Below, piece by piece: positions 1 to 64,000 of a stretch of DNA of 64,000 nucleotides. This stretch comes from a virus, in the IMG/VR virus record IMGVR_UViG_3300032268_001296, positions 32,001-96,000 of that record. One strand, 5' to 3'. Below the pieces are notes generated by a model. The model saw nothing but the letters and a program-made list of their open reading frames with translations, was not told where the DNA came from and made no database searches. The translations under genes were made by a program, and so were the position numbers. Position 1 is the first letter of the stretch; the number at the start of each line of letters is the position of its first letter.

Positions 1-730
1 TCCATCCTTCTGACCAGTGAGTATGAAGTAAAAGTTTCGCGTTTGGAACTTCCCTTTTAAACTCTTTGAAGCCTTCTAAAATATTTGGAACGCTTTTTCT
101 GAGTTGATTTCTGAAAACAAAGCCAACAATAAATTCATCTTTTAATCCAAAAGATTTGCGAAGATTTGATCTCTCTTCATCAGACATTCTATAAAACTCA
201 TTTACATTCAAGCTACCTCTCAAAGTTTTTACATGATCATAACCAATTTTCTTCATTGCTTTTTCTGCAAAAGAAGCCCAAACATAATAGTGATCAACTT
301 TTGGAGCAGCATCAATTGCTGTTTGCAGTATTGGAAGACTATCTAAAGTCGTCCAAATCATGGAGTTGATTTTGCTCCACCAAGGTTTTTCAAAGAAATT
401 GTTAAAAGCCCAGATATCTTCAATACCAATGTAAAGATCAGGCTTAAATTCTTCAATAGCTTTATCAATCATATAAGATCCATATGCAGCGGCTCTTTGT
501 TCGTTTGGATCAGAGATGCGAGATAACACATTTGGTTCGGGCAAAGAACCAACACACTTCCAAGGAAGATTTTCTAAAGATGGGTCGTTCCAATGGCGAC
601 CGTTAGCAAATTCTACAACATTATACTTTCCTGTCTTAAAAAGATAACGAAGTATGTTTTTCTTGTGCTTTCCAAAACCTGTAAAAGCTTTGCAAAAATT
701 ACTATGAATCAAAACAGTTTTCTTATTCAT
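1..730 (-). CDS. GT-B (GT4-like) glycosyltransferase, truncated at window edge (absent from ORF track)
   Basis: Hand translation from ATG 730: MNKKTVLIHSNFCKAFTGFGK...EEFKPDLYIGIEDIW...FIVGFVFRNQLRKSVPNILEGF; open to base 1. Confidence 0.8.
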   Translation of the reverse strand, partial: MNKKTVLIHSNFCKAFTGFGKHKKNILRYLFKTGKYNVVEFANGRHWNDPSLENLPWKCVGSLPEPNVLSRISDPNEQRAAAYGSYMIDKAIEEFKPDLYIGIEDIWAFNNFFEKPWWSKINSMIWTTLDSLPILQTAIDAAPKVDHYYVWASFAEKAMKKIGYDHVKTLRGSLNVNEFYRMSDEERSNLRKSFGLKDEFIVGFVFRNQLRKSVPNILEGFKEFKREVPNAKLLLHTHWSEGW

Positions 731-1208
731 TGCTCTTTCCGTTATTATAAGCGTTTAAATTTCTAAAATTAAAAGTCTTAGCTAGTACACCCTTAAAGAA
801 TTCTCTGATAACGTAAGCTTCACCGATCTCAATACCAATGCCGAATTTAAGCGCCGAGTTTTTAGAAATGGAAAGAGAGAAAGCTTTCGCGCCATTGTTT
901 TTTGTATATGGCTTAAACTGAATTGAAGTCTTGTTATCTTCGAAAGTGTGGAAGGTATTATACTCACAATAGTTTTCAATTGCGTGAATAAAACCACCCA
1001 ACTCAAATTCATTAAACTTAACAATAATTGTTTTGTCTGGATTTTTTGCATTTTCAGAAAACGAACCATTTTTGATTTTATCATTCCAAGAATGCTGCAT
1101 AATGGCGTTGATATAAACGCAAGGCTCCTTTGCTTTACCTGTTTGACCGAGATTGAAAGAGAATGCGCATCCAAGATTTCGCGAATTTGGTTTGTATAAA
1201 GCTATCAT
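723..1208 (-). CDS. Whirly/PC4-fold ssDNA-binding protein (putative); start moved to ATG 1208
   Basis: Ordered motifs LYK...KTIIVKFNEFELGGFI...FH...FSLSI...IGIEIGEAYVI parallel Whirly domains; ATG follows TATACT. Confidence 0.5.
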   Translation of the reverse strand: MIALYKPNSRNLGCAFSFNLGQTGKAKEPCVYINAIMQHSWNDKIKNGSFSENAKNPDKTIIVKFNEFELGGFIHAIENYCEYNTFHTFEDNKTSIQFKPYTKNNGAKAFSLSISKNSALKFGIGIEIGEAYVIREFFKGVLAKTFNFRNLNAYNNGKSNE

Positions 1209-1213
1209 ATTGC

Positions 1214-1265
1214 AGTATATTAATTGAAAACAAACACTTGTCAATTTTGTTTTTTTAAGTAAAAT
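1214..1265. promoter_or_regulatory. Divergent sigma70-type promoters
   Basis: + strand TTGTCA(1238)-16-TAAAAT(1260), 5 nt before ATG 1271; - strand TTGACA(1244) with TATACT (atypical 19-nt spacer) 5 nt before ATG 1208. Confidence 0.5.
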
Positions 1266-1270
1266 TTATT

Positions 1271-1909
1271 ATGCCTTATTTAAATCATAACATACCAACC
1301 ATCACATGTTTTATTCGAAACGAGTATCTTTTTAATCATGAAAAAGGTCATGGTGAGTACACTCCATGCGACGTTCATAGCGTAGCATCTATCGAAAAAA
1401 GAGTTCCTTTGTTTGAAGCGTTTTTAACTAATGGAGTTAATTGGACTAGAAGACCCATCACCGCATTTTGTTGGAAACCTTGTGATCCCGTGCCTCTTGA
1501 AAAAGCTATGTATTGGAATTGCTTTAGTCCTTATGTTGATGTTCAAATTAGAACTAGAATGGCTGGACTTAAAGCGCAGTTAATTAATCCCGATGGCAAA
1601 AAGGAATGGGGAGAGTATATGTTTACGCTAGATTGGAGCTGGGAAAATAAAAGCATTCTTGATACCAATTTTTCAGAAACCCCCGAACACAAATGTGCTC
1701 ATTTGTTTAAAATGGATAATGGTAATTTTTATGCTTATCCAAACAATAGAATTGTGTGGCATGATGATGCTTGGGTTGATGTTCCAATTTCAAAAAATCC
1801 AGGATATCAAATAGACTTAAATATATACAGTGTTGAAAACAAAAGAATTCAATACACGGACTATAGTTACATAACTGAATTTACAAATGAACCGCAAACA
1901 AAAGATTGA
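1271..1909 (+). CDS. Hypothetical phage protein
   Basis: 212-aa ORF; EHKCAH...DNGNFYAYPNNR motif; function unknown. Confidence 0.7.
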   Translation: MPYLNHNIPTITCFIRNEYLFNHEKGHGEYTPCDVHSVASIEKRVPLFEAFLTNGVNWTRRPITAFCWKPCDPVPLEKAMYWNCFSPYVDVQIRTRMAGLKAQLINPDGKKEWGEYMFTLDWSWENKSILDTNFSETPEHKCAHLFKMDNGNFYAYPNNRIVWHDDAWVDVPISKNPGYQIDLNIYSVENKRIQYTDYSYITEFTNEPQTKD

Positions 1910-2294
1910 AAAAGAAATACTTCACGATATCGTGGTGAAATTGGCTCCGAGCAAGATTACAAATGCTGGAGTTGGAGTTTTTGCTTTAACTAATATCGAA
2001 AAAGGAGAAGTGGTATTTCGTCCCGAAAAAAATGAATTCATTACATGGGAAAGTTTGAAAGGTTTAGAATCTAATATATTTAACCACATTAAAAGCATTT
2101 GCAATAATGATGATTACGGATTTTGGATTGACTGTTCAATCAATAAAGTAAATCCCTCTTATTATGTAAATCATTCCAATACTCCAAATTTATATCATGA
2201 TTTACAAACAGACATCTTTTCCGCTATTGAAAATATACAAATTGGAGATGAATTGACTTGTAAATATTTGCCCAAAGAGATTGATTGGGTGTAA
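1887..2294 (+). CDS. SET-domain lysine methyltransferase
   Basis: SKITNAGVGVFA (GxG motif), YVNHSNTPN (NHSxxPN), IQIGDELTCKY (ELxxxY). Confidence 0.9.
   Translation: MNRKQKIEKEILHDIVVKLAPSKITNAGVGVFALTNIEKGEVVFRPEKNEFITWESLKGLESNIFNHIKSICNNDDYGFWIDCSINKVNPSYYVNHSNTPNLYHDLQTDIFSAIENIQIGDELTCKYLPKEIDWV
2289..2294 (+). promoter_or_regulatory. GTGTAA putative phage promoter element
   Basis: 9 nt before ATG 2304; overlaps the Val-stop codons of the SET gene; recurs 12 times in the window. Confidence 0.65.
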
Positions 2295-2303
2295 TAAAAT
2301 ATA

Positions 2304-2636
2304 ATGAGTGCAGCTTATACTGGAATAACTATTGAACAAAGAGAATGCTTTGATTTGACCCTAACTATATCAAAGAATGGCTCTATTTATGATTTAAGCG
2401 GCGTAAATTTAACTGGTGAAATTAGAAGAGATTTCGACAATAAACTCCAAGTAGTTTTTAAAACTGAAATCATTAGCATCCCAAGTGGTATCGCCAAAAT
2501 AAGTTTAAGTGGATCTGAAACAGCTCAAATAGATTTGTCTCCTTGTAGTTGGGATTTATTTGCAGATAAGTTAAATGCTTGTCCTGATAAGCTTATGTAT
2601 GGCCCAGTTTATTTAATTAAAAATATTACTAAATAA
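2304..2636 (+). CDS. Small virion fibre-adaptor / BppU-N-like protein
   Basis: TIEQ..FDLTLTI...YDLSG...GIAKISLSGSETA...WDL pattern; immediately upstream of a fibre gene. Confidence 0.5.
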   Translation: MSAAYTGITIEQRECFDLTLTISKNGSIYDLSGVNLTGEIRRDFDNKLQVVFKTEIISIPSGIAKISLSGSETAQIDLSPCSWDLFADKLNACPDKLMYGPVYLIKNITK

Positions 2637-3790
2637 TGAGCGACCAAATCTCCATAAACGTTATTACAGATCAAACCGTCAACATTTCAGTTGAAGAAAA
2701 TGATAATAATTTTTTATTGGCTCCAACTGATTTAAATCAGGAGCAGTTTTATCCCCTAAGTAATCCAAGTGGATTTATTACAGCAAGTCAAACGGGAGCG
2801 TTTTACCCAGCGAGCAATCCTAGCGGATTTCTCACTGGCGTAGATCTTTCGCCATACGTAACGGGCGACGTAGTTCGCCCGAGTCAAACGGGAGCGTTTT
2901 ACCCAGCGAGCAATCCTAGCGGATTTATCACTGGAATTACTAATATAGTATATACTACTGGCGATCAATCAATTGCTGGAAATAAAACTTTTTCGGATAA
3001 TATAGTCGCAAACGGAATGTTTAATCGTTTGCCAAACCAATTATTATCAACTGATGCTGCTATGAATTATCGATTAGCTCAGATAATACAAAACACACAG
3101 TCTTTAACATTAGCGCCAATGATAAATGGATGGAGTAATGTAACAACATTGCAGCCAAATACTAGTATTGCTACAGATAGAGGATTTATAAGACTAGATG
3201 CTGCTAGTAATATAGGTTTTGGCGCAATAACTGCATACATGGTTGGTGGCGAAGTTGCATGTATAGGCCAACAAGTTGCAGGTAGAGACGCTTATGTTAA
3301 TTTGTCCAATAGAGTTGGAATATCTTTTTTAGTAAAAAGCGGAGGAGATTCATTCAATCCTTTGGTTCAAGATTGGGCTTTTGCATATGGAACATATGAC
3401 GCTATAACAGGTCATAGTATGGATAATTTATATCCAATATCACAAAGCACGGCTGGATATAGAGCATATGTTTGCGTAACATGTAACTCTGGTGAAATTC
3501 GATTAAGGGTATGCGACAAAAACAGAACCCGCGTAGACTCACAGGTTTTAGAAACTATCACAGGAATTAGTCATTTTTCTAGAAATTATGCTATTATATT
3601 AGATGCAGGGACTGCTTATTTATACAAAAATAGAACATTATTAGGTCAAGTAACTGGAGCAACAACGCATAATGATTTAAATGGAGCTGCTGGAGGGGCA
3701 TTTTTTAATCATACAGCCTCCATGACGGGAACCGCTACTAGAAGAAGACTTACTTTAGTTAGTTCTAAAATTTGGTGGGAAGACATTTAA
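2636..3790 (+). CDS. Tail fibre / receptor-binding protein
   Basis: Three FYPxSNPSGF(I/L)T repeats, VYTTGDQSIAGNKTF fibre motif, beta-rich C-terminal domain. Confidence 0.7.
   Translation: MSDQISINVITDQTVNISVEENDNNFLLAPTDLNQEQFYPLSNPSGFITASQTGAFYPASNPSGFLTGVDLSPYVTGDVVRPSQTGAFYPASNPSGFITGITNIVYTTGDQSIAGNKTFSDNIVANGMFNRLPNQLLSTDAAMNYRLAQIIQNTQSLTLAPMINGWSNVTTLQPNTSIATDRGFIRLDAASNIGFGAITAYMVGGEVACIGQQVAGRDAYVNLSNRVGISFLVKSGGDSFNPLVQDWAFAYGTYDAITGHSMDNLYPISQSTAGYRAYVCVTCNSGEIRLRVCDKNRTRVDSQVLETITGISHFSRNYAIILDAGTAYLYKNRTLLGQVTGATTHNDLNGAAGGAFFNHTASMTGTATRRRLTLVSSKIWWEDI
2786..2926 (+). repeat. Exact 45-bp direct repeat inside the fibre gene (2786-2830, 2882-2926)
   Basis: agtcaaacgggagcgttttacccagcgagcaatcctagcggattt x2, period 96 nt (32 codons). 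Confidence 0.95.
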
Positions 3791-3793
3791 TTT

Positions 3794-4168
3794 ATGATAA
3801 CGAATAAAACACAACTAGAAAAAGACATCAACAATATAGACCAAATGTCTCAAACTGCCATACTCGCAGCTTCCGCTTTTGCGCATTCTTTAAACAACGC
3901 ATATATAGCTCTTTGGTCTCTTCCTGAAGACAGATTGCTTCCAATACTACAAAAGATGTATGACGACAATACATTTTTAAAAATATTTGGCGATCATAAT
4001 TATGCAGCAAGCGCAATCAACACAATATTAAACAACGGAAATCATCAAGGTGTTCGAGCATATGATGCAGCTCCAAAAGAAATAGAAATTACAGATGGCA
4101 TACTTTCTTTCAAAGTAATTCCAGTTCCTGAAATTGTTGATGAAAATGTTGATAACATAATTATATAA
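3794..4168 (+). CDS. Hypothetical protein (possible fibre chaperone)
   Basis: 124-aa ORF directly after the fibre gene; function from position only. Confidence 0.55.
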   Translation: MITNKTQLEKDINNIDQMSQTAILAASAFAHSLNNAYIALWSLPEDRLLPILQKMYDDNTFLKIFGDHNYAASAINTILNNGNHQGVRAYDAAPKEIEITDGILSFKVIPVPEIVDENVDNIII

Positions 4169-4185
4169 ATCAAACCTATTAAATC

Positions 4186-4773
4186 ATGAGCATTGTAAAT
4201 GCATTAAATCAAGAAGTGAATTCTTTTAATACTTTAACAGGTATATCGTTAAAGCCTCAAATTAATTTCGAGCAGATGCCAACAGTTAATGGCGAGCCTT
4301 TAGATGGAGGTGGAATTTCTAGCATCCAGTTTAAAAAATTAACTTCTTTATCTACTAGAAACAATAATACATATACAAAAGAAAGCGATCTTAGTAATTT
4401 TTCTATAGATGCTGGTTCTACTTATAAAGTAGAAATTCAATTAATAGCATCATCTACAAGCGCTGATGGAATAAAATGTAGAATAACAACTCCATCTACA
4501 ATAAGTACATCTGTTTTTAATGTTGGAAACGCTGTTGATTTTTCTAACGCATTTAAAAGTTTATCTTATTCAAATGACAGCAACACAGAGATTATTCTTT
4601 TTGCGTCAGCTATTTCGATTCCTCAATTCCGCGCATTTACGGGATTTTTTATTTTTACAGCAAATCAATCTGGAGTTTTAGATTTTGAGTGGGCTAAGCA
4701 AAATAATACAGCTGGCCAAACAACATCTCTATCGATAAATAGTTGTATTACAGTCACAAAATTATCTACTTAA
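4186..4773 (+). CDS. Putative virion fibre/spike head protein
   Basis: PTVNG motif then S/T-rich beta-sandwich ending GVLDFEWAKQ...SCITVTKL. Confidence 0.5.
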   Translation: MSIVNALNQEVNSFNTLTGISLKPQINFEQMPTVNGEPLDGGGISSIQFKKLTSLSTRNNNTYTKESDLSNFSIDAGSTYKVEIQLIASSTSADGIKCRITTPSTISTSVFNVGNAVDFSNAFKSLSYSNDSNTEIILFASAISIPQFRAFTGFFIFTANQSGVLDFEWAKQNNTAGQTTSLSINSCITVTKLST

Positions 4774-5833
4774 AACTCAAAACTGGCTCTAATATAGACT
4801 TATAAATAAACTCATAATGCTTCTTTACAGAAGCTATCTTAAAGAATTTATTATTGTTTCTGGCAAATAAATCAATAAGATCCAAAATCTTCATTGGTCT
4901 AGAAGAAGAGAATACGTAAACCTCTTTCAAGTATTGCGTCAAGATCTCTAGGAATATTTTTCTTTGGCTTATTTGATTACAAACTTCATACTCAAAATAG
5001 TCTTGTTGACATGGTGTTTTGCCGTTTGATTTGATAAAGCAATCAAGGAAGAATCTTTCCTGCTCTTCATTAAAGCCAGAGTAGATGCAGAAAGCTGATA
5101 AATCTAAATATACATTGCCGAGATAGCTTTCAGTAAAATCAACAAATTTGAAAGTACCTCGATTAAATAAAATATTTGAAGCTTTTAATCTTCCATGACA
5201 CAAAGAGTTTTTTCTCACCACTTTAGGATCAGATAAAACAAATAATTCCTCTTCTACGCTTTTTATTGTTTGTTTAATTAAGTTGAGATCACTAAAGCTT
5301 TCTATAGCCTCAATGCTTTCTTGTGGAAGATTGTTAATGTTTACTGAGTTTAAAAAATCATTTAAATGCTCGTTGTAGCTTCTTAGTTGGAGATTTTCTT
5401 GCTGCAAAGAGTTATACTTGATAAAGAACTCATCAAGATTTTCCATGATTAAAGAAATGCCTAAGCTTTTTAGATCAAAAGCTTTTTCAAAAGAAATGAT
5501 TGAATAATGAATTGTATCGCCGAAAACTTTAGATCCATAATGAGCAGCTTTTGCTGTTGAGTAATTTGGCAGTAGATTTAAAATATCAAATTCTCTTTTT
5601 ATACTGCTGTTTTTTGAATCCATACTATACTTTATGCAGTAGGAGTTATTTTCAGAGTCAGCTCGATAAACATCGTAGTCTTGATTCGATGCGACGAAAG
5701 AAATTGAAAAATTACTTGGATCTATTGCTGCATTTTTTAAAATTTCAAAAACTATTTCATCGCCGCCTTCAAACGTATCTTTTTCAATTTCAAAGAAATA
5801 AGGTTCGTTTTTGTATATAGAATCAAAACTCAT
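4766..5833 (-). CDS. APH/choline-kinase-fold protein, probably a pseudokinase
   Basis: YCIK, REFDIL, CHGRLKASNILF (HGD changed to HGR), FVDF, DLS. Confidence 0.7.
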   Translation of the reverse strand: MSFDSIYKNEPYFFEIEKDTFEGGDEIVFEILKNAAIDPSNFSISFVASNQDYDVYRADSENNSYCIKYSMDSKNSSIKREFDILNLLPNYSTAKAAHYGSKVFGDTIHYSIISFEKAFDLKSLGISLIMENLDEFFIKYNSLQQENLQLRSYNEHLNDFLNSVNINNLPQESIEAIESFSDLNLIKQTIKSVEEELFVLSDPKVVRKNSLCHGRLKASNILFNRGTFKFVDFTESYLGNVYLDLSAFCIYSGFNEEQERFFLDCFIKSNGKTPCQQDYFEYEVCNQISQRKIFLEILTQYLKEVYVFSSSRPMKILDLIDLFARNNNKFFKIASVKKHYEFIYKSILEPVLSFK

Positions 5834-5843
5834 ATCTTATGAT

Positions 5844-5874
5844 AAAAAAAAACCTCAGTCTTTCGACTGAGGTT
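5844..5874 (-). terminator. Intrinsic terminator
   Basis: AACCTCAGTC-TTTC-GACTGAGGTT stem followed by a T-run on the - strand. Confidence 0.85.
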
Positions 5875-5897
5875 CGAATAAAGAATGTTGAGTTTTA

Positions 5898-6116
5898 TTA
5901 CGAGATTTGAACAGCTCCCATGCCGAACTTAGAAAGACTAGTCTTATTGAGGCGACGATGAGTGAAGTTATTTCGGTCGTAAATGACTACAGTCTTTGGA
6001 GTTTCATATGCGAACTGAGCATTGATGAGTTGTCCATGCTTAGTGCTAAGGCTGAAGAATCGACCTTCACTAAGACGCATTGCTTCGACGATTTTATTTT
6101 CAGTATTGTTTTTCAT
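5898..6116 (-). CDS. Small hypothetical protein
   Basis: 72 aa; flanked by its own sigma70 promoter and terminator. Confidence 0.7.
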   Translation of the reverse strand: MKNNTENKIVEAMRLSEGRFFSLSTKHGQLINAQFAYETPKTVVIYDRNNFTHRRLNKTSLSKFGMGAVQIS

Positions 6117-6124
6117 ATGTATAG

Positions 6125-6153
6125 ATCTTAGCAGATGTTCAGCTTGTTGTCAA
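6125..6153 (-). promoter_or_regulatory. sigma70 promoter inside the clp 3' end
   Basis: TTGACA-17-TAAGAT with TG extension; 8 nt before ATG 6116. Confidence 0.75.
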
Positions 6154-8401
6154 TCATTTTTGCAGAAACTTGCTTCGCATTTGGATTTTGAATCAGGAAT
6201 TTTGCAATTGGGATCTCGATGTTTTTTCGAACAATCTTTTTGATGTCGCGAGCATGATCTTCGTTTTTAAAATCAATAAAATCTGAAGCTTCAATCGACA
6301 TTTGCAGATCAACGCCATTCTTCTTCATGGATTCTTTAATTTCATTCAATTTAAAACTAAAGATTTTTGACACAGATGCTGAAGACAGAGAGTTGAATAC
6401 TACCACCTCATCGATGCGAGAAGCCAGCTCTGGCGCAAGGTAGCTGTTTACGGAAGCTTGGTAAGCATCTTGCTTGTCGATCTGTTCTGGAGCGAATCCA
6501 AGCTGCTTAGACTGCACTGAGTTAGAGCCTACATTGCTGGTCATGACGATAATGCATCGTGAAAAATCAATAGACCTATTCAAATTATCTTTCAAAGATG
6601 CTTCGTCTAGAATTTGCAACAAGAGATTTAAAACATTTGGATTGCACTTTTCGGCTTCATCAAACAAAATCAAACTATTGGGATTCTTCCTCACAAACTC
6701 TGTAAGCAGCCCCCCCTCTTCAAAGCCGACATAGCCAGCGCTAGCTCCAATCAAACGAGAAATAGAAGATTGCTCTTGGTATTCGCTCATATTGATTTGC
6801 AAAAAGCTTTTTTCGTTTCCGTAAAACTCTTTTGCAATTTTTTTAGCTGTGAAAGTTTTGCCGACGCTTGTCGGGCCAACAAAAAAGAAGCTGGCAATTG
6901 GGCGAGTGGAACTTTGCAATCCAACTTTAGCACACGCTAGCAAATCATAGATTTTTGAGATATTTTCTTCTTGTCCATAAACATATTGATTAATGCTTTG
7001 CTCAAAAGAGCTGAACTTTTTAGAACTCGATTGTTTGATTGTTTCAATATCAACGTTAATTTTTTCAGCAATTACTGAATAAATATCATTTGCCGAGACT
7101 TTTGTATTTTTTCTCTTGCTTCTAATTCTCGCTTTGGAAGAAGCCAAGTCAATAACATCAAAAGCTTTATCTGGAAATCTTTGATTTGGAAGATAGGTTT
7201 CGCACAATTTAACAGCCAACTCTCCAAGTTCATTAGAGAATTTAATGTTGTGATGCAATTCATAACCAGGTAGCGATCCTTGAATCATCAAAAGAGTATC
7301 CTTTGCATCAGGCTCATCTACATACACGGCATGAAATCTGCGAGCAAGAGCTGCATCTTTTTCAAAATGCTTTTTATATTCAGAAGATGTTGTAGCTCCA
7401 ATACATTTAATTTCTCCACGAGCAAGAGAAGGTTTGATTATATTGGCAAAATCTTGAGCGCCTTCTTTGCTTCCAGCTCCAACGATAGTATGAATTTCGT
7501 CAATAAACAGAATGCAGTCTTTTTCTTTTTTAAGCTCAGAAAGAAGCTGATTCAATCGAGCTTCAAATTGACCTCTATATTTAGTTCCAGCAACTAAAGC
7601 TGCAACATCCAAAGAATAAATATTCTTGTTCTTTAGTGGACCATTGTAATCTGGATCTTCAATCAATTGAGCTAGACCTTCTACAATTGTAGTTTTGCCA
7701 GTTCCAGCTTCACCAATCAAAACACAGTTGCTTTTCAATTTGCGGCACAAAACTTCTTGCATTAATCCGATTTCTTTTTCTCTTCCAGAGATTTTTGAAA
7801 AAGATGGAAGCTTTACTTGTTCATTAAGAAGAGAGCAGTATTTATTAATACTGCTAATGCTGGAATGTTCTTCATCTTCATCATCCTCGTCTTCATCATC
7901 TAAAACAAGATCTTCGTCTCCAAACATGGTATTTGGATTTTCTCCAGCAATAAAAGCAAGAACAGAAAGTTTTAGATGTTCTGTGTCGATGTCTCTTTCC
8001 AAGAGCAAATCGCAAAATCTTGGATGGCTTTCCAAAAAGGAATAAATAATATGCTCAGTGCCAACATATGCATGTTCATATTTTTTAGAAATCTTGTGAG
8101 AAGCAATCAGAAGAACACCTAAGTCCTTTGAAACTTCGAAAGACTTAAGATTATTGTTAATAAACGCAGAAGGATTCTCTTTTGCAATTTTGTCAATGAC
8201 ACTGATGATTTTTTTCTGCGTAAGCAAGATTCCCCTGCTCTTAAGAAAACTTTCGAAACATCCACTCGAATTTTTAAAGCACAAATAAAACATGTGCATT
8301 GAGTTTCCCACGCTGTGACCCTCTTGATCTGCAAAATCTTTTAGTTGATCTAGAGATCTAGAAGCACTAGAGGTAAAATTAATCTTTCCTACGTCCATCA
8401 T
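6128..8401 (-). CDS. ClpA/ClpC-type AAA+ unfoldase; start likely ATG 8401 or 8398
   Basis: Clp-N repeats, GEAGTGKT and ILFIDEIH (D1), GPTSVGKT and ILFDEAEK (D2), GYVG pore loop, LGF loop, no ClpB middle domain. Confidence 0.9.
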   Translation of the reverse strand: MMDVGKINFTSSASRSLDQLKDFADQEGHSVGNSMHMFYLCFKNSSGCFESFLKSRGILLTQKKIISVIDKIAKENPSAFINNNLKSFEVSKDLGVLLIASHKISKKYEHAYVGTEHIIYSFLESHPRFCDLLLERDIDTEHLKLSVLAFIAGENPNTMFGDEDLVLDDEDEDDEDEEHSSISSINKYCSLLNEQVKLPSFSKISGREKEIGLMQEVLCRKLKSNCVLIGEAGTGKTTIVEGLAQLIEDPDYNGPLKNKNIYSLDVAALVAGTKYRGQFEARLNQLLSELKKEKDCILFIDEIHTIVGAGSKEGAQDFANIIKPSLARGEIKCIGATTSSEYKKHFEKDAALARRFHAVYVDEPDAKDTLLMIQGSLPGYELHHNIKFSNELGELAVKLCETYLPNQRFPDKAFDVIDLASSKARIRSKRKNTKVSANDIYSVIAEKINVDIETIKQSSSKKFSSFEQSINQYVYGQEENISKIYDLLACAKVGLQSSTRPIASFFFVGPTSVGKTFTAKKIAKEFYGNEKSFLQINMSEYQEQSSISRLIGASAGYVGFEEGGLLTEFVRKNPNSLILFDEAEKCNPNVLNLLLQILDEASLKDNLNRSIDFSRCIIVMTSNVGSNSVQSKQLGFAPEQIDKQDAYQASVNSYLAPELASRIDEVVVFNSLSSASVSKIFSFKLNEIKESMKKNGVDLQMSIEASDFIDFKNEDHARDIKKIVRKNIEIPIAKFLIQNPNAKQVSAKMIDNKLNIC

Positions 8402-8417
8402 AATATTTTTACACAAG

Positions 8418-10976
8418 TTATTTAACTTCTGAGAGCTTCATATAGATTTTATCTTCAAGCAAGGACAATTTATCGATAATCACGATATCGTTGCTTTTCT
8501 TGCCAATCAAAACAAATACGTCACCCTTCTTGGGAAGCTTCTTTCCAGATTTAATGTATTGAGAGTATTTTGATTCGCGAGCGGAGTCCAAAAACAAACC
8601 AGTGACTCTGCCGCACTCATCGTAAGCTTCGATACGAGCATACTTATTACCATTCAAACTAGTTCTTGCTACAGTATCGCTCACTGTTCCAACAAAGCGA
8701 ACAATGCTATTATTTTCTTGATCAGAAATCGTGCCACTTGACAACAATTCTCCACCAACTTCATGCTTAAAGATCTCTCGAATATTTTGCGAATAGCTAT
8801 ATCCAAGAAGTTTAGATTCAAAATGCCAATTAGCGAATTTTAAGTGCTTGCGGTTTTTTTCGTAAATTTCTTTGTATGGAGAGTATTTCTTTTTAAATGT
8901 TTCAAATCTCTTTTCTGAAAAGATTTTTTTGTTGTCGTCTCCAATCAAAGATTCTTTGACTGCCGCACTGATAGATTCCAGAATATCGAAATCGTATTTT
9001 TCGCCCAAAGAAATAAAATTTCTCTTTTCTCTGTCTGTTAGAGAGTTGAAGGTCTGAGCTTCTAGAACAAGTCGGCATCTATCCTTTTTAACAAAGGCGT
9101 CTAGAACTCCAGCTTGAATCAAAGCAGAAAGAACTCCGATATTTACGCCAACTTGCTTTGCAGCCATGAATACTTCGTATTTATTGGCAAACTCAGATTC
9201 TCTGAACTCCAAAAGAGATTCGAGAACTTTGGTTGAAACTCCTTTGATGGTATTCAATCCATAACGGATATTCTTGCCTTCAATGCAAAAATCAATCTGA
9301 GATTTCGAAAGATCAGGCGGCAAAAGCTTGATATCGAAATAGCTCAACTCTTGAGTAATCTTATGAATTTCTTCGTGAGGATTTGGCTCAAATTGAGCAT
9401 ATTTCAAAAGACTAAGGAAGAATTGTTGTGGATAGTTAAACTTAAGATAAACAGTAATTGCAGCTAGATTAGCGTAAGAAATACTATGGCTCTTATTGAA
9501 TGAATAGTTTGCAGAGTCTTCTGCGACCTTCCAAAGAATATCCGCAATGTTTGGATCAAGCTGGTTCTCAGAAACCTTTTCTCGAATCTTCTGCTGCCAA
9601 GAAGCCATTTGGTCTACCTTCTTCTTGCCAACAATTCGACGAAGCTGTTCCGCTTCATCCAAACTGAAACCGACTTTTGTAGCCATCTTCATCAACTGTT
9701 CTTGGTAAAGGGGAATTCCTCCCGTATAACTTAGAACGTCATCAAAGAAAGGATGGACAGATTGGAACTCTCCATTGCGAGCGTAATCTGCATAGCGATC
9801 CATGAAATCGAGAGCGCCTGGTCTTGCGATAGCAACAACAGCAGAGAGCTGTTCTAGATTCTTAGGAGCAACCTTCTGAGCGACCCTGAAGTTCGTGTCA
9901 GCTTCGATCTGGAATAGTCCGCTTGGAGCTTTGATCGTTTGCAGCGCAGCGTAAATAGTCGGATCATTTACATCAATATCGGAAGCCTTGATTCCAATTT
10001 GCTGGCAAACATCATGAACCACCGAAAGAGTTCGGAGACCAAGAATATCGAACTTTACAGTCAGTTCAGACACATTATTCATGTCGTAACCAGACATTAC
10101 CGCTCCATCGCCTGTGTTTTGCATTGGCATGATTTCATCCATTTTATAATAGCTGATGGCAATACCAGATGGATGAACGCCAGTGTTTTTGGCAAGACCT
10201 TCGATCTTCTTTGCAATATTGAAAATCTTTTTATTTTTTAAAGCAAATGATTTAAAAGCTTCACTTTCTGAAAAAGCTTCTGACAATTTTGCAACTTTGC
10301 CAAACTTCTTTGGAATAGTATCGCTGATTTCATTAACAGAAGATTCTGACATTTCTCCAACAATCTTACCGCACTCTTTAATGCACAGCTTACTGCTTAG
10401 AGTATTTAAAGTGAGAATCTTAGATGTTTTCCCTTTGTACTTTTTATTAATATAATCAATGACTTCCTGACGACGATCATAACTAATATCGTTATCAACG
10501 TCTGGAGCTAGGCTTCCGTCAAGAAACTCTTCTCCGTTAACAATGATTTTTTTAGCTCTGCTTTTAGAAACGAATCTCTCAAAGAATAGATCATACTTGA
10601 TTGGATCGATATTCGTCACTCCAATAACATAAAGCACAAGAGATCCTGCGGCACTGCCTCGACCAGCGCCAGTAGGAATGCCAGTTTCATGACAGAAGTT
10701 TATAACGTCCCAGTTCAATAGAACATAATCAATGAAACCTAATTCATTAAACACACCAAGCTCCATAGAAAGCCTATCGTAGTACTCCTGCTTGTTTGGC
10801 AAAGAATCAATTCCCTTCTGCTTCACTTTCATGAAGCATAGCTTTCGAAGGAACGTAAAATTGCTAATAGTAGAGGAGCATCCAAGCATGTCATAGTATT
10901 TCTGTTCAATGTGAATACTTGGAAGCTTGACTCCAGCTGGAAATGGGTTTTGGTATTCTGCAAATAAATCTTTCAT
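8418..10976 (-). CDS. dnaE: DNA polymerase III alpha catalytic part (lacks PHP domain)
   Basis: GAGRGSAAGSLV, FFERF, PDVDND, GVHPSG, KFDILGL, YSFNKSHS, C-terminal OB fold. Confidence 0.95.
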   Translation of the reverse strand: MKDLFAEYQNPFPAGVKLPSIHIEQKYYDMLGCSSTISNFTFLRKLCFMKVKQKGIDSLPNKQEYYDRLSMELGVFNELGFIDYVLLNWDVINFCHETGIPTGAGRGSAAGSLVLYVIGVTNIDPIKYDLFFERFVSKSRAKKIIVNGEEFLDGSLAPDVDNDISYDRRQEVIDYINKKYKGKTSKILTLNTLSSKLCIKECGKIVGEMSESSVNEISDTIPKKFGKVAKLSEAFSESEAFKSFALKNKKIFNIAKKIEGLAKNTGVHPSGIAISYYKMDEIMPMQNTGDGAVMSGYDMNNVSELTVKFDILGLRTLSVVHDVCQQIGIKASDIDVNDPTIYAALQTIKAPSGLFQIEADTNFRVAQKVAPKNLEQLSAVVAIARPGALDFMDRYADYARNGEFQSVHPFFDDVLSYTGGIPLYQEQLMKMATKVGFSLDEAEQLRRIVGKKKVDQMASWQQKIREKVSENQLDPNIADILWKVAEDSANYSFNKSHSISYANLAAITVYLKFNYPQQFFLSLLKYAQFEPNPHEEIHKITQELSYFDIKLLPPDLSKSQIDFCIEGKNIRYGLNTIKGVSTKVLESLLEFRESEFANKYEVFMAAKQVGVNIGVLSALIQAGVLDAFVKKDRCRLVLEAQTFNSLTDREKRNFISLGEKYDFDILESISAAVKESLIGDDNKKIFSEKRFETFKKKYSPYKEIYEKNRKHLKFANWHFESKLLGYSYSQNIREIFKHEVGGELLSSGTISDQENNSIVRFVGTVSDTVARTSLNGNKYARIEAYDECGRVTGLFLDSARESKYSQYIKSGKKLPKKGDVFVLIGKKSNDIVIIDKLSLLEDKIYMKLSEVK

Positions 10977-11605
10977 ACTTCAATATCGTAAATTTGTTTT
11001 AGGAAAATTTGGAATGTCATTTCGATGTCATACAAAGCATCGTGGAGCTTGTGTGGATCGTGAGGAATATTGTAATGCTTCAACATACTAGCTTGAGAAG
11101 TCTTGAGTCCTTTCTCTTTGTGGTTTAAAAGCTTATACTGCCAAGACAAAAAATTAGATTTGTCTGGAAGAATATTTTTAAAGATTGCTGTTGACAAAGA
11201 CTTTGTATCAATGATGCGATCAAGATATGAGTAGTCACTTTTTCTACCCATCTCTTTTAGCCAAACATTCAACATGTAAACATCAAAGCCCAAAATGTTT
11301 TGACCAATAACAATATAACTAGGATCAAAAAGATATTTAGAAAGATCGCTCCAAACTTTTACTGGATCTTCTGCTCGCCTTTCATATTCATCTTCGGAAA
11401 ATCCAGTGATTTTTGCAGCTCCATCAGAAACTTGCAAACTTTCCCACTTGATAAATCGATCATTTTTACTTGTGATGTTTCTGCCTTCCGCAGTAATCCA
11501 TGCGCATTGCCAAGGACGAGAGCGAACCAAATTTAAGCCTTCTGTCTCACAGTCAATAATGAGATATTTTTGATTTTTTTGAAATCTAAGTAGTTCTTCT
11601 TTCAT
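10973..11605 (-). CDS. DEDDh 3'-5' exonuclease (DnaQ/epsilon-like)
   Basis: IIDCETEG, GQNILGFD, IIDT, HDALYD. Confidence 0.92.
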   Translation of the reverse strand: MKEELLRFQKNQKYLIIDCETEGLNLVRSRPWQCAWITAEGRNITSKNDRFIKWESLQVSDGAAKITGFSEDEYERRAEDPVKVWSDLSKYLFDPSYIVIGQNILGFDVYMLNVWLKEMGRKSDYSYLDRIIDTKSLSTAIFKNILPDKSNFLSWQYKLLNHKEKGLKTSQASMLKHYNIPHDPHKLHDALYDIEMTFQIFLKQIYDIEV

Positions 11606-12345
11606 TGTTCTTCAAATGATTCCCAGCAGAATTCCTCGCTGCCGAAATGGTTTAGGTTGGGGGATGAGAGCGTAGCTTGCTTTCCGAAGCTACGATTACA
11701 AATAGCTTTATAAGTTTGAAGAGCTTCACAGTCAGACCGATACCTATAGTAAATAGATTTTGCCAACTGGACGTTACTATTTCTTATTGAAGCGTAATCT
11801 ACAACAGCCTTTTCAATCATTTCATCGAAAGGTAGACCGTTTCTTTCGACAAAATATACTGGATTAATATCTTGAAAATCTGGAGTGCAGTTTGCTAGAT
11901 AAAGATGATTCCTAAAAATAAAAGAATCATAAAATGGCACAGCCAAAAGCATATTCTGAGTCCACAAGCGACAGAGATCTTCATTTGTCACGACGCCATC
12001 ATATTCAGTATTAATATGGCTGTAAAAGGAATACAGATCTCGACAACCCTGATCATTAAGAGCAAATGCGATAAGCTTGTGATGAGAATCTGAAGAATTC
12101 TTATCTGTGCAGCAAGAGAATCTATAACCAAAAATAAGCTTAAATCCAAGCTCCTTTGCCTTCTTGAAGGCATCAAAGAAGCCGATCATTGAATCTTCTA
12201 CTAGATAGACAGTATCTAGCTTTGCATCTTGCGCTATAGAAAAAATACTATCTGGACCATCATCGCGAACTTTGTCGGGATGGTCCAGAGTCAGAATACT
12301 TTTTCCAATTGAATTGGTAGATTTAAATAGTGGAATCATTCTCAT
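11602..12345 (-). CDS. Stand-alone degenerate PHP domain of PolIII alpha; start moved to ATG 12345
   Basis: PLFKSTNSIGKSIL, AKELGFKLIFGYR, HKLIAFALNDQGCRDL match the DnaE N-terminus but lack the metal-binding His residues. Confidence 0.8.
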   Translation of the reverse strand: MRMIPLFKSTNSIGKSILTLDHPDKVRDDGPDSIFSIAQDAKLDTVYLVEDSMIGFFDAFKKAKELGFKLIFGYRFSCCTDKNSSDSHHKLIAFALNDQGCRDLYSFYSHINTEYDGVVTNEDLCRLWTQNMLLAVPFYDSFIFRNHLYLANCTPDFQDINPVYFVERNGLPFDEMIEKAVVDYASIRNSNVQLAKSIYYRYRSDCEALQTYKAICNRSFGKQATLSSPNLNHFGSEEFCWESFEEQ

Positions 12346-12350
12346 TGAAG

Positions 12351-12378
12351 AGAATACCATAACCACGCCGCAAGTCAA
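12351..12378 (-). promoter_or_regulatory. sigma70-type promoter
   Basis: TTGACT-16-TATTCT with TG extension; 5 nt before ATG 12345. Confidence 0.55.
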
Positions 12379-12395
12379 TCATTAATGCAGGATTT

Positions 12396-13499
12396 TTATT
12401 TTTTAGAAGAATAAGCTTTTTTATTGAATGCTGGGCATCCAGCATAATAACGCTTCTCAAAAGTATGCTTTTCTGGAACTAAAGAAATTTCAAACTCATT
12501 TTCATGATATGATTTTACAAGCTTTCCACTTTCATTTAAAATGGCAATATAATGAAAATCAAACTTCATTGGACAATGCCACATTGGAGTTCCATCTTTC
12601 TTAAGTTGCCCTTTGACTTTTGCGAAACCGCATTGAAGTGGACCGCTAAATGAGTTATCAGATGGAAATGGTTGAGTTGCTGCAAGGTTTCCACAGGAAT
12701 CTTTTTCTGTGAAATTATCAAGATAAGCCTGCATTCCGCTTAACTGATACTCAAATCCAGAAAGATCGTCTTCTGAGATAGGTTGCATTAAAACGACTCC
12801 ACAGCCTTTTTCCCTCTTCTTATCAAGAAGGCTGTTTGCACCATACCTAAGCTTAGCTGATTTTTTATCATCAAGATCAAATTTCAAAAACAAGAATTCA
12901 CTCTGTCTATTTTGATAATCTGGATAAAGATGTTTCACAGCAAGACTATACATGTAGTCTTGAAGATTATCAGAAATTTCCTTACCTTTAAAGACTTGCT
13001 TGCTGCTTTTAAAGTCTCGAATCAAAGCAAACTTGTTTTCTTTATACAAGAACAGCTTATCAATGAACCCTTTGATTTTGTACTTAATCCCCTCATCCTC
13101 TGAAACATGAACGATTTCGAAATCTTTTTCTGAAATAGCTTCTGTTGGGATATTAGAGTTTTCTCCATAGAAATCATATTCTAGACCATTTAAGGTCATT
13201 TCCTTGATCATCTCAATATTCTCTTCATCATCTACGCCAGATTTTTTTGCGTGTTTTAAAACCAAGCGCTTCACAGACTCAACGGCAAAGATATCTTCTT
13301 CTTCAATAATTTTTTGGTATGTCTTCTTTCGACGAGGCTCGCCCAACAATTCAAAAACTAAGTGACAGATTGATCCTCTCTTAGCTCCATCGTTTGATGA
13401 ATCAGGCAGGCTCAATTTATACTTTGCCCAATACAACCAACTACAAGATTGAGCGGTTTTGATTCTACTGGCAGACAAAGGTGTTTCTGGATTACTCAT
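12396..13499 (-). CDS. PD-(D/E)XK exonuclease, RecB/AddB/Cas4-like
   Basis: LSASRIKTAQSC, GSICHLVFE, GFIDKL...IRDFKSSK, QDYMY; one N-terminal plus three C-terminal Cys (possible Fe-S cluster). Confidence 0.85.
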   Translation of the reverse strand: MSNPETPLSASRIKTAQSCSWLYWAKYKLSLPDSSNDGAKRGSICHLVFELLGEPRRKKTYQKIIEEEDIFAVESVKRLVLKHAKKSGVDDEENIEMIKEMTLNGLEYDFYGENSNIPTEAISEKDFEIVHVSEDEGIKYKIKGFIDKLFLYKENKFALIRDFKSSKQVFKGKEISDNLQDYMYSLAVKHLYPDYQNRQSEFLFLKFDLDDKKSAKLRYGANSLLDKKREKGCGVVLMQPISEDDLSGFEYQLSGMQAYLDNFTEKDSCGNLAATQPFPSDNSFSGPLQCGFAKVKGQLKKDGTPMWHCPMKFDFHYIAILNESGKLVKSYHENEFEISLVPEKHTFEKRYYAGCPAFNKKAYSSKK

Positions 13500-14568
13500 A
13501 ATTTTCGATTAGTTTGATCAAAGAAGCAGCCTCTTTCTGTTTAAAAAAGTTCATGTATTTTTTAACATACGAATGAAGATTTTGAAGATAATTCTTTTTA
13601 TCAGTTTCTGTATTATACCAAGATTTAAGATCTTCTCCACTTTGATAAGCATCAGATAGATCATTAAATCCTTCTGGCGGCATTCGGATCTCCAAACAAT
13701 CAAAGTCAAAATAAGGACGAAGAGACATCAAAATCTTAACCGCTCCTTTGTATCCATGATTTGTGGAAGAATGAAAATCGTTATTTGTAGAAATAATAAT
13801 CTTCTTGATTGGCATGGAATTTAGATAAGCAATAATTGAAGAGCTGCATCCAATTCCAAAAGTAACAATATTATTTTTAACTCCAGATTCAAAAAGAGCC
13901 ATGCTATCTCCGATACTTTCCACAAGAACAACTTCTTGCTTTTCTTTAATCACAGAATCAATAGAAGATTCGTTTGGAATATAAGCTGGATATACCCAGT
14001 TCTTTCTCTTCCCAAGATGCTTCCACTTTGGAGAAAGTTCATTTCCTTCGTCAATTTTACGACCACTAAACCCAATAATTTGGGAATGCTCATTGTATAT
14101 AGGAAATACCATTCTTCGATACATTTTTCCAGCACCAGCAAGTCCAGTTTTGTAGAACTTCAAAGTGTCTTCTGAGAAGCCCTTTTTGGTGTAAAAGTTA
14201 TAATTTGGGAAAAGTTTTTGAAGGATTTCTTTTGGGTATATTTCTTCCATTTCGATAGTTTCTTTTTTAATGTAAACAAATTCATCGGACTTCTTCAAAG
14301 AAGCTGTGATTTCATTGATCTTTTTCTTATCCGAACCAATAGTAAGTTGCAGTAGCTTTTCGAAAGGAAGAGATTTTCCTCCATTTACGAAATCAGTCCA
14401 GACTCCAGTATTTTTATAGATACGAATCGACATTCTATTGTCGCCGCCTCTATACAAAGCATTGGTTCTCCAATGATTTCCAAAATCAACCAGAGTATAT
14501 CCAATTGTTTCTAGAGTAGATTGGATTTGAGATGGATCAACCGAAGTCTGGGATTGAGTCGTTGTCAT
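13492..14568 (-). CDS. dnaG: DNA primase (TOPRIM)
   Basis: RMVFPIYN...IIGFSGR, PKWKH, VVLVESIGD, NDLSD. Confidence 0.85.
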   Translation of the reverse strand: MTTTQSQTSVDPSQIQSTLETIGYTLVDFGNHWRTNALYRGGDNRMSIRIYKNTGVWTDFVNGGKSLPFEKLLQLTIGSDKKKINEITASLKKSDEFVYIKKETIEMEEIYPKEILQKLFPNYNFYTKKGFSEDTLKFYKTGLAGAGKMYRRMVFPIYNEHSQIIGFSGRKIDEGNELSPKWKHLGKRKNWVYPAYIPNESSIDSVIKEKQEVVLVESIGDSMALFESGVKNNIVTFGIGCSSSIIAYLNSMPIKKIIISTNNDFHSSTNHGYKGAVKILMSLRPYFDFDCLEIRMPPEGFNDLSDAYQSGEDLKSWYNTETDKKNYLQNLHSYVKKYMNFFKQKEAASLIKLIENYE

Positions 14569-16045
14569 TTTCGTCTAGTTCCAAGCGTCCTTCTGCAAGA
14601 GCAGCAATATCTCGAAGATCTCCTCTTTCTGTAATACAGAAGTTTTTGAATTCAAGATTGATAAAATTCTTTCTAAGAGTATCGCCAATCTGAACTGGTT
14701 CAACTGCTCCAGCAATATCTTTTCCAAGATGTCGAGCTTTTACGTTGATAAATTTATGAGTTCCAAAGCTGCGACCTTCGATCTCAATTTCATCAGCTGT
14801 TTTATTTCTCAAGATAAACATGTGGGAGCAGAACTGAGTGATTCTGTCAGAAAGAGAGACGATGCTTTCATCGTCAACAATATTTTGAGACTGACGATTA
14901 TTTGTAATACCGCTTCTGTTAGATTGAACAGAAGTAATCATTGGAATAACTGGATTTCCATCATGAAGAATTTCTTTTTGGATACACTTCTTGAATTTAT
15001 CAACCATTTCGCCAACGATCTGCCATTCGTTCTTTCCTCCAGAAGCTTCTGATGTAGTTTTGATATAGTCGAAAGAAAAGATCATTTGATTGCCTCTGCC
15101 GACTTTACCGTAGTAAAACCTCTTAAGAGTTTTAATCATAGAATCTACATCCATACCGCCAACATTGTAGTAATAGAATTTCATAGACTTGATCTTTGGC
15201 CAAGCTTCACGAACTTTGTTTACCACATCTTGACCAGCTCTGCGCCAATCTCCAGTTTCGAGCAAATGCATGGGAACACCAGTAATGGCAGCGCATTGAC
15301 GCATGATAAGTTCTTCTTTGCTCATTTCTCCATTATCAAAATGAAGAACGGGAACACCATATTTAATGCCGACCTTAGTGCTATAATCCATGCACCACTG
15401 AGTCTTACCAACACCAGAACGAGCAACAACAACTGTGATGTTGCCAGGTCTAAGCAAAGAACCATAAATCTGATTGATCTTTTCATGCGGACCCATCATC
15501 CCGAATTCTTTAATCGGATTGTTTCCGCGCTCCTCAATCATAGCCTCCATCTCATCATAGATGTTTTCTGGAGTGTCATTGCCAATTTCGTATAGATTAA
15601 TACGAGAATTATAAACATTGTCTGCTTGCTCAATAATTTGAGAATAAGGAGTTTCTGGAGAAACCGACTTCATCTTTTTCGCAATTTCCTGAGCAGACTC
15701 AAAAATCTCGCGCCTAATCGTAAACTTCTTCAACTCTTTAGCAGTTTTGATCAAGTTGCCTTTTGGAACTTTTCTCAAAGCGAGAGAGCGAATATAATCT
15801 GATGGATTAACTCGATCCTCAAAAGACAAACCCAAAGTGCTAATTCTTTGAGCGATAATGACTTCATCGATCTGCTCCCCAGAATCAATAGATTGCTTCA
15901 CAATCGTAAAGATTGTGCTGTGAAGATTAGAATCTTCTGAATAAAAGTCTTTCGAGCTAATAAAATTAGAAATTTCAGAGTAGCTTTCTGGCTCTTTAAT
16001 CAAAGCCGCAAGAAGTTGTTTTTCTAACTCAAGATTATATATCAT
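14537..16045 (-). CDS. dnaB: Replicative DNA helicase; start likely ATG 16045
   Basis: ELEKQLLAALI N-domain, ARSGVGKT, EMSKEEL, FDYIK, VQSNR, KARH. Confidence 0.92.
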   Translation of the reverse strand: MIYNLELEKQLLAALIKEPESYSEISNFISSKDFYSEDSNLHSTIFTIVKQSIDSGEQIDEVIIAQRISTLGLSFEDRVNPSDYIRSLALRKVPKGNLIKTAKELKKFTIRREIFESAQEIAKKMKSVSPETPYSQIIEQADNVYNSRINLYEIGNDTPENIYDEMEAMIEERGNNPIKEFGMMGPHEKINQIYGSLLRPGNITVVVARSGVGKTQWCMDYSTKVGIKYGVPVLHFDNGEMSKEELIMRQCAAITGVPMHLLETGDWRRAGQDVVNKVREAWPKIKSMKFYYYNVGGMDVDSMIKTLKRFYYGKVGRGNQMIFSFDYIKTTSEASGGKNEWQIVGEMVDKFKKCIQKEILHDGNPVIPMITSVQSNRSGITNNRQSQNIVDDESIVSLSDRITQFCSHMFILRNKTADEIEIEGRSFGTHKFINVKARHLGKDIAGAVEPVQIGDTLRKNFINLEFKNFCITERGDLRDIAALAEGRLELDENDNDSIPDFG

Positions 16046-16050
16046 ATCCA

Positions 16051-16078
16051 ATTATTGCTATGTATTTCGAAAAGTCAA
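16051..16078 (-). promoter_or_regulatory. sigma70-type promoter
   Basis: TTGACT-16-AATAAT; 5 nt before ATG 16045. Confidence 0.5.
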
Positions 16079-16079
16079 T

Positions 16080-16487
16080 CTACAAAATCACCCCAAACGA
16101 CTCAAAAAGCTCAGCACAAATTTTATCGCTTGGATAAATCTCCACGAGATTGATATTATTTATTTGGCAAAATCTGAGTTTTTTATCGTCTCGCTTTAAC
16201 TGCTCAAGATACTTCATTCGATTTCCATGAAAGAATTTAACATATTTAGTATGCTGAGCGCCCTGCACTTCAATTGCAACTTTTTTGCTTGCGTTGTAAA
16301 AGTCAAAAGAAAGCCGAGTTCCGACTAATTTGAATTCCTCAAAAACAATATCAGATCTCCAGTAAGGATATAAAAAATCCTTAACAGAGAACTGAAACTT
16401 GCTCTTACTTTCCGCTTCCCATTTTACCAAATACTTCCTTGCATTTCTAAGCTCAGCTGTCGATCCAGAAAGAGTTTTAAACTTCAT
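16080..16487 (-). CDS. Vsr/DUF559-like PD-(D/E)XK endonuclease
   Basis: LSFDFY...VAIEVQGAQH...QLKRDDKK...C...INLVEI. Confidence 0.75.
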   Translation of the reverse strand: MKFKTLSGSTAELRNARKYLVKWEAESKSKFQFSVKDFLYPYWRSDIVFEEFKLVGTRLSFDFYNASKKVAIEVQGAQHTKYVKFFHGNRMKYLEQLKRDDKKLRFCQINNINLVEIYPSDKICAELFESFGVIL

Positions 16488-17610
16488 TAGAAATTGTTTT
16501 TTTAAAGTAATTAGTCAAGAAATCACAGAGCTTTTTGTCTGACTCGATAAAGCTGAAAAGAGCGTCTTGACCTTGGATCTTTTCAAACGGAGGGAATCCA
16601 TTTTCTTGCAGAAGCTCATTAAACTCTTCTGTCGGAGAAATCCAAGAAGTCTTTTTGGTCAAAAATTCCCAAAGGAACAGCAAATCAACAATTTCTTTTT
16701 CCACCCAAATAGAGCTTCCATTTGTTCTTCCATATTTAATTGGATAGGGAATTGTTAGATTTGTTTTTTCGTTTGGTGATTTTTTGACAGTGACTTTTGC
16801 AAAGTGTCCAACAATTGGATTGTTCACCAAATCGATTTTGTTTTCAGCTGGATTTTTAAGAATCAAATCTCCCTTGTTTCTCGGTTCAAATTCAAGAATC
16901 CAGTTGGCAAAGTGAAGAAGCGCGTTTCCTCCTGTTGCAGAAGTTTGACGAATAGGAGCTTTTGAATATGGATCTAGCTTAATATCCGCTCGAACTTGAC
17001 TAATGAATACAGCAATATGCCCACGCTTTGCCAAACCAATAGAAAGACGCTTCATGAAGTTTGCAGCAATTACAGCTCCTCCAGCAACCTTATTTGAATC
17101 TTCAAAGCTTTTGTCTAAGTCCCCTTTGGAAATGAGACCGTCAACAGAATCGAGAAGGAAATAATAAACATTTCCTTCTTCGTTTTTTGCAACCAATTGT
17201 CTCATTACATCGACAACTGTTTCATAAATATTGCTTTCAAATACGAAGCAAGTTCCTTGTTCCCATTCATCTGCACTAAAAACAAACTTGATTCCAGATC
17301 GCTCCTGCATTTCTTGAGAAAGCCGACCTTCTGCTTTAATATAAAAGCCTTTTGCTTTTGGAGTCTTTTCTAAGAAATTTTTCATAAAGGAAAGAGCTGC
17401 ACTTGTCTTGCCTCCCTCATTCATTCCAACAAATCTATGCAGACCTGGCCCAAGACCACCTCCTAAATGAAGATCTAATTGAAGAGAACCGCTAGAGACT
17501 TTGTAGTCAATGGCTTCTTCAAAATTGTAGTGATCTGTAGCGTTTTGCTTTAAAAACGAATTTAAAATATCGCTTGACTTCTGGACTTCTTTTTCTTTGG
17601 CTTTACTCAT
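16477..17610 (-). CDS. recA: RecA/UvsX-family recombinase
   Basis: SSGSLQLDLHLGGG, GMNEGGKT, LLDSVDGL, FISQVR, TGGNALLH. Confidence 0.9.
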   Translation of the reverse strand: MSKAKEKEVQKSSDILNSFLKQNATDHYNFEEAIDYKVSSGSLQLDLHLGGGLGPGLHRFVGMNEGGKTSAALSFMKNFLEKTPKAKGFYIKAEGRLSQEMQERSGIKFVFSADEWEQGTCFVFESNIYETVVDVMRQLVAKNEEGNVYYFLLDSVDGLISKGDLDKSFEDSNKVAGGAVIAANFMKRLSIGLAKRGHIAVFISQVRADIKLDPYSKAPIRQTSATGGNALLHFANWILEFEPRNKGDLILKNPAENKIDLVNNPIVGHFAKVTVKKSPNEKTNLTIPYPIKYGRTNGSSIWVEKEIVDLLFLWEFLTKKTSWISPTEEFNELLQENGFPPFEKIQGQDALFSFIESDKKLCDFLTNYFKKTISNEV

Positions 17611-17947
17611 GTAAAAAATCTTTAATTGTTTTAGTTAATTTGGGAACATGACAGTCATCCCCAACCTTATCACCTAGATGATAATCTTCATACTTAGAAA
17701 GATCAACACAATAATTAAAAGCTCTGAATTTTTGATCCATAGTTTCTTTTAGTTTATCGCATGCTATATAAGCCAAAGAATCAAACTTTCTGTCAAAAGA
17801 AACGATATTCATAAACTCAAGAGAATACCTTTCGCATAGATCATTTAAAAACTTCATTTCTCGCATATAAAACAAACGCTTGTCCTTTTGAGGAACAAGC
17901 GTAAGTCTGGCAAGTATGTGTTTTTTGTTGATTTTAGACTTGGCCAT
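17603..17947 (-). CDS. Hypothetical protein
   Basis: ORF overlapping both neighbours in the operon. Confidence 0.65.
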   Translation of the reverse strand: MAKSKINKKHILARLTLVPQKDKRLFYMREMKFLNDLCERYSLEFMNIVSFDRKFDSLAYIACDKLKETMDQKFRAFNYCVDLSKYEDYHLGDKVGDDCHVPKLTKTIKDFLHE

Positions 17948-18983
17948 GCTCAAGTTTATACTCGTTCAAATCATTTGCAACCATTTTTTTGACCAAATCT
18001 TTGAACGAAGTTTTTGGAGTCCAACCTAATTCATTGCGAGCTTTAGTAGAATCTCCCAATAAAAGTTCCACTTCTGCTGGTCTATGAAACTTAGAATTAA
18101 TAACTAAAAGAACTCTACCAGTTTCGTTTTGACGAAATTCTTCTTGCAAACCATCGCCAAACCAAGTTCCTTTTATTCCAGCAGCTTCAAACGCTAATTC
18201 AACGAATTCACGAATGGAGTGGGTTTCATTGGAAGATAAAACGTATTCCTTTGGTTCTTTTTGATTAAGCATTTTCCAAACTCCATCTACAAAATCTTCT
18301 GCATCACTCCAATCTCTAAGCGCATCTAGATTACCTAATTCAAGAAGAGAAAAGGATTCTTGTTTGTCTATTGCGTTTTTTATTCTCGCTACATTTTTAG
18401 TGATTTTGCGAGTTACAAATTCTTCTCCTCTGCGAGTGCCTTCGTGATTGAATAACCAGCCCTGAATTGCATAAAGATCATACGAGTCTCTATATACTTT
18501 AACCAAATGTCGAGCAGAGGCTTTTGCTGCTCCATAAGGACTACGTGGACGAAGAGGATGCTCCTCTGACTGAGGAACAGTCACTACGTCGCCAAACTCT
18601 TCAGAAGAGCCAGCATTGTAGTATTTACACTTTGGAGCAAATTTTCTAATAGCTTCTAGTTGATACAAAACTGGCATACAGTTTGTATTAAAGTGATGTG
18701 TTGCCATAGTCCAGCTATTACCGACAAAAGAATTTGCAGCAAAATTAATAAAATAATCTGGTTTTTCTTGCCTTATTATTTCTTCAACATTTCCCTGATC
18801 AGTTATATCCAGATCGACTAACTTAAATCTTGGATTATGTATGAGATTTTGAATGTTTTTATGATTTGGAACACTCAATCTTCTTACTCCACCAATAATG
18901 ATATGATTTGTATTTTTGATGAGGTATTCCGCCAAGAATGAGCCGTCTTGACCTGTTACTCCAGTTATGATTATTTTTTTCAT
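17934..18983 (-). CDS. gmd: GDP-mannose 4,6-dehydratase
   Basis: ITGVTGQDGS, SSEEFG, PRSPYGAAK, LFNHE, FVTRKIT, RPAEVELLLGD. Confidence 0.95.
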   Translation of the reverse strand: MKKIIITGVTGQDGSFLAEYLIKNTNHIIIGGVRRLSVPNHKNIQNLIHNPRFKLVDLDITDQGNVEEIIRQEKPDYFINFAANSFVGNSWTMATHHFNTNCMPVLYQLEAIRKFAPKCKYYNAGSSEEFGDVVTVPQSEEHPLRPRSPYGAAKASARHLVKVYRDSYDLYAIQGWLFNHEGTRRGEEFVTRKITKNVARIKNAIDKQESFSLLELGNLDALRDWSDAEDFVDGVWKMLNQKEPKEYVLSSNETHSIREFVELAFEAAGIKGTWFGDGLQEEFRQNETGRVLLVINSKFHRPAEVELLLGDSTKARNELGWTPKTSFKDLVKKMVANDLNEYKLEHGQV

Positions 18984-19459
18984 GAATCTCTTTTACTTAA
19001 AATAGGATTATCAATTGGCCAATGAATATTATATTTTGGATCATTCCATTTTAATGTGAATTGATCGTCGCAGTCAATATAATTTCCATCATATGATAAT
19101 TTATAATTATAAACGCAAAAATCAGAAAGAACCAAAAAACTATTTCCAAATCCAGCTGGGATTAATAATTGTTTTTTATTTTCAGAACTTAAAATGAAAG
19201 TTTTATGCTTTTCAAAATCTTTTGAATCTTTTCTATTATCTACTATTACAACAAAAATTTTGCCCCAAAGACATGTTATTAATTTTGTTGTAGAAAAATC
19301 TCCGTGAATTCCTACTAAGCTATTTTTGCATCTAGTAGCGATTTTATCATGATTGAATTTAATTTGATGATCTTTTTGATCAAAAATAGTATAAATCTCT
19401 CCTCTAAAATCTTCGAAAGATGTAAGTGTATATTCTTTTATATCGTTCAAGCTTTTCAT
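18980..19459 (-). CDS. rmlC: NDP-4-keto-6-deoxysugar 3,5-epimerase (RmlC cupin)
   Basis: FEDFRG, GIHG, KLITCLWG, LLIPAGFGNSFLVLSD, WNDP...WP; ATGA-coupled start. Confidence 0.85.
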   Translation of the reverse strand: MKSLNDIKEYTLTSFEDFRGEIYTIFDQKDHQIKFNHDKIATRCKNSLVGIHGDFSTTKLITCLWGKIFVVIVDNRKDSKDFEKHKTFILSSENKKQLLIPAGFGNSFLVLSDFCVYNYKLSYDGNYIDCDDQFTLKWNDPKYNIHWPIDNPILSKRDS

Positions 19460-20367
19460 ATTGGCTTCCATATTACGAGGGTGTGACCTTCTATGAATTT
19501 ACTTCCATAATTAAGGCGCTTTACATCTAAGATAATAATTTTCTCTTCTTTTTCAAGTTCTCGAAGTCTTGTTAAATAATTTTTTAAATAATTGCGTTTT
19601 TCAAAATATTTCTTTGTAAGATAATCTTGCAAAATATTATCGTCTAAAACTTCAGAAATAGGCTCAAAATTAATACAAAGATCTGGCTTTTTATCAAGAA
19701 TATAATTAATAAATTTATCGTGTTTTTCTCCAATTTGTTCTAGAGATGCTACTGTATAAATGCATGAGCCAGAAATATCTACTGAATAATCTGGATCAAA
19801 ATAATTAAAATTTTTAGCATCTACATTTTTTATTTGATTAGATTCGCAATAAGAGCGAATAGCTTGCTGAGATGAATCCGTCCAATCTAGACCGCAAAAT
19901 TGTTTATCTCCCCATTCTTTTCTCAAACGGAAAAGATGATATCCTGTTCCACAACCAAATTCAAATATTTTGTCAAACTTTTCTGCATATTCAAAAAGTA
20001 CAGCATCAACAAAAAAAGAATTTAACTGGTAATCAAAATCTTGAATATAATTTTTAATAATTTTGCCATTAAATTTAGCAATATTATTTTTCGTATGATA
20101 CTTTGGAATTAATGAAGAAAATTCACCAGAATCTACGAACTCGGAAACATTTTCAGCCCAACCTCTTTCCCATTGATCTTTACGCGAATCTCCTGCTTGA
20201 ATCAAGTCTTTGTTAAGGGTTTTGATATATTCGAGAATATAGTCTTTAAGATCCTCGATTGAAAGATAATTATAGATCAAGCGCGAACTTGCTATTCTTT
20301 TAATCAAATTTCTATTCTTGATTCGGAATCCTAAACTTTTTTCAATTGTTTTTTTATTGACTATCAT
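19456..20367 (-). CDS. Class I SAM-dependent methyltransferase
   Basis: IFEFGCGTG, GLDW, SLEQ. Confidence 0.8.
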   Translation of the reverse strand: MIVNKKTIEKSLGFRIKNRNLIKRIASSRLIYNYLSIEDLKDYILEYIKTLNKDLIQAGDSRKDQWERGWAENVSEFVDSGEFSSLIPKYHTKNNIAKFNGKIIKNYIQDFDYQLNSFFVDAVLFEYAEKFDKIFEFGCGTGYHLFRLRKEWGDKQFCGLDWTDSSQQAIRSYCESNQIKNVDAKNFNYFDPDYSVDISGSCIYTVASLEQIGEKHDKFINYILDKKPDLCINFEPISEVLDDNILQDYLTKKYFEKRNYLKNYLTRLRELEKEEKIIILDVKRLNYGSKFIEGHTLVIWKPI

Positions 20368-21274
20368 GAGCGAGATTTTTTATGCCTTGATATAAAGGAA
20401 TTGTGTTGAGCGTTCCAAATTCTTTTTCATATCTTTCGATAGATACTATAACATCTTTAGGGCTATCTTTAAAGCTATTTTTTGGATCGCCAAGTTTTAT
20501 TTTTCTACTAAATACGTCGGCAACAATTTGAGCTATTTCTTTAATTGTTGTTTTTTCTGATCCTCCAATGTTATATAGATTATTTTTACTAGATTTTGTA
20601 ATATTAGCAATAGCTGTTATACAATCATCGATATGGATATACCTTCGGATCGCTGAGCCATCATCCATTAATTGGATATCCCCGCTTCTAGCCTTGTTTA
20701 TGAACTCTGAAAGGACTCGTTTATCGTCTTCTTTGAATCCCTTACCGTAGCAAAGGCATATTCTCAAACTTTTAGCTTCAATCCTAGAATTAAAACTTAA
20801 AATAGACTCACCAAAAAGTTTACTAAGAATATAACAATTTCTTGAGTTATGAGGGTTGATTGTGATTGGAGAGTCTTCGGTATTTAATTCTGATCCAGAA
20901 TATACTTCGCTACTACTCATAAAAATAAACTTCCCACCATCAATAACTTTTTCAGAAAGTTTTTGAGTCGATAGTGTATTTAAAGAAAAAGTCTTTTCTG
21001 GATTCATGCAAAACTTTTGCGGTTGACCATAACCAGCACAATGGAAAATGACATCAAACATTGGTAGCCTTTTGATGGCATCTAAGTCTGTTATGTCGAA
21101 ACGATTTAGGATAAATGAATTATTTTTAAAATCTTCTGCTATATCTGATAAATAGTTTAAAAAGATTTCACAATTACTTGATGATCTGATAGACTTAGCC
21201 AAATTCGAGCCAATAACCCCAGATCCACCAGTAATTAATATTTTTTTGTTATTTAAAAAAGAAAAACTATTCAT
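20354..21274 (-). CDS. NAD-dependent epimerase/dehydratase (extended SDR)
   Basis: LITGGSGVIG, SSSEVY, YILSK, RRYIHIDD, YNIGG. Confidence 0.9.
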   Translation of the reverse strand: MNSFSFLNNKKILITGGSGVIGSNLAKSIRSSSNCEIFLNYLSDIAEDFKNNSFILNRFDITDLDAIKRLPMFDVIFHCAGYGQPQKFCMNPEKTFSLNTLSTQKLSEKVIDGGKFIFMSSSEVYSGSELNTEDSPITINPHNSRNCYILSKLFGESILSFNSRIEAKSLRICLCYGKGFKEDDKRVLSEFINKARSGDIQLMDDGSAIRRYIHIDDCITAIANITKSSKNNLYNIGGSEKTTIKEIAQIVADVFSRKIKLGDPKNSFKDSPKDVIVSIERYEKEFGTLNTIPLYQGIKNLAHDSQ

Positions 21275-21993
21275 AAATTTTGCTCTACAGTCAATATATT
21301 AGATTCGGAATATTCTTTCACTTCATCATTTCTTGTTAAAGAAAATTGATTATTTTCAGACCAAAGATTAATTATAACTGGCCTATCTACACCCCAAAAT
21401 TTACTGCATAGACTGCTATTATCTTTTTTTTGAAATTCAGTATTTTCATTGCAGATATAATCAACAAATACTGTTTTATACCCAGCTAAAGAAAGCCTCA
21501 TATATAAATCTAATTCACCCATTACTCCCATAAATCTTCTATCTATTCCTCCAACTTTTTTATAAGCCTCTCTAGGGTAGAGCCCACAGACAGGCAAAAG
21601 AGGTAAATAATTTGAAGCTTGACCAGCAATATTTTGATATTGAGTATAATCGAGATGTATATCTTGATAGTAATGACATGTGGCCATAGAACTTGGATTA
21701 TTTTTTACCACATCATACATTGCTTCAATAGCTCCATCTTGGTAATCAATATCATCTACAATCTGCAATAACATTTCTCCTTCACAAAAAAATGCTGAAG
21801 CGTGTTGGCATTGAGATGGCTTTAAATCACTTTTAAAAAATCTAATTTCAGGCGGCAATTCAAAATCTGGTTCAATTGGACCAACAATTACTATTTCAAA
21901 ATTTAAATTTGTTTTAGCAATCATTTCGTGTATTCTCATCCATCTATAGGGTCTAATAGATGTCATATAAGCACTAATATTAATTTTTTTCAT
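21271..21993 (-). CDS. GT-A (GT2-like) glycosyltransferase
   Basis: FEIVIVG, QIVDDID, KVGGIDRRF, ELDLYMRL. Confidence 0.7.
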   Translation of the reverse strand: MKKINISAYMTSIRPYRWMRIHEMIAKTNLNFEIVIVGPIEPDFELPPEIRFFKSDLKPSQCQHASAFFCEGEMLLQIVDDIDYQDGAIEAMYDVVKNNPSSMATCHYYQDIHLDYTQYQNIAGQASNYLPLLPVCGLYPREAYKKVGGIDRRFMGVMGELDLYMRLSLAGYKTVFVDYICNENTEFQKKDNSSLCSKFWGVDRPVIINLWSENNQFSLTRNDEVKEYSESNILTVEQNL

Positions 21994-22873
21994 AAATTTT
22001 TTGTAACTGTTTGATTATTGATTCATCATCAAATTGCAAATAACAATCTATATTTTCTTTTTTTCCATATTTTTCAATAAATAATTTAGGAATTGAAATA
22101 CAATTTATTGACTCTATGTTTTTAACACTTGTCGCTATTTTAGATAAAATACCAGAATCATAACATGGTTCTATTATTGTTATATTTTTGATAATATCGT
22201 TATTGTATATAATGCTATTTAATTTAAAAATATCAAATTCTGAAATATTTGTTGTATATAAAATGGTACAATTTAAATTTGACAATTTATTAAAGTCTTT
22301 TATTGCATTTCCAACAATAATACATATGCCATTTTTATTTAAATTCAAAATCTCAAGGTCTTCATAATTATTTTTTATTAAATTTAAATTATTTTCAGTT
22401 TCTGATAATCTAATATATTTAGGATGTTTGATATTAATATTTTCATTAATAATATTTTCTACATCTTTTGAATTTCCAGGACAATATGTTTTAAAATTTG
22501 GTATAGATGAAATTATTCTAAGATCATTTGGACAATGGTGAGTACATCCTAATGCTGCATAATCATATGAATTGCCGACACTAACAACAAAAGCATTTAC
22601 ATCTTCATACCCAAAATTTAATTTTAATTGTTCATAACATCTTTCTGTTATGAACGGAGCTATTGAATGAATAAATGGTATAAATCCACTTTTAGATAGT
22701 CCACAAGCAACTCCAATCATTGATTGCTCCATAATACCCATGTTATATATTCTTCTGCAATCTAAATCAAAACTATCTTTAAATGAAAAAACTCCTATAT
22801 CTCCTAATAAAATAGATATTTTTTCATTATTTTTAAATAATTTATTAAGATAATTATAAAAATGTTTTCTCAT
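21980..22873 (-). CDS. Transketolase C-terminal (pyrimidine-binding) subunit
   Basis: LLGDIG, NMGIMEQSMIGVACG, RCYEQ, LGCTHH, PKYIRL. Confidence 0.9.
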   Translation of the reverse strand: MRKHFYNYLNKLFKNNEKISILLGDIGVFSFKDSFDLDCRRIYNMGIMEQSMIGVACGLSKSGFIPFIHSIAPFITERCYEQLKLNFGYEDVNAFVVSVGNSYDYAALGCTHHCPNDLRIISSIPNFKTYCPGNSKDVENIINENINIKHPKYIRLSETENNLNLIKNNYEDLEILNLNKNGICIIVGNAIKDFNKLSNLNCTILYTTNISEFDIFKLNSIIYNNDIIKNITIIEPCYDSGILSKIATSVKNIESINCISIPKLFIEKYGKKENIDCYLQFDDESIIKQLQKIYEKN

Positions 22874-22879
22874 ATTGAT

Positions 22880-23620
22880 TTATAAGTTATTTATTATATT
22901 CAGATATTCAATTTCTGATGATGGATATTTATGGTGCCATTCTGGATTGTTTTCCATTATTTTACATCCAAAACCTTTAACAGTATTTAATTGAACGAAT
23001 TTTGGCAATTCATTATTTTCAAATTTATTAAAAATTTTTGATATAGATTTTTGATTATTTCCATTTTTTACTAAAAATGATTCCCATCCAAATGATTTAA
23101 ATTTATTAACACAAGAATCTAGTTTAATAGCTCTTTCGCCTGACTTATTAAAGTCCATGATACATATTAAATTATCTAATTTATAAGTAGATGCTATTAA
23201 TGCTGATTCCCAAATTGTGCCTTCATTAGCTTCTCCGTCGCCAATTAAACAATAAATATTACCAGATTCATTTTTCATTTTCTTTGCTAATGCTAATCCC
23301 ACGCAAAAAGGAAGTCCGTGGCCAAGTGATCCAGTAGATAATTTAATTTCTTTAATTTTTTTAGAAGAAGGATGCCCTCCTAAAATAGAACTCTCTTGAG
23401 AAAAACTATAAAAGTCATCTTCTGTTATAATTTGTTTTTCGAGAAAAATAGCATATAGAGCTAAACTTGCGTGACCTTTGCTCAGAACGAATTCATCATT
23501 ATCTGTTTTTTTATTGAAATATAAAAAGTACAAAAAATCTAATATAGAAAGAGCGCTAGCTATATGTCCTTCTTTATTTAAATAAGAAGTTTTTATTATA
23601 TTTTTTATAAGTTTTTTCAT
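22880..23620 (-). CDS. Transketolase N-terminal (ThDP-binding) subunit
   Basis: GHIASALS, LSKGHA, GSLGHG, GDGEANEG, TVKG, WHH. Confidence 0.92.
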   Translation of the reverse strand: MKKLIKNIIKTSYLNKEGHIASALSILDFLYFLYFNKKTDNDEFVLSKGHASLALYAIFLEKQIITEDDFYSFSQESSILGGHPSSKKIKEIKLSTGSLGHGLPFCVGLALAKKMKNESGNIYCLIGDGEANEGTIWESALIASTYKLDNLICIMDFNKSGERAIKLDSCVNKFKSFGWESFLVKNGNNQKSISKIFNKFENNELPKFVQLNTVKGFGCKIMENNPEWHHKYPSSEIEYLNIINNL

Positions 23621-24345
23621 TTATTAAGTAAATATTTATATTTTTCTTTAATTATTTCAGCTTCTTTTGAATTTGAAGATTGACTATTTGTAGATAAACC
23701 ATTTGGATTATAGTAATAAGATCCAATAATTTCATAAATCTTATCAAATCTTGCTCCTTGGCTTAAACATCTTAGCCAAAAATCGAAATCAGAAGCTGTT
23801 GGGTATTTATTATCAAAATAGCCTAACTTAGTATGAAGACTTTTTCTCCAAACGGGAAGGCAATGAGGAGAATTATTTATCATCATTGATTCTGGAGTTA
23901 CAATATCACATGGATATATATCTTTTAAGTTATTATCTTCAAAACTCTCATTTTCTTTATAACTCCATGCTACATAACCATAACAAATATCACATAGTGG
24001 ATTATTTTCCATATAGTCAATTTGTCTTTTTAATGAAAAATTACTTCTTCTATCATCTACATTCCAAATTGAAATAATATCTGAACTCGATAAAGTGATT
24101 CCAATATTTAGAGTATCAGTTACAGAAATTCTTTCTGGTAATTTTTTATATACAATGCTATTATGTTGATAGTTATTAATTATATCACTTGTCGAATCTG
24201 TAGAATCTGCATCAAGTAGTAAAATTTCTATTTCATTTATGCAATCTTGATTTAACACGTTTTTAAGAAACTGATGAAGAAATTTTTCACCATTATATAT
24301 TGAACAAATTACCGTAGCCCTAGGTTTAAATTTAAATTTATTCAT
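23617..24345 (-). CDS. GT2 glycosyltransferase
   Basis: SIYNGEKF, DADSTD, WNVDD, DFDFWLR. Confidence 0.88.
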   Translation of the reverse strand: MNKFKFKPRATVICSIYNGEKFLHQFLKNVLNQDCINEIEILLLDADSTDSTSDIINNYQHNSIVYKKLPERISVTDTLNIGITLSSSDIISIWNVDDRRSNFSLKRQIDYMENNPLCDICYGYVAWSYKENESFEDNNLKDIYPCDIVTPESMMINNSPHCLPVWRKSLHTKLGYFDNKYPTASDFDFWLRCLSQGARFDKIYEIIGSYYYNPNGLSTNSQSSNSKEAEIIKEKYKYLLNK

Positions 24346-24347
24346 TT

Positions 24348-25148
24348 TTATAAAAGTTGTTGTTTTGCTGCTTTTTTAAATGAGTCTAAGTCGGATTGAC
24401 TAAGGTATATGTTTACGTAAACTTTAGAGCGAGGCAATACATAAATTTTCCCATATCTAGATATGTCATAACACATATTCACATGATCACAATGAAAGTC
24501 GCTATGCCATCTAACTTTATTAAAAATATCTGATTTAATAAAAGCGAAACCACCAAAAGAACTCATTGTTATGATTGGCTTTCCTAATGACCAGTTAAAT
24601 CTATCTTCTTCTCTAATAAATGGAGAATCACTCCAGTATAATCCAGCATTACCATATGCATCTCTAAATGCATACGTATCATAATATGAATCTAATGAGC
24701 TATTGAAAGTTAAATCTGCTATATTTTGTCTAACATTGGCTGTAACCATAACAGCATCATCTAATTGATTTATGTTTTCGAAATGCATCAGAAAATTATC
24801 ATTATTGAATTCTATGTCAGAATCAATCAATAAAGAATAGTCAAACTGATTTTCTTGAGCTAGACTTTTGCATTTATTTCTACACTCGCAAAGAAATTTC
24901 ATTCTTTCTGGATCGGCAGTACTTCCAAATTTAGGAGCATTTAAAATCTCAGACAAAAAAGACCCATTTCTTTTACTCATCCATTCAGATAAAATTTCAA
25001 CTGTTTTGTCTTTAGAGTCATTCTCGTAAAAAAAATAAGAGAACTCAAAGCCATCAATAGACTCTAAATCCTCTAATTGTTTGAGAGTTTTAAAAATTGT
25101 CTGTTCTGAATCTCTCCAAATACAAAATACTGATACTTTTTTAACCAT
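24348..25148 (-). CDS. GT-A glycosyltransferase (CAP59/Anp1-like)
   Basis: YENDSKDKT, LCECRN, IDSDI, YYDTYAFRD, SSFGG, CDHV. Confidence 0.7.
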   Translation of the reverse strand: MVKKVSVFCIWRDSEQTIFKTLKQLEDLESIDGFEFSYFFYENDSKDKTVEILSEWMSKRNGSFLSEILNAPKFGSTADPERMKFLCECRNKCKSLAQENQFDYSLLIDSDIEFNNDNFLMHFENINQLDDAVMVTANVRQNIADLTFNSSLDSYYDTYAFRDAYGNAGLYWSDSPFIREEDRFNWSLGKPIITMSSFGGFAFIKSDIFNKVRWHSDFHCDHVNMCYDISRYGKIYVLPRSKVYVNIYLSQSDLDSFKKAAKQQLL

Positions 25149-25168
25149 GCTCAATGCATGATAATAAA

Positions 25169-26140
25169 TCAGAGATCGTCTTCTTCAATAAAAACTTGAA
25201 CCTCTGACAAATATGTCCACTCTCCAAGGATTTCTTCTTGATCTACAAAGGTAGAATCATCCCAATCCCATTCTGTATCATCTTCATCACTCAAAAGAAT
25301 TTCTTCTGAAGCTAGAGAAGAAACAGGTTTCTTACTCCAAAACTTACAGCTCCAGTAGCGAGCTTTCCACTTTGGCCCAACATTGGTATCGCATTGATGA
25401 CGGGCTCTGAAATTTTTTCTGCGATTTGGATCGTCTCTTCGAATTTCCATATTTGGATCTCCAAACTTGACCATAACAACGTTCCCCTTGTCATTCTTAA
25501 CATATACGCCGAATTTCTTATTCGATCCGCTAGGAAGCCTGAACGGCTTGTTAAGAGTCTTCTTTTCAGCTTCGGAATAATCTATATCAAATAAATCGAT
25601 ATTAGCTTCTTCATCAAGATCAACATTCGCTTTGATCAAATCAATTCGAGCTAAATCAAAATCAATAGAATCAAACTGCCAAAAAACATCTTCTGGTTTT
25701 TGCTCGTAATACAACTCCTCGCCCTTAGCGACATCTTGATCTGCGGCACGATAAGAATCTTTCACTTTTCCACCTCTCATCATCTTCAAAAACATATTTA
25801 CTCTAGCCATAGCCCAACTACTTCTGCTTTGACCTGGACGATGAGAAGACGAAAAAGCTCCAAGACCTCTTCTATAAACTTTCTTTAATTGAGATAAAGA
25901 AACTTTCTTTTCGTACTTTTCATTATGAGAATTGACTTTTTCCTGAAGAGAATTAACAACTTTTTCAGCAAATTCTATTTTCCCGCCATCAGTTCCAGCA
26001 GATCCTTTTTTGTTTTTATCTGAACCTGTTTTTTGATCTGATTTTGGAGCGGGAGTTTGAGCTGCGCTTTTTGGCCCAGATCTTTTTGCTTCTGAGTTAT
26101 CAAATAACTCTTTAATTTTTAAAGAAAAGTCAACTTCCAT
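25169..26140 (-). CDS. Modular basic/acidic phage protein (possible capsid-internal DNA-binding protein)
   Basis: Basic modules KKVYRRGLGA...HRPG...WAMARVN and LNKPFR...VKFGD...RRKNFRARHQC...ARYWSC separated by acidic linkers; GTGTAA 12 nt upstream. Confidence 0.55.
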   Translation of the reverse strand: MEVDFSLKIKELFDNSEAKRSGPKSAAQTPAPKSDQKTGSDKNKKGSAGTDGGKIEFAEKVVNSLQEKVNSHNEKYEKKVSLSQLKKVYRRGLGAFSSSHRPGQSRSSWAMARVNMFLKMMRGGKVKDSYRAADQDVAKGEELYYEQKPEDVFWQFDSIDFDLARIDLIKANVDLDEEANIDLFDIDYSEAEKKTLNKPFRLPSGSNKKFGVYVKNDKGNVVMVKFGDPNMEIRRDDPNRRKNFRARHQCDTNVGPKWKARYWSCKFWSKKPVSSLASEEILLSDEDDTEWDWDDSTFVDQEEILGEWTYLSEVQVFIEEDDL

Positions 26141-26170
26141 ATATAAGATATATTACACTTTTTTTTTGTT

Positions 26171-27823
26171 TTATGCCTCACAAGTTTTGCAAGACATGAT
26201 AGAACGAGCTAATTCTTGAGCTGGATTAGCGCTTCTTTGGTAATACATGCCCTTGATTCCATTTTCCCAAGCAAAAATCATTAATTCATTTACATCTTTT
26301 GGAGATGCATTTGGAGGAATCATGATATTTAAGCTCTGTCCTTGATCAATACTCTTTTGTCTTTGCGCTGCTTGAATAACGATTTCTTTTTGAGAAATCT
26401 CTCCAAAAGTTTTGAAAACTTCTTTTTCTTGCTCAGTTAAGAAATCAAGATGCTGAACACTTCCACCGTGAACTAGAATAGATTTCCAAATTTCAGTAGT
26501 GTCAAAACCTTTAGAATTTAGAAGCTCTTTCAAGTGTGGGTTTTTGTAAGTGAATTTTCCCTTTGCAAGATCTTTTACAAAGTAGTTGCTGTTTAATGGT
26601 TCAATCGACGGAGAAACTTGTCCTAAGATAAAAGAACTTGATGTTGTTGGAGCAACAGCCAAAGTCGTAGAATTTCTGCGACCATAACCGTTTAGCAGAG
26701 GAGCTTCGCCGAACAACTTAGAAAGCTCTTCGGAAGCTTTGTCTGCGCGAGTTCTAATGCTTTTCCAAATTGAAGAATTCAGAAGCTTAGCATCCATAGA
26801 TTCAAAGCTAATCATCTTCGATTGAAGGTATGTGTGCCAACCTAAGACACCAACTCCAAGAGCACGCTGATTAATAGCGAAACGTCGTGGAGCTTCCATA
26901 AACGGCATATCCTGCGTTTTGTTAATAAACTCGGTCATAACCGCGTCCAAGAAGAAAACAAGAGTTTCTACAGCATCTGTCTTTTCAATTTCATCCCACT
27001 TTTCAAGATTCAGAGAAGACAGGTTACAAACAAAAGATTCATCTTCGGAACTCGAAAGCATGATTTCATTGCAAAGGTTACTTGCATTGATCTTAAGATT
27101 TTTATCCTTATACACTTGTGGAGCTTGATTGTTAGCATTATCAGAAAAGAACAAATATGGATATCCACTTTCAAATCTCTTCTTAATGACAAGACCCCAA
27201 ATCTTTCGAAGATCTTTATCTCCATCAAGCATCTTCTTCATCCATTCATCAGAAACACAAACACCAATAGACATTTCTTGAATTTCATGACCATCAGAAC
27301 GAATTTTCAAGAATTCTTCAATATCTGGATGATCAATCGGAAGATAAGCTGCAAAAGATCCTCTGCGAACGTTGCCCTGAGATACAACATTCATAAGCTT
27401 ATCGTAAAGCTCCATGAAATGCACAGCTCCAGTTGATTCGCCTCCAGAACTAATTGGCGCTCCTCGTCCACGAAGCTCTCCAAAGTATGCAGAGGTGCCA
27501 CCTCCAGCTTTCGTCATCATTGCGACTTCGGAAAGCTTATGCCCAGCAATCTGCTCCAGCTTATCAGAGATATAAGAACCAAAACAGCTAATAGGCAATC
27601 CTCTTGATCTTCCGAAATTACTCCAAATTGGAGAAGACAAAGAATAAAAACCACGAGACATATAAAATTCGAATTTTTCTGCAAAACCAGAGATGCCTAG
27701 AAGGTTCTCAGCTGTGTTCGCGATTTCTAAAATTCTTTGCTCGGCGGTTTCGCCAGCAAGCAAGTAACCTCTCTCAAGAAACTTTCTTGAGTCTGCATTA
27801 AGCCAATAGTATTTTTCAGTCAT
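26171..27823 (-). CDS. nrdA: Ribonucleotide reductase class Ia alpha subunit (compact, no ATP cone)
   Basis: PISCF, GGGTS, QGNVRRG, SNLCNE, CNLSSLN, APTTSSS, YYQR, C-terminal CKTCEA. Confidence 0.95.
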   Translation of the reverse strand: MTEKYYWLNADSRKFLERGYLLAGETAEQRILEIANTAENLLGISGFAEKFEFYMSRGFYSLSSPIWSNFGRSRGLPISCFGSYISDKLEQIAGHKLSEVAMMTKAGGGTSAYFGELRGRGAPISSGGESTGAVHFMELYDKLMNVVSQGNVRRGSFAAYLPIDHPDIEEFLKIRSDGHEIQEMSIGVCVSDEWMKKMLDGDKDLRKIWGLVIKKRFESGYPYLFFSDNANNQAPQVYKDKNLKINASNLCNEIMLSSSEDESFVCNLSSLNLEKWDEIEKTDAVETLVFFLDAVMTEFINKTQDMPFMEAPRRFAINQRALGVGVLGWHTYLQSKMISFESMDAKLLNSSIWKSIRTRADKASEELSKLFGEAPLLNGYGRRNSTTLAVAPTTSSSFILGQVSPSIEPLNSNYFVKDLAKGKFTYKNPHLKELLNSKGFDTTEIWKSILVHGGSVQHLDFLTEQEKEVFKTFGEISQKEIVIQAAQRQKSIDQGQSLNIMIPPNASPKDVNELMIFAWENGIKGMYYQRSANPAQELARSIMSCKTCEA

Positions 27824-27828
27824 ATATT

Positions 27829-28539
27829 TTATTTATTTTTATTCCTTCTCTTTTCCCAAGCCGCTCTCATTTTTTCTTTAGCAGATTCGCTATGTTTTTT
27901 TCCATACATATTATTCGACTCTCCAGAGTTTAAATTTTGTAATTTTTTTCGAGTTTCTTCTGAAATTGAATTTTTTTTATAGTAATCAATCATTATTTTT
28001 CTATGCTGTTCTTTTTTTTCATCACTCCAATACTTAGCATTAAATAATTTAATTTTTTCACGCTGCTCTTCAGAGATCCATGGTTTGCCGCTATTCTTTC
28101 TAGTTTCAATCATTTTTCTATAAGATTCTTTTGATCTATTTTTGAGAGCTTCTTTTTGTTTTTCGATTGTTTCTTTTGATTTTGGTTTTTTCATTTTGTT
28201 TTTTGTAGATTCAGATAGTTTGTATCCGCCCTTATTAACAAAATCTTTTCCGCCGTTATGTAAGTTAAGAAACTTTTCGTTTTCAGCAGCATTGACCTTC
28301 TTAAGAAATCTATTTTCATAAATTAAAGCTTGTTTTCCATTTTCAAAAACTTTAATTTTTAATACTAAGAATGAATTAATTCCATCTTTTTCAATTAATT
28401 TTTTGACTACTTTAGAGGTTGTTCTATAACCTTCTTGAGTCATTAAGTTACATGGATCTGCTGAAGAATTAATTTTGCAGCCAGCATAATATTTTTGACT
28501 TGGAATATGTTTTATAATATAAAAATACGGCTGTGTCAT
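27829..28539 (-). mobile_element. Free-standing homing endonuclease (GIY-YIG-like plus NUMOD3-type repeats); start likely ATG 28539
   Basis: PYFYIIK...YYAGC N-terminus; SESTKNKM, SEETRKKL, GESNNMYGKKHSESAKEKMR repeats; lies between intact nrdB and nrdA. Confidence 0.8.
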
Positions 28540-28571
28540 AATATGTTTTACACCAAACGACCTGTTGAATA

Positions 28572-29543
28572 TCAAAATAATTCAAGTTCATCAAAACATT
28601 GAGATTTTTTAGAATACCCAATATCTTTACTATGAAAGAAGTCGGTCATGTTATTCCCTAAAAGCTCTTCATCGAACCAAGTCGTTAATGATAACAGATC
28701 TTGATCAATTTCAAAGACTTTTTTAAAGCCAATTTGAGCCATCGATTCATTGATTCTGTTTTTGATGAACTCTTTGAGAATTGGTGCAGACAAAAACTCT
28801 TCATTCAATCCATTGATCATCCAGTCTACAATCTTGCTTTCAGATTCAAAAGCTTGAACTGCTTCATGAGCGATCTTTGACTCAAGATCAGAATCAAATA
28901 GTTCTGGATACTCTTCTCTGATAGTATTGATAATTTTGATGCCAACTAGAGCATGGATATTTTCTTCATTGCGAGTGTACTTGACTTGTTGATCAGTATC
29001 CTTCAATACATTTTTGAAACGAGCAAAATGATTAATAATATAGAACTGACTAAACAAAGAAACGTTTTCAACGAAAAGAGTAAAAAGAATCAAAGCATAC
29101 AAATATTGTTTTTTTGAATCTTTGTAAAATTTGTGAGTATACTTTCTGAGGTATTTAACTCTACCTTGAATCCACTCAAGCTTAAGGTTTTCTTCAAAAA
29201 TATCTTCTAAATCTAAAACGTTAAGAAGCCTTTCATATGCATTGTTGTGAATAACCTCCACGTTGGCCATAACGTAGCCTAAATCCTGCATGGATGGGTG
29301 TGGGAGGTTGTCTCCAAGCTTTGCCCAAAAGGTCTTTACGGCGACTTCTATTTGCCCAATTGCCGAAAGGGTTCTCACGATCACTTCTCTTTCTTGATCG
29401 GTGAGAGAGACCTTAAATTGTTGAACATCAGACTTGAAATTGAACTCCTTGTCAGTCCAAAAGCCATTATGCATTGCCTCTATAAATTGCTCTGTCCATG
29501 GGTATCTATTTGGCTTTCTTGAAACTTGCTCGGTAAAAATCAT
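28572..29543 (-). CDS. nrdB: Ribonucleotide reductase beta subunit
   Basis: FW, EVIHNNAY, VENVSLFSQF, EENIH, DFFH...GYSK. Confidence 0.95.
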   Translation of the reverse strand: MIFTEQVSRKPNRYPWTEQFIEAMHNGFWTDKEFNFKSDVQQFKVSLTDQEREVIVRTLSAIGQIEVAVKTFWAKLGDNLPHPSMQDLGYVMANVEVIHNNAYERLLNVLDLEDIFEENLKLEWIQGRVKYLRKYTHKFYKDSKKQYLYALILFTLFVENVSLFSQFYIINHFARFKNVLKDTDQQVKYTRNEENIHALVGIKIINTIREEYPELFDSDLESKIAHEAVQAFESESKIVDWMINGLNEEFLSAPILKEFIKNRINESMAQIGFKKVFEIDQDLLSLTTWFDEELLGNNMTDFFHSKDIGYSKKSQCFDELELF

Positions 29544-29560
29544 AGTAGTATATTTTACAC

Positions 29561-29851
29561 GGTACTTTAGATCCAGCTCTTTTGCAACTGAAAATTTTTC
29601 TTAATTATTTTCTTGACAACTAGAAAAAATATACTACGATTACGTAGTTGCTTTTCGATTAAAAAACAAAGAACTTTTGATGAGCCAAGAACAAACAACG
29701 ATTAATATACTACGAATACGATTAAATTAATTTTAAGTGAAGTTGTTCTATGCGTATTCGGTTTTCCTTTCTAAAGTTATCCAAAATTAATTTAATGCAT
29801 GAAAATTTTGATTATTGACAAATTTGAGAACATCTGATATATTACATTGAC
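29561..29851. promoter_or_regulatory. Divergent AT-rich control region with repeats (candidate origin or operator)
   Basis: Strand switch; TATACTACGAwTACG x2, CGATTA x4; TTGACA(29815)-17-TATATT before ATG 29852; GTGTAA on the - strand at 29555-29560. Confidence 0.55.
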
Positions 29852-30133
29852 ATGTCAAAAGAAACCGTATATCAGTCGTACCTCTGCTCTAGCGCAGACT
29901 GGAATATCGTTATCGACGATGCAGTATCTCATGAAACTGCTGCTTCTTTAGCTTTAGAAAAGCTTTTGGAATCCGATGGCGATAAATTTTCAGTTGGAGC
30001 TGTCATTTCAGTGATTCCAATCAAAAAAGACATAGAGGAAACTCGTCTTATATACTCACCTTCTGTTTTGGCAGATATCGGTATGCATAAATATGCTGCT
30101 GAATTAATTAAACATATTGACAAAGATGATTGA
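29852..30133 (+). CDS. Hypothetical protein
   Basis: 93 aa, 8 nt after a sigma70 -10 element. Confidence 0.7.
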   Translation: MSKETVYQSYLCSSADWNIVIDDAVSHETAASLALEKLLESDGDKFSVGAVISVIPIKKDIEETRLIYSPSVLADIGMHKYAAELIKHIDKDD

Positions 30134-30641
30134 AAATAATAACTTATCTATTGTTCAGATTAACTCTGAATCTAATGTATTGAAGCCTGCTCATATTGGT
30201 GATGCTGGATACGATGTAATAGCTGCTTCAGATCCAATTATTGTTGGCAAGCGACAACTTGACTATTACTATAGTTCTATTGATTATATAGAATACGATA
30301 CAGATTTAATTATCTCTCCGCAAGAAGGATATCATACTTTTGCTTTCCCAAGGTCTTCAATTTCTAAGACTAACTTAACAATGGCTAATAGTATTGGTCT
30401 TATTGATAACGGGTATAGAGGTACTATTAAGTTTAGATTTAAATATGTGCCTCAGCCAGATAATTATATTATTGGGCATGGCGGTCTACTACTTGAAGTA
30501 GATAAATCTAAGATTTATAAGAAGGGCGATAAGATCGGGCAGCTTGTGTTCGCAAAAACATATACTCCAGATCTTCATCTTGTTTCATCTTTTGAAGAAA
30601 CCAATAGAAATTCGGGAGGCTTTGGCAGCACTGGAGCGTGA
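30126..30641 (+). CDS. dut: Trimeric dUTPase
   Basis: AGYDV, PRSS, GLIDNGYRG, IGQL, RNSGGFGSTG. Confidence 0.95.
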   Translation: MIENNNLSIVQINSESNVLKPAHIGDAGYDVIAASDPIIVGKRQLDYYYSSIDYIEYDTDLIISPQEGYHTFAFPRSSISKTNLTMANSIGLIDNGYRGTIKFRFKYVPQPDNYIIGHGGLLLEVDKSKIYKKGDKIGQLVFAKTYTPDLHLVSSFEETNRNSGGFGSTGA

Positions 30642-31225
30642 AAATTATTGGAATTTCTGGTGCCGCAAGAAGCGGCAAAGATACATTTGCTGATTGTTTG
30701 ATCGAAGTTTTGAGCAGCATGAACATCGCTTCTCATAAAATGTCTTTCGCAAATCAATTAAAGATCGAAGTAAAAGACTTCTTGCAAAAGACAATCGGAA
30801 TTGACTCTTTTACTCAAGATGATGAGGAAAAAAAGATAATCCGACCATTTCTAGTAACATGGGGAACTGAAGTTCGGAGAAAGCAGAATCCAAATATCTG
30901 GATCGATCATGTTGAATCTCAACTTGATGAAAACAAAGTTAACATTATAACTGATGTTAGGTTTGGTAATGAAATGGATTGGCTTAAAGACAAAGGAGGA
31001 TATTCTGTTTTTGTAAGCAGATATCTAGAAAATGGCGCTATGGTTGAACCAGCAAATGAAACAGAATCTGAGAATAACGATATTCTCATAAATCGTTCTG
31101 ATTTCCAATTATCTTGGACTACTGTTGAAAATTTAAACTGGCTAACAGCCGTAGCTTATGAAACACTTCATAAGCTTGTTCCAGAAAAAGAATTAGAATT
31201 ATGGACTCAGACTTGTCGCTTATAA
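30638..31225 (+). CDS. Deoxynucleoside monophosphate kinase
   Basis: IGISGAARSGKDT, SFANQLK, WGTEVRR, ITDVRFGNE. Confidence 0.9.
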   Translation: MKIIGISGAARSGKDTFADCLIEVLSSMNIASHKMSFANQLKIEVKDFLQKTIGIDSFTQDDEEKKIIRPFLVTWGTEVRRKQNPNIWIDHVESQLDENKVNIITDVRFGNEMDWLKDKGGYSVFVSRYLENGAMVEPANETESENNDILINRSDFQLSWTTVENLNWLTAVAYETLHKLVPEKELELWTQTCRL

Positions 31226-31770
31226 TCAAAATAAAAGATAATCAGGACAGTGATAGTCTAAAAGAGTTGATAAATAGGCACTCTGGTATTTATCTTGATA
31301 TGGTTAATAAAACTGTATCTGATAGTTGTAACTTTATTAATAAAGCAGATATAATACTAGATAAAGACTTTTCTATTTATTCTGCCGCTTTAAAATATAA
31401 AGCAGATAAAAATACAAAATTCCCAACTTATTTGGCAAATGAAACTCGCTGGAAGTGCCTCAATCTATATAATAAGAATAAAAAAATGATTGAAGAGCCT
31501 CTTGATGATTCAATCAAGGAAAAACAAAGCTCAGAGGATTTCTTGTCAGATGTTCAGTCTAAGGAAATCTTGAAAAGAGTTTTAGACATGGCTGAAAAAA
31601 ATTCAGATTCAAGAGTGAAAAAGATTATTGACATGAGATACTCTTTCGGATATAATAAAGCTCATTCTTGGAAAGAAATCTCCAAAGAACTTAATATGAG
31701 TATTCAAGGATGTATTGATATTCATAATAAGTTTATCAACAAAGCAAAAAACGAAATAAAAAATGTATAA
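31201..31770 (+). CDS. Phage sigma70-family factor (regions 2 and 4)
   Basis: KELINRH, KYKADKNTKFPTY, KKIIDMRY...SWKEISKELNMS (HTH). Confidence 0.8.
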   Translation: MDSDLSLIIKIKDNQDSDSLKELINRHSGIYLDMVNKTVSDSCNFINKADIILDKDFSIYSAALKYKADKNTKFPTYLANETRWKCLNLYNKNKKMIEEPLDDSIKEKQSSEDFLSDVQSKEILKRVLDMAEKNSDSRVKKIIDMRYSFGYNKAHSWKEISKELNMSIQGCIDIHNKFINKAKNEIKNV

Positions 31771-32146
31771 CACAATTATCGCAATCGGTCATCTTGTTAA
31801 AGATCCAGAAACTCGCGTCACGAATACTGGAAAGTCTATTTGCACTTTCCGAATTTGTATCTCTGAAAGTAACGCAAAGAATAAGTGTTTTATTGATGTG
31901 GAAACTTGGGAGAAGACTGCTGAAGTTTGCCAAAAGTATTTGGTAAAGGGTCGTGAAGCAATGGTGGAAGGAGAACTTTCCATGTCTAGTTGGACTGGAA
32001 AAGATGGAAATGCTCAAAGCAAGATGTTCATCAAGGGAAATAAGGTTAAGTTCCTTGGTGGTGGACAAAAAAGCGATAAGCCTACAACTTCCGCAGCAGT
32101 TGTCGATTCTGAATCAAGCGACACCGACGAAGATATTCCGTTCTAA
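31763..32146 (+). CDS. ssb: Single-stranded DNA-binding protein
   Basis: IGHLVKDPE, W...AE, KG..VEGEL, C-terminal DEDIPF. Confidence 0.95.
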   Translation: MYNTIIAIGHLVKDPETRVTNTGKSICTFRICISESNAKNKCFIDVETWEKTAEVCQKYLVKGREAMVEGELSMSSWTGKDGNAQSKMFIKGNKVKFLGGGQKSDKPTTSAAVVDSESSDTDEDIPF

Positions 32147-33225
32147 TGAAAAAACTACTTATTGAAGCTCCGTTGAACTCTTTGAGTTTTGGCAACGTCT
32201 CTTATAACATTCTTCGTGAAATCTCGAAGATGGAAATCGACGTTGGGCTTTTCCCAGTTGGGAATCCAGATCTTTCTGCATTTGAACAAGATTCTCTATT
32301 TAATGATTGGCTTCAAAAGTCGATTAATCAAAGATGGGATATTCTAGCTGATAAGCCAGCTTCTTTTAAGTTGTGGCATCTTAATGGTAGCGAAAATCGC
32401 AAGTCTCAAAATCAAAGTCTTTTGACTTTTTATGAGTGTAGCGAGCCCACTAAACAAGAAGTATCTGTCTGTAAGTCTCAGGACAGAACTTTCTTTAGTT
32501 CTAATTACGCGAAATCTTTGTTTGAAGATTCTGGCTGCAATAATTGCAGTTTTGTCCCAATGGGATTTGATAGTGATTTCCACGTAAACAACAAAACCTA
32601 TTTAAGTGGAGTTATCCACTTTGGTTTGATGGGAAAATTTGAGAAGAGGAAGCATACTGAGAAAATCATCAAGGCTTGGCTCAAGAAATTTGGCAATGAT
32701 AATAGATATCAGCTTACTTGCTGTGTTACGAACCCATTCTTCAAGCCAGAGCAGATGCAGGCAATTATTGCTTCTGTCTTAGATGGAAAGAGATATACAA
32801 ATATAAACTTCCTTCCATATCTGAAGACAAACAAAGAAGTCAATGAGCTAATGAATGCTATTGATATCGACTTGACTGGTCTTAGTGGCGCAGAAGGCTG
32901 GAATCTTCCAAGCTTTAATGCAACTTGTCTTGGCAAGTGGAGCGTTATTTTGAATGCTACATCTCACAAAGATTGGGCAAATTCACAAAACAGTATCTTA
33001 GTTGAGCCAAGTAGAAAAATTCCAGTTTACGATAACTTCTTCTTTTCTAAAGGATCTGAATACAATCAAGGAGAAATCTTTGATTGGAATGAAGACGAAG
33101 TTATTTCAGCTATGCAAATTGCGGCTGATAAATATGGATCAGTTAACACAGAAGGTTTAAACCTTTCTAAAGAAATGACATATAAGAATACTGCTGATAA
33201 AATACTCAGCTCCATTTTTGAATAA
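32146..33225 (+). CDS. GT4-like glycosyltransferase
   Basis: GKFEKRK, SGAEGWNLP, ATCLGK. Confidence 0.8.
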   Translation: MKKLLIEAPLNSLSFGNVSYNILREISKMEIDVGLFPVGNPDLSAFEQDSLFNDWLQKSINQRWDILADKPASFKLWHLNGSENRKSQNQSLLTFYECSEPTKQEVSVCKSQDRTFFSSNYAKSLFEDSGCNNCSFVPMGFDSDFHVNNKTYLSGVIHFGLMGKFEKRKHTEKIIKAWLKKFGNDNRYQLTCCVTNPFFKPEQMQAIIASVLDGKRYTNINFLPYLKTNKEVNELMNAIDIDLTGLSGAEGWNLPSFNATCLGKWSVILNATSHKDWANSQNSILVEPSRKIPVYDNFFFSKGSEYNQGEIFDWNEDEVISAMQIAADKYGSVNTEGLNLSKEMTYKNTADKILSSIFE

Positions 33226-33241
33226 TAAAAGGAGGTCTAAC

Positions 33242-33637
33242 TTGCCAATCTACATATATCACAATACGGAAACAGATGAGTATATTGAAATCGTTCAGTC
33301 TATGAACGAAGTTCATGAATACTTTGGTAAAAACGGAGATGAGAATACTTGGAAGCGAGTATTTACTGTTCCGAATGCTTCAATTGATTCTCAAGTAGAC
33401 CCCTTTTCATCTAAGCAATTTGTAGATAAAACACAAAACAAAAAAGGCACATATGGAGACCTTCTTGATAGAAGCGCAGAACTGAGCGATAAGAGAGCGG
33501 CTTTAGCTGGAGGTAAAGATCCAGTTAAAGAGAAATACTTCTCTGATTATTCTGCGAAACGTAAGGGAGCAAGGCATCCAGATCAAATGAAATCATTCGA
33601 AAATAATAAAGTCAAAGTTGACTTCGGCAAAAGTTAA
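33242..33637 (+). CDS. FmdB-like small protein (Cys-less); TTG start
   Basis: MPIYIY...E.IEIVQSM...WKRVF; AAGGAGG SD at 33229-33235. Confidence 0.6.
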   Translation: MPIYIYHNTETDEYIEIVQSMNEVHEYFGKNGDENTWKRVFTVPNASIDSQVDPFSSKQFVDKTQNKKGTYGDLLDRSAELSDKRAALAGGKDPVKEKYFSDYSAKRKGARHPDQMKSFENNKVKVDFGKS

Positions 33638-33927
33638 CTTGCTTGATTTTCTGATTCAAGAAGTTGAACTACTTCAATAATTTTGGCCATTGCTTCAGAA
33701 AATTCTGGAATTTCTTCTATTTTATGCCATAGATTTTCAATACGAAAATGCCTAGGTTGATTCAGCACTTCCTTTTTGCCTGCATTATAAGGTAGCACTT
33801 CTATAATTGCTCTTCCATCTGATTTTGCATTTGGAGTATCTATAATAACTCTTGATATCCATAGAGAGTCAAAAACTACTTCTTCTGAAGAAGGCACTAT
33901 AACTGGTGATGTATTTTGTATTAACAT
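33634..33927 (-). CDS. Hypothetical protein (fibre-associated?)
   Basis: 97 aa, downstream of a fibre-like gene. Confidence 0.55.
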   Translation of the reverse strand: MLIQNTSPVIVPSSEEVVFDSLWISRVIIDTPNAKSDGRAIIEVLPYNAGKKEVLNQPRHFRIENLWHKIEEIPEFSEAMAKIIEVVQLLESENQAS

Positions 33928-33930
33928 ATA

Positions 33931-34527
33931 TTAGAAAGATTGTAAAAAAGTTCTTCTCCATCCTCCAGCTGTGCCAGTGCATACATATAAACCACTACCA
34001 CTAACTCTCAATTCTCCAAATTGTCCAGCTTGAGATGAAGCTCCACTGAATTGAGGCAATAAGACTTTGATTCCAGAATTAAATGATCCTCCACCGAAAG
34101 TATTAAATCCTTGATCTCCAAAAAAATTTTGAGCCCTTGAGCCAAAATTATTTATTGTATCTCCTCCTTCATTTTGGTCTCCAAAAGCATTTGTTAGACA
34201 ATTTACACCAAAAGTATTTTGTTGAGCATCTTGCCCAAACTCATTATTAAGAGATGAATTTCCAAAATAATTAGTTGCGAAACCTCCAAAATCATTAGTT
34301 GATGCTATAACACCAAAACTATTATTTGATGCTCCATTACCAAAACTTGCAGCAGCTATATTGCTCGCGAATGTCTTAATTCCACTTATAGTTTGTGCGC
34401 CAGTTCTAGTAACAACATTAGCTCCATCCCAATTGACTGCTGCATTATTACCCAATGTTATATTGGTACCACTTTGATTTAATAAATACTGAAAAGTAGT
34501 ATTAACTGGATTTGGACCTAAGTTCAT
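33931..34527 (-). CDS. Short fibre-like virion protein
   Basis: VTRTGAQTISGIKTF, N-x-F-G repeats, GELRVSGSGLYVC...WRR end; GTGTAA 10 nt upstream. Confidence 0.6.
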   Translation of the reverse strand: MNLGPNPVNTTFQYLLNQSGTNITLGNNAAVNWDGANVVTRTGAQTISGIKTFASNIAAASFGNGASNNSFGVIASTNDFGGFATNYFGNSSLNNEFGQDAQQNTFGVNCLTNAFGDQNEGGDTINNFGSRAQNFFGDQGFNTFGGGSFNSGIKVLLPQFSGASSQAGQFGELRVSGSGLYVCTGTAGGWRRTFLQSF

Positions 34528-34549
34528 TCTTTTATTTTTACACTTATTA

Positions 34550-35737
34550 TTATATATCGTTCCAATTAACAGTTATGTTTTGCCATAAAAAGTTTAAATT
34601 ATTCCAAGTAATAGCATTTGGAATATTTCTCTTCATGAGAAATCCACCAGTTTCATTAGCTTCAAAAGAGAAATCAGCATTGAATGAAATAGTATTATTA
34701 ACTGTTGAAGAAAAACTTAAATTTTCTAGCTTTGCATTTTCTATTCTATAAAAACCTGTAACTAATCTATCAGAATCTCTAAAAGATACTTCAAAAGAAT
34801 AACCGCTTTCACTTGTTAGTATAGATTGAAATTGTCCACTTGATATTCCAGACACTAAGCAAGATATTCCAGCTTTTCCATTAACTGGATATTCTAATTT
34901 GCGACCATAAACATAATTGCTGCCAAGACCATATAAATCAGTTCTAGATAAATCCAAATTTAAATCAAAACTCTGCAATATTGGATTTCCTACAGCATCT
35001 AATGTTATACCTCCTACTTGCAGATTGTTTAGTTGAAATGAGCTATTATTAGATACGACTACTGGAGGATTGAATTCGTTTCTTAGTTTTGGATCATTGG
35101 ATATATATCCATCTTTTAAACTATCATATAATCCAGAAAGATCTAAAAATCCAGATCCACTATTGTTTCCAGATATACTGTTAATTGCTGGAATAGATAT
35201 TCTTCCTCCAGTTATATTTTCGAATCTAACATTAGAAGCAGAAAATCCAACATCCACAACTGGCACAGAATTTAAATTAAATGAAACAGAATAACTGTTT
35301 AAGAAGCAATTGCCAAAAGTTAAAGCTTGCATTCCGCTAAAATTAACTGAAGAAGCTGGCTTTTTAAAATCATCAAATCCATCTTTAATATCTTCTGGAT
35401 CAACGATTACATATATGTTTTGATCTCTATTTTTAAGATCTCTAACGCATGGCGCATATCCAGATCCGCTAGCATTAAATCCAAACAATATCTCATTGCT
35501 GCAATATGGATTTAAGTAGTAACTTAAACTTACATTCGCTTGTGGCGCTCTAACAATATGATTTACAGCATAAGACTGGCTTCCTACTTGTTTTATCTTT
35601 TGGTGCTCGTTTGAAATAGAAAAATCACACTTTTGAACGAGAGGAAATAATCTTGCAGTATCTCCTGTTGTTTTCCAAGCTGGAAAATCTCCCATTGCGA
35701 TAAACGCAGAATTACTTTTTAATACTTGTCGATTCAT
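34550..35737 (-). CDS. Tail-tube paralogue (minor tail / tip protein)
   Basis: Aligns by eye to 49820-50956 (VQKCDFSIS vs VQSANYNFS; VSLSYYL vs LDFSYYL; IENAKLE vs IKGAKLD). Confidence 0.65.
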   Translation of the reverse strand: MNRQVLKSNSAFIAMGDFPAWKTTGDTARLFPLVQKCDFSISNEHQKIKQVGSQSYAVNHIVRAPQANVSLSYYLNPYCSNEILFGFNASGSGYAPCVRDLKNRDQNIYVIVDPEDIKDGFDDFKKPASSVNFSGMQALTFGNCFLNSYSVSFNLNSVPVVDVGFSASNVRFENITGGRISIPAINSISGNNSGSGFLDLSGLYDSLKDGYISNDPKLRNEFNPPVVVSNNSSFQLNNLQVGGITLDAVGNPILQSFDLNLDLSRTDLYGLGSNYVYGRKLEYPVNGKAGISCLVSGISSGQFQSILTSESGYSFEVSFRDSDRLVTGFYRIENAKLENLSFSSTVNNTISFNADFSFEANETGGFLMKRNIPNAITWNNLNFLWQNITVNWNDI

Positions 35738-36681
35738 GTTCCTGTAGGTATTATGCCCAGTGGGTCTTCAATTAGATTGATTTCAATATTATGGGAATCT
35801 AAGTAGTTCCAAGAATGACTCCAAGATGGAGCGTAAAAAACCTTCGGTCTATTATAAACAGATGGTATCTGATGTAAAAATCTTCTATACCCAGCTTTAT
35901 TTTCTAAAAAGTGCATTATAGACTTAGCTTCAATTGTTGGTATATTTGTGAATTTATAAGATAGGTTTACTGGAGCCAAATGTTTTCTAGTTTTGATTCT
36001 TTGAATAAATGAATTCTTAAATTCTATTTTATCTACTTTAATCTGAACATCATTTTGAAGACCGATATCTGGTTCAAAAAAGAAAGATTGAGTCCACTTT
36101 GAACTTGATCCAGTTGGACCGTCTATGCTTGGCGAAGACGAAGTGTGATCTCCTGAACAATAATAATAGTTGTTTAATTTGTTGCTGCTTATGCCGCTAT
36201 AAATTATATCATACTTTTTATATGATCTTCCTGTTGACCAATGCTGCAAACCAGAGTTTATAAATGTCATTCCAGACCAATTTAATAAAGTCGGAGCTTG
36301 ATTAACATCAATTGATATTGCCACTTCATAGTGGTTTTTATTAATGTGATTTACTGCATAATTATCAGTTACTCCACTGATTGGCTTATAAAAAGCTGAA
36401 GCATCAGAGAATCTATATAATTCACATCCAGACTTTGACTCTATAAAATTTACAAGTTTTTGAGAATCAAATTGATTTAAATCAAATCTTAATTCAAACT
36501 TCGCATCTAGACTATTTATTGATAATGGAATTAAATTATAGTATCCATCTTGAGTTTCATAAACGTTTGCTTTAGAAGAAAACGAAACTCTAGATCCATA
36601 AACTGGACTATATGTTAATCCAGTAATTCTATTTCCAGAACTAAGTAATATGTTATTACTTCTATCGTAAAATGTACTCAT
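35734..36681 (-). CDS. Minor tail protein (distal-tail-like, duplicated domain)
   Basis: Follows TMP; internal repeat KLVNFIESKSG / SIMHFLENKAG. Confidence 0.6.
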   Translation of the reverse strand: MSTFYDRSNNILLSSGNRITGLTYSPVYGSRVSFSSKANVYETQDGYYNLIPLSINSLDAKFELRFDLNQFDSQKLVNFIESKSGCELYRFSDASAFYKPISGVTDNYAVNHINKNHYEVAISIDVNQAPTLLNWSGMTFINSGLQHWSTGRSYKKYDIIYSGISSNKLNNYYYCSGDHTSSSPSIDGPTGSSSKWTQSFFFEPDIGLQNDVQIKVDKIEFKNSFIQRIKTRKHLAPVNLSYKFTNIPTIEAKSIMHFLENKAGYRRFLHQIPSVYNRPKVFYAPSWSHSWNYLDSHNIEINLIEDPLGIIPTGT

Positions 36682-37469
36682 GAATGTCCTATATAGTTTA
36701 ATGTTAATTTAACTCCACCATCTGCCGAGCTTGATAAAGATTCAGAAACTAAAGATGCTTTTGGAATTGTTAACTGTTGAAGAACAGTGGAGTTATCTCT
36801 GGATCTAATTGCAAATGATACTGTTTTGTTTTGGCGAGAGTTTAAAAATCCAGTACTGTTAGATAAGAAAGCATCGTCCACATCTATTTGAACAGAAGCG
36901 GAGTATTCTACAACTGGCATCGTTACTATTTCTTTTGGCAAGATAGATCCTATTGAATAAATTGGTATCCTATCTATTTTAATAGAATAATCAAAACCAA
37001 CAACTCTATTCGTAGAAGTATTGTCGCATGTGACAGATATAGATCCTTGATTTGGAATATGAATCGCTGGAGAAGCAATAGATCCAGATGCATTTTTTGT
37101 TCCAGTCACCATATCATCATAAACAACAATATTGCTTGTGATTTTTGGAATAGATCCGACCGCGCAATTAACTAAGTATTCAGTTAAGTATCCACTGCGA
37201 AATCCATAGTTATTGCCATCGTAATTTATACTTCCGCTTATATTGTTTTCTCCAGTATAATTAATCAATCCGCCGCTGTGTATTAAGTTTTGCGATATTG
37301 ATACTTTTTGTTGTGGAGGACCACTAACAACAGTTTGGCCAACTGAATACCCAAGAGCTTTTAAAACGTTAGAAGATTGAGAATACGAAAATTCTACATT
37401 CTCTACACCAATTACTTCTTGGCCAGATATAAATAGTTTGTTTTCGTAATTTGAAATTTGTCCAAACAT
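36678..37469 (-). CDS. Tail-tube-like minor tail protein
   Basis: Directly after TMP; FDYSIKIDRIPIYSIG and TIPKASLVSESLSSS resemble the tube C-terminus. Confidence 0.6.
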   Translation of the reverse strand: MFGQISNYENKLFISGQEVIGVENVEFSYSQSSNVLKALGYSVGQTVVSGPPQQKVSISQNLIHSGGLINYTGENNISGSINYDGNNYGFRSGYLTEYLVNCAVGSIPKITSNIVVYDDMVTGTKNASGSIASPAIHIPNQGSISVTCDNTSTNRVVGFDYSIKIDRIPIYSIGSILPKEIVTMPVVEYSASVQIDVDDAFLSNSTGFLNSRQNKTVSFAIRSRDNSTVLQQLTIPKASLVSESLSSSADGGVKLTLNYIGHS

Positions 37470-37470
37470 T

Positions 37471-40400
37471 TTACTTTCTCAATGAGCCTCCCAATCTCTT
37501 TTCGTCTTGAATAACTTTAAGAACAACATCTTTGATTTGTCGTGCAAGCTGTTGTTTTTGTTCTGATGCGCCTCCATCGGTTGTTTGAGAAGATTTGCCA
37601 GTTGATCCATCAACATTGATGGTGATATTTCCAGCTGCGCTAGAAGCTTCAATAAGCTCGTCAAGCTTGGCGATGAGCTTCTCGTTCAACTCTTCAGTCT
37701 TTTCTTCTGTGACGATGCTTCCTGCGCCAGCATTGAGCGCTTGTAGATTACCAGCACCAATGTTTTGAGCAGCAGAGCGATTCATAATGAATTCGCCGCC
37801 TGAAAGCATTGCTGGAACTGTGTCGATTCCAGCTCTGAAAGGAATTGAACCTCCAGTTGCAAATCTTTCGTTTGCGCGTTCTTCTATATACTGTCCTTGC
37901 GCGTCAAATGGACCAGTAGTGAATGCTGGTATGTTATTATTATAAACACCATTATTAGATCCTCCAAAATTTAATGGAGAAACTCCTAAACCTCCCAAAG
38001 CAGAATTTACTTCATTTATTTGATCATTATCATATGGATTCACATTATATCCATTTGGAGCATTTTTATTTTTTGATGTTGAATATGATCCCCCAGAACT
38101 AAATAAATTAGATAAACCACCTTTTCCTTCAAAACCACTCCAAATTCCTTTAGCCGCATCAGTTAATCGTGCTGTTCCAGTTGCACCAGATCCAGCGTAA
38201 GCCTTAAAGAATCCAGATCCAGCAGCTAATACCACCGACAATATGAGTTGCTTTTTCAGTGCATCTTTTTCCGCTTCTGCTTGTTTTCTTGCTTCAGCTT
38301 GAGCTTGCATTTCTTGCATATACAAACCAAAAGCTTGTTCTTTCGCAGCTCTAGTTGCTTCAGCTTGAGGACTGTTATTGCGTCCAAAATTTGTCAATCT
38401 AACACTTTCTGGTTCCAAGTTTATAGAAGCATAATTTCCTTGATTTATTATCTGATCTCTAGATCCAGAAGTATATCCTTGAGTTGCAAACTTAAGTAAG
38501 TTGCGAGTTCCTTGAATTCCGCCAAGTCCATAAGTTCCTGGAGTAAAGAAACCTCCTTGACCACTTTGTATCATTCCTCCTTTTGCGTAACCGCCTAATG
38601 TTCCATTATTGATTGCTTCTAAAAATTGAGGTCCATATTTACCAACTGACTTTTTGTTGATAACATATTCGCCGCCCATTAACATTGCAGGGACATCATC
38701 TTTGGTTCCCGATCCACCTGAAATCATTCCTCCAGAGGCTTTGCCATTTCCTGCAAAAATTTTAGAAATGGATGAAAATACTCCTGAAGATGAATTTGGA
38801 TTTGATCCAAGAATCGAATCTATAGCATTAGACATTAATTTCTTGTTCAATTGTCTTACAAAATCTAAAGCTCCAGCTCTAAGAGTATCACTTAATGATT
38901 TTCCACCTTCAATAGCTTCAGAAATACCATCTACTAAATTATTTTTAAATTGAACGGAAGCATCAACGATTGTCTTATTAAGCTCCAACGTTCTTTCTTC
39001 GTTAGTTTTACTAAACTCTTCTGCAAACAACTGAGGGATTGTTTTTACCTGTCTTTTTCTCGCTATTCTTGCCGCTTCTTCTGGGCTTTGTCCTCTTTGC
39101 TGATTAAGAGTTTCTATTTCATAAGCAATTTCAGCGTTTCTTCTTCCAGATATAGAAGTTAATTTTTCTAATTCTAAATCTTGAATTTTTCGATCAATGA
39201 TATCTGTAGAATCAAGCAGAGATCTTCTAAACATTTCTAAAGCTGATATAACTGGCTCTATTGCTCCAGCTTCTCTTGTGCGAGCATCTGCTGCCGCTTG
39301 GGATGATTCAGCGTCTAATTGAAGACTTTCAGATTCTTGTTTCAATTTTAGGATAAAGTCTTTGATAGCTTGATTATCTTCTTCATTAAATCTAGTCGCG
39401 CCAATAAGGTTTTCAGCTTCTGTTATTAAGCTGCTCATAGTTTTCGCGCTTTCAAAAGCATTCCTATATGTCATTGCTGAAATATCATCTGTTGGTTTTG
39501 CTAAACCCAACAATTCCCCCCTTTTTTCTTCGAGCATTTTATTATAATTTGCAGCATTTTGCACAGCCACAGTATTAGCTTCAATCGCAGCGATTTGAGC
39601 GTCTATTACTCTAATTTCTTCAGTTGATCTACCTAATTTTGAAGCTTGTAATTGAGAAATTCGCTGAGTATTTGAAAACTCAGATCTTCTTGAAGATATG
39701 TCTATACCAAAAGCTCTTTGTTGGGAAGCTCTTTGTGCGGAAGAGATTATATCTTTTATTGTTGATGCTTGGTTTTTATATTCCTCTGTTTTTTGTTGTT
39801 GAGTTTTTAAATCTTCCTTATCTAAATTATATTTCTTTAGAAGATTATCTAAAATCTGTTCATTTTCTTTTCTCTGAGCTTCTGTGAGATTAGTTCCAGT
39901 ACCCAACAATATATTTATTTCTCCTAGTAATTTAGTAACTGTATCTTTATTTTTGAAATCATCTTCTGAAAAAGTTTTTAATTGTTCTTCTAGCTTAATT
40001 GTTTGTTTTTTATCTGCTACAAGCAATTTAGCTTTATCAATCTGTCCTTTGAGAAGATTAGAAGTTTCGTCTATTAATTTTCTATCTAAATCGCGCAAAG
40101 CTATTTTATTCTCTAAACTTCTAATATCTTTTTCGCTTAAATTATTAAGCTCCTTGGCAGAAAGCAATTGAAGATCTAATTCTTGAGTAGTTCTTTGTTG
40201 TGCAATTGAAAGATCAATAGTATTCTTTAATTGATTTTGAGCATAAGAAATATTCATTAAATCTAATGCTTCTTTAGCAGTATCTGCAAATGCATTCTTA
40301 AGATCTATAGTTGCATCATATATTCTAAGAATTTCACTTTTTACAGCTTCGCTATTTATGTCAAATCCTATTTTTTGATCATCCGTTAATTGGCTTAAAA

Positions 40401-43400
40401 TTGCATTTTGAATCATTCCTATCCCTGTATTTGGATTTGGAGTAGATCCACTTTTTAAATTTTCCAAATCAGACATTATATCTTGTCTAGATTTACCAAT
40501 AAACTCTTTTCCAATAGTTCCTGTTGGAGATAAATCTAAATTTCTTTTTGCATTTTTTAACTGCGATGATGTAAATATTAATTTAGAAAAAGAACCTGTT
40601 AATTCATCTACTTCTTTAACAGTTATTTTCCCATCTGCTGATTTTTTTCTTATTTCATCCCACATTCTGTTATAGCTCACACCAGCAGCGTCTGCATTTT
40701 TAACAACATCTACTAAACTTTTTTCTAATTCTCCAGCTGTAAAGAAATCTGAGCCTTCAAAATCAGCCATAAAACGAGCTGTCATGCTCTCTCTTGCTGC
40801 TCCTCTGACTAAACCTATTGCCGAAGATTCTATTTTCTTTTTTCCTGGTTCAGATAAATTTTCAAATGTAAATGCCGCATTTTTCACCGCTTCGGACATC
40901 TTGGCTATATTAGCTGTAGCTGCTTTAGTAATACCATAATATTCATCCATTATTTTTCCACCAGCCGAAAAAGATGCTATTGCTCCAGCTGCTGCTAATC
41001 CATATGGCCCTAACTTTGCTAACGCTGGACCTACTTTTCCGCCAATTTGGCCTAAACCTTGAATAGCGAATGCTGCTGTCACAAAACCTCCAGCACTTTC
41101 TGATACTATATTAGTATATTTTGCAAGTTGTGATGAAGCATCACTTGTAGCTCCAGTCAATATACTAAATGCTCCTTGCAACGCAAAGATAGTTCCAAGC
41201 ATATCTTTTTGTCCACCTTGTGCTTGAACAGTAGCTTCTTTACCAGTTAAGGTTTTGCCTTTACCAAAAGCTCCTTTTGACTGTTCAATGATTGCTTTTC
41301 GAGTTGCATCTGAAGATTTTTTAAGAGCTTCTCTATCATCTTCTAGAGCTTTTATTCTATCTTGCGCTGCTTTTTTGTTTTTACCTCTAGCTTGTTTTTC
41401 ATCAGCCGTTGCTTTTCTTAATTCAGTTATAAGATCTGCATAAGCTTTTCCATAATTTCTAGATTCTTCCGCTAAAGCATCACTTCTTGTTTTACCTACG
41501 TATCCAGAAATGTCTGGCGCATCTGCATAATTCGGCACAAATCCACTTGCCGCACCATATGTTTGCGGATTCATGCCTTCTTTTCTTGCTCTATTGATTC
41601 CTTGAAATCCACCTGCTGGTTCATCACGGCGATTAGCAACCATTAATCCCATTGGATTAGCCGCGTTTTTAAGAGATGAATTTTTGTCTATGTAGATTTG
41701 AGAAGCAGGAACTCCCGCAGCCATTTCACGGTTAACTGCATCTTTAAGAGGATTTGCAAAATTTGGCAAGAAGCCTTTTGCGGCTGTTTTCTTTTTTTTG
41801 CTGTCTATATAGTTGAGCATTTTATCAACTACGTCTCTAGCTGGAGATCCAGTAATTCGCGCAAAACCTGGATCAATAAGACTAGCAACTCCACCATTAG
41901 ATGCCATTTCTCTCAATAAAGTCAGCGATCCAATCGGATCTGAAGGATAAGTTGAAAACTTACTCAAGTAATTCTCAGCGTTTTTATTAAGTATATAATT
42001 AGATCCATGTAAATCAGTAAGATCTAAACCTTTGGTTTTTACAGCGGAGCGTAGAGTTCCAAGTCCAAACAATCTAGCTTTGTCAGAACCAAGTGCTATC
42101 TTTCCAAGTTTACCAGATATAATTTCTTTTCTTATTGCTCCTCGTCTGTTGGATTCATTGAAACCAGACAATGTTTTTGGACCATAAATACCTGGGATGT
42201 TCAAATATCTATTGATATACTGACTGATCAACCATTCCTGAGAAAGTGCGTTTTTTGGACCATCTTTATAAAACTTCTTAACACCAACATCTATTCCCTC
42301 TTTTGTTCCAAGTCTTAAAAATCTAGCTTCTGCACCAGATCCAATTTCTCTACTTTTGCTAACAAAGTTTGGGATGTAACCCTTAGCGGCATTAGGAGAT
42401 TTTCTAGCTTTGGATTGTTGACTTATTTGAGATAATATTTTTGGAGCGATGTCTCCATCGTTCATTGACTTTTTGATAAGAGTATTAACTTGACCTTGAA
42501 AATTTTCCGTAGACCCACCTCCTCTTTTCGCATCACCTCTTACAGCTTTTACTCCCAACATTTGATTCATTGCAGCTGGGTTAGTAAAATCAAATGGTCT
42601 ATTTTCATTTTTTGGATCAAATGAATCAGAAAGACCTTTCATTGTAGTCAATGCAGCTTTACTAGCAGCTTCAAAAAGCTGACCTTCTGCACCCGCAGGA
42701 AGAATTCCTCCTGTGGATGTAGATTTAAGATTTCCTAATTGATCTGCAAATTCTCCCGCTTGCATTCCAGAATAAAGTCGCCCATATAAAGATTGAGCGA
42801 GCGTCACGATTGGACCAGCAAAAAGTTTATTGATTTCTGAAGATATTTGTTCGAAATTCTTTTTAGTAGGAACTCCAGTTTGTTGAATATTGCTTAAAAT
42901 GATTTGATCATCATCTAAAATACCTCGCGGCTTATTTTTTTTAAAATCAGAACCTTTTAGTTTTGCCGAAACATATCCAGAAGCATCTCCATTCCTCGGA
43001 GTGACTAAAGCGATTCCTCCTAAAGTATTTGCGTCAATTTTGAAATCGAGAGCGCCTTCTTTAAGTTTCTGCTGTCTTACCTTATCTTCTGTTTGTTTTC
43101 TTTGTGTAGCAATAGATGGATTTCTTTTAAGAACGTTATCAATATTTGATTGGTAAGTTTCTAGGCCATTAGGGAAAACGAATTTTTTTCCACCTGGTTC
43201 TTTTCTGTAGCTTTCTAAATCTGGATAATATTGTCTAATAGTGTCTGCTAAATCAGCAAAGTTTGGTATAAATCCAAAAGAAAGATTTTTTATATATTTC
43301 CCAAAATCATCAATTTTTCTAGGTCTTCCATATTTATTCGATCTATATTTATCAGTATTGATTAAATCTTGTTTTAACGTTTTTGCTTTTGAAAAATTTC

Positions 43401-45741
43401 CTCTATCTGATTCATCAGAATGAACTAGCAAACCATTTACTTTGATATTATCTTTATTTTTTGTCCAAACATCTAAAGGTAAATTACGACCATAATTTTC
43501 TATATTCGCTCTTAAAAATTTTAATTTTACATCACTATCGTCCCAAGACCCACTTTTAACCTCTAAAAGAGAAGTTGGACCTTTGAAGCCGTCCACTGCT
43601 GAATTTTCCTTTCCGAACATTCCTCCAGTAGTATATCCATACTGCTTAGCGATTCTTTTCTCATAATCATTAGTTGATTCTCCTTTATTTCTAGGGACGT
43701 ACAATTTTTGATATCCATTTCCAATCAAGTTAACATTATCGTCTTTTGATAATCTTCCATCTGAAGATTGAGATATATTAATTTTTGGCACAAGAGTCGT
43801 ACTAAAATATTTTACTATTTCAGAAACTTTTGCAAAATTTGGAATCAATCCGCCAGATGCAGTGATCTTCTTAGCTCCAGATGGCAAGCCCATAGAGCGA
43901 ACCATGTCTCTGTTAAAGATAGCTGTTCCGCCACTTCCTCCAAAATTAGGAACCGCATATTCTCCAGTATGAGCTACAATAGATCCTTTTTTGCCTTGAC
44001 CAAAATTAAAATTAGGAATAACAACTGGACGATCTCCAGCTTTTGCACCACCAACACCTTTTTTAATGTCGGATGATTCTTGCGATACAGCAGGCATGTA
44101 TCCGCCAGCCGCTTTAGGAACTCTTAAGCCTTCTCCAGAGCTTCTTACTCCTTGTTGATAAAGAGGAGCTGCTAGCGAGCTTGCTGTAGAAGCCATTCTT
44201 CTCATTGCTGCTTCTTGCATTACAATAGCGTCAGACATGACTTTGATCTGAGCCGTGCGATTTCCTTCTAATGCAAAAAGTTGACGCTGAAGATTGATAT
44301 TCTTAGAAAGAGCTGAAGCAATAGACTGTTCAACATTTTGAATCTCTTTTGCTGCTTTACCAATTCCAAAGAAACCTTTTAAGCTTGCAAAACCAAATTG
44401 CGCAAGATCTTTTGAAAGCTTTAAGATAATAGCTGCAAATAAAGCTAAGCCTGGACCTGTAACAAGATTTCCAATACCTTTAGCTAAACCTCTGAAAACA
44501 TCTCCCAACGCACTTTCTTCGCCAAGAATTTTTTGGATACTTTCTAGAAGGCCATTAAAGAATCCAAGTAAACTTTTAGCACTGTCAGTGATGCCAATTT
44601 TTCCCAATGTAGCTCCAAGCTGTTCTGCACTTAAAGATGTCTTATTGATTAAAGCAGCTAATGTAACATTTAGAGCCGCATTCTTTTCATAAGCTTGATT
44701 GGTGCTTTTCAAAGATACTTCGGTAGCTTTAAAAGCTACTGAAGATTGACTGCTCAAATCCTCTAAAGTTGCTAATAATTTATCAATCTGGAATCCGCCA
44801 CCAACTTTTTCAGTAATCTCTGCGAGCTGTACTTGATTAAGACTTTTAATTGTTGCCGCTAAGTTTTCGAGAAGTTTTGTAGCTGGCAGTATCTTGCCTT
44901 GAACATCTGTGACAGAAACTCCAAGCTGTTGTAAAGCTTCTAATGTATCTGTTCTTTGCAATCTTGTGAAGATCGTTTTAAACGAGTTACCAATAACTGC
45001 TCCACCAACTGATGTCTTTTCTTGAACTGCCGTAATAATACCAACCAACTCATCAAAAGAAACTCCAGCCTGTTTCGCAACAGATGACGATCTCTTAAGA
45101 CCTTCAATCAAATCCTTTTCAGAAACTGAATATTTTTGAGAAACAGTAACTAATTTGTTTAAAACTTCAGATGTTGTAATGCCTGTGCTTTTAAAAGCAT
45201 TAACTGCCGCAGTTAAACCAGAAACAGATCTTTCTGCATCCAATCCAGAAAGGCGAGTTAGAATAAGAGCATCATTAATTCTTTTAAGAGACTCTTCAGT
45301 ACTTAAACCTTGTCTAGCTAATTCAAGAGCGCCTTTTGCAACAGCATCAAATGATTGACCTGTATTTTTAGCTACGTTGAATAAAGAGTTTCCGAATTTG
45401 TCTAATTCAGAAGAACTTTTTTGGAAGACAGAATTGATTTCTGTTAAAGACTTTTCAACTGCAATAGTGTTCTTAACCAAAGAACTAAAAGCGCTAGATA
45501 CACTATTAATAATACCAACAGAAGCTCCGAACGCAAATACGCGAGCATTTGCCGCTTCCATCGACTTAGTGAATTCGTCAGCTTGTCCAGTAATGCGGCC
45601 AAGAGGTTGAGCTAATGCATTAATTTGACGGGAATTCGTTCCCAAATTAATTTGAGCGCCCTTGCCCGCATTTTTCAATGCTGCTTGAATGCTTGCTTCT
45701 AACCCTGTTTGTGTTACTGGTATCTGAACTGACGCTGGCAT
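37471..45741 (-). CDS. Tail tape measure protein with internal nuclease-like and kinase-like cargo domains
   Basis: N-terminal TP901-type TMP core (ELARQG, GNSFKTIFTRL), long helical region, C-terminal GG...VPAML.GGE(Y/F) motifs; SD AAGGAG. Confidence 0.9.
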   Translation of the reverse strand: MPASVQIPVTQTGLEASIQAALKNAGKGAQINLGTNSRQINALAQPLGRITGQADEFTKSMEAANARVFAFGASVGIINSVSSAFSSLVKNTIAVEKSLTEINSVFQKSSSELDKFGNSLFNVAKNTGQSFDAVAKGALELARQGLSTEESLKRINDALILTRLSGLDAERSVSGLTAAVNAFKSTGITTSEVLNKLVTVSQKYSVSEKDLIEGLKRSSSVAKQAGVSFDELVGIITAVQEKTSVGGAVIGNSFKTIFTRLQRTDTLEALQQLGVSVTDVQGKILPATKLLENLAATIKSLNQVQLAEITEKVGGGFQIDKLLATLEDLSSQSSVAFKATEVSLKSTNQAYEKNAALNVTLAALINKTSLSAEQLGATLGKIGITDSAKSLLGFFNGLLESIQKILGEESALGDVFRGLAKGIGNLVTGPGLALFAAIILKLSKDLAQFGFASLKGFFGIGKAAKEIQNVEQSIASALSKNINLQRQLFALEGNRTAQIKVMSDAIVMQEAAMRRMASTASSLAAPLYQQGVRSSGEGLRVPKAAGGYMPAVSQESSDIKKGVGGAKAGDRPVVIPNFNFGQGKKGSIVAHTGEYAVPNFGGSGGTAIFNRDMVRSMGLPSGAKKITASGGLIPNFAKVSEIVKYFSTTLVPKINISQSSDGRLSKDDNVNLIGNGYQKLYVPRNKGESTNDYEKRIAKQYGYTTGGMFGKENSAVDGFKGPTSLLEVKSGSWDDSDVKLKFLRANIENYGRNLPLDVWTKNKDNIKVNGLLVHSDESDRGNFSKAKTLKQDLINTDKYRSNKYGRPRKIDDFGKYIKNLSFGFIPNFADLADTIRQYYPDLESYRKEPGGKKFVFPNGLETYQSNIDNVLKRNPSIATQRKQTEDKVRQQKLKEGALDFKIDANTLGGIALVTPRNGDASGYVSAKLKGSDFKKNKPRGILDDDQIILSNIQQTGVPTKKNFEQISSEINKLFAGPIVTLAQSLYGRLYSGMQAGEFADQLGNLKSTSTGGILPAGAEGQLFEAASKAALTTMKGLSDSFDPKNENRPFDFTNPAAMNQMLGVKAVRGDAKRGGGSTENFQGQVNTLIKKSMNDGDIAPKILSQISQQSKARKSPNAAKGYIPNFVSKSREIGSGAEARFLRLGTKEGIDVGVKKFYKDGPKNALSQEWLISQYINRYLNIPGIYGPKTLSGFNESNRRGAIRKEIISGKLGKIALGSDKARLFGLGTLRSAVKTKGLDLTDLHGSNYILNKNAENYLSKFSTYPSDPIGSLTLLREMASNGGVASLIDPGFARITGSPARDVVDKMLNYIDSKKKKTAAKGFLPNFANPLKDAVNREMAAGVPASQIYIDKNSSLKNAANPMGLMVANRRDEPAGGFQGINRARKEGMNPQTYGAASGFVPNYADAPDISGYVGKTRSDALAEESRNYGKAYADLITELRKATADEKQARGKNKKAAQDRIKALEDDREALKKSSDATRKAIIEQSKGAFGKGKTLTGKEATVQAQGGQKDMLGTIFALQGAFSILTGATSDASSQLAKYTNIVSESAGGFVTAAFAIQGLGQIGGKVGPALAKLGPYGLAAAGAIASFSAGGKIMDEYYGITKAATANIAKMSEAVKNAAFTFENLSEPGKKKIESSAIGLVRGAARESMTARFMADFEGSDFFTAGELEKSLVDVVKNADAAGVSYNRMWDEIRKKSADGKITVKEVDELTGSFSKLIFTSSQLKNAKRNLDLSPTGTIGKEFIGKSRQDIMSDLENLKSGSTPNPNTGIGMIQNAILSQLTDDQKIGFDINSEAVKSEILRIYDATIDLKNAFADTAKEALDLMNISYAQNQLKNTIDLSIAQQRTTQELDLQLLSAKELNNLSEKDIRSLENKIALRDLDRKLIDETSNLLKGQIDKAKLLVADKKQTIKLEEQLKTFSEDDFKNKDTVTKLLGEINILLGTGTNLTEAQRKENEQILDNLLKKYNLDKEDLKTQQQKTEEYKNQASTIKDIISSAQRASQQRAFGIDISSRRSEFSNTQRISQLQASKLGRSTEEIRVIDAQIAAIEANTVAVQNAANYNKMLEEKRGELLGLAKPTDDISAMTYRNAFESAKTMSSLITEAENLIGATRFNEEDNQAIKDFILKLKQESESLQLDAESSQAAADARTREAGAIEPVISALEMFRRSLLDSTDIIDRKIQDLELEKLTSISGRRNAEIAYEIETLNQQRGQSPEEAARIARKRQVKTIPQLFAEEFSKTNEERTLELNKTIVDASVQFKNNLVDGISEAIEGGKSLSDTLRAGALDFVRQLNKKLMSNAIDSILGSNPNSSSGVFSSISKIFAGNGKASGGMISGGSGTKDDVPAMLMGGEYVINKKSVGKYGPQFLEAINNGTLGGYAKGGMIQSGQGGFFTPGTYGLGGIQGTRNLLKFATQGYTSGSRDQIINQGNYASINLEPESVRLTNFGRNNSPQAEATRAAKEQAFGLYMQEMQAQAEARKQAEAEKDALKKQLILSVVLAAGSGFFKAYAGSGATGTARLTDAAKGIWSGFEGKGGLSNLFSSGGSYSTSKNKNAPNGYNVNPYDNDQINEVNSALGGLGVSPLNFGGSNNGVYNNNIPAFTTGPFDAQGQYIEERANERFATGGSIPFRAGIDTVPAMLSGGEFIMNRSAAQNIGAGNLQALNAGAGSIVTEEKTEELNEKLIAKLDELIEASSAAGNITINVDGSTGKSSQTTDGGASEQKQQLARQIKDVVLKVIQDEKRLGGSLRK
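41524..44112 (-). repeat. Six dispersed copies of an AxxG[FYL][ILMV]PN[FY]A-like peptide within TMP
   Basis: AAGGYMPA 44089-44112; ASGGLIPNFA 43831-43860; LSFGFIPNFA 43255-43284; AAKGYIPNFV 42361-42390; AAKGFLPNFA 41755-41784; AASGFVPNYA 41524-41553. Confidence 0.9.
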
Positions 45742-45786
45742 AAATAGTCCTTACTCCTTTTCACTATTTACACAAAAAAGCGTTTT

Positions 45787-46764
45787 TCATCCCATTAATT
45801 TCATCAAATCTTCCATATTCATACTGCCTCCATTTTTACTAAGCTCTTCTGAAAGACTAATTTTTTTAGCACTTGGATCAACAAACGATAAATCTTCTTT
45901 TGTTGCTCCGAAAACAGCAGTCGCTCCATTATCAGAATTTTTGAATTTTTCAGCAACCTTTCCAGAATTACGCTTGGATTCTGAGAATCTTAATACATCA
46001 GATGGATTCTTTTTTATACTATCTGGTATGTCTTCGTTATATTGGAAGATGTTGAAGAATATTCTAGCGTATAAAGCAAGTTTCAATTGATAAACGGAAA
46101 GTTGAATGATGGGCTTTCCATAGAAAGAAAAAAGGTTTTCAGTTTGAGATAAATACATATTGAAGAAATCTCTCAAGACTGCGTGTTGAATATGATCTTC
46201 GTTTAATCTGTTGCTGCACATTTGATGCTGCTTTATCAAATAACCAATATCGTAATCATTTATTTCTGCAAAACTTTCTTCTGTAAATAAATGTTCTTTT
46301 AAAGAAGGATCTTTGTATATAATATAGCGAATAAATTCCTCATTAGATCTTGAAGATCCATAATCTTCAGCAGTTTTACCCACAACCTCTTTTCTTTTTA
46401 CTTTAAGGATGTGAAGATCTTTTGATCTTTCGTCAATCGATTCTTGAGTTTTCTCTTTTTGAGAAGGAAGAACTAAATTAGATTTTGTCTGTTTAAGATT
46501 AGAAACCTCACTTTCTAATTCAGCTATTTTTCTATCGTCTTCCTCCGACCATAAACCATCGGCAACCAACTGATCAAGCATTTGCTTTTCAGTTGGTATG
46601 CCTTTTTTGATGGCTATGTTTTTGTATTTTTCGTAGTACTTATGAATATATCTTTGATCGCGAATAGAAAAATGCTTTAGATAAACAGGTTGACCTTTGT
46701 AATCAAACTCTGTATATCCATCAAATATCTCTCCTACGATAGCGATATATTCTTCTTCGCTCAC
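45787..46764 (-). CDS. Probable tail assembly chaperone (pre-TMP)
   Basis: Immediately upstream of TMP; helical and acidic. Confidence 0.5.
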   Translation of the reverse strand: MSEEEYIAIVGEIFDGYTEFDYKGQPVYLKHFSIRDQRYIHKYYEKYKNIAIKKGIPTEKQMLDQLVADGLWSEEDDRKIAELESEVSNLKQTKSNLVLPSQKEKTQESIDERSKDLHILKVKRKEVVGKTAEDYGSSRSNEEFIRYIIYKDPSLKEHLFTEESFAEINDYDIGYLIKQHQMCSNRLNEDHIQHAVLRDFFNMYLSQTENLFSFYGKPIIQLSVYQLKLALYARIFFNIFQYNEDIPDSIKKNPSDVLRFSESKRNSGKVAEKFKNSDNGATAVFGATKEDLSFVDPSAKKISLSEELSKNGGSMNMEDLMKLMG

Positions 46765-47522
46765 AGTTCGTTACTTTCTAATCTTGTCATCAAAGAATCA
46801 AATGAATCTTTGTCAGAAGCTTGATTAAAGAACCAGAAAGCTAGAATTGTCGCAGCCTTCTTAGTAATCAAGAAATACAACGGATCTTCAGATTCTTCTC
46901 TACGATAATATTCTTCAAGACGATCTTCAAAATCCCCACTGCCAAAATATGAAGATGGAGATTCTTCCCCTTCCTCTTGAATGTAAGTCAACATAATAAC
47001 ATACCAAAGAATAAGTCTATTTTGAGCTTTAACATCTGCGGTATGATCAAAGAGTGATTGATAATTAGATTCAAATTCTACAATTTGGCGACGAACATTT
47101 GCGAGTTCAGTTGTAATTTCTTCAACTCGCGCCTTTTGCTTGTCAGTCTTGTTTTGAATAATCTCTAATCTTGAATACTCATTTTGAATATCAAAAACCT
47201 TTTTGTAAGAATCTACCAAAGACTTAGCATCATCTTCGCTCATTAAGCCTCCTGTATCACTATACTTTTTAGCCAACATAGCTTTTGTCAGGATGCCCTT
47301 TTTGACACACTTACTCATTTCAACACTAAACTCAAGTTCAGCTTCTTCTAATTCTCTACGAGAAGGTCTCTTCAATTTAATCGTAACTGGAACTGAAGTT
47401 TTGATCTTCTTTTTGACCGTGATTTCTTCTTTGGTCTTCTTGTCAATCTTTGTTGTTACTTCTTCCTTTTCGATTTCCTTATCAACACTGAAGCTATATA
47501 GCTCTTTGATTTTGTTTTCCAT
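46761..47522 (-). CDS. Probable tail assembly chaperone
   Basis: Position; IKLKRPSRRE motif and coiled coil. Confidence 0.5.
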   Translation of the reverse strand: MENKIKELYSFSVDKEIEKEEVTTKIDKKTKEEITVKKKIKTSVPVTIKLKRPSRRELEEAELEFSVEMSKCVKKGILTKAMLAKKYSDTGGLMSEDDAKSLVDSYKKVFDIQNEYSRLEIIQNKTDKQKARVEEITTELANVRRQIVEFESNYQSLFDHTADVKAQNRLILWYVIMLTYIQEEGEESPSSYFGSGDFEDRLEEYYRREESEDPLYFLITKKAATILAFWFFNQASDKDSFDSLMTRLESNEL

Positions 47523-47523
47523 T

Positions 47524-47817
47524 TTAGTTATTTTTAAATATAAAGCTTACTGTATAATTTTCCATTTCAGATGAGAAATCTCTTAAAGAATCGTTGCCAC
47601 AGTCAAGTATTTTTTTTCTTATCCATGCAAACTTCTTTTCGTCAAAGTGATTTGCAGTATTTATGATAGAATGATATTCTTGTGGAATATTATCATAAAG
47701 CTTATCATAATGATAATCATGATCCGCCTTCATATCTTCAACAATCTTTAACATGTCTTTAAATATAGACGTTACTGACTGTTTATACCGTTTTTCTAAA
47801 AAAAATTGACCATTCAT
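47524..47817 (-). CDS. Hypothetical protein
   Basis: 97-aa ORF with AAGGA SD-like sequence. Confidence 0.65.
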   Translation of the reverse strand: MNGQFFLEKRYKQSVTSIFKDMLKIVEDMKADHDYHYDKLYDNIPQEYHSIINTANHFDEKKFAWIRKKILDCGNDSLRDFSSEMENYTVSFIFKNN

Positions 47818-47862
47818 CCTTATGCCTTAATTTATAATAGATAAAAAAGTGTAAAATTCAAT

Positions 47863-48321
47863 ATGCCAAGTTTAATAAATATCGCAAATCAATTAAAAGT
47901 AACATCCGCTTTTGCAAATTTGCACGATACATTCTCACGAGAGATTACTGTTTATAAAAATTCTAAACAAGTAACTATCTCAAGTTCTGCTCAATATAAT
48001 TCTATTTATGGAAATGCTGGAGCTTATAGCAACACTACAAATCAAACAGTGTCTTCCAAATTCATGGCGAGAATCTACTACATAAAGATGGACGAAGAAT
48101 TCTTGTCAGACTCAAGCTCCAATAAAGGATCTCAGAACAAGATAATAATGCCACAAGGATCTGTTAAGATTGTTGTAGATCCAGCTGGTTATCTTTTTAT
48201 AAAAGAAGCAAGAAAGGTTGAGTTTGATGGAAAAACCTTTTCAATCAAAAGCGACGGAATTCCAATGGGTCTTTTTGAAAATCAATACTACGAATTCTTT
48301 TTAACTCCATTAGATGAATAA
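47863..48321 (+). CDS. Probable head-closure protein
   Basis: HDTFSREITVYK...ARIYY...KVEFDGKTFSI; GTGTAA 8 nt upstream. Confidence 0.55.
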   Translation: MPSLINIANQLKVTSAFANLHDTFSREITVYKNSKQVTISSSAQYNSIYGNAGAYSNTTNQTVSSKFMARIYYIKMDEEFLSDSSSNKGSQNKIIMPQGSVKIVVDPAGYLFIKEARKVEFDGKTFSIKSDGIPMGLFENQYYEFFLTPLDE

Positions 48322-48920
48322 TGAAAATACCAAAGCAAGTATTAGACAGTATTAATTCTCAAGCTGGTAAGATTCTAAGATCTCAAGTAGAAGATGATTT
48401 GCGAGATATCGTCAATGATATAAAAAAACAAATGATTGAAGAATTTATGAATCATCCCATAACTGAAGAAATTATGAATGGCTACAATGCCCAAAACACA
48501 TCTAATACTTTAGGCGGTTATGGTAATTTATTTTCTTTTATTGGGTTTGATTCTGGCGATGCACCAATTATTCCTATAATTGAAATGCTGGAAAAAACAA
48601 ACGTATCATTTAATAGAACTTCTAAAAACATTACAACTGCTAACATTTTTATTCCGTCTGCCCGCGAAATATTTGCTCAAACTCCTATGCCTTGGGCCAA
48701 TGGAAGAAGTTGGGCCAAAGGAATAGAATCTGGAATTTCTGGATTAGGATTTTATCTTAATTCTTACGGAAAAGGCAACTCTAACGCTGGTATTCAAGTT
48801 GAATCAAAAATGAGAAGCGGTCGCTTTAAAAACGTTCCATACATATCAGCTTTAATAAATAAGTACAGAGCACTTTTCTCTAAAATTAATTACGAACAAA
48901 TAAAAATAAAATTATCATGA
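48321..48920 (+). CDS. Probable neck / tail-completion protein
   Basis: Position; GNLFSFIGF, PWANGRSWAKGIESG, PYISAL. Confidence 0.5.
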   Translation: MKIPKQVLDSINSQAGKILRSQVEDDLRDIVNDIKKQMIEEFMNHPITEEIMNGYNAQNTSNTLGGYGNLFSFIGFDSGDAPIIPIIEMLEKTNVSFNRTSKNITTANIFIPSAREIFAQTPMPWANGRSWAKGIESGISGLGFYLNSYGKGNSNAGIQVESKMRSGRFKNVPYISALINKYRALFSKINYEQIKIKLS

Positions 48921-49765
48921 TTGAACAATTTCAACACAGAGCAACAACATCATTCATGCTTTGGTTTGACAACTTTTTGCTAAAAAAAGGTCAAGCATTC
49001 AGCAATCAAACGGGTGTATTTCACAGGTATTCTGACGATAGATTAGATGATAGATATAAAGCTTTTGGCAGTGCTTATAAACAGTGGGTTACTGACTCTT
49101 CAATCAATGGAGCTGTTGTTCCTTCTGGTGTTTATGTAAACGGAGTTTTTCAACCAAGAAGTAATAGTCTTCTTTTGGATTTTGAAAATGGACGAGCTTT
49201 AATTAGTGGAGTATCTAACGCTGCATCAGTTACTGGATCTTTTGCGGTAAAAGACTTTAACATATACTTCACAAATGATGGAGAAGATGATCTGCTCGTA
49301 GATAAAAAGTACAATTCTAATCCAAGAGTTTATTCTGCGCCAAATACATATGTAGAACCATATGATCAAGTAGTTCCAGCTATATTCATTTCGAGCCAAT
49401 CAATGAGGAATGATCCTTTTGCTTTCGGCGGCGAAGATACTACTAAGATCTCAATGAAAGCTGTTGTGCTTGCTGAAAATCCTTATCAATTAGATGGAGT
49501 TCTTTCTATTTTTGCTGATTCTTACAATGAAGTTATTCCTAATATTCCATATTCTGGCAATCCAATTACTGAGTATGGAGATATTAAAAATGGGAACTTT
49601 TCTTACGAAAATTTAAAAACTCAATATGCAGGAAATCAATTCTTTTTTATTGAAGAAGTTGATACTTCAAAGTTGACAGATAAAGCTCGAAAATCTTTAG
49701 CAAATGATTTGTATATTGGCTTCATTGATTTCGAAATACATCAACAAAGAATGCCTAGAGAATAA
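48917..49765 (+). CDS. Probable tail terminator
   Basis: Directly before the tube gene; VPAIFI...PFAFGG. Confidence 0.5.
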   Translation: MIEQFQHRATTSFMLWFDNFLLKKGQAFSNQTGVFHRYSDDRLDDRYKAFGSAYKQWVTDSSINGAVVPSGVYVNGVFQPRSNSLLLDFENGRALISGVSNAASVTGSFAVKDFNIYFTNDGEDDLLVDKKYNSNPRVYSAPNTYVEPYDQVVPAIFISSQSMRNDPFAFGGEDTTKISMKAVVLAENPYQLDGVLSIFADSYNEVIPNIPYSGNPITEYGDIKNGNFSYENLKTQYAGNQFFFIEEVDTSKLTDKARKSLANDLYIGFIDFEIHQQRMPRE

Positions 49766-49819
49766 AAATAATTTCACGTTTAGTATTTGAAAATGTAAAC
49801 AAAATAAAGATAAAAAATT

Positions 49820-50956
49820 ATGGCACGTAACCGAGTAATTTACCAATCAGAAGCTTTATATGTTAGTGAAGACATTCTTTCCACTGCTACTGGAAAGCAT
49901 AGACAGCTTGATCGCGTTCAAAGCGCTAATTATAACTTTTCAATTAGTCGTCAAGATATTAACCAATACGGTGAATTAGCTCGTATTGATTCTGTTGTTC
50001 TTGATCCACCAACTGTTAATCTTGACTTTTCTTACTATTTAACTGACGGTACAAACGAAAGAGCTTTAGGATTCTATGTACAAACTGGAGCTGGAGGCAC
50101 TACTGGAAACTTCCCTTCTGGTCACATGACTGCTACCAGCGGCAAGAACTTCTTCATTGTTACCACAGCAGAAGGAAATGATCATAATAGCAACACAACA
50201 ATCGCAAACACTAAGTCAGTTATTGGCATCGGTAATGGATTCTTGTCTGATTATACTCTTGATTTAGCTGTTGGAAGCTTGCCAACTGTTTCTGTAACGA
50301 TTGAAGCTGCTAACATTGTAGCTACTGGAGTAACGTTAACAACTGGATCTGGAATTTCAGGTATTAATCCAGCAATCAATCCTACTGATGGCGCATCTTA
50401 TGCTTCAACTGGCATTGCTCTTCCATCTGGAGCTAGCAATCTTGGAAATGGCGGAATTAGCGCTCTTAGACCTGGTGATGTAACTCTTACATTTGGAAAT
50501 ATTACTGGCGCTGGATCTGGTGTTATTGCGGATTTAGCAAACAATGCAGACGGCATTCACATTCAAAGCGCAAGCTTGTCAATTCCTCTTTCACGCAGTC
50601 CATTGCAGCGTCTTGGAACTAGATTCCCATTTGCTAGAACAGTTGATTTCCCAGTAAGCTCAACTTTAACAGTTAATGCAATTGTTAATGAAATCACTGC
50701 TGAAAACTTAGCAGCAGTTCTTGATTCGAACATTACAACTGATTTAACATTAACTATCAAAAAGCCAGGAACTTCAGGAGCTACTAATGCTATGATTTAT
50801 AACATTAAAGGAGCTAAGCTTGATAGTGAATCATTCAGCTCAAGCATTGGTTCTAATAAGACTGTTGATCTTGTTTTCTCTACTCAAATCGGTGGACCCA
50901 ACGATCTTGATCATGGTGTCTTTGTAAGCGGTATTGGAAGCGGCTCAGTATTCTAA
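49820..50956 (+). CDS. Major tail tube protein
   Basis: G/T/S-rich beta protein MARNRVIYQSEALYV...RVQSANY...RQDINQYG; followed by a strong terminator. Confidence 0.75.
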   Translation: MARNRVIYQSEALYVSEDILSTATGKHRQLDRVQSANYNFSISRQDINQYGELARIDSVVLDPPTVNLDFSYYLTDGTNERALGFYVQTGAGGTTGNFPSGHMTATSGKNFFIVTTAEGNDHNSNTTIANTKSVIGIGNGFLSDYTLDLAVGSLPTVSVTIEAANIVATGVTLTTGSGISGINPAINPTDGASYASTGIALPSGASNLGNGGISALRPGDVTLTFGNITGAGSGVIADLANNADGIHIQSASLSIPLSRSPLQRLGTRFPFARTVDFPVSSTLTVNAIVNEITAENLAAVLDSNITTDLTLTIKKPGTSGATNAMIYNIKGAKLDSESFSSSIGSNKTVDLVFSTQIGGPNDLDHGVFVSGIGSGSVF

Positions 50957-50975
50957 TTATAACTCTCATCAAATA

Positions 50976-51010
50976 ACAAAAAAGCTGGCAGAAATGCCAG
51001 CTTTTTTTGT
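50976..51010. terminator. Bidirectional intrinsic terminator
   Basis: AAAAAAGCTGGCA-GAAA-TGCCAGCTTTTTTT between convergent genes. Confidence 0.9.
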
Positions 51011-51032
51011 ATACTTTATTTTGAAATATAAC

Positions 51033-51488
51033 TTATATAGTAATATTGTCAGCTTCTATTCCCCCAAGTTGTAGAGGCTGCGATTGGTATATATTGTAGT
51101 AATGAGAAAGCTTTTCAACCTTCTTATCACTTTCTTCTGCAAGACTTTTATAAACCTTGGATACTTCGTTTTTATTAGTGAATGTAACAGAGCTATTGCC
51201 ATCTCTCAAACTTAGAATATCAGAGCCATTGGTGTTGCCAACTAATCCTCTTAAAGCATTACGAGATTGTTTTCTATAGTAGTTTCCCATGTATAATTCT
51301 TTGTAAATAGCTTGAGACTCAAGATCTAACTCAGCATCAACTCCACTATAAGAAGTATTAATTCTTGCGTTTAATTCCCCGAGATTAGCAAAAAGCCAAG
51401 CCTCAATATAAGATTGATACATATTTCCTGTATCTCCGTCAAACTCTGTTCGAAAAATATTTAATGCCAAATCACTAAGAACACTCAT
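51033..51488 (-). CDS. Probable head-tail connector/adaptor
   Basis: Downstream of MCP; SLRDGNSSVTF; GTGTAA 8 nt upstream. Confidence 0.55.
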   Translation of the reverse strand: MSVLSDLALNIFRTEFDGDTGNMYQSYIEAWLFANLGELNARINTSYSGVDAELDLESQAIYKELYMGNYYRKQSRNALRGLVGNTNGSDILSLRDGNSSVTFTNKNEVSKVYKSLAEESDKKVEKLSHYYNIYQSQPLQLGGIEADNITI

Positions 51489-51502
51489 ACAATATATTAC
51501 AC

Positions 51503-51958
51503 TTAAATATCTCCAAGGATTTTTAATAATTTAGCATGTTTTGGATTGTTTGGATCTGGAACAAAACTATTCACTGGTGATGGCATAATGTTGCGGCGAC
51601 TGTTCTTTGTATACGCTTGGAATTCTCTGATTAGATTTTTCTTTAAAGTGGGATATTCATGAAATGGATTAATGCCGATCTTGTTTGCGAGTCTTTGCAA
51701 ATCAGTGATAGACATTTCTTTGAGATTCTGCTCAAAAATCTCAAGTTCATTTGTTCCGAATGGACTGATTTGAGATACACCGAGAATAACTTCTAGTTCT
51801 CTCATGTTTTGAACGAATTCTGGAGTATTCACTTGACCGTTGGCTCTCATATGCGAAATTCGTTCAATCAATCCTTGTGGATTGCTAGATCCGTTTGTTG
51901 TTTGAATTTCTGGCTTCAATGCGCCGTTGGTTTCTTCGATTTTCTTTTTTCTAGGCAT
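51503..51958 (-). CDS. Hypothetical protein with Rho-N/HeH-like motif
   Basis: LKEMSITDLQRLANKIGI...LKKNLIREF. Confidence 0.55.
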   Translation of the reverse strand: MPRKKKIEETNGALKPEIQTTNGSSNPQGLIERISHMRANGQVNTPEFVQNMRELEVILGVSQISPFGTNELEIFEQNLKEMSITDLQRLANKIGINPFHEYPTLKKNLIREFQAYTKNSRRNIMPSPVNSFVPDPNNPKHAKLLKILGDI

Positions 51959-51992
51959 ACTTTATTATATCTTAAAACTCATGTTTTTAAAC

Positions 51993-52024
51993 AAAAAAGA
52001 GCCGCCCCGTTAAGGGCGGCTCTT
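51993..52024 (-). terminator. Intrinsic terminator after the major capsid gene
   Basis: AAGAGCCGCCC-loop-GGGCGGCTCTT followed by a T-run on the - strand. Confidence 0.9.
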
Positions 52025-52041
52025 GGGAGGATTTATCGCTA

Positions 52042-53166
52042 TTAAGCAAGACCAGAAACGATCTTACCAACGAGAGCGCGAGTATCGAGAACCATACGAC
52101 CTTCTTCAAGAGAGCCGAAGTAACCGATCTTGCTCTGACGAACGCTGTATTGATCATCAGCGGTAAGAGAGAACTCAGAACCGTTTTCAGAATCAACAGC
52201 AACTGCGCGAATAAGAGAATCACGGCTACGATCAAGACCGATGATGATTTCTTCAGCAGTATCATCGAATTGAGCGGAATTGCCACCAGCAGCATTTGTG
52301 AATGCAGTAGTTCCAGCAACTGCGTTAAAGACAGTGTTGAAGCGCTGACCCTTACCAAGCTCATTGATTTCCATGATGGAAACACCGTAGAACTCAGGAA
52401 TACCTGCGCTGTTGTAGATAGAGGTTCTCATATCTTCTGGAGCAGGAATATCTGTCTTAGTTCCTTGGGTATTGATTGGATTGTAAGCCATTGCACGAAG
52501 TTCTTGAACAACTTCTGGAGAAACAATGATATCAGTCAAGCCACGACCTTGGCGAGCTTCTGGAGTACCACCAAGCCATGAGGTATTGATTCTCTTGGCA
52601 AGAGTGAAGAGTTCGTTAAGATCCGCAAGCAAGAAGCGACCATTAGTATTTGCACGCTGAACGTGCTTCTTACCATTGGTTTGTGCGTTAGCAAGTGAAC
52701 CTAAAAGAAGGTTAGCGGAAGTCTTCTCTTGCTTGAAGAGAATTTCTTGTGCAAGACGAGTAAATGTCTTGCTGATAACATCCATACGGCTCTTAGCAGC
52801 ATAGCGCTTGTCGAAGCTCAATGCAGAATCAAGAGTATAGGTGTGGATCTTCATTTCAGAAACAGTTGGTAAAACTTGGTTCTGAGGAAGGCCACCAGCT
52901 GCGCTTTGGCTATATACTGTAATATAGTCTTCAGCAGCTACGTCGTAGTATAAATCGAGCGGAATGCTTGGGCTGTCATCAGCATTGAATTGAAGTGGAG
53001 TGAACAAGTTGCTCAAGGTAGGAGCATTGTTGATAACTTCAGCTAAAACTGGACCGATGAATTCAGCAAGAGCAACTTGAGCTTCAACCGCAACACTGCG
53101 ATTTTTTGAAGCCATAGCCTTGATTAGTTCGATTTGTTCAGGAGTTCTTTTTAAAGTAATTTTCAT
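52042..53166 (-). CDS. Major capsid protein (HK97 fold inferred)
   Basis: 374 aa; order portal-protease-decoration-MCP; strong codon bias; DIIVSPE, PEFYGVSI, IGYFGSLEEG. Confidence 0.8.
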   Translation of the reverse strand: MKITLKRTPEQIELIKAMASKNRSVAVEAQVALAEFIGPVLAEVINNAPTLSNLFTPLQFNADDSPSIPLDLYYDVAAEDYITVYSQSAAGGLPQNQVLPTVSEMKIHTYTLDSALSFDKRYAAKSRMDVISKTFTRLAQEILFKQEKTSANLLLGSLANAQTNGKKHVQRANTNGRFLLADLNELFTLAKRINTSWLGGTPEARQGRGLTDIIVSPEVVQELRAMAYNPINTQGTKTDIPAPEDMRTSIYNSAGIPEFYGVSIMEINELGKGQRFNTVFNAVAGTTAFTNAAGGNSAQFDDTAEEIIIGLDRSRDSLIRAVAVDSENGSEFSLTADDQYSVRQSKIGYFGSLEEGRMVLDTRALVGKIVSGLA

Positions 53167-53188
53167 ATTTAAATTTTTCTAGGTTAAA

Positions 53189-53842
53189 TTAGAGACCAAG
53201 ACCAACGATAGCGTAGCTTCCTGTAAGTGGATCAGAAAGGTTAGCGGTTGAAGTGCTTGCAGCGCGTGAACCAGTAGCGATAACAAGAGCAACTCTTGTT
53301 GGATCGGTAATAGCGCAACCAGTAAGCTTTCCGCTAACACCAGATGGAAGCTTAAGACCTCCACCAACACCGATTTGACCAGCGCCAGTTCCGATAGCTC
53401 CAGCAAATGCGGAAGCAGCAAGAGTGAAGACACCGCGAGTTGCAACTGGAACAGCTTGACCTGGAAGCATGCACATAAGCTCTTCAGCTTTTTGTGGGTA
53501 GTAAAGAAGCTTCTCGCCGTTTTCGTCAAGCTTTGCAGTTTGGCAAAGAGTCATACCAACAAGCGCATCACCAGAAGTAGCTGGCTTAAGGCTTAAGGTA
53601 ACTCTTGGGTATTGGTTTCTTCCAACATGTGGATAATCAGTCTTGCCAAGATATGATGAATAAGCATCATCATAGGTAATTGTATCAAGGTTTAAGTTGC
53701 CGCTTTCAATGGTAACGAAAACGCCAGCGTCTCCGTTGCCAGTAACGTTAGTATATTCATTAACGTATCCAGTTCCAAGAGCGAACATGTTGATAACGTC
53801 AGTTTCGTTATATTGTCTGAATGGTAATGTTCTAAGTGCCAT
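53189..53842 (-). CDS. Capsid decoration/cement protein
   Basis: Between scaffold and MCP; GQAVPVATRGVFTL; same codon bias as MCP. Confidence 0.65.
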   Translation of the reverse strand: MALRTLPFRQYNETDVINMFALGTGYVNEYTNVTGNGDAGVFVTIESGNLNLDTITYDDAYSSYLGKTDYPHVGRNQYPRVTLSLKPATSGDALVGMTLCQTAKLDENGEKLLYYPQKAEELMCMLPGQAVPVATRGVFTLAASAFAGAIGTGAGQIGVGGGLKLPSGVSGKLTGCAITDPTRVALVIATGSRAASTSTANLSDPLTGSYAIVGLGL

Positions 53843-53862
53843 ATAATTAGTTTTTTAGATTT

Positions 53863-55425
53863 TTAGGAAATAGTAATGTTGTTGCGAGAAAATGCACTTG
53901 CAAACTTTTCGCGTAAAGATTTATTTTCTTTTGAAGATTCTTCATTAGAGTTTGGGAGAGCGCTTTCTGAAGCTTGAGCCTTTTCCAAGGCTTCTTCAGC
54001 AAGTTCTTTATCAGTTTTTACTTCAGAAGCTGTCGAAACAGAAGCGAGCTTTTTAGCAACTTCAGCATCGATTCTTTCTTGAATGTCTTTTTCATAAGAA
54101 GCTCTAACTTCTTTATTCTTGTGCTTCCACATGATAGAAAGCTTTTCTTGGTAAGAAGCAAAAGCTTCTTCCGAAGAATCAAGAGACTTGAGATCATCAA
54201 CAAGAACCTTGCGGTCTTCGTCATCAAGATCATAGCTGTTGTCGATAGCTTCCATTCTTGCGTTGAAACGAGCAACTGCCTCTTCTTGCTTTTTGAAATT
54301 TTCGAATTCGGAAATTCTCTGAGATGCTTCGCCAATTTGAGCTTGAAGCTTTTCTACAGAAGCTTTAAGTTCTTCACGCTCTTTGATTGCTGCGGCAGCT
54401 TCTTCTTCTGCTTTTGTAAGAGAAGCACGATATTCTACATCTTTTTGTTTAATAGCTTCAGCAAATGTGTTAGTCATATTTGCCACAGCTTCTTCTGAGA
54501 ATTTCTTCTCAACAAGAAGATCTTTAAGTTCGGAAAGGACTTTTTCAATATCCATAATAGTTTCTTTTTTGTTTTTTACATTAGCTAAATCTATTTGGGA
54601 AATAGACGATTCAGTTTTTTTAAATAAATCTTTCTTTTTTATATCGAAATATAATTTTTTATCTCTTTTATCTTTTATTTCAACCATAGAAGAAGATTCA
54701 TTATCTGAATATAAACCTTTTACATCTGCGGCTGGATTAGTTGTGAAGCCAATTCCCAAAGGATAAATTTCTCCTTTAAGCAAACGATAGATGTTTGTGC
54801 CATCGTCTAATTTTCCAGATCCACCATAAGCCTTAAGTCTTTTTCTCATTTCTTCAAACTGCTTTGGATTTTTTATTATCTCAGCATCTTTTAAATCAGA
54901 ACTTCCAACAGCAATAACGAAATCGCTGAAACCAACTTCCCAACTTGTTGAAATAGATTGATACATAGTATCTTCAGGATCTACTGAGCGCTCAATTAAT
55001 TTTGCAAACTCTTTGTTTGCGTATTTGTATACAACTGCTCCTAATGAGATATTGTATGGATCGTTTTTATTAATAGCTTCCTCGATATCTATCATCGAGT
55101 TGGTTCCATATTCACTAAATCCAGCGCTAACAATATGCCCAACTACTTTAGACTTATCGTGTTCTATGTTTGTTGGTTTATGTAAGAAATTTTTAATTAC
55201 TCTTGCTGCTGTAGCGGAATCCATGCCGTCGTCATTCTTATTAAACTTATTAATAACTGCGGCATTGAAAGCGGTTCCAAGAATATCTATATTTTCAGAA
55301 AAATCGATATCTTTTGGAAGCAATGGTTTTAAATTTTCTAAAGAAGCTTTTGAAATAAAAGACTCATCTCCCTTGACACAAGAAAGAATTGACGATTCAA
55401 ATTTCGTGGTGTATTTATGCTTCAT
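53863..55425 (-). CDS. Prohead protease-scaffold fusion
   Basis: NKNDDG, KPTNIEH, STSWEVGF, GIGFTTNPAA, then a long acidic coiled coil. Confidence 0.75.
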   Translation of the reverse strand: MKHKYTTKFESSILSCVKGDESFISKASLENLKPLLPKDIDFSENIDILGTAFNAAVINKFNKNDDGMDSATAARVIKNFLHKPTNIEHDKSKVVGHIVSAGFSEYGTNSMIDIEEAINKNDPYNISLGAVVYKYANKEFAKLIERSVDPEDTMYQSISTSWEVGFSDFVIAVGSSDLKDAEIIKNPKQFEEMRKRLKAYGGSGKLDDGTNIYRLLKGEIYPLGIGFTTNPAADVKGLYSDNESSSMVEIKDKRDKKLYFDIKKKDLFKKTESSISQIDLANVKNKKETIMDIEKVLSELKDLLVEKKFSEEAVANMTNTFAEAIKQKDVEYRASLTKAEEEAAAAIKEREELKASVEKLQAQIGEASQRISEFENFKKQEEAVARFNARMEAIDNSYDLDDEDRKVLVDDLKSLDSSEEAFASYQEKLSIMWKHKNKEVRASYEKDIQERIDAEVAKKLASVSTASEVKTDKELAEEALEKAQASESALPNSNEESSKENKSLREKFASAFSRNNITIS

Positions 55426-55437
55426 ATTTAAAAATCA

Positions 55438-55830
55438 TTAGTCTTCTTCTTCCATTTCTTCCTCTTCTTTTGTTTCTTTATTCTCATGAGAAGCTGGATC
55501 TGATGGTTTATCCATCTTTTTAAGAATAGCTTTTTGAAGAGCTGGTGGAAGTTTTTTCTGTGCTGGAGTCAATTCCCCAGAATCACTTTCTTCCATAAGT
55601 GTAGCTTGCATTTTATCAAATTGAAGCATACAAGCTTTTGTTGTTGATTCATCGTCCATATCAGTTGTATCAACAAGAGCTTTATCATCTGAAGCGCATG
55701 CACTCATGAATGATTTGTATACAGCGGCTTTTTTATCTGCCATCTTAGCAAGAGATACTTGAACCTCTCCGTTTTTAATTTCCACTGTTTTTTCAAGTGG
55801 CACTTTAATATCTTCTGGATTAATTTTCAT
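55438..55830 (-). CDS. Small acidic head-associated protein
   Basis: LTPAQKKLPPALQKAILKK motif; between portal and protease. Confidence 0.55.
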   Translation of the reverse strand: MKINPEDIKVPLEKTVEIKNGEVQVSLAKMADKKAAVYKSFMSACASDDKALVDTTDMDDESTTKACMLQFDKMQATLMEESDSGELTPAQKKLPPALQKAILKKMDKPSDPASHENKETKEEEEMEEED

Positions 55831-57823
55831 TTATTTTTTGAGAGTGATAGAGTAAAGCAGCTGAATAATCATCTTCTATTTGATGCTCAGAAGCTATTTC
55901 TAGAACTTCTGGCATTGTTGATAAAGAGGCTATCTCGTCAAAGTTGTTTACACAAGAAGATGCGGTAGCTTCCCAACAATTTAATTCTTTAGAAACTGCT
56001 ATTGAATGAGATAGCTGTTCGAGCATTTCGTGCTGTTGATTATTTAACTTTTTCAACTTTAACTTATTCTTTAGTTCTTTTTCCATGTTAGCTTTAACAG
56101 CTTCGATATTCTTGATTACTGCTTGAATATTTTTTATAGAAAAATTGGCTTTTGTAATTGGTATGCCAGTTGTTCCCTCTGGTCTTCCTGCAACTTTATT
56201 TGTTTGATTAACTGTTGATTTGTCAGTATTTGGATCTGTCGGAGGCGAAATAAGAGGAACGCCACCAACAATTGGATTATAATATCCGTCCTCTCTTTCT
56301 TTAACAAATCCCTCTTGAGCTGGAGCGATATCTTCCGCCTTTGGAAACTGTCCAGTATGAAACATTTCCATTCCTTGCTGTGGAGTAATGATTCCAAGCT
56401 CCATAAGGCGTGTAGAAACGCGCATAAGCTGAGTTTGATCTCTGATATCAATATCTCTGAAGTGAGCCGTAGGATAGTTTTTTAAGCCCATGTCCTTAGC
56501 TATTCTGCGAATCTCAGGTTGTAAGAAATCATTTAAGAATGCGTTTCTTGCTTCTTTTAATCTATCGATGAAAATTTGAGCTTTTACTTCTGTAGCGCTG
56601 TACTTTTCTTCACCGATAACAATGTTCTGAAGACCTTGTTTAATATCTTCATTCAAAACTTTGTATTTATCTGGACCAAGAACATTATTTAACTCTGGAA
56701 TAACGAATTGAGCCTTAGTTGTATAATCAGAAATTAATACTCGGCCAACACTTTCGTTTTTGAATAATGTCTGCATCGCCATCAAGTTATTTTGATTGAT
56801 ACCTCCCTTATCAGGCTCAGCTCCCATGGTAATTAAGAGAATAACGTTTTCAACAGTTCTTGTGATGGCTTGATCCATCTTCTTTAACTCCATCTTAGCA
56901 TTGATATCCTCTAGCACAGGATATCCAAATGGAACAGCAAATGGCTCGTAATCCTGCTTCTTATAAAAAGAGTATGTTAACTTTTTAGGATCAAGCTCAA
57001 TTTTTAAACCATCTTGATAATACGCTCCTTTTTTGATGTCTTTTTTAACATCTGCTGGAAGACCATTCAAAATATCTTCATCTTCTTGTGTGATTGGATT
57101 TTGAAGTCTAGCTAATTCATATTCAGATAGAATTTTTTCATACGCTCCAGTATTAAAGGTAGATCCTCTTTTTGCAACAACATCAAACGGATTTAACAGA
57201 ATATACTTTACGGGAATCTTATTTACCAGCGCAGGTAGATCTCCAATCTGTCGAGTGATCTTTGTAAAATCATCAATTTGGAATTTGCCATCAATTCTGT
57301 ATAAGAAAATATTACCGCTTCTATAGTATTCGCGGAAGTATTGGTCTTTTAAATTCCATAGTTTAATTTTCTTAAACCATTCAGTAAAAAAGTCTTTGCT
57401 TTTTTGAGATCCTCCTTCAAAATAAATCTCTGTGTTCGCAAACTCAGCCATAATGTCAATAGCATTTCTAAATATAGCTATATTAGCATATGCTTTTTGA
57501 CAAAGCTCGATTGCTTCGCGCACATTAACTCCATCCATCGCATAGCTGTAGGGAAGTAGTCCATTTCTTATGCTACTGAATCTATCAATCGTTCTATTAA
57601 TCGCTGATCTATTGATTCTGCTGCTGCTTTTTTCTGTGTTTGCTGATCTTGCATAAGAAGCTTTAGATACTCCCATAGAAGCACTGGAAACATAAAACGG
57701 TTCTCCACATAATTCAGGCTCGTATTGAGGTTGAGCATTAAAATTCGGCAAGTTATTTTTTGACTGGCTTAAATTATCCCAATACTGAGATTTTTTATTG
57801 TATTTGCGCTTTGGCTGTTGCAT
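55820..57823 (-). CDS. Portal protein
   Basis: Directly after TerL; FRNAIDIMAEF, EYYRSGNIF, AGRP motif; GTGTAA 9 nt upstream. Confidence 0.8.
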   Translation of the reverse strand: MQQPKRKYNKKSQYWDNLSQSKNNLPNFNAQPQYEPELCGEPFYVSSASMGVSKASYARSANTEKSSSRINRSAINRTIDRFSSIRNGLLPYSYAMDGVNVREAIELCQKAYANIAIFRNAIDIMAEFANTEIYFEGGSQKSKDFFTEWFKKIKLWNLKDQYFREYYRSGNIFLYRIDGKFQIDDFTKITRQIGDLPALVNKIPVKYILLNPFDVVAKRGSTFNTGAYEKILSEYELARLQNPITQEDEDILNGLPADVKKDIKKGAYYQDGLKIELDPKKLTYSFYKKQDYEPFAVPFGYPVLEDINAKMELKKMDQAITRTVENVILLITMGAEPDKGGINQNNLMAMQTLFKNESVGRVLISDYTTKAQFVIPELNNVLGPDKYKVLNEDIKQGLQNIVIGEEKYSATEVKAQIFIDRLKEARNAFLNDFLQPEIRRIAKDMGLKNYPTAHFRDIDIRDQTQLMRVSTRLMELGIITPQQGMEMFHTGQFPKAEDIAPAQEGFVKEREDGYYNPIVGGVPLISPPTDPNTDKSTVNQTNKVAGRPEGTTGIPITKANFSIKNIQAVIKNIEAVKANMEKELKNKLKLKKLNNQQHEMLEQLSHSIAVSKELNCWEATASSCVNNFDEIASLSTMPEVLEIASEHQIEDDYSAALLYHSQKINEN

Positions 57824-57865
57824 TTATATATTTTACACCAAAAGTTTAAAAGTTAACTTTAAAAG

Positions 57866-59725
57866 TTAATTAATAAACATTGGAGTGAATGTTGCTTGAG
57901 TGTTTTCAACTGGAGACGCCATCATGTCATAGTATAAATTCATCATCCAATTTCCTAGAACCAATGTAGAGTAAGAGTCTTTTCTTGCTTTGTCAGCTCC
58001 TCTTTGTTTTTTAAGGTTTGCTGGTAAATCAAAACTTTGAGTACCTTGGCTTGAGCTGGTTACTTGAATTAAAGCACATTGAACTTTAATCATGTCAACG
58101 TTATCTTTTAAATGCTCAATAAAATCAATCATTTTTGCACCCGACTCTTTCTCGCCTTCTATTCTAGAGTATTTTAAATCTGCAATTGGAATATTGGCGG
58201 ATTTTTGTTTGGAGAAATCATCATTCATAGCCATGCTCGCAAACCATATTTTTTTATGATCAAATGCCGATTGTAAAAGCTCGTTTGCATATCTAATCCA
58301 GAAAGAGCTTGGTTTTCTTAAGAATACTATTCTTCTGCTTTCTAAATTGTATTGATTTCTAGCATCTCGCAAAGCTTTATCATATTCTTGGGTGTTGTCT
58401 AAATCAGCGTCGAAACAATCTAGTTTAAAATTATTCTTTTTGAATAACTCGCTTTCGTTGCAGGAATTCAAAAATTGAACTCCACCGTTATAGTCTCCAA
58501 CAACAGCAACAACGTTGAAGTGTTTCATTAAGTAATAAAAATACTCAATGTGCCTTTTTAGATTCGTTCCAGAAAGCGCGTAGGAATGCACTACAACGCC
58601 TGTTCTTTGATCTGGGATAAGTTTGATGACTTGCATCGAGAAATCGTCTGAGCCATCGCTCTCGGACCAAGAAGGGTCGAAAGAAACAATATACTTGGCT
58701 TTTGGATCTCCTATAACTTCGACACACTGCCCTTCTCCGTCGATTATAGTGCATTGTGACATCTTACTAACCTTGAAGTATCCCGAACTATCATCAGTGA
58801 ATACAGAGCCGAATTCTCGCTCAAATTGAGCAACGCTCATTGTTGCTTTAGATTGGTCCAAAAGGTTTGCATCATAAAGCTGTTCAGGAGCGCAATCATA
58901 ACTCAAATGCATAATTACTCGATGAGCTTTATCCTTTTGGTCTGGATTCATTATCAGATTTTCATACTGCAAATAAAGCTTATATAAATATTCAAATCTA
59001 TAACTTGCAGATGAAAGTCCAATGATTTTGTTATGAGGCCAAATATGACGCTCAGATTCTTCCATTTTGCCTTCTTTTATAAGCTTGGTTTCCAAGTCGT
59101 AAACTTGTTGTCTTTCAGTTGGATTTTCTACAACAGCCAAGAACGGCAAAATAACTTCATTTAGAATTTTTTCTGGCATCAAAAGAAGCTCGTCAATAAT
59201 CATTCTTTGGAATCTGAAACCACGAAGCTTTTCTCCATCGCCTAATGGCAGAGCTGTAATTTTACTTCTGCCAATTTCCATGACCCATTCATCATTGCTT
59301 TTAGATATTCTGGTAATACATTGAGATAGTAGAGAGGCTTTCGGACTCTTAGCGATATCTTCAATCTTTCTAAAAATCATCTTAGACTGTCTGAACGACT
59401 TACTAATAATCCCGATATGAACACCTTGATTAAATATCGCATCTAAAATAGCAAATACAGCTGTGGAGAATGACTTTGAAAGACCTCGACTCCAAATACC
59501 CAAAAAGTAATCTGTTTCCATCATCGCTTTAATTGCCATGTGCTGGAATGGAAATAGACTTACCCCAGTAATTAATTCTGAAGAAAAAGATGGATTTTCT
59601 CGCAAGAACTTATACAAAAGAACCTTTGCTTTTTTTTCATCAATGAATCCTTTACAATCAATGATTTCTTGATTTATATTCTTGAATTTTTTATTTAATT
59701 TTTGCGATCCTTCGTGCCAACTCAT
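57866..59725 (-). CDS. terL: Terminase large subunit
   Basis: LFPFQ, SRGLSKS (Walker A), LRGFR, IIDE (Walker B), LSSA, FEREF, VSFDPS, RKDSY. Confidence 0.9.
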   Translation of the reverse strand: MSWHEGSQKLNKKFKNINQEIIDCKGFIDEKKAKVLLYKFLRENPSFSSELITGVSLFPFQHMAIKAMMETDYFLGIWSRGLSKSFSTAVFAILDAIFNQGVHIGIISKSFRQSKMIFRKIEDIAKSPKASLLSQCITRISKSNDEWVMEIGRSKITALPLGDGEKLRGFRFQRMIIDELLLMPEKILNEVILPFLAVVENPTERQQVYDLETKLIKEGKMEESERHIWPHNKIIGLSSASYRFEYLYKLYLQYENLIMNPDQKDKAHRVIMHLSYDCAPEQLYDANLLDQSKATMSVAQFEREFGSVFTDDSSGYFKVSKMSQCTIIDGEGQCVEVIGDPKAKYIVSFDPSWSESDGSDDFSMQVIKLIPDQRTGVVVHSYALSGTNLKRHIEYFYYLMKHFNVVAVVGDYNGGVQFLNSCNESELFKKNNFKLDCFDADLDNTQEYDKALRDARNQYNLESRRIVFLRKPSSFWIRYANELLQSAFDHKKIWFASMAMNDDFSKQKSANIPIADLKYSRIEGEKESGAKMIDFIEHLKDNVDMIKVQCALIQVTSSSQGTQSFDLPANLKKQRGADKARKDSYSTLVLGNWMMNLYYDMMASPVENTQATFTPMFIN

Positions 59726-60660
59726 TTTAAATTCCTTTCGTAATAGTTCATTGCTCCTGTATCTAAGAAATATTGTATGTCAGTATTCCATAACTTTTTT
59801 CCATTAACTAATAACTTAGGAATTAGAATCTGACTATTGCTTCTATTTCCGCTAAAAACAAACTGGCAGCAATCTCTGTACTCAGACTGAATTTCTCTCA
59901 TGTTATGAAATGCATAATCAAGATTATATCTCTTGGGAGAGTAGAGGTTTCTTTCTGCCATTTTGTAAAGATTACTTTCTGTCACAACAAAAAGATAACA
60001 TCCAAGATCTCTGCATCTCTGTAACTCTCTTCTAAATCTTTTATACTCAACGGTCATTGTTGAGCAAAAATCAGCAAATGACTTTCTATCTACATAAGTA
60101 TAATTATAATCTTCGCCGCCAACTGCATAATCTCCAACATCAAGTTTTAGCTTTTCTGAATTTTTAAATTCTAAAGGTTGCTGCTCTCTAGTATCTATAT
60201 AAATCTTGATATTGCGAAAATCAGAGTGAAATGATTTCGGCAAATTTGCATTAAACATAGGTTCAATGTCACAAGCTTTACAAGCATTTGAATAGCTTCC
60301 AAAAAACTTCTTATATAGCTGTATAGTAGGTAAACTGGAAGTGAAAAGTTCAATAGTATTCGGGCCATATTTTAATTCTTTCTTTTTTATTCTGTTTTTC
60401 AAGCAAGAAATTATATACGGTTGGACTTCGTTAGCTGGAGCAGACTCGCACCATTCTATTAACTGCTTATAATTTGAGAAATCTTTCTCAAAATAATCTT
60501 CATAGTTTTTAAATTGCAATAAGTCTCCAGAAAGCTTATTTCTTCTTGCAAAATGTTTTACATAGTAATCTCCTAAGATCATACCATGCTTTTTAATATG
60601 AGCATGTAAGCTTTTTAGTGAGCCAAAAGACTCTTCGCATTCTTTACAATCAAATGACAT
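59722..60660 (-). CDS. C2H2 zinc finger fused to ERCC4 (XPF-like) nuclease
   Basis: CKEC...LHAHIKKH; IDTREQ, LDVGDY, VDRKS..DF, RRELQR, VVTE. Confidence 0.8.
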   Translation of the reverse strand: MSFDCKECEESFGSLKSLHAHIKKHGMILGDYYVKHFARRNKLSGDLLQFKNYEDYFEKDFSNYKQLIEWCESAPANEVQPYIISCLKNRIKKKELKYGPNTIELFTSSLPTIQLYKKFFGSYSNACKACDIEPMFNANLPKSFHSDFRNIKIYIDTREQQPLEFKNSEKLKLDVGDYAVGGEDYNYTYVDRKSFADFCSTMTVEYKRFRRELQRCRDLGCYLFVVTESNLYKMAERNLYSPKRYNLDYAFHNMREIQSEYRDCCQFVFSGNRSNSQILIPKLLVNGKKLWNTDIQYFLDTGAMNYYERNLK

Positions 60661-61702
60661 CTTCTTGAGAAATTCCTAAAATTCTACTCTTCCATTCTGG
60701 CATACCCTCTAAGCGATGAGCTTCTTCTTTAACGAGAGCTTTTTGCATCTCCGCAATCTTAACCATGTTAAGACGCTCTTCTTCATCTTGAAAATATTGA
60801 ATCAAAGAAAGGATAGAGGCATTTTCTTTATGCTTGCTTTTCATGCGCTCAGCACGATCACCCTGAAGCTTTTTTGTTAAATTTTCAATTCGAGTTTCGC
60901 ACTGATGATACTCTGAACTTTTTGCTTTAATAATTTCCGACAAACGAACACTCATTTCCTCTTGATCGTTTGTGATATCAAATATATCATTTAACTTATT
61001 TAAATGTTTGCTAACAACTTCTAGATTAACGATTTCCTTACACACATTCATGTATAAGTTAATTTCATCTGCTGTTAAATCTGGCTTATCCCAAGTTAAA
61101 CGAATAAACTCTTGCTCAAATAATTCCCGATCTTCTTTTGATGTATAATTATTAACAATTTTCAAAAATCTTGAGTTATTTAAATTAACACCAAGCCTCT
61201 CTACGCACACTTTATGTTGCCTATTAATCTTATCTTCCTGCAATTCACTACCAGTTGCGTCGTTGATCTTTTTAACGATTCGGCTCGTCGATTTCGGCGC
61301 TACATAACTACTCAAGCCAACATCACTATCTTGCGATGGAGAATAGTCTGGATTGATTTCTTTTATCACCGAGTAAACTGCTCTTTGTTCCAGCGAAAGA
61401 GGTTTCACCTCTCTATCTGGAAATAGAATTTCAGCAATACGCAAGGAAGAAGAACCTGCGTTAGCATGTTCAACGATAAAGCTTACTTGCTCCTTTGTGA
61501 ATTCAATGCCTTCCTTTTTTTTGCGAGTAGAAGTTTTAAACTTCAATCCAGTTTCGATCATATAAGATCGAATAAGTCTTCCTTCTTTGCTTCTTCCATC
61601 GATTTCTGGATTATCGAATACAATACGAACGATCTCGTTAAGATCGGTTGTTTTGCGGTAAGTGCTTTTAATAAGTTCTTTTTGTTCGTCGGTTAGATTC
61701 AT
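60650..61702 (-). CDS. Hypothetical HTH/coiled-coil protein (terminase small subunit candidate)
   Basis: Two HTH-like N-terminal segments and a C-terminal coiled coil; two genes upstream of terL. Confidence 0.45.
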   Translation of the reverse strand: MNLTDEQKELIKSTYRKTTDLNEIVRIVFDNPEIDGRSKEGRLIRSYMIETGLKFKTSTRKKKEGIEFTKEQVSFIVEHANAGSSSLRIAEILFPDREVKPLSLEQRAVYSVIKEINPDYSPSQDSDVGLSSYVAPKSTSRIVKKINDATGSELQEDKINRQHKVCVERLGVNLNNSRFLKIVNNYTSKEDRELFEQEFIRLTWDKPDLTADEINLYMNVCKEIVNLEVVSKHLNKLNDIFDITNDQEEMSVRLSEIIKAKSSEYHQCETRIENLTKKLQGDRAERMKSKHKENASILSLIQYFQDEEERLNMVKIAEMQKALVKEEAHRLEGMPEWKSRILGISQEDVI

Positions 61703-62385
61703 AATATGATGTCATATTCTCTAATGATTGCTTCGGCTTTTTGCTTAAGCATTTTTTTTAGGTTTTTGATTTGTTTGTAGCCTGCTTTTCTGTTTTTCTC
61801 ATTGCTTTTATAACCCATGAATTTAGCAACTTCTTCTTCGCTTTTATGTTCAAAGAAAAGCATTATGTATACCGTGTAATGAGGTTCGGAAAGTTGGCAC
61901 TTTAGCAGTTCGTTTAATTTTGAAACAGAATCAGAAAAGTCTACGTTCGAATCTTGTTTTCGATTTATCTCCTGAGCGTGGTTTTCCATTGGTAATGGAA
62001 GCTTAACACCATATCCTGATTGTTTTTGCTTTGTCCACTTTAAGTAATCTGCGCATGATGAGTTTTGTGTTCCATTTTTAGTCATGGCGCAAAGATTATC
62101 TCCCATATTAAACTTACACTGCATACAAGGCTTTACATAATTTGTATAATTGTTGCGAATGATGTTTTTAATTTGATTCGATGTTATTCTAGCAATCCAA
62201 GGCTCAAGCGGCTTTGATTGATCCCACATGCTCCATTTGTTATATATGTGGATTTTTATTATTTGGGAAACATCGTCGAAATCAAACCAGTTGATAGCTT
62301 TTAATTGCCACTTCTTTCTAAAGCGCTGAATAACAGCATCTATCACCAAAGAATAGTCTTCGTATTTTTTCAAACTATTATTCAC
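61699..62385 (-). CDS. Second sigma70-family factor with Cys4 insertion; start likely GTG 62385
   Basis: DFDDVSQII, WDQSKPLEPWIARITSNQIKNIIR (region 2); CMQC...C...C; EEEVAKFMGY (region 4 HTH). Confidence 0.7.
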   Translation of the reverse strand: MNNSLKKYEDYSLVIDAVIQRFRKKWQLKAINWFDFDDVSQIIKIHIYNKWSMWDQSKPLEPWIARITSNQIKNIIRNNYTNYVKPCMQCKFNMGDNLCAMTKNGTQNSSCADYLKWTKQKQSGYGVKLPLPMENHAQEINRKQDSNVDFSDSVSKLNELLKCQLSEPHYTVYIMLFFEHKSEEEVAKFMGYKSNEKNRKAGYKQIKNLKKMLKQKAEAIIREYDIIL

Positions 62386-62728
62386 GACGAGTTTTGCTGC
62401 TAACGAAATCATCAACGCTAGAAGCTTTTCTGCGTCTGGTAGTTCTTGGCTCGTTGTTAGATTGGCCAAAAATAGAACCTAAAGAAAAACAATTAGATTC
62501 AGAGTAATTTTCAACTTCTACTTGCAACTTTCTAATAGAAGGAACATATTCAGCATCTGAATTTTCGGGATCGAAATTTTCTTCATCTTCGTCTTCATAT
62601 TCAGAAGCTCTGGTTTTGGAATTTGTAGGTTTGGCTAAAGAAAGTCCTAGTGAACTACCACAGCCCGAACAAAATTTAGGCTTAGAATAATTATAAGAAT
62701 GCTTCATGCCGCAATTTGGACAAAACAT
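62378..62728 (-). CDS. Zinc-ribbon protein
   Basis: MFCPNCG...PKFCSGCG followed by an acidic tract. Confidence 0.75.
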   Translation of the reverse strand: MFCPNCGMKHSYNYSKPKFCSGCGSSLGLSLAKPTNSKTRASEYEDEDEENFDPENSDAEYVPSIRKLQVEVENYSESNCFSLGSIFGQSNNEPRTTRRRKASSVDDFVSSKTRRE

Positions 62729-62785
62729 AGAATTCATACTATTATAATGCAATTATATAGTGTTTTTTCTAGTTATTTTTTTCGA

Positions 62786-62850
62786 CGAAAAGACAAGGCT
62801 ACCACCTGTATATTTAAGCATCCGCTGCGTGCGTTGTGGTAGCCTTGTCT
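62786..62850 (-). ncRNA. Candidate small structured RNA (15-bp perfect stem, 30-nt inner region)
   Basis: AGACAAGGCTACCAC / GTGGTAGCCTTGTCT; begins 8 nt after GTGTAA(62859-62864) and ends in TTTT. Confidence 0.45.
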
Positions 62851-62858
62851 ATATGTAT

Positions 62859-63587
62859 TTACACTGCTGCTCCGATTTTTTCCAATTTAGACACTAAAAA
62901 CTTAAGAATTTCACTACGCACAATATCGTTATGATTAAACATGAAAGTTTGAACTCCTTTGTCTTTGCTTTCTTTATCGTTAAACAAATTGAAGATATTT
63001 TTGAAGCCTGAGCGCTGCCCGATATCGCTTTGCATGATGTCGCCGCAGATGATAAGCTTAGTGCCTTCGCCTACTCTTGTGATAAGAGTGGTAAGTTCTT
63101 TTAAAGTGAAGTTTTGGCATTCATCAGCAACAACAATCTTGTCTGTCCAGCTTGCTCCGCGCAAAAAGTTAATTGGCACAGCACTGATCATTTCTTGTTT
63201 TTTTAACCAAGCAACATCTTGCGGCTGAACAATTTCTTCAAGCTTGTCGTATAAAGGCATTAAAAACGGATCAAACTTTTCCGCAATATCTCCTGGTAAA
63301 CTTCCAAGTCCTTTGTCTGCACTTTCAGCAATGCTTCGAACATACAACAATTCCTTATCTCGATCTGCCGCCATAATCTGAATCGCGGCATAAATCGCCA
63401 TGTATGTTTTAGAAGATCCTGCGGGTCCAGAAACAAAAATGATAGAATTGTCTGGATTCAATATGATATTTAAGAATTGAACTTGTTTGTCTGTAAATTT
63501 GAATTTACGGGCTTTTGTTCTGATCTTATGTTCTAGTTGAGGGTGGAACTCAAGAGAACCCGACTTGTCGAGTTTTTTCTTTGCCAT
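62859..63587 (-). CDS. phoH: PhoH-family ATPase
   Basis: GPAGSSKT, GLGSLPG, FLRGAS, ADECQN, TRVGEG, GDIMQSD, DIVRS. Confidence 0.95.
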   Translation of the reverse strand: MAKKKLDKSGSLEFHPQLEHKIRTKARKFKFTDKQVQFLNIILNPDNSIIFVSGPAGSSKTYMAIYAAIQIMAADRDKELLYVRSIAESADKGLGSLPGDIAEKFDPFLMPLYDKLEEIVQPQDVAWLKKQEMISAVPINFLRGASWTDKIVVADECQNFTLKELTTLITRVGEGTKLIICGDIMQSDIGQRSGFKNIFNLFNDKESKDKGVQTFMFNHNDIVRSEILKFLVSKLEKIGAAV

Positions 63588-63610
63588 TCATATATATTTA
63601 CACGCACAAA

Positions 63611-64000
63611 TCAAAGAACGATCTCTCTTAATGAAATATCTCCTGCTAAAATGCCTCCTTCTTCCATGGAAATATTTTGAGAAACAATGCGCGAATTTGA
63701 TGACATGGATAAAGGCTGAATAAATATAGAGCTATTATCATCAGCTTTAACGTCTATACTTATCACATCTCCATATCCAGTATAATCAATAAAATTGCCT
63801 ATGTTTGTTGCTTTGATTGATAATTCTTTTTCAACACTGTCTAAAAACATTTTTTGAGCAAACTTTTCCCCCAAATTAAATACAGGAGTTCTATTACAAG
63901 AAACTTGGTAAGATATGGAAGAATAGTTTTTATCAGATAGTAAATCGCCATTAGTGATTAATGTTTTGTACCCATGAGATAAAGAGCTGCTTGGAGGTTC
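63611..64000 (-). CDS. Tail-tube-like protein, 5' end beyond the window
   Basis: Frame is open to the edge: EPPSSSLSHG...SISYQVSCNRTPVFNLGEKF... Confidence 0.5.
   Translation of the reverse strand, partial: EPPSSSLSHGYKTLITNGDLLSDKNYSSISYQVSCNRTPVFNLGEKFAQKMFLDSVEKELSIKATNIGNFIDYTGYGDVISIDVKADDNSSIFIQPLSMSSNSRIVSQNISMEEGGILAGDISLREIVL

Follow-up and report, generated by a model that had tools for sequence, protein, structure and literature searches.

A motif-delimited array of variable modules in the tape measure protein of an uncultured aquatic phage

One of the closest described counterparts of the protein analysed here is gp96 of the Thermus phage P23-45 (Chaban et al. 2024, PMC10770324). 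In this tape measure protein (TMP) of 5002 amino acids, the N-terminal part forms a virion RNA polymerase. This enzyme is present in the virion and is active at the very start of infection (PMC10770324). In phages and conjugative elements, polyvalent proteins have been described, for which entry into the host together with the DNA and a role in early conflict were suggested; the described examples ride in the phage head, and the paper contains no mention of TMPs (Iyer, Burroughs, Anand, de Souza, Aravind 2017, PMC5512222). A third group is formed by TMPs with a lysozyme, SLT, VanY, NlpC/P60 or GH19 domain, in which an enzyme domain lies inside the TMP, near its C-terminus, and targets the cell wall. 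In polymorphic toxins, short demarcating peptides, such as VENN in front of the C-terminal toxins of CdiA, are found where homologues exchange their variable enzyme domains.

The TMP analysed here, P0001, shares features with these systems. Like gp96, it is a giant TMP with predicted enzymes fused in frame within its N-terminal part, before the transmembrane and ruler parts. However, gp96 contains one fixed enzyme and, unlike P0001, has neither a repeated delimiter peptide nor border units, nor does it show module shuffling. The D-x-D-x-D of two-barrel RNA polymerases is absent from P0001, and no RNA polymerase was identified in it. Like the polyvalent proteins, P0001 is giant and mosaic, with several unrelated predicted enzyme domains and a highly variable architecture, whereas a uniform delimiter peptide is not present in polyvalent proteins. 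Their hallmarks (MPTase peptidase, ArdC-N, methylase, SNF2 and helicases) gave no Pfam match in P0001 or in five relatives. With the polymorphic toxins, it shares a short conserved peptide at the exchange joint of variable domains. Those systems, however, are secreted by bacteria and carry just one toxin, at the C-terminus, with an immunity gene next to it, while in the P0001 family as many as 12 modules are strung together inside a tail protein and no immunity gene is evident. No description of this TMP architecture was found in the searchable literature, as the first-pass annotation of the sequence had supposed.

The tape measure gene and its joint peptide

The window, a stretch of 64,000 nucleotides, is part of the genome of an uncultured aquatic phage of about 112 kb with 36 % GC. 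P0001 was identified as a TP901-type TMP by its match to Pfam PF10145 (E 2.2e-32, 113 bits vs a cut-off of 33.2), and it also matches ten PHROG tape-measure families, with a best E of 2e-49. The gene belongs to a block of tail genes; a minor tail protein (phrog_14, 35734-36681) is encoded two genes downstream, and TerL is encoded on the same strand at 57866-59725. The two ORFs upstream of the gene are located at 45787-46764 and 46761-47522. No match to a sheath family was found in the genome, and the phage is probably non-contractile-tailed. Since tblastn gave no match in 50,697 GenBank phage records, no cultured relative was identified; likewise, a scan of 185,579 species genomes revealed no prophage copy of the border unit described below, so that no clue to the host was obtained.

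Six copies of the peptide A-A-x-G-[FY]-[IV]-P-N-[FY]-A were identified in P0001 between aa 544 and 1406, five of them full and the first one degenerate (Table 1). Two additional short copies, IPNF and VPNF, are present at aa 576 and aa 598. The pattern G-x-[LIVMF]-P-N-[FYW] was observed five times in P0001, whereas 5000 shuffled versions of the protein contained it 0.009 times on average, and the remaining ORFs of the 112-kb genome lack it. In the homologues, the last copy keeps a constant spacing of 77 aa from the preceding one.

As the contig is metagenomic, linear and estimated to be 87 % complete, it might be argued that P0001 is a mis-assembled or falsely fused ORF in which the repeats occur by chance. 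The probability of this is practically nil: the open frame extends over 8.3 kb at 36 % GC, its layout is common to hundreds of independent homologues, the motif copies outnumber the chance expectation by a factor of more than 500, and the comparative data refute such an artefact.

The codons differ among the motif copies of P0001, and in related loci the identical in-register DNA run at the motif has a median length of 7 nt (269 copies). The motif is therefore conserved as a peptide. This agrees with the first-pass annotation, which had listed the six repeat peptides, all of which are present at their given positions, and had described them as conserved at the protein level with divergent codons. 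It had additionally suggested that the repeat may serve as a recombination handle; this idea was weakened, because an identical run with a median of 7 nt is too short for ordinary homologous recombination. The segment boundaries drawn in the annotation coincide exactly with the modules between the motifs. In AlphaFold2 models, the motif-bearing linkers are predicted to be disordered (pLDDT <50), while the modules between them are predicted to be folded (pLDDT 70-97), consistent with a repeat that bounds autonomous modules. The models were built from alignments of 27-32 rows, and the evidence for the folds discussed below rests on them.

Table 1. Coordinates in the window of the TMP gene and of the features identified in its product
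Feature	Position	Strand	Residues (aa)	Remarks
TMP gene P0001	37471..45741	(-)	2756 in total	single continuous ORF, 8.3 kb
PhageMin_Tail (PF10145) core	44800..45372	(-)	124-314	Pfam match
Hydrophobic segment	44410..44478	(-)	422-444	upstream of module array; Kyte-Doolittle scan
Border unit A	43831..44112	(-)	544-637	Gly-rich; from degenerate AAGGYMPA to first full motif
Motif copy 1	44083-44112	(-)	544-553	AAGGYMPA, degenerate, without N-F; 10-mer
Motif copy 2	43831-43860	(-)	628-637	first full copy
Module 6	43285..43830	(-)	638-819	PD-(D/E)xK nuclease-like; pLDDT 70-88
Motif copy 3	43255..43284	(-)	820-829	LSFGFIPNFA; preceded by disordered linker, aa 786-828
Module 1	42391..43254	(-)	830-1117	no recognised fold; pLDDT 70-94
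Motif copy 4	42361..42390	(-)	1118-1127	AAKGYIPNFV; pLDDT <50
Module 3	41785..42360	(-)	1128-1319	minimal protein-kinase-like domain; pLDDT 86-97
Motif copy 5	41755..41784	(-)	1320-1329	AAKGFLPNFA
Module 0 (border unit B)	41554..41754	(-)	1330-1396	terminal module
Motif copy 6	41524..41553	(-)	1397-1406	AASGFVPNYA; last copy
C-terminal region	37642..38733	(-)	2337-2400, 2640-2700	two homologous units; PHROG matches

Predicted folds of the modules

Searches of Pfam and PHROGs with each segment of P0001 gave nothing meaningful, and no module was matched. For module 3, no Pfam family was obtained at E up to 10, and a profile search against the PDB sequences revealed no kinase and nothing else meaningful. 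Its model, however, was matched by Foldseek to ULK1, Bud32 and RIO at E 6e-5 with a probability of 1.0, and all 50 of the 50 top rows in VIA were kinase-like, with Z values up to 10.7 and an rmsd of 3.7 Å over 142 residues. Residues G1134, G1136, K1155, E1169, D1243, N1248 and D1290 are invariant in 24-27 sequences with identities down to 27 %, and G1292 is nearly invariant (at least 90 % of the rows). The signature of the Gly-rich loop, the beta3 Lys, the alphaC Glu, the D-x-x-x-x-N loop and the metal-binding D-x-G is thus intact. From the model and the alignment, module 3 is a minimal Bud32/RIO/OspG-like kinase fold with an intact catalytic signature and, as such, a putative enzyme. Its model matches the fold of Bud32/PRPK, the RIO kinases, the Shigella effector OspG and NleH (Z 8.6-9.7), and with about 190 aa the module is similarly small, keeping the G-loop, the Lys, the Glu, the Asp/Asn and the metal-binding Asp. 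In contrast to these proteins, it falls outside every Pfam kinase family, is without a profile match in the PDB and is confined to TMPs, since no free-standing homologue (105-336 aa) was found.

In module 6, E694, D717 and E727-x-K729 are invariant in 18 sequences, and these catalytic-type residues map to the helix 71-81 and the strands 99-101 and 105-110 of the model (alpha1, beta2 and beta3). The top rows in VIA were FAN1 VRR-NUC, Hjc, R.BspD6I and McrC at Z 4.0-4.9, and with YaeQ included the Z values were 3.5-4.9, a weak match, and the nearest named clusters in the ESM Atlas all belong to PD-(D/E)xK restriction-enzyme families (score 0.90). Foldseek searches of PDB and BFVD with the model of modules 6+1 gave nothing at E up to 0.001, and a profile search of module 6 against the PDB sequences gave nothing meaningful. 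The prediction of a PD-(D/E)xK nuclease-like module is thus supported by three weak-to-moderate lines, namely the invariant residues, VIA and the ESM Atlas. An identity as a peptidase or an IrrE-like protein, suggested for modules 6+1 by a few Foldseek rows, was dropped, since the protein contains no HExxH motif.

Module 1 is the commonest variable module of the family and was identified in 65 of 120 TMPs. Its conserved residues E1024, D1051 (in PFDF) and K1072 (in GDAKRG) form an E...D...D-x-K pattern. No match was obtained in Pfam, the PDB profile search, Foldseek or the ESM Atlas, the model of the C-terminal part is mostly helical without a nuclease match in VIA, no profile relation to module 6 was detected by hhalign, and a free-standing homologue (145-569 aa) was not found. 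Of the labels proposed in the first-pass annotation, kinase-like for module 3 was borne out by the structural matches and the invariant catalytic residues, and nuclease-like for module 6 was retained on its three lines. For module 1 the label nuclease-like was not borne out by the fold searches: the residue pattern is kept, but the fold is not recognisable as that of a nuclease.

Border units, module exchange and the proposed role of the array

The variable modules of P0001 are bracketed by two homologous and highly conserved border units, aa 544-637 and aa 1330-1406. Border unit A was present in conserved form in every homologue, the median position of the first full motif being aa 631, and it was shown by hhalign to be homologous to module 0 (96.5 % probability, E 8.5e-10). 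For module 0, the mean column identity was 66 % among 20 loci, and it was the last in the array in 174 of 199 TMPs. The TMP family comprises 881 representatives at 50 % identity. In the 199-201 full-length relatives, arrays of 1-12 modules were identified, with about 100 (104) sequence clusters and 121 architectures. Internal similarity breakpoints fell within 5 aa of a motif in 34 % of the cases, compared to 4 % at random, and the relatives swap, gain and lose whole modules at the joints. Constant flanking units around modules of varying number and identity were the outcome that the annotation had anticipated for homologous TMPs.

In the relatives, the array covers between 76 and 2685 aa, and TMP length follows this span with r 0.83, the non-array part being comparatively constant. 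As the differences in TMP length are mostly accounted for by the array and no module has a Pfam match, the modules might be seen as structural stuffing, that is, as non-catalytic pseudo-enzymes or spacers which plug or tune the tail by setting its length or sealing the proximal lumen. We regard this as very unlikely, since neither the kinase-like nor the nuclease-like module shows any change in its catalytic residues down to 27-35 % identity, and all three modules of P0001 are under purifying selection (dN/dS 0.49, 0.33 and 0.19 vs the relative L001). Moreover, a ruler does not vary between 76 and 2685 aa with about 100 unrelated clusters filling it.

Insertion into the envelope and the presence of wall-degrading domains are both established for TMPs. 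From this, and from the hydrophobic segments that flank the array in the Kyte-Doolittle scan, it could be proposed that the envelope or periplasm is where the modules are active at the time of penetration, as for the muralytic domains of other TMPs, and not the cytoplasm. A kinase requires ATP, however, and a PD-(D/E)xK nuclease requires nucleic acid, both of which point to the cytoplasm. Recognisable muralytic domains are present in relatives of P0001 far towards the C-terminus (aa 2680-3700), outside the motif-bounded array, so that the array is not the usual cell-wall-cutting part; P0001 itself, unlike these relatives, is devoid of a muralytic domain. Action in the envelope is thus decidedly improbable.

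The reading preferred here, with a probability of roughly 0.55, is that the first half of the TMP forms a 'cargo bay', a string of modules between two border units. The modules would travel with the TMP in the tail, would exit ahead of the DNA at infection and, by analogy to P23-45 gp96, may then act in the host as ready-made enzymes in takeover, counter-defence or competition. The joint peptide would be a specific recognition element kept by selection at the protein level and not at the DNA level. It would either be cleaved or direct docking or threading, with the tail lumen or an assembly chaperone as its partner. A stronger version is put forward only tentatively, namely that the joint is a programmed signal and the TMP a plug-in platform: any module inserted between two joints would ride in the tail and would be set free as an active enzyme in the cytoplasm of the host, ahead of all phage gene expression. 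For cleavage at the joint, an Asn-dependent self-cleavage at P-N-[FY] may be considered by analogy to the viral asparagine peptide lyases. In those lyases the cleavage sites act within a folded context, and since the motif is predicted to be disordered, this mechanism was given a low probability.

The tail-tube lumen measures about 4 nm, and three chains with about 860 aa of folded domains each fit poorly into it, which speaks against carriage; unfolding or single-file stacking would be needed. Removal of the modules before packaging would solve this space problem, and some TMPs, for example gpH of lambda, are processed during assembly. The TMP might accordingly be an expression vehicle only. 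The modules would then be excised at the accessible motifs of the disordered linkers while still in the producing cell, either autocatalytically or by a protease of the phage or the host, and would act late or be discarded without ever entering the virion. This is an unlikely explanation. A peptidase or protease domain was not detected by Pfam in the whole protein or in any segment, the fused enzyme of P23-45 is in the virion, and the conserved borders and strict in-frame serial order in hundreds of phages are hard to explain when separate genes would suffice.

If the array is delivered as in the preferred reading, a large lineage of aquatic phages would introduce enzymes in adjustable combinations into the host before any of their genes are expressed, a route of host takeover or counter-defence that has so far come from single cases, the RNA polymerase of P23-45, the virion RNA polymerase of N4 and Alt of T4. 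The uniform joint and the constant borders fix the exact sites of exchange. The idea is thereby open to experimental test, and the TMP might offer a ready-made scaffold with which foreign proteins could be loaded into phage tails. Most module families are without a match to a known family and represent a defined pool of candidate early-acting effectors; should the plug-in version be true, the clusters would amount to a large unexplored repertoire of first-strike effectors.

A further pair of units was identified in the C-terminal region of P0001. A kinship of the border units with these was considered and rejected as not significant, the alignment being restricted to a short A-x-G-G-x-I-P (E 0.02-0.05). 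The two C-terminal units, which are of the type A-x-G-G-x-I...D-x-VPAML-x-GGE[YF], were aligned with each other by hhalign at 99.8 %.

A motif-delimited array in the tape measure protein

The 8.27-kb ORF on the minus strand encodes a protein which, judged by its sequence, is a TP901-type tape measure protein (TMP): residues 124-314 match PF10145 in Pfam (E 2.2e-32), and about the first 500 residues are matched by ten tape-measure families of PHROGs.

Features of the virus record, with positions in the window
Feature	Position	Strand	Remark
dUTPase	30117-30641	+	
dNMP kinase-like protein	30638-31225	+	
SSB	31763-32146	+	
Nucleotide-metabolism and replication block	30117-33637	+	
Minor tail protein	35734-36681		phrog_14
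C-terminal TMP units	37642-38733	-	aa 2337-2400 and 2640-2700
TMP gene	37471-45741	-	single 8.27-kb ORF, 2756 aa
First upstream ORF	45787-46764	-	325 aa
Second upstream ORF	46761-47522	-	253 aa
Four-ORF insert	47863-50956	+	152, 199, 282 and 378 aa
Large terminase subunit	57866-59725		

The first-pass annotation had listed six related peptides in this protein, all of which were present where it had placed them. The consensus of this joint peptide, A-A-x-G-[FY]-[IV]-P-N-[FY]-A, was derived from 1005 copies in 240 related TMPs and is accompanied by a mild enrichment of Lys upstream; the first of the six peptides, AAGGYMPA, is degenerate. The core G-x-[LIVMF]-P-N-[FYW] occurs five times in the TMP, versus 0.009 expected from shuffles of the same protein, and in no other ORF of the genome. 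The copies are encoded by differing codons, and in the related loci identical DNA in register at the motif has a median run length of 7 nt (95th percentile 14 nt), so that selection acts on the peptide, as had been proposed from the sequence. In two AlphaFold2 models (aa 620-1130 and aa 1108-1412; alignments of 32 and 27 rows), folded modules are connected by motif-bearing linkers with a pLDDT below 50. A strict P-N-[FY] in a disordered linker, with a basic excess upstream and without DNA conservation, fits a short linear recognition motif. The joint peptide may serve for docking or threading, with the tail lumen or a chaperone as its partner, or it may be cut by a protease; a peptidase domain was not found in the TMP.

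The last module, module 0 (aa 1330-1396), has a mean column identity of 66 % over 20 loci and is homologous to the Gly-rich unit (aa 544-637) leading up to the first full motif (hhalign probability 96.5 %, E 8.5e-10). The TMP therefore contains a motif-delimited array of autonomous modules that is flanked on either side by a copy of one and the same border unit.

Predicted folds of the modules

Module 3 (aa 1128-1319) was modelled with a pLDDT of 86-97. Foldseek identified ULK1, Bud32 and RIO kinases (E about 6e-5, probability 1.0), and in an exhaustive VIA-align comparison all 50 of the top 50 rows were protein-kinase-like. The highest places are taken by Rv3197 (Z 10.7, rmsd 3.7 Å over 142 residues), APH(2''), Rio2 and Bud32; OspG and NleH, which are minimal effector kinases, are also among the 50. 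Homologues with as little as 27 % identity retain G1134, G1136, K1155, E1169, D1243, N1248 and D1290 without exception; no Pfam kinase family was matched. At least one module of the array is thus predicted to be an intact kinase-like enzyme.

In module 6 (aa 638-819), all 18 sequences compared share E694, D717 and E727-V-K729, which the model places on the helix and strands where they are expected. The top VIA rows are PD-(D/E)xK nucleases (FAN1 VRR-NUC, Hjc, R.BspD6I, McrC and YaeQ) with Z scores of just 3.5-4.9, and each of the closest named ESM Atlas clusters is a restriction-endonuclease family (score 0.90). Taken together, these results make a nuclease-like fold probable. Module 1 (aa 830-1117) is well folded in its model and has conserved E1024, D1051 and K1072; no fold match was obtained by Foldseek, VIA, ESM Atlas or PDB profile search, and hhalign detected no relation to module 6.

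Exchange of modules in the family

An exhaustive search with aa 540-1410 identified 881 representatives (50 % identity level), almost all with the length of a TMP; a word-indexed search returned 315 TMPs. The related records originate from freshwater and marine metagenomes; the border unit is carried by no cultured phage and no prophage searched. The arrays of 201 full-length members contain 1 to 12 modules; the median position of their first full motif is aa 631, and 77 aa separate the last two motifs. Among 199 TMPs, 121 distinct architectures were identified, and module 0 is the last module in 174. The modules form 104 sequence clusters (68 singletons), an upper bound, since some clusters share ends, like modules 6 and 9. 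The array span correlates with TMP length (r 0.83), and the length SD is 278 aa for the non-array part versus 495 aa for the whole TMP.

Of the points where similarity between TMPs ends, 34 % are no more than 5 aa away from a motif, versus 4 % at random (median distance 13 versus 52 aa), the pairs being non-independent. Whole modules are swapped at the joints in this family. The peptides and modules had been correctly located in the first-pass annotation, and its reading as a polyprotein delivering exchangeable effectors is supported in part, for the module array and the exchange. Relative to L001, the nearest locus of identical architecture, dN/dS is 0.49 for module 6, 0.33 for module 1 and 0.19 for module 3, from one pair with dS near saturation. 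Free-standing homologues of modules 1 and 3 were absent within the lengths searched (145-569 and 105-336 aa), and about 19 module types in five multi-module relatives gave no Pfam match at E 0.01. These five have their muralytic domains (NlpC/P60, VanY, glucosaminidase) at a long distance from the array, at aa 2680-3700.

Distant lake and marine TMPs (loci L048, L049, L051, L056, L059 and L062-L065) keep the border unit and the motif. Their arrays of 5-8 modules are almost wholly unrelated to the 43 clusters of the first 120 TMPs, which indicates that the module repertoire is far from sampled. In 8 of 120 TMPs (P0014, P0023, P0026-P0028, P0030 and those of loci L010 and L049), module 0 occupies an internal position in addition to the terminal one, as though a head-to-tail fusion of two arrays had taken place.

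Proposed delivery, precedents and genome setting

In the most likely reading, the array would be carried in the tail with the TMP, exit at infection and bring preformed enzymes into the host cell. The substrates needed by a kinase and a nuclease are cytoplasmic, which argues against a purely envelope role. The lumen of the tail tube is about 4 nm wide, and the array poses a space problem there. A direct precedent for a TMP-fused enzyme is gp96 of Thermus phage P23-45, in which the N-terminal ~1,000 residues are a virion RNA polymerase transcribing the first phage genes, proposed by the authors to remain linked to the TMP pore (PMC10770324). However, this fusion and the TMPs with muralytic domains are single fixed insertions, unlike the shuffled array described here. 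Iyer et al. 2017 (PMC5512222) presented polyvalent proteins as injected multi-enzyme mosaics without any mention of tape measure proteins; the hallmark domains of polyvalent proteins are absent from this TMP. Fusions of a TMP with an enzyme and multi-enzyme proteins carried by the virion are already known, but the motif-delimited arrangement is not: a full-text literature search found no paper on a TMP with an array of shuffled modules set apart by a delimiter. The arrangement is widespread, well defined and not described in the searchable literature. An apparent match, a paper on cyanophage MinS1, was irrelevant.

The virus record is linear, with 112,197 bp, 36 % GC and a completeness of 87 % as estimated by CheckV. 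No sheath family was matched in the genome. The majority of the genes near the TMP have no match in PHROGs or Pfam, which indicates a lineage remote from the studied phages. Immediately upstream of the TMP gene lie two ORFs that overlap by 4 nt and matched nothing in Pfam or PHROGs. Their place is the one expected for the tube protein or for tail assembly chaperones, and they are the obvious candidate partners of the border units or of the joint peptide. The four-ORF insert, without a Pfam match at E 0.001, breaks the minus-strand structural block and separates head from tail genes. The two C-terminal TMP units are homologous to each other (hhalign 99.8 %), have the form A-x-G-G-x-I...D-x-VPAML-x-GGE[YF]-h-h-N and match phrog_35029 and phrog_13338, PHROGs of unknown function; their leading A-x-G-G-x-I-P weakly resembles the joint peptide of the array (E 0.02-0.05).

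Follow-up and report, generated by a model that had tools for sequence, protein, structure and literature searches.

A predicted minimal kinase-like domain forms an optional unit inside the tape measure protein of an uncultured phage

The window analysed here is a 64,000-nucleotide stretch of viral DNA (positions 32,001 to 96,000 of IMG/VR record IMGVR_UViG_3300032268_001296) from an uncultured phage with a genome of 112 kb. The tape measure protein (TMP), the "ruler" of the tail, is encoded on the minus strand at 37471..45741 by a single open reading frame of 2,756 amino acids that is free of internal stops. An earlier, sequence-only reading of this DNA had taken the frame for a TMP, and the identification is borne out: Pfam places a PhageMin_Tail domain (PF10145) at residues 124-314 (E 2.2e-32), ten TMP PHROGs match the frame (best 2e-49), and its relatives carry the JGI name 'TP901 family phage tail tape measure protein'. 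Two genes downstream, also on the minus strand, lies a minor tail protein gene resembling that of lambda gpL (35734..36681; Pfam Phage_min_tail PF05939, E 1.3e-11; PHROG 14), and because of this neighbour the TMP is assigned to a siphovirus tail module. The PF10145 domain, the great length and the position within the tail gene module are those of a TP901-family TMP. Two host scans covering 185,579 species genomes found no relative, and tblastn gave no match among 50,697 deposited phage genomes.

Residues 631-1405 of the TMP (41527..43851, minus strand) form a cassette of modules separated by short delimiter motifs, which are found at residues 631, 823, 1121, 1323 and 1400. The core of the delimiter, PN[FY], occurs seven times in the TMP, against 0.28 expected and a maximum of three in 2,000 shuffles, and delimiters of the form G-x-[ILV]-P-N-[FY] are present in 2-11 copies per protein in nearly all homologues and at 77 related viral TMP loci. 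Two of them, both on the minus strand, enclose the module of interest: GYIPNF upstream (residues 1121-1126, 42364..42381), in which the first Gly and the Pro at position 4 are near-invariant in the alignment, and GFLPNF downstream (residues 1323-1328, 41758..41775). With both delimiters included, the kinase-like module spans residues 1121-1328 (41758..42381, minus strand), a unit supported by the predicted fold, the homologues and an exact indel. The range proposed from the sequence, 41785-42360, corresponds to residues 1128-1319 and is nearly exactly the stretch between the delimiters.

Is this module a fixed part of the TMP? It is an optional, self-contained unit of the cassette. Among about 60 complete related TMPs, it is carried only by L015/L016 and L065; roughly 95% lack it, including some whose N-terminal regions are 82-95% identical. 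The L021 TMP is 82% identical over residues 1-1117 and then lacks exactly residues 1118-1319, which makes the kinase-like unit an exact 202-residue indel relative to L021. The cassette of related TMPs holds other units, including GNAT acetyltransferases: in the related TMP P0039 the GNAT matches fall within delimiter-bounded units. The SLT domain of the homologue P0033 is situated in the C-terminal part, outside the cassette. The delimiters were also considered as mere DNA repeats that drive recombination, and this was rejected; since only 20-34 of 57 nucleotides are identical at the junctions, the delimiters are conserved at the level of the protein.

Five kinase motifs had been described within the module in their usual order, and the minus-strand translation confirms all five in that order at TMP residues 1132-1292 (domain numbering plus 1120 gives TMP numbering; the coordinates that follow are all on the minus strand). 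The Gly-rich loop that binds the ATP phosphates, EIGSGAEA (residues 1132-1139, 42325..42348), is located between predicted strands beta1 and beta2. The sequence VGVKK (residues 1152-1156, 42274-42288) contains the predicted beta3 lysine, K1155 (42277..42279; model strand 30-37), and LSQEW (residues 1166-1170, 42232-42246) contains the predicted helix-C glutamate, E1169 (42235..42237; model helix 45-58). The catalytic-loop motif DLHGSNY (residues 1243-1249, 41995-42015) includes the loop proper, D1243-L-H-G-S-N1248 (41998..42015), which is of the D-x-H-x-x-N type and lies between model strands 119-121 and 129-131. Finally, IDPG (residues 1289-1292, 41866-41877) contains D1290-P-G (41866..41874), a metal-binding motif equivalent to DFG that is found between strands 166-168 and 174-176.

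The module was aligned with homologous modules, giving 38 sequences with a median pairwise identity of 35% and a minimum of 23%. In the Gly loop, G14 and G16 are each kept in 37 of the 38, while the third position is Gly in 25 and Ala in 12; the G-x-G-x-x-G loop is thus complete in most homologues, where it takes the canonical form G-x-G-x-x-G-x-F, and the window's copy has Ala for the third Gly. The beta3 Lys and the helix-C Glu are both retained in 37/38. Conservation of the catalytic loop is similar (D123 in 37, H125 in 36 and N128 in all 38, with a D-to-N spacing of five), although the residue preceding D123 is variable. In the D-x-G motif the Asp (D170) is kept in 37 modules and the Gly (G172) in 35, with P, V or A between them and F in none of the 38. 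Because the named residues are near-invariant across homologues of such low median identity, the motif set exceeds what chance would give. Comparison with the 82%-identical module of L015 gives a dN/dS of 0.20, from which the frame is judged to be under purifying selection. The homologues comprise 24 representatives among 1.84 billion proteins, all of them within giant TMP-like proteins.

Two features set the module somewhat apart. A two-helix insert (residues 1253-1281, 41899..41985, minus strand; model helices 133-139 and 149-161, pLDDT >95) separates the catalytic loop from D-x-G, and the distance from N128 to D170 (N1248 to D1290) is 42 residues, or 45 when counted from H125; the corresponding Asn-to-Asp spacing in PKA is about 13. 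In addition, a lysine in the last N-lobe strand, beta5 (K1205, 42127..42129, minus strand; strand 82-86), is found in 38/38 modules. Both the 42-residue spacing and the invariant K1205 are atypical for kinases.

The absence of a predicted kinase fold had been named as one outcome that would refute a kinase. AlphaFold2, when supplied with the 38-sequence alignment, produced a kinase-like model with a pLDDT of 89.4 and a pTM of 0.83; from the single sequence the pLDDT was 36. The predicted topology is b1-b2-b3-aC-b4-b5-aD-aE-b6-b7-insert-b8-b9-helix, with the Gly-loop strands at 12-15 and 19-27. Each motif falls on the element to which it had been assigned: beta3 holds the Lys, helix C the Glu and the beta6-beta7 loop the D..N pair, and D-x-G lies between beta8 and beta9. 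The model shows the bilobal fold of the protein-kinase-like (PKL) superfamily, with a five-stranded N-lobe and helix C, alphaD and alphaE, and a beta6-beta9 core, and it is accompanied by the expected Gly-rich loop, beta3 Lys, helix-C Glu, D-x4-N and downstream metal-binding Asp. Most of the C-lobe is missing: a single helix follows beta9, and the model has neither an activation segment nor the alphaF-alphaI substrate-binding subdomain. Residues 1121-1328 are confidently predicted to be a minimal PKL domain in which the N-lobe is complete and the C-lobe is reduced to its catalytic core. In size the module belongs to the class of Bud32, OspG/NleH and Ark1.

Which known structures does the model resemble? 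A Foldseek search of the PDB gave 183 matches at E<=1e-3, protein-kinase-like throughout among the matches listed, and the best 50 matches in VIA-align were all protein-kinase-like enzymes, led by the UbiB-type Rv3197, Bud32, two Rio2 structures and Rio1. The leading classes overall were Bud32, RIO, UbiB/ADCK3, Ark1, OspG/NleH and APH, and the similarity to RIO and Bud32 spans the whole minimal kinase core; the fit to ePK-like, RIO or Bud32-type kinases that had been read from the motifs is thus matched by the fold comparison. Viral structures matched in BFVD were kinases without exception, and in a protein atlas built with a language model the module adjoins the OspG_kinase (0.95), APH and ABC1/RIO1 clusters. 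The structural part of the sequence-only reading is supported by these predictions, and the case for a kinase fold, made by one predicted model together with motif conservation, is strong.

Family models tell a different story, and a profile search against kinase families, which had been proposed as a check, yielded no kinase match in Pfam, PHROGs or NCBIfam. The Pfam search covered the whole TMP and four sub-segments at E<=10; the kinase models PF00069 and PF07714, at the same threshold, and the APH and Kdo kinase models matched neither the module nor nine homologues. PHROGs was searched with the TMP and NCBIfam with five module sequences. The RIO1 model (PF01163) picked out candidates in 11/14 control genomes but none in that of the phage. 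Against PDB sequences, the best phmmer matches of the module were titin and N1L, both noise, and a profile of the homologue alignment (982 positions, flanks included) returned none. The module also lacks the marks of a canonical eukaryotic-type kinase, namely HRD, an activation segment ending in APE, an alphaF-alphaI C-lobe and a Pfam match. Profile alignments with hhalign were non-significant or marginal. With single sequences, the module profile aligned without significance to E. coli UbiB (E 0.15, with the motifs aligned) and to SrkA (E 0.33), and marginally to T7 gp0.7 over 171 columns at P 0.0075, an alignment in which the Gly loop, the Lys and the catalytic loop are in register; the 38-sequence profile against 120 gp0.7 homologues gave a marginal P of 0.007 over 31 columns that cover the catalytic loop only. 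The module represents a previously unannotated kinase-like family that has no Pfam, PHROG or NCBIfam model, and a published description of a kinase-fold domain in a TMP was not found.

The nearest parallel in the literature is the group of Ser/Thr/Tyr-type kinases lacking a C-lobe in the 'polyvalent proteins' of phages and conjugative elements (Iyer, Burroughs, Anand, de Souza and Aravind 2017, J Bacteriol; PMC5512222), which occur in phages and prophages of Verrucomicrobia, Chlamydia and Bacteroidetes. There, too, a kinase core sits within a very large phage protein of many domains for which entry together with the DNA is predicted. This core has likewise lost its C-terminal subdomain while keeping the active-site residues, and an insert separates the conserved His from the downstream Asp, which in our model consists of two confident helices. 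They likewise co-occur with GNAT and nucleotidyltransferase domains in variable, cassette-like architectures, and stand-alone versions exist. However, the last N-lobe strand of the polyvalent-protein kinases is described as bearing a conserved Gln, whereas that of the present family has the invariant K85 (K1205). They also have a Glu before strand 2; compared by description only, the equivalent position 18 is Glu in the window's close relatives and variable otherwise. Their carriers are not TMPs, and the term 'tape measure' occurs 0 times in PMC5512222.

Bud32/PRPK and RIO1/RIO2 (PDB 3en9, 2vwb, 8unk, 6fdo, 1tqi, 1zp9) act within KEOPS and ribosome maturation, settings to which the module does not belong; it has no match to the RIO1 model, it probably differs in its D-L-H-G-x-N loop, and it carries an insert of about 30 residues ahead of D-x-G. 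The type III secretion effectors OspG and NleH (PDB 4q5h, 4lrj; PF22303) show no detectable sequence homology to the module; they act in eukaryotic cells, where OspG is activated by E2~ubiquitin, whereas the carrier here is a phage tail protein. E. coli UbiB, with the catalytic loop DMHPGN, shares the D-x-H-x-x-N variant. T7 gp0.7 (T7K; PF27024) has a DMHSGN loop and D-P-V in place of DFG, comparable to DLHGSN and D-P-G here, and disarms many defence systems by promiscuous phosphorylation (PMC13645617). By contrast, T7K is a free early gene product and not part of the virion, has a C-terminal DNA-binding and shut-off domain, and lacks a long insert before DPV.

There are also precedents for enzymes built into TMPs. 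In the Thermus phage P23-45, the protein gp96 unites a TMP with a virion RNA polymerase, which transcribes the pre-early genes (Chaban et al. 2024; PMC10770324). As proposed here, a giant TMP carries an NTP-using cytoplasmic enzyme in its head-proximal part, and this enzyme is active on entry; unlike the module, it is a two-barrel RNA polymerase and is essential rather than optional, and delimiter motifs were not reported. The peptidoglycan-hydrolase motifs of the TM4 TMP (Piuri and Hatfull 2006; PMC1796659) are small enzymatic modules that aid infection, and tails still assemble after their removal; however, the target of these motifs, as of the SLT domain of P0033, is the cell wall, outside the cytoplasm, and they do not need ATP. 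The lambda TMP was labelled by TurboID-ManZ during injection (PMC13190303). By such precedents, the earlier proposal of a virion-delivered kinase acting at injection is plausible.

What, then, might the module do? The full ATP/Mg set (Gly loop, K1155, E1169, D1243, N1248 and D1290) is conserved, and we therefore infer that the module is enzymatically active and uses ATP, whether as a kinase or as an ATPase. Since the closest structural relatives are mainly ATPases and others, APH and Ark1, act on small molecules or RNA, the label 'protein kinase' is not established, and an ATPase role is equally open. We lean towards an accessory, virion-borne kinase or ATPase effector of minimal PKL type that would act at host entry. 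We infer, too, the nature of its substrate, its presence in the mature virion and its delivery to the cytoplasm. On this proposal, the TMP would carry the module within the virion, and the module would leave the tail together with it at infection and act on host proteins near the entry site ahead of any phage gene expression. It would arrive slightly before the DNA at the face of the inner membrane where ATP is available, and fold there. Against the proposal stand the negative sequence searches, the atypical spacing and K1205, the absence of ATP from the periplasm, and the size of the domain: 200 folded residues, in the approximately three TMP copies expected, should not fit the lumen of a siphovirus tail, and the module would need to be kept in unfolded form or at another place, unless it is cut away ahead of assembly. 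As the module has no activation loop and no DFG Phe, it would act without activation.

The strongest competing possibility, to which we give a modest chance, is a nucleotide-dependent switch in which ATP hydrolysis drives a conformational step and no host protein is phosphorylated. Candidate steps are the refolding of the TMP or the opening of a pore, the detachment of the TMP from the end of the DNA, and assistance to DNA entry. Bud32, RIO and UbiB are known chiefly as ATPases, and all five of the best structural matches come from these classes; the absence of a substrate-binding C-lobe and activation segment and the UbiB-like catalytic loop point the same way. However, a unit that most related TMPs do without is dispensable and therefore not a core step of ejection. 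Moreover, OspG and NleH are equally minimal yet are true protein kinases according to their PDB titles, and the co-occurring GNAT units suit effectors better than mechanics.

A bolder form of the virion-borne effector proposal, which we advance tentatively and consider unlikely as a whole, is that the cassette is a general, exchangeable payload bay. The TMP would double as a polyprotein, its units would be swapped motif-to-motif between phages, pass through the tail and be released at the delimiters in the cytoplasm, and the pre-made kinase would disarm defences. The units named under this reading are kinase, GNAT, nucleotidyltransferase, nuclease-like and unknown folds. Release or exposure at these motifs might involve cleavage of the chain next to their conserved Asn, and a constitutively active pre-made kinase would hit defences at the site of DNA entry before phage expression.

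Two further explanations appear improbable. The module might be a kinase of a non-protein substrate (a lipid, an LPS or cell-wall precursor, a nucleotide signal, or an RNA or DNA end), as are APH, WaaP and the archaeal RNA kinase Ark1, and might remodel the envelope at entry or neutralise a small-molecule defence signal. Against this, the large helical C-terminal substrate domain of APH-type enzymes is missing, the G-x-G-x-x-G-x-F loop of most homologues is typical of protein kinases, and the APH and Kdo kinase models find no match. Alternatively, the module could act in the producing cell instead of the next host, modifying host or phage proteins late in infection, when large amounts of TMP are made, and perhaps being clipped before assembly; it might do so, for example, by blocking late abortive-infection responses or by regulating assembly. 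This would avoid having to fit folded domains into the tail lumen, and the delimiters, being conserved as protein, could be processing sites; yet Pfam detects no protease domain in the TMP, late expression is poor timing for counter-defence, and the P23-45 enzyme is packaged and acts on entry (PMC10770324).

An inactive pseudokinase, a spacer with a structural role or a coincidental set of motifs is very improbable. The lack of a sequence family match and the single-sequence pLDDT of 36 would fit. However, pseudokinases typically lack the Lys, the catalytic Asp or the Asp of DFG, whereas each catalytic residue is retained here by 36-38 of the 38 homologues despite a median identity of 35%; moreover, the dN/dS is 0.20, and the alignment-based model is confident, with fold matches that are all kinases.

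Phage kinases are broad counter-defence weapons, yet T7K must first be expressed (PMC13645617). If the virion-borne effector proposal is true, a kinase built into the TMP would be in position at the inner membrane by the time of DNA entry, which is where and when injection-stage defences act, among them SNIPE, a nuclease associated with the TMP (PMC13190303). The exact presence or absence of the unit between near-identical TMPs offers a natural experiment, and a module of 200 residues is a compact test case for the minimum kinase fold. The delimiter-bounded cassette suggests a general route by which siphoviruses might pass enzymes through a lumen presumably too narrow for folded domains. Thus, along with the phage DNA, the host may receive from the virion a kinase or ATPase that is already made.

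The tape measure protein (TMP) of this virus is encoded by a single ORF on the minus strand (37471-45741; 2,756 aa), in a linear record of 112,197 bp with a G+C content of about 35% and a CheckV completeness of 87%. The ORF matches ten TMP PHROGs (best E 2e-49) and Pfam places PhageMin_Tail (PF10145) on aa 124-314 (E 2e-32); a lambda gpL-type minor tail protein (PF05939) is encoded two genes downstream, and the large terminase gene lies further upstream. Hydrophobic, membrane-like segments are found at aa 422-449, 1514-1532 and 2494-2517. The glycine-rich C-terminal part contains two copies of the motif V-P-A-M-L-x-G-G-E-[YF]-[VI], which is kept in the family consensus (minus strand; 38662-38694, aa 2350-2360, and 37786-37818, aa 2642-2652).

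Residues 631-1405 of the TMP (41527-43851, minus strand) form a cassette of four units bounded by a delimiter motif, G-x-[ILV]-P-N-[FY], which occurs at aa 631, 823, 1121, 1323 and 1400; a longer form reads [AS]-x-G-[FY]-[ILV]-P-N-[FY]-[AV]. The protein has seven PN[FY] motifs, against 0.28 expected, and nearly all homologues have 2-11 delimiters each. Since only 20-34 of 57 nucleotides are identical, the delimiters are conserved as peptide and not as DNA; they may serve as linkers, as docking sites or as processing (cleavage) sites. The first unit (aa 637-822; 43276-43833, minus strand) is present in 3 of 39 relatives and the second (aa 829-1120) in 11 of 39. The first has no Pfam match and carries, at 43555-43596, V-D-G-F...L-L-E-V-K, a D...E-x-K pattern that, judged by its sequence, is reminiscent of PD-(D/E)xK nucleases. 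The kinase module corresponds exactly to the unit that runs from delimiter three to delimiter four, and is followed directly by a short unit of 71 residues (aa 1329-1399; 41545-41757, minus strand) for which no family match was found. This short unit is the best conserved of the cassette (31 of 39 homologues, dN/dS 0.16) and is always the last before the final delimiter. Among homologues, P0039 has two GNAT acetyltransferase matches, each within a delimiter-bounded unit, and one member of a diverse alignment (probably P0010) matches a cytidylyltransferase-like/HIGH nucleotidyltransferase; in P0033, an SLT lytic transglycosylase is found in the C-terminal part of the TMP.

What kind of domain is the third unit? 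The sequence-only reading had placed a kinase-like domain with five kinase motifs at 41785-42360 (aa 1128-1319), and all five are found in the order described (aa 1132-1292). Searches with this stretch found no kinase or other family in Pfam, PHROGs, NCBIfam, PDB sequences or deposited phage genomes, the Pfam RIO1 model has no match anywhere in the phage genome, and a Pfam search of the module together with its homologues gave no kinase match. An exhaustive HMMER search with a 210-residue query recovered only 24 relatives among 1.84 billion representative proteins, the full-length ones all in proteins of 2,000-5,300 residues; a second homologue search added further relatives, nearly all with PF10145 and the JGI name tape measure protein. 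The unit is found in tandem, as two or three copies, in the TMP-like proteins P0014, P0018, P0020, P0021 and P0022.

Structure prediction gave a confident kinase fold. AlphaFold2, given 38 aligned modules (pairwise identity 23% at the lowest, with a median of 35%), reached a mean pLDDT of 89.4 and a pTM of 0.83; from the single sequence it was uninformative (pLDDT 36). The model runs through beta1-beta2-beta3, helix C, beta4-beta5, alphaD/alphaE, beta6-beta7, a two-helix insert, beta8-beta9 and one final helix, with every conserved residue on the element expected for its kinase role. It has neither an activation segment nor the alphaF-alphaI subdomain, and about 30 extra residues separate the catalytic loop from D-x-G. 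Foldseek returned 183 PDB matches at E<=1e-3; among the matches listed all are kinases, including Kae1-Bud32, ULK1, RIOK2 and Rv3197. A viral structure library gave matches only to kinases, none of them close, and the language-model neighbours are OspG_kinase, APH and ABC1/RIO1 clusters along with unnamed viral proteins of 220 aa. The domain is thus predicted to be a minimal protein-kinase-like (PKL) kinase.

Is the unit required by the tail? Scanning viral contigs with the TMP N-terminus yielded 77 related loci, and of the roughly 60 TMPs that are complete, just three (L015/L016 and L065) contain the kinase unit. The TMP of locus L021, with 82% identity over aa 1-1117, is missing precisely aa 1118-1319, a single delimiter-to-delimiter unit of 202 residues, and aligns again beyond it; that of L017 has the same gap. 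Given this exact gap and the rarity of the unit, tails can be assembled without it, and it is acquired or lost whole. The first 560 residues of the L021, L017 and L027 TMPs are 80-95% identical to those of the window and the cassette contents differ, a pattern that implies recent exchange of units between closely related phages.

Nearly invariant across the 38 modules (add 1120 for TMP numbering) are G14 and G16 of the glycine loop, K35, E49, D123, H125 and N128 of the catalytic loop (D-L-H-G-x-N), and D170 and G172 of D-x-G, the middle residue of which is P, V or A and never F. Most modules have the full G-x-G-x-x-G-x-F, in which the window's copy replaces the third Gly by Ala; K85 is an additional invariant lysine with no role assigned. 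The window module and the 82%-identical module of L015 give a dN/dS of 0.20, and the catalytic ATP/Mg residue set is kept under purifying selection. The kinase-like domain proposed earlier is thus supported both for its fold, by AlphaFold2 and Foldseek, and for its active site, by conservation across the 38 modules. The main alternative to a kinase is an ATPase, which is what Bud32, RIO and UbiB largely are; the dispensability of the unit argues against a core mechanical role, although it leaves room for ATPase chemistry. Lesser alternatives are that it phosphorylates small molecules or RNA, or that its action takes place in the producer cell. Conservation of the catalytic residues speaks against both a pseudokinase and a chance pattern.

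In alignments, the catalytic loop is a D-x-H-x-x-N variant, as in E. coli UbiB and T7 gp0.7, and profile-profile comparison with the gp0.7 family is marginal (P 0.007). The nearest described kind, compared by description only, is the kinase domain without a C-lobe of phage 'polyvalent proteins' (PMC5512222). Both lack the C-terminal subdomain, carry extra residues inserted between a conserved His and a conserved Asp, and reside in giant multidomain carriers with GNAT and nucleotidyltransferase companions. However, the last N-lobe strand carries Gln in the polyvalent-protein kinases and an invariant Lys in the module, and the Glu that precedes strand 2 in the former is not conserved in the latter. 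Tape measure proteins are not mentioned in that paper (PMC5512222), and a literature search turned up no relevant account of kinase domains within TMPs.

In the proposed mechanism, the unit would travel within the virion as a segment of the TMP, leave the tail together with it and arrive at the cytoplasmic face of the inner membrane shortly before the DNA. It may then act as an unregulated kinase on proteins of the entry site; unregulated action is proposed because the module has no activation loop and no DFG Phe. Such delivery is made plausible by three precedents: in phage P23-45 a virion RNA polymerase forms the N-terminal part of the TMP and transcribes the pre-early genes (PMC10770324), the lambda TMP is labelled by a TurboID-ManZ fusion during injection (PMC13190303), and the T7 kinase, in which DPV replaces DFG, disarms many defence systems (PMC13645617). 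The tail lumen should be too narrow for three folded domains of 200 residues, a difficulty for every virion-borne reading; the P23-45 authors write that TMPs within the tail tube are believed to be metastable (PMC10770324).

As general ideas, multidomain effectors delivered by phages, enzymes fused to TMPs and phage kinases used in counter-defence all have precedents. The predicted domain represents a minimal PKL family that lacks annotation, and its carrier, the payload cassette of a TMP, is new.
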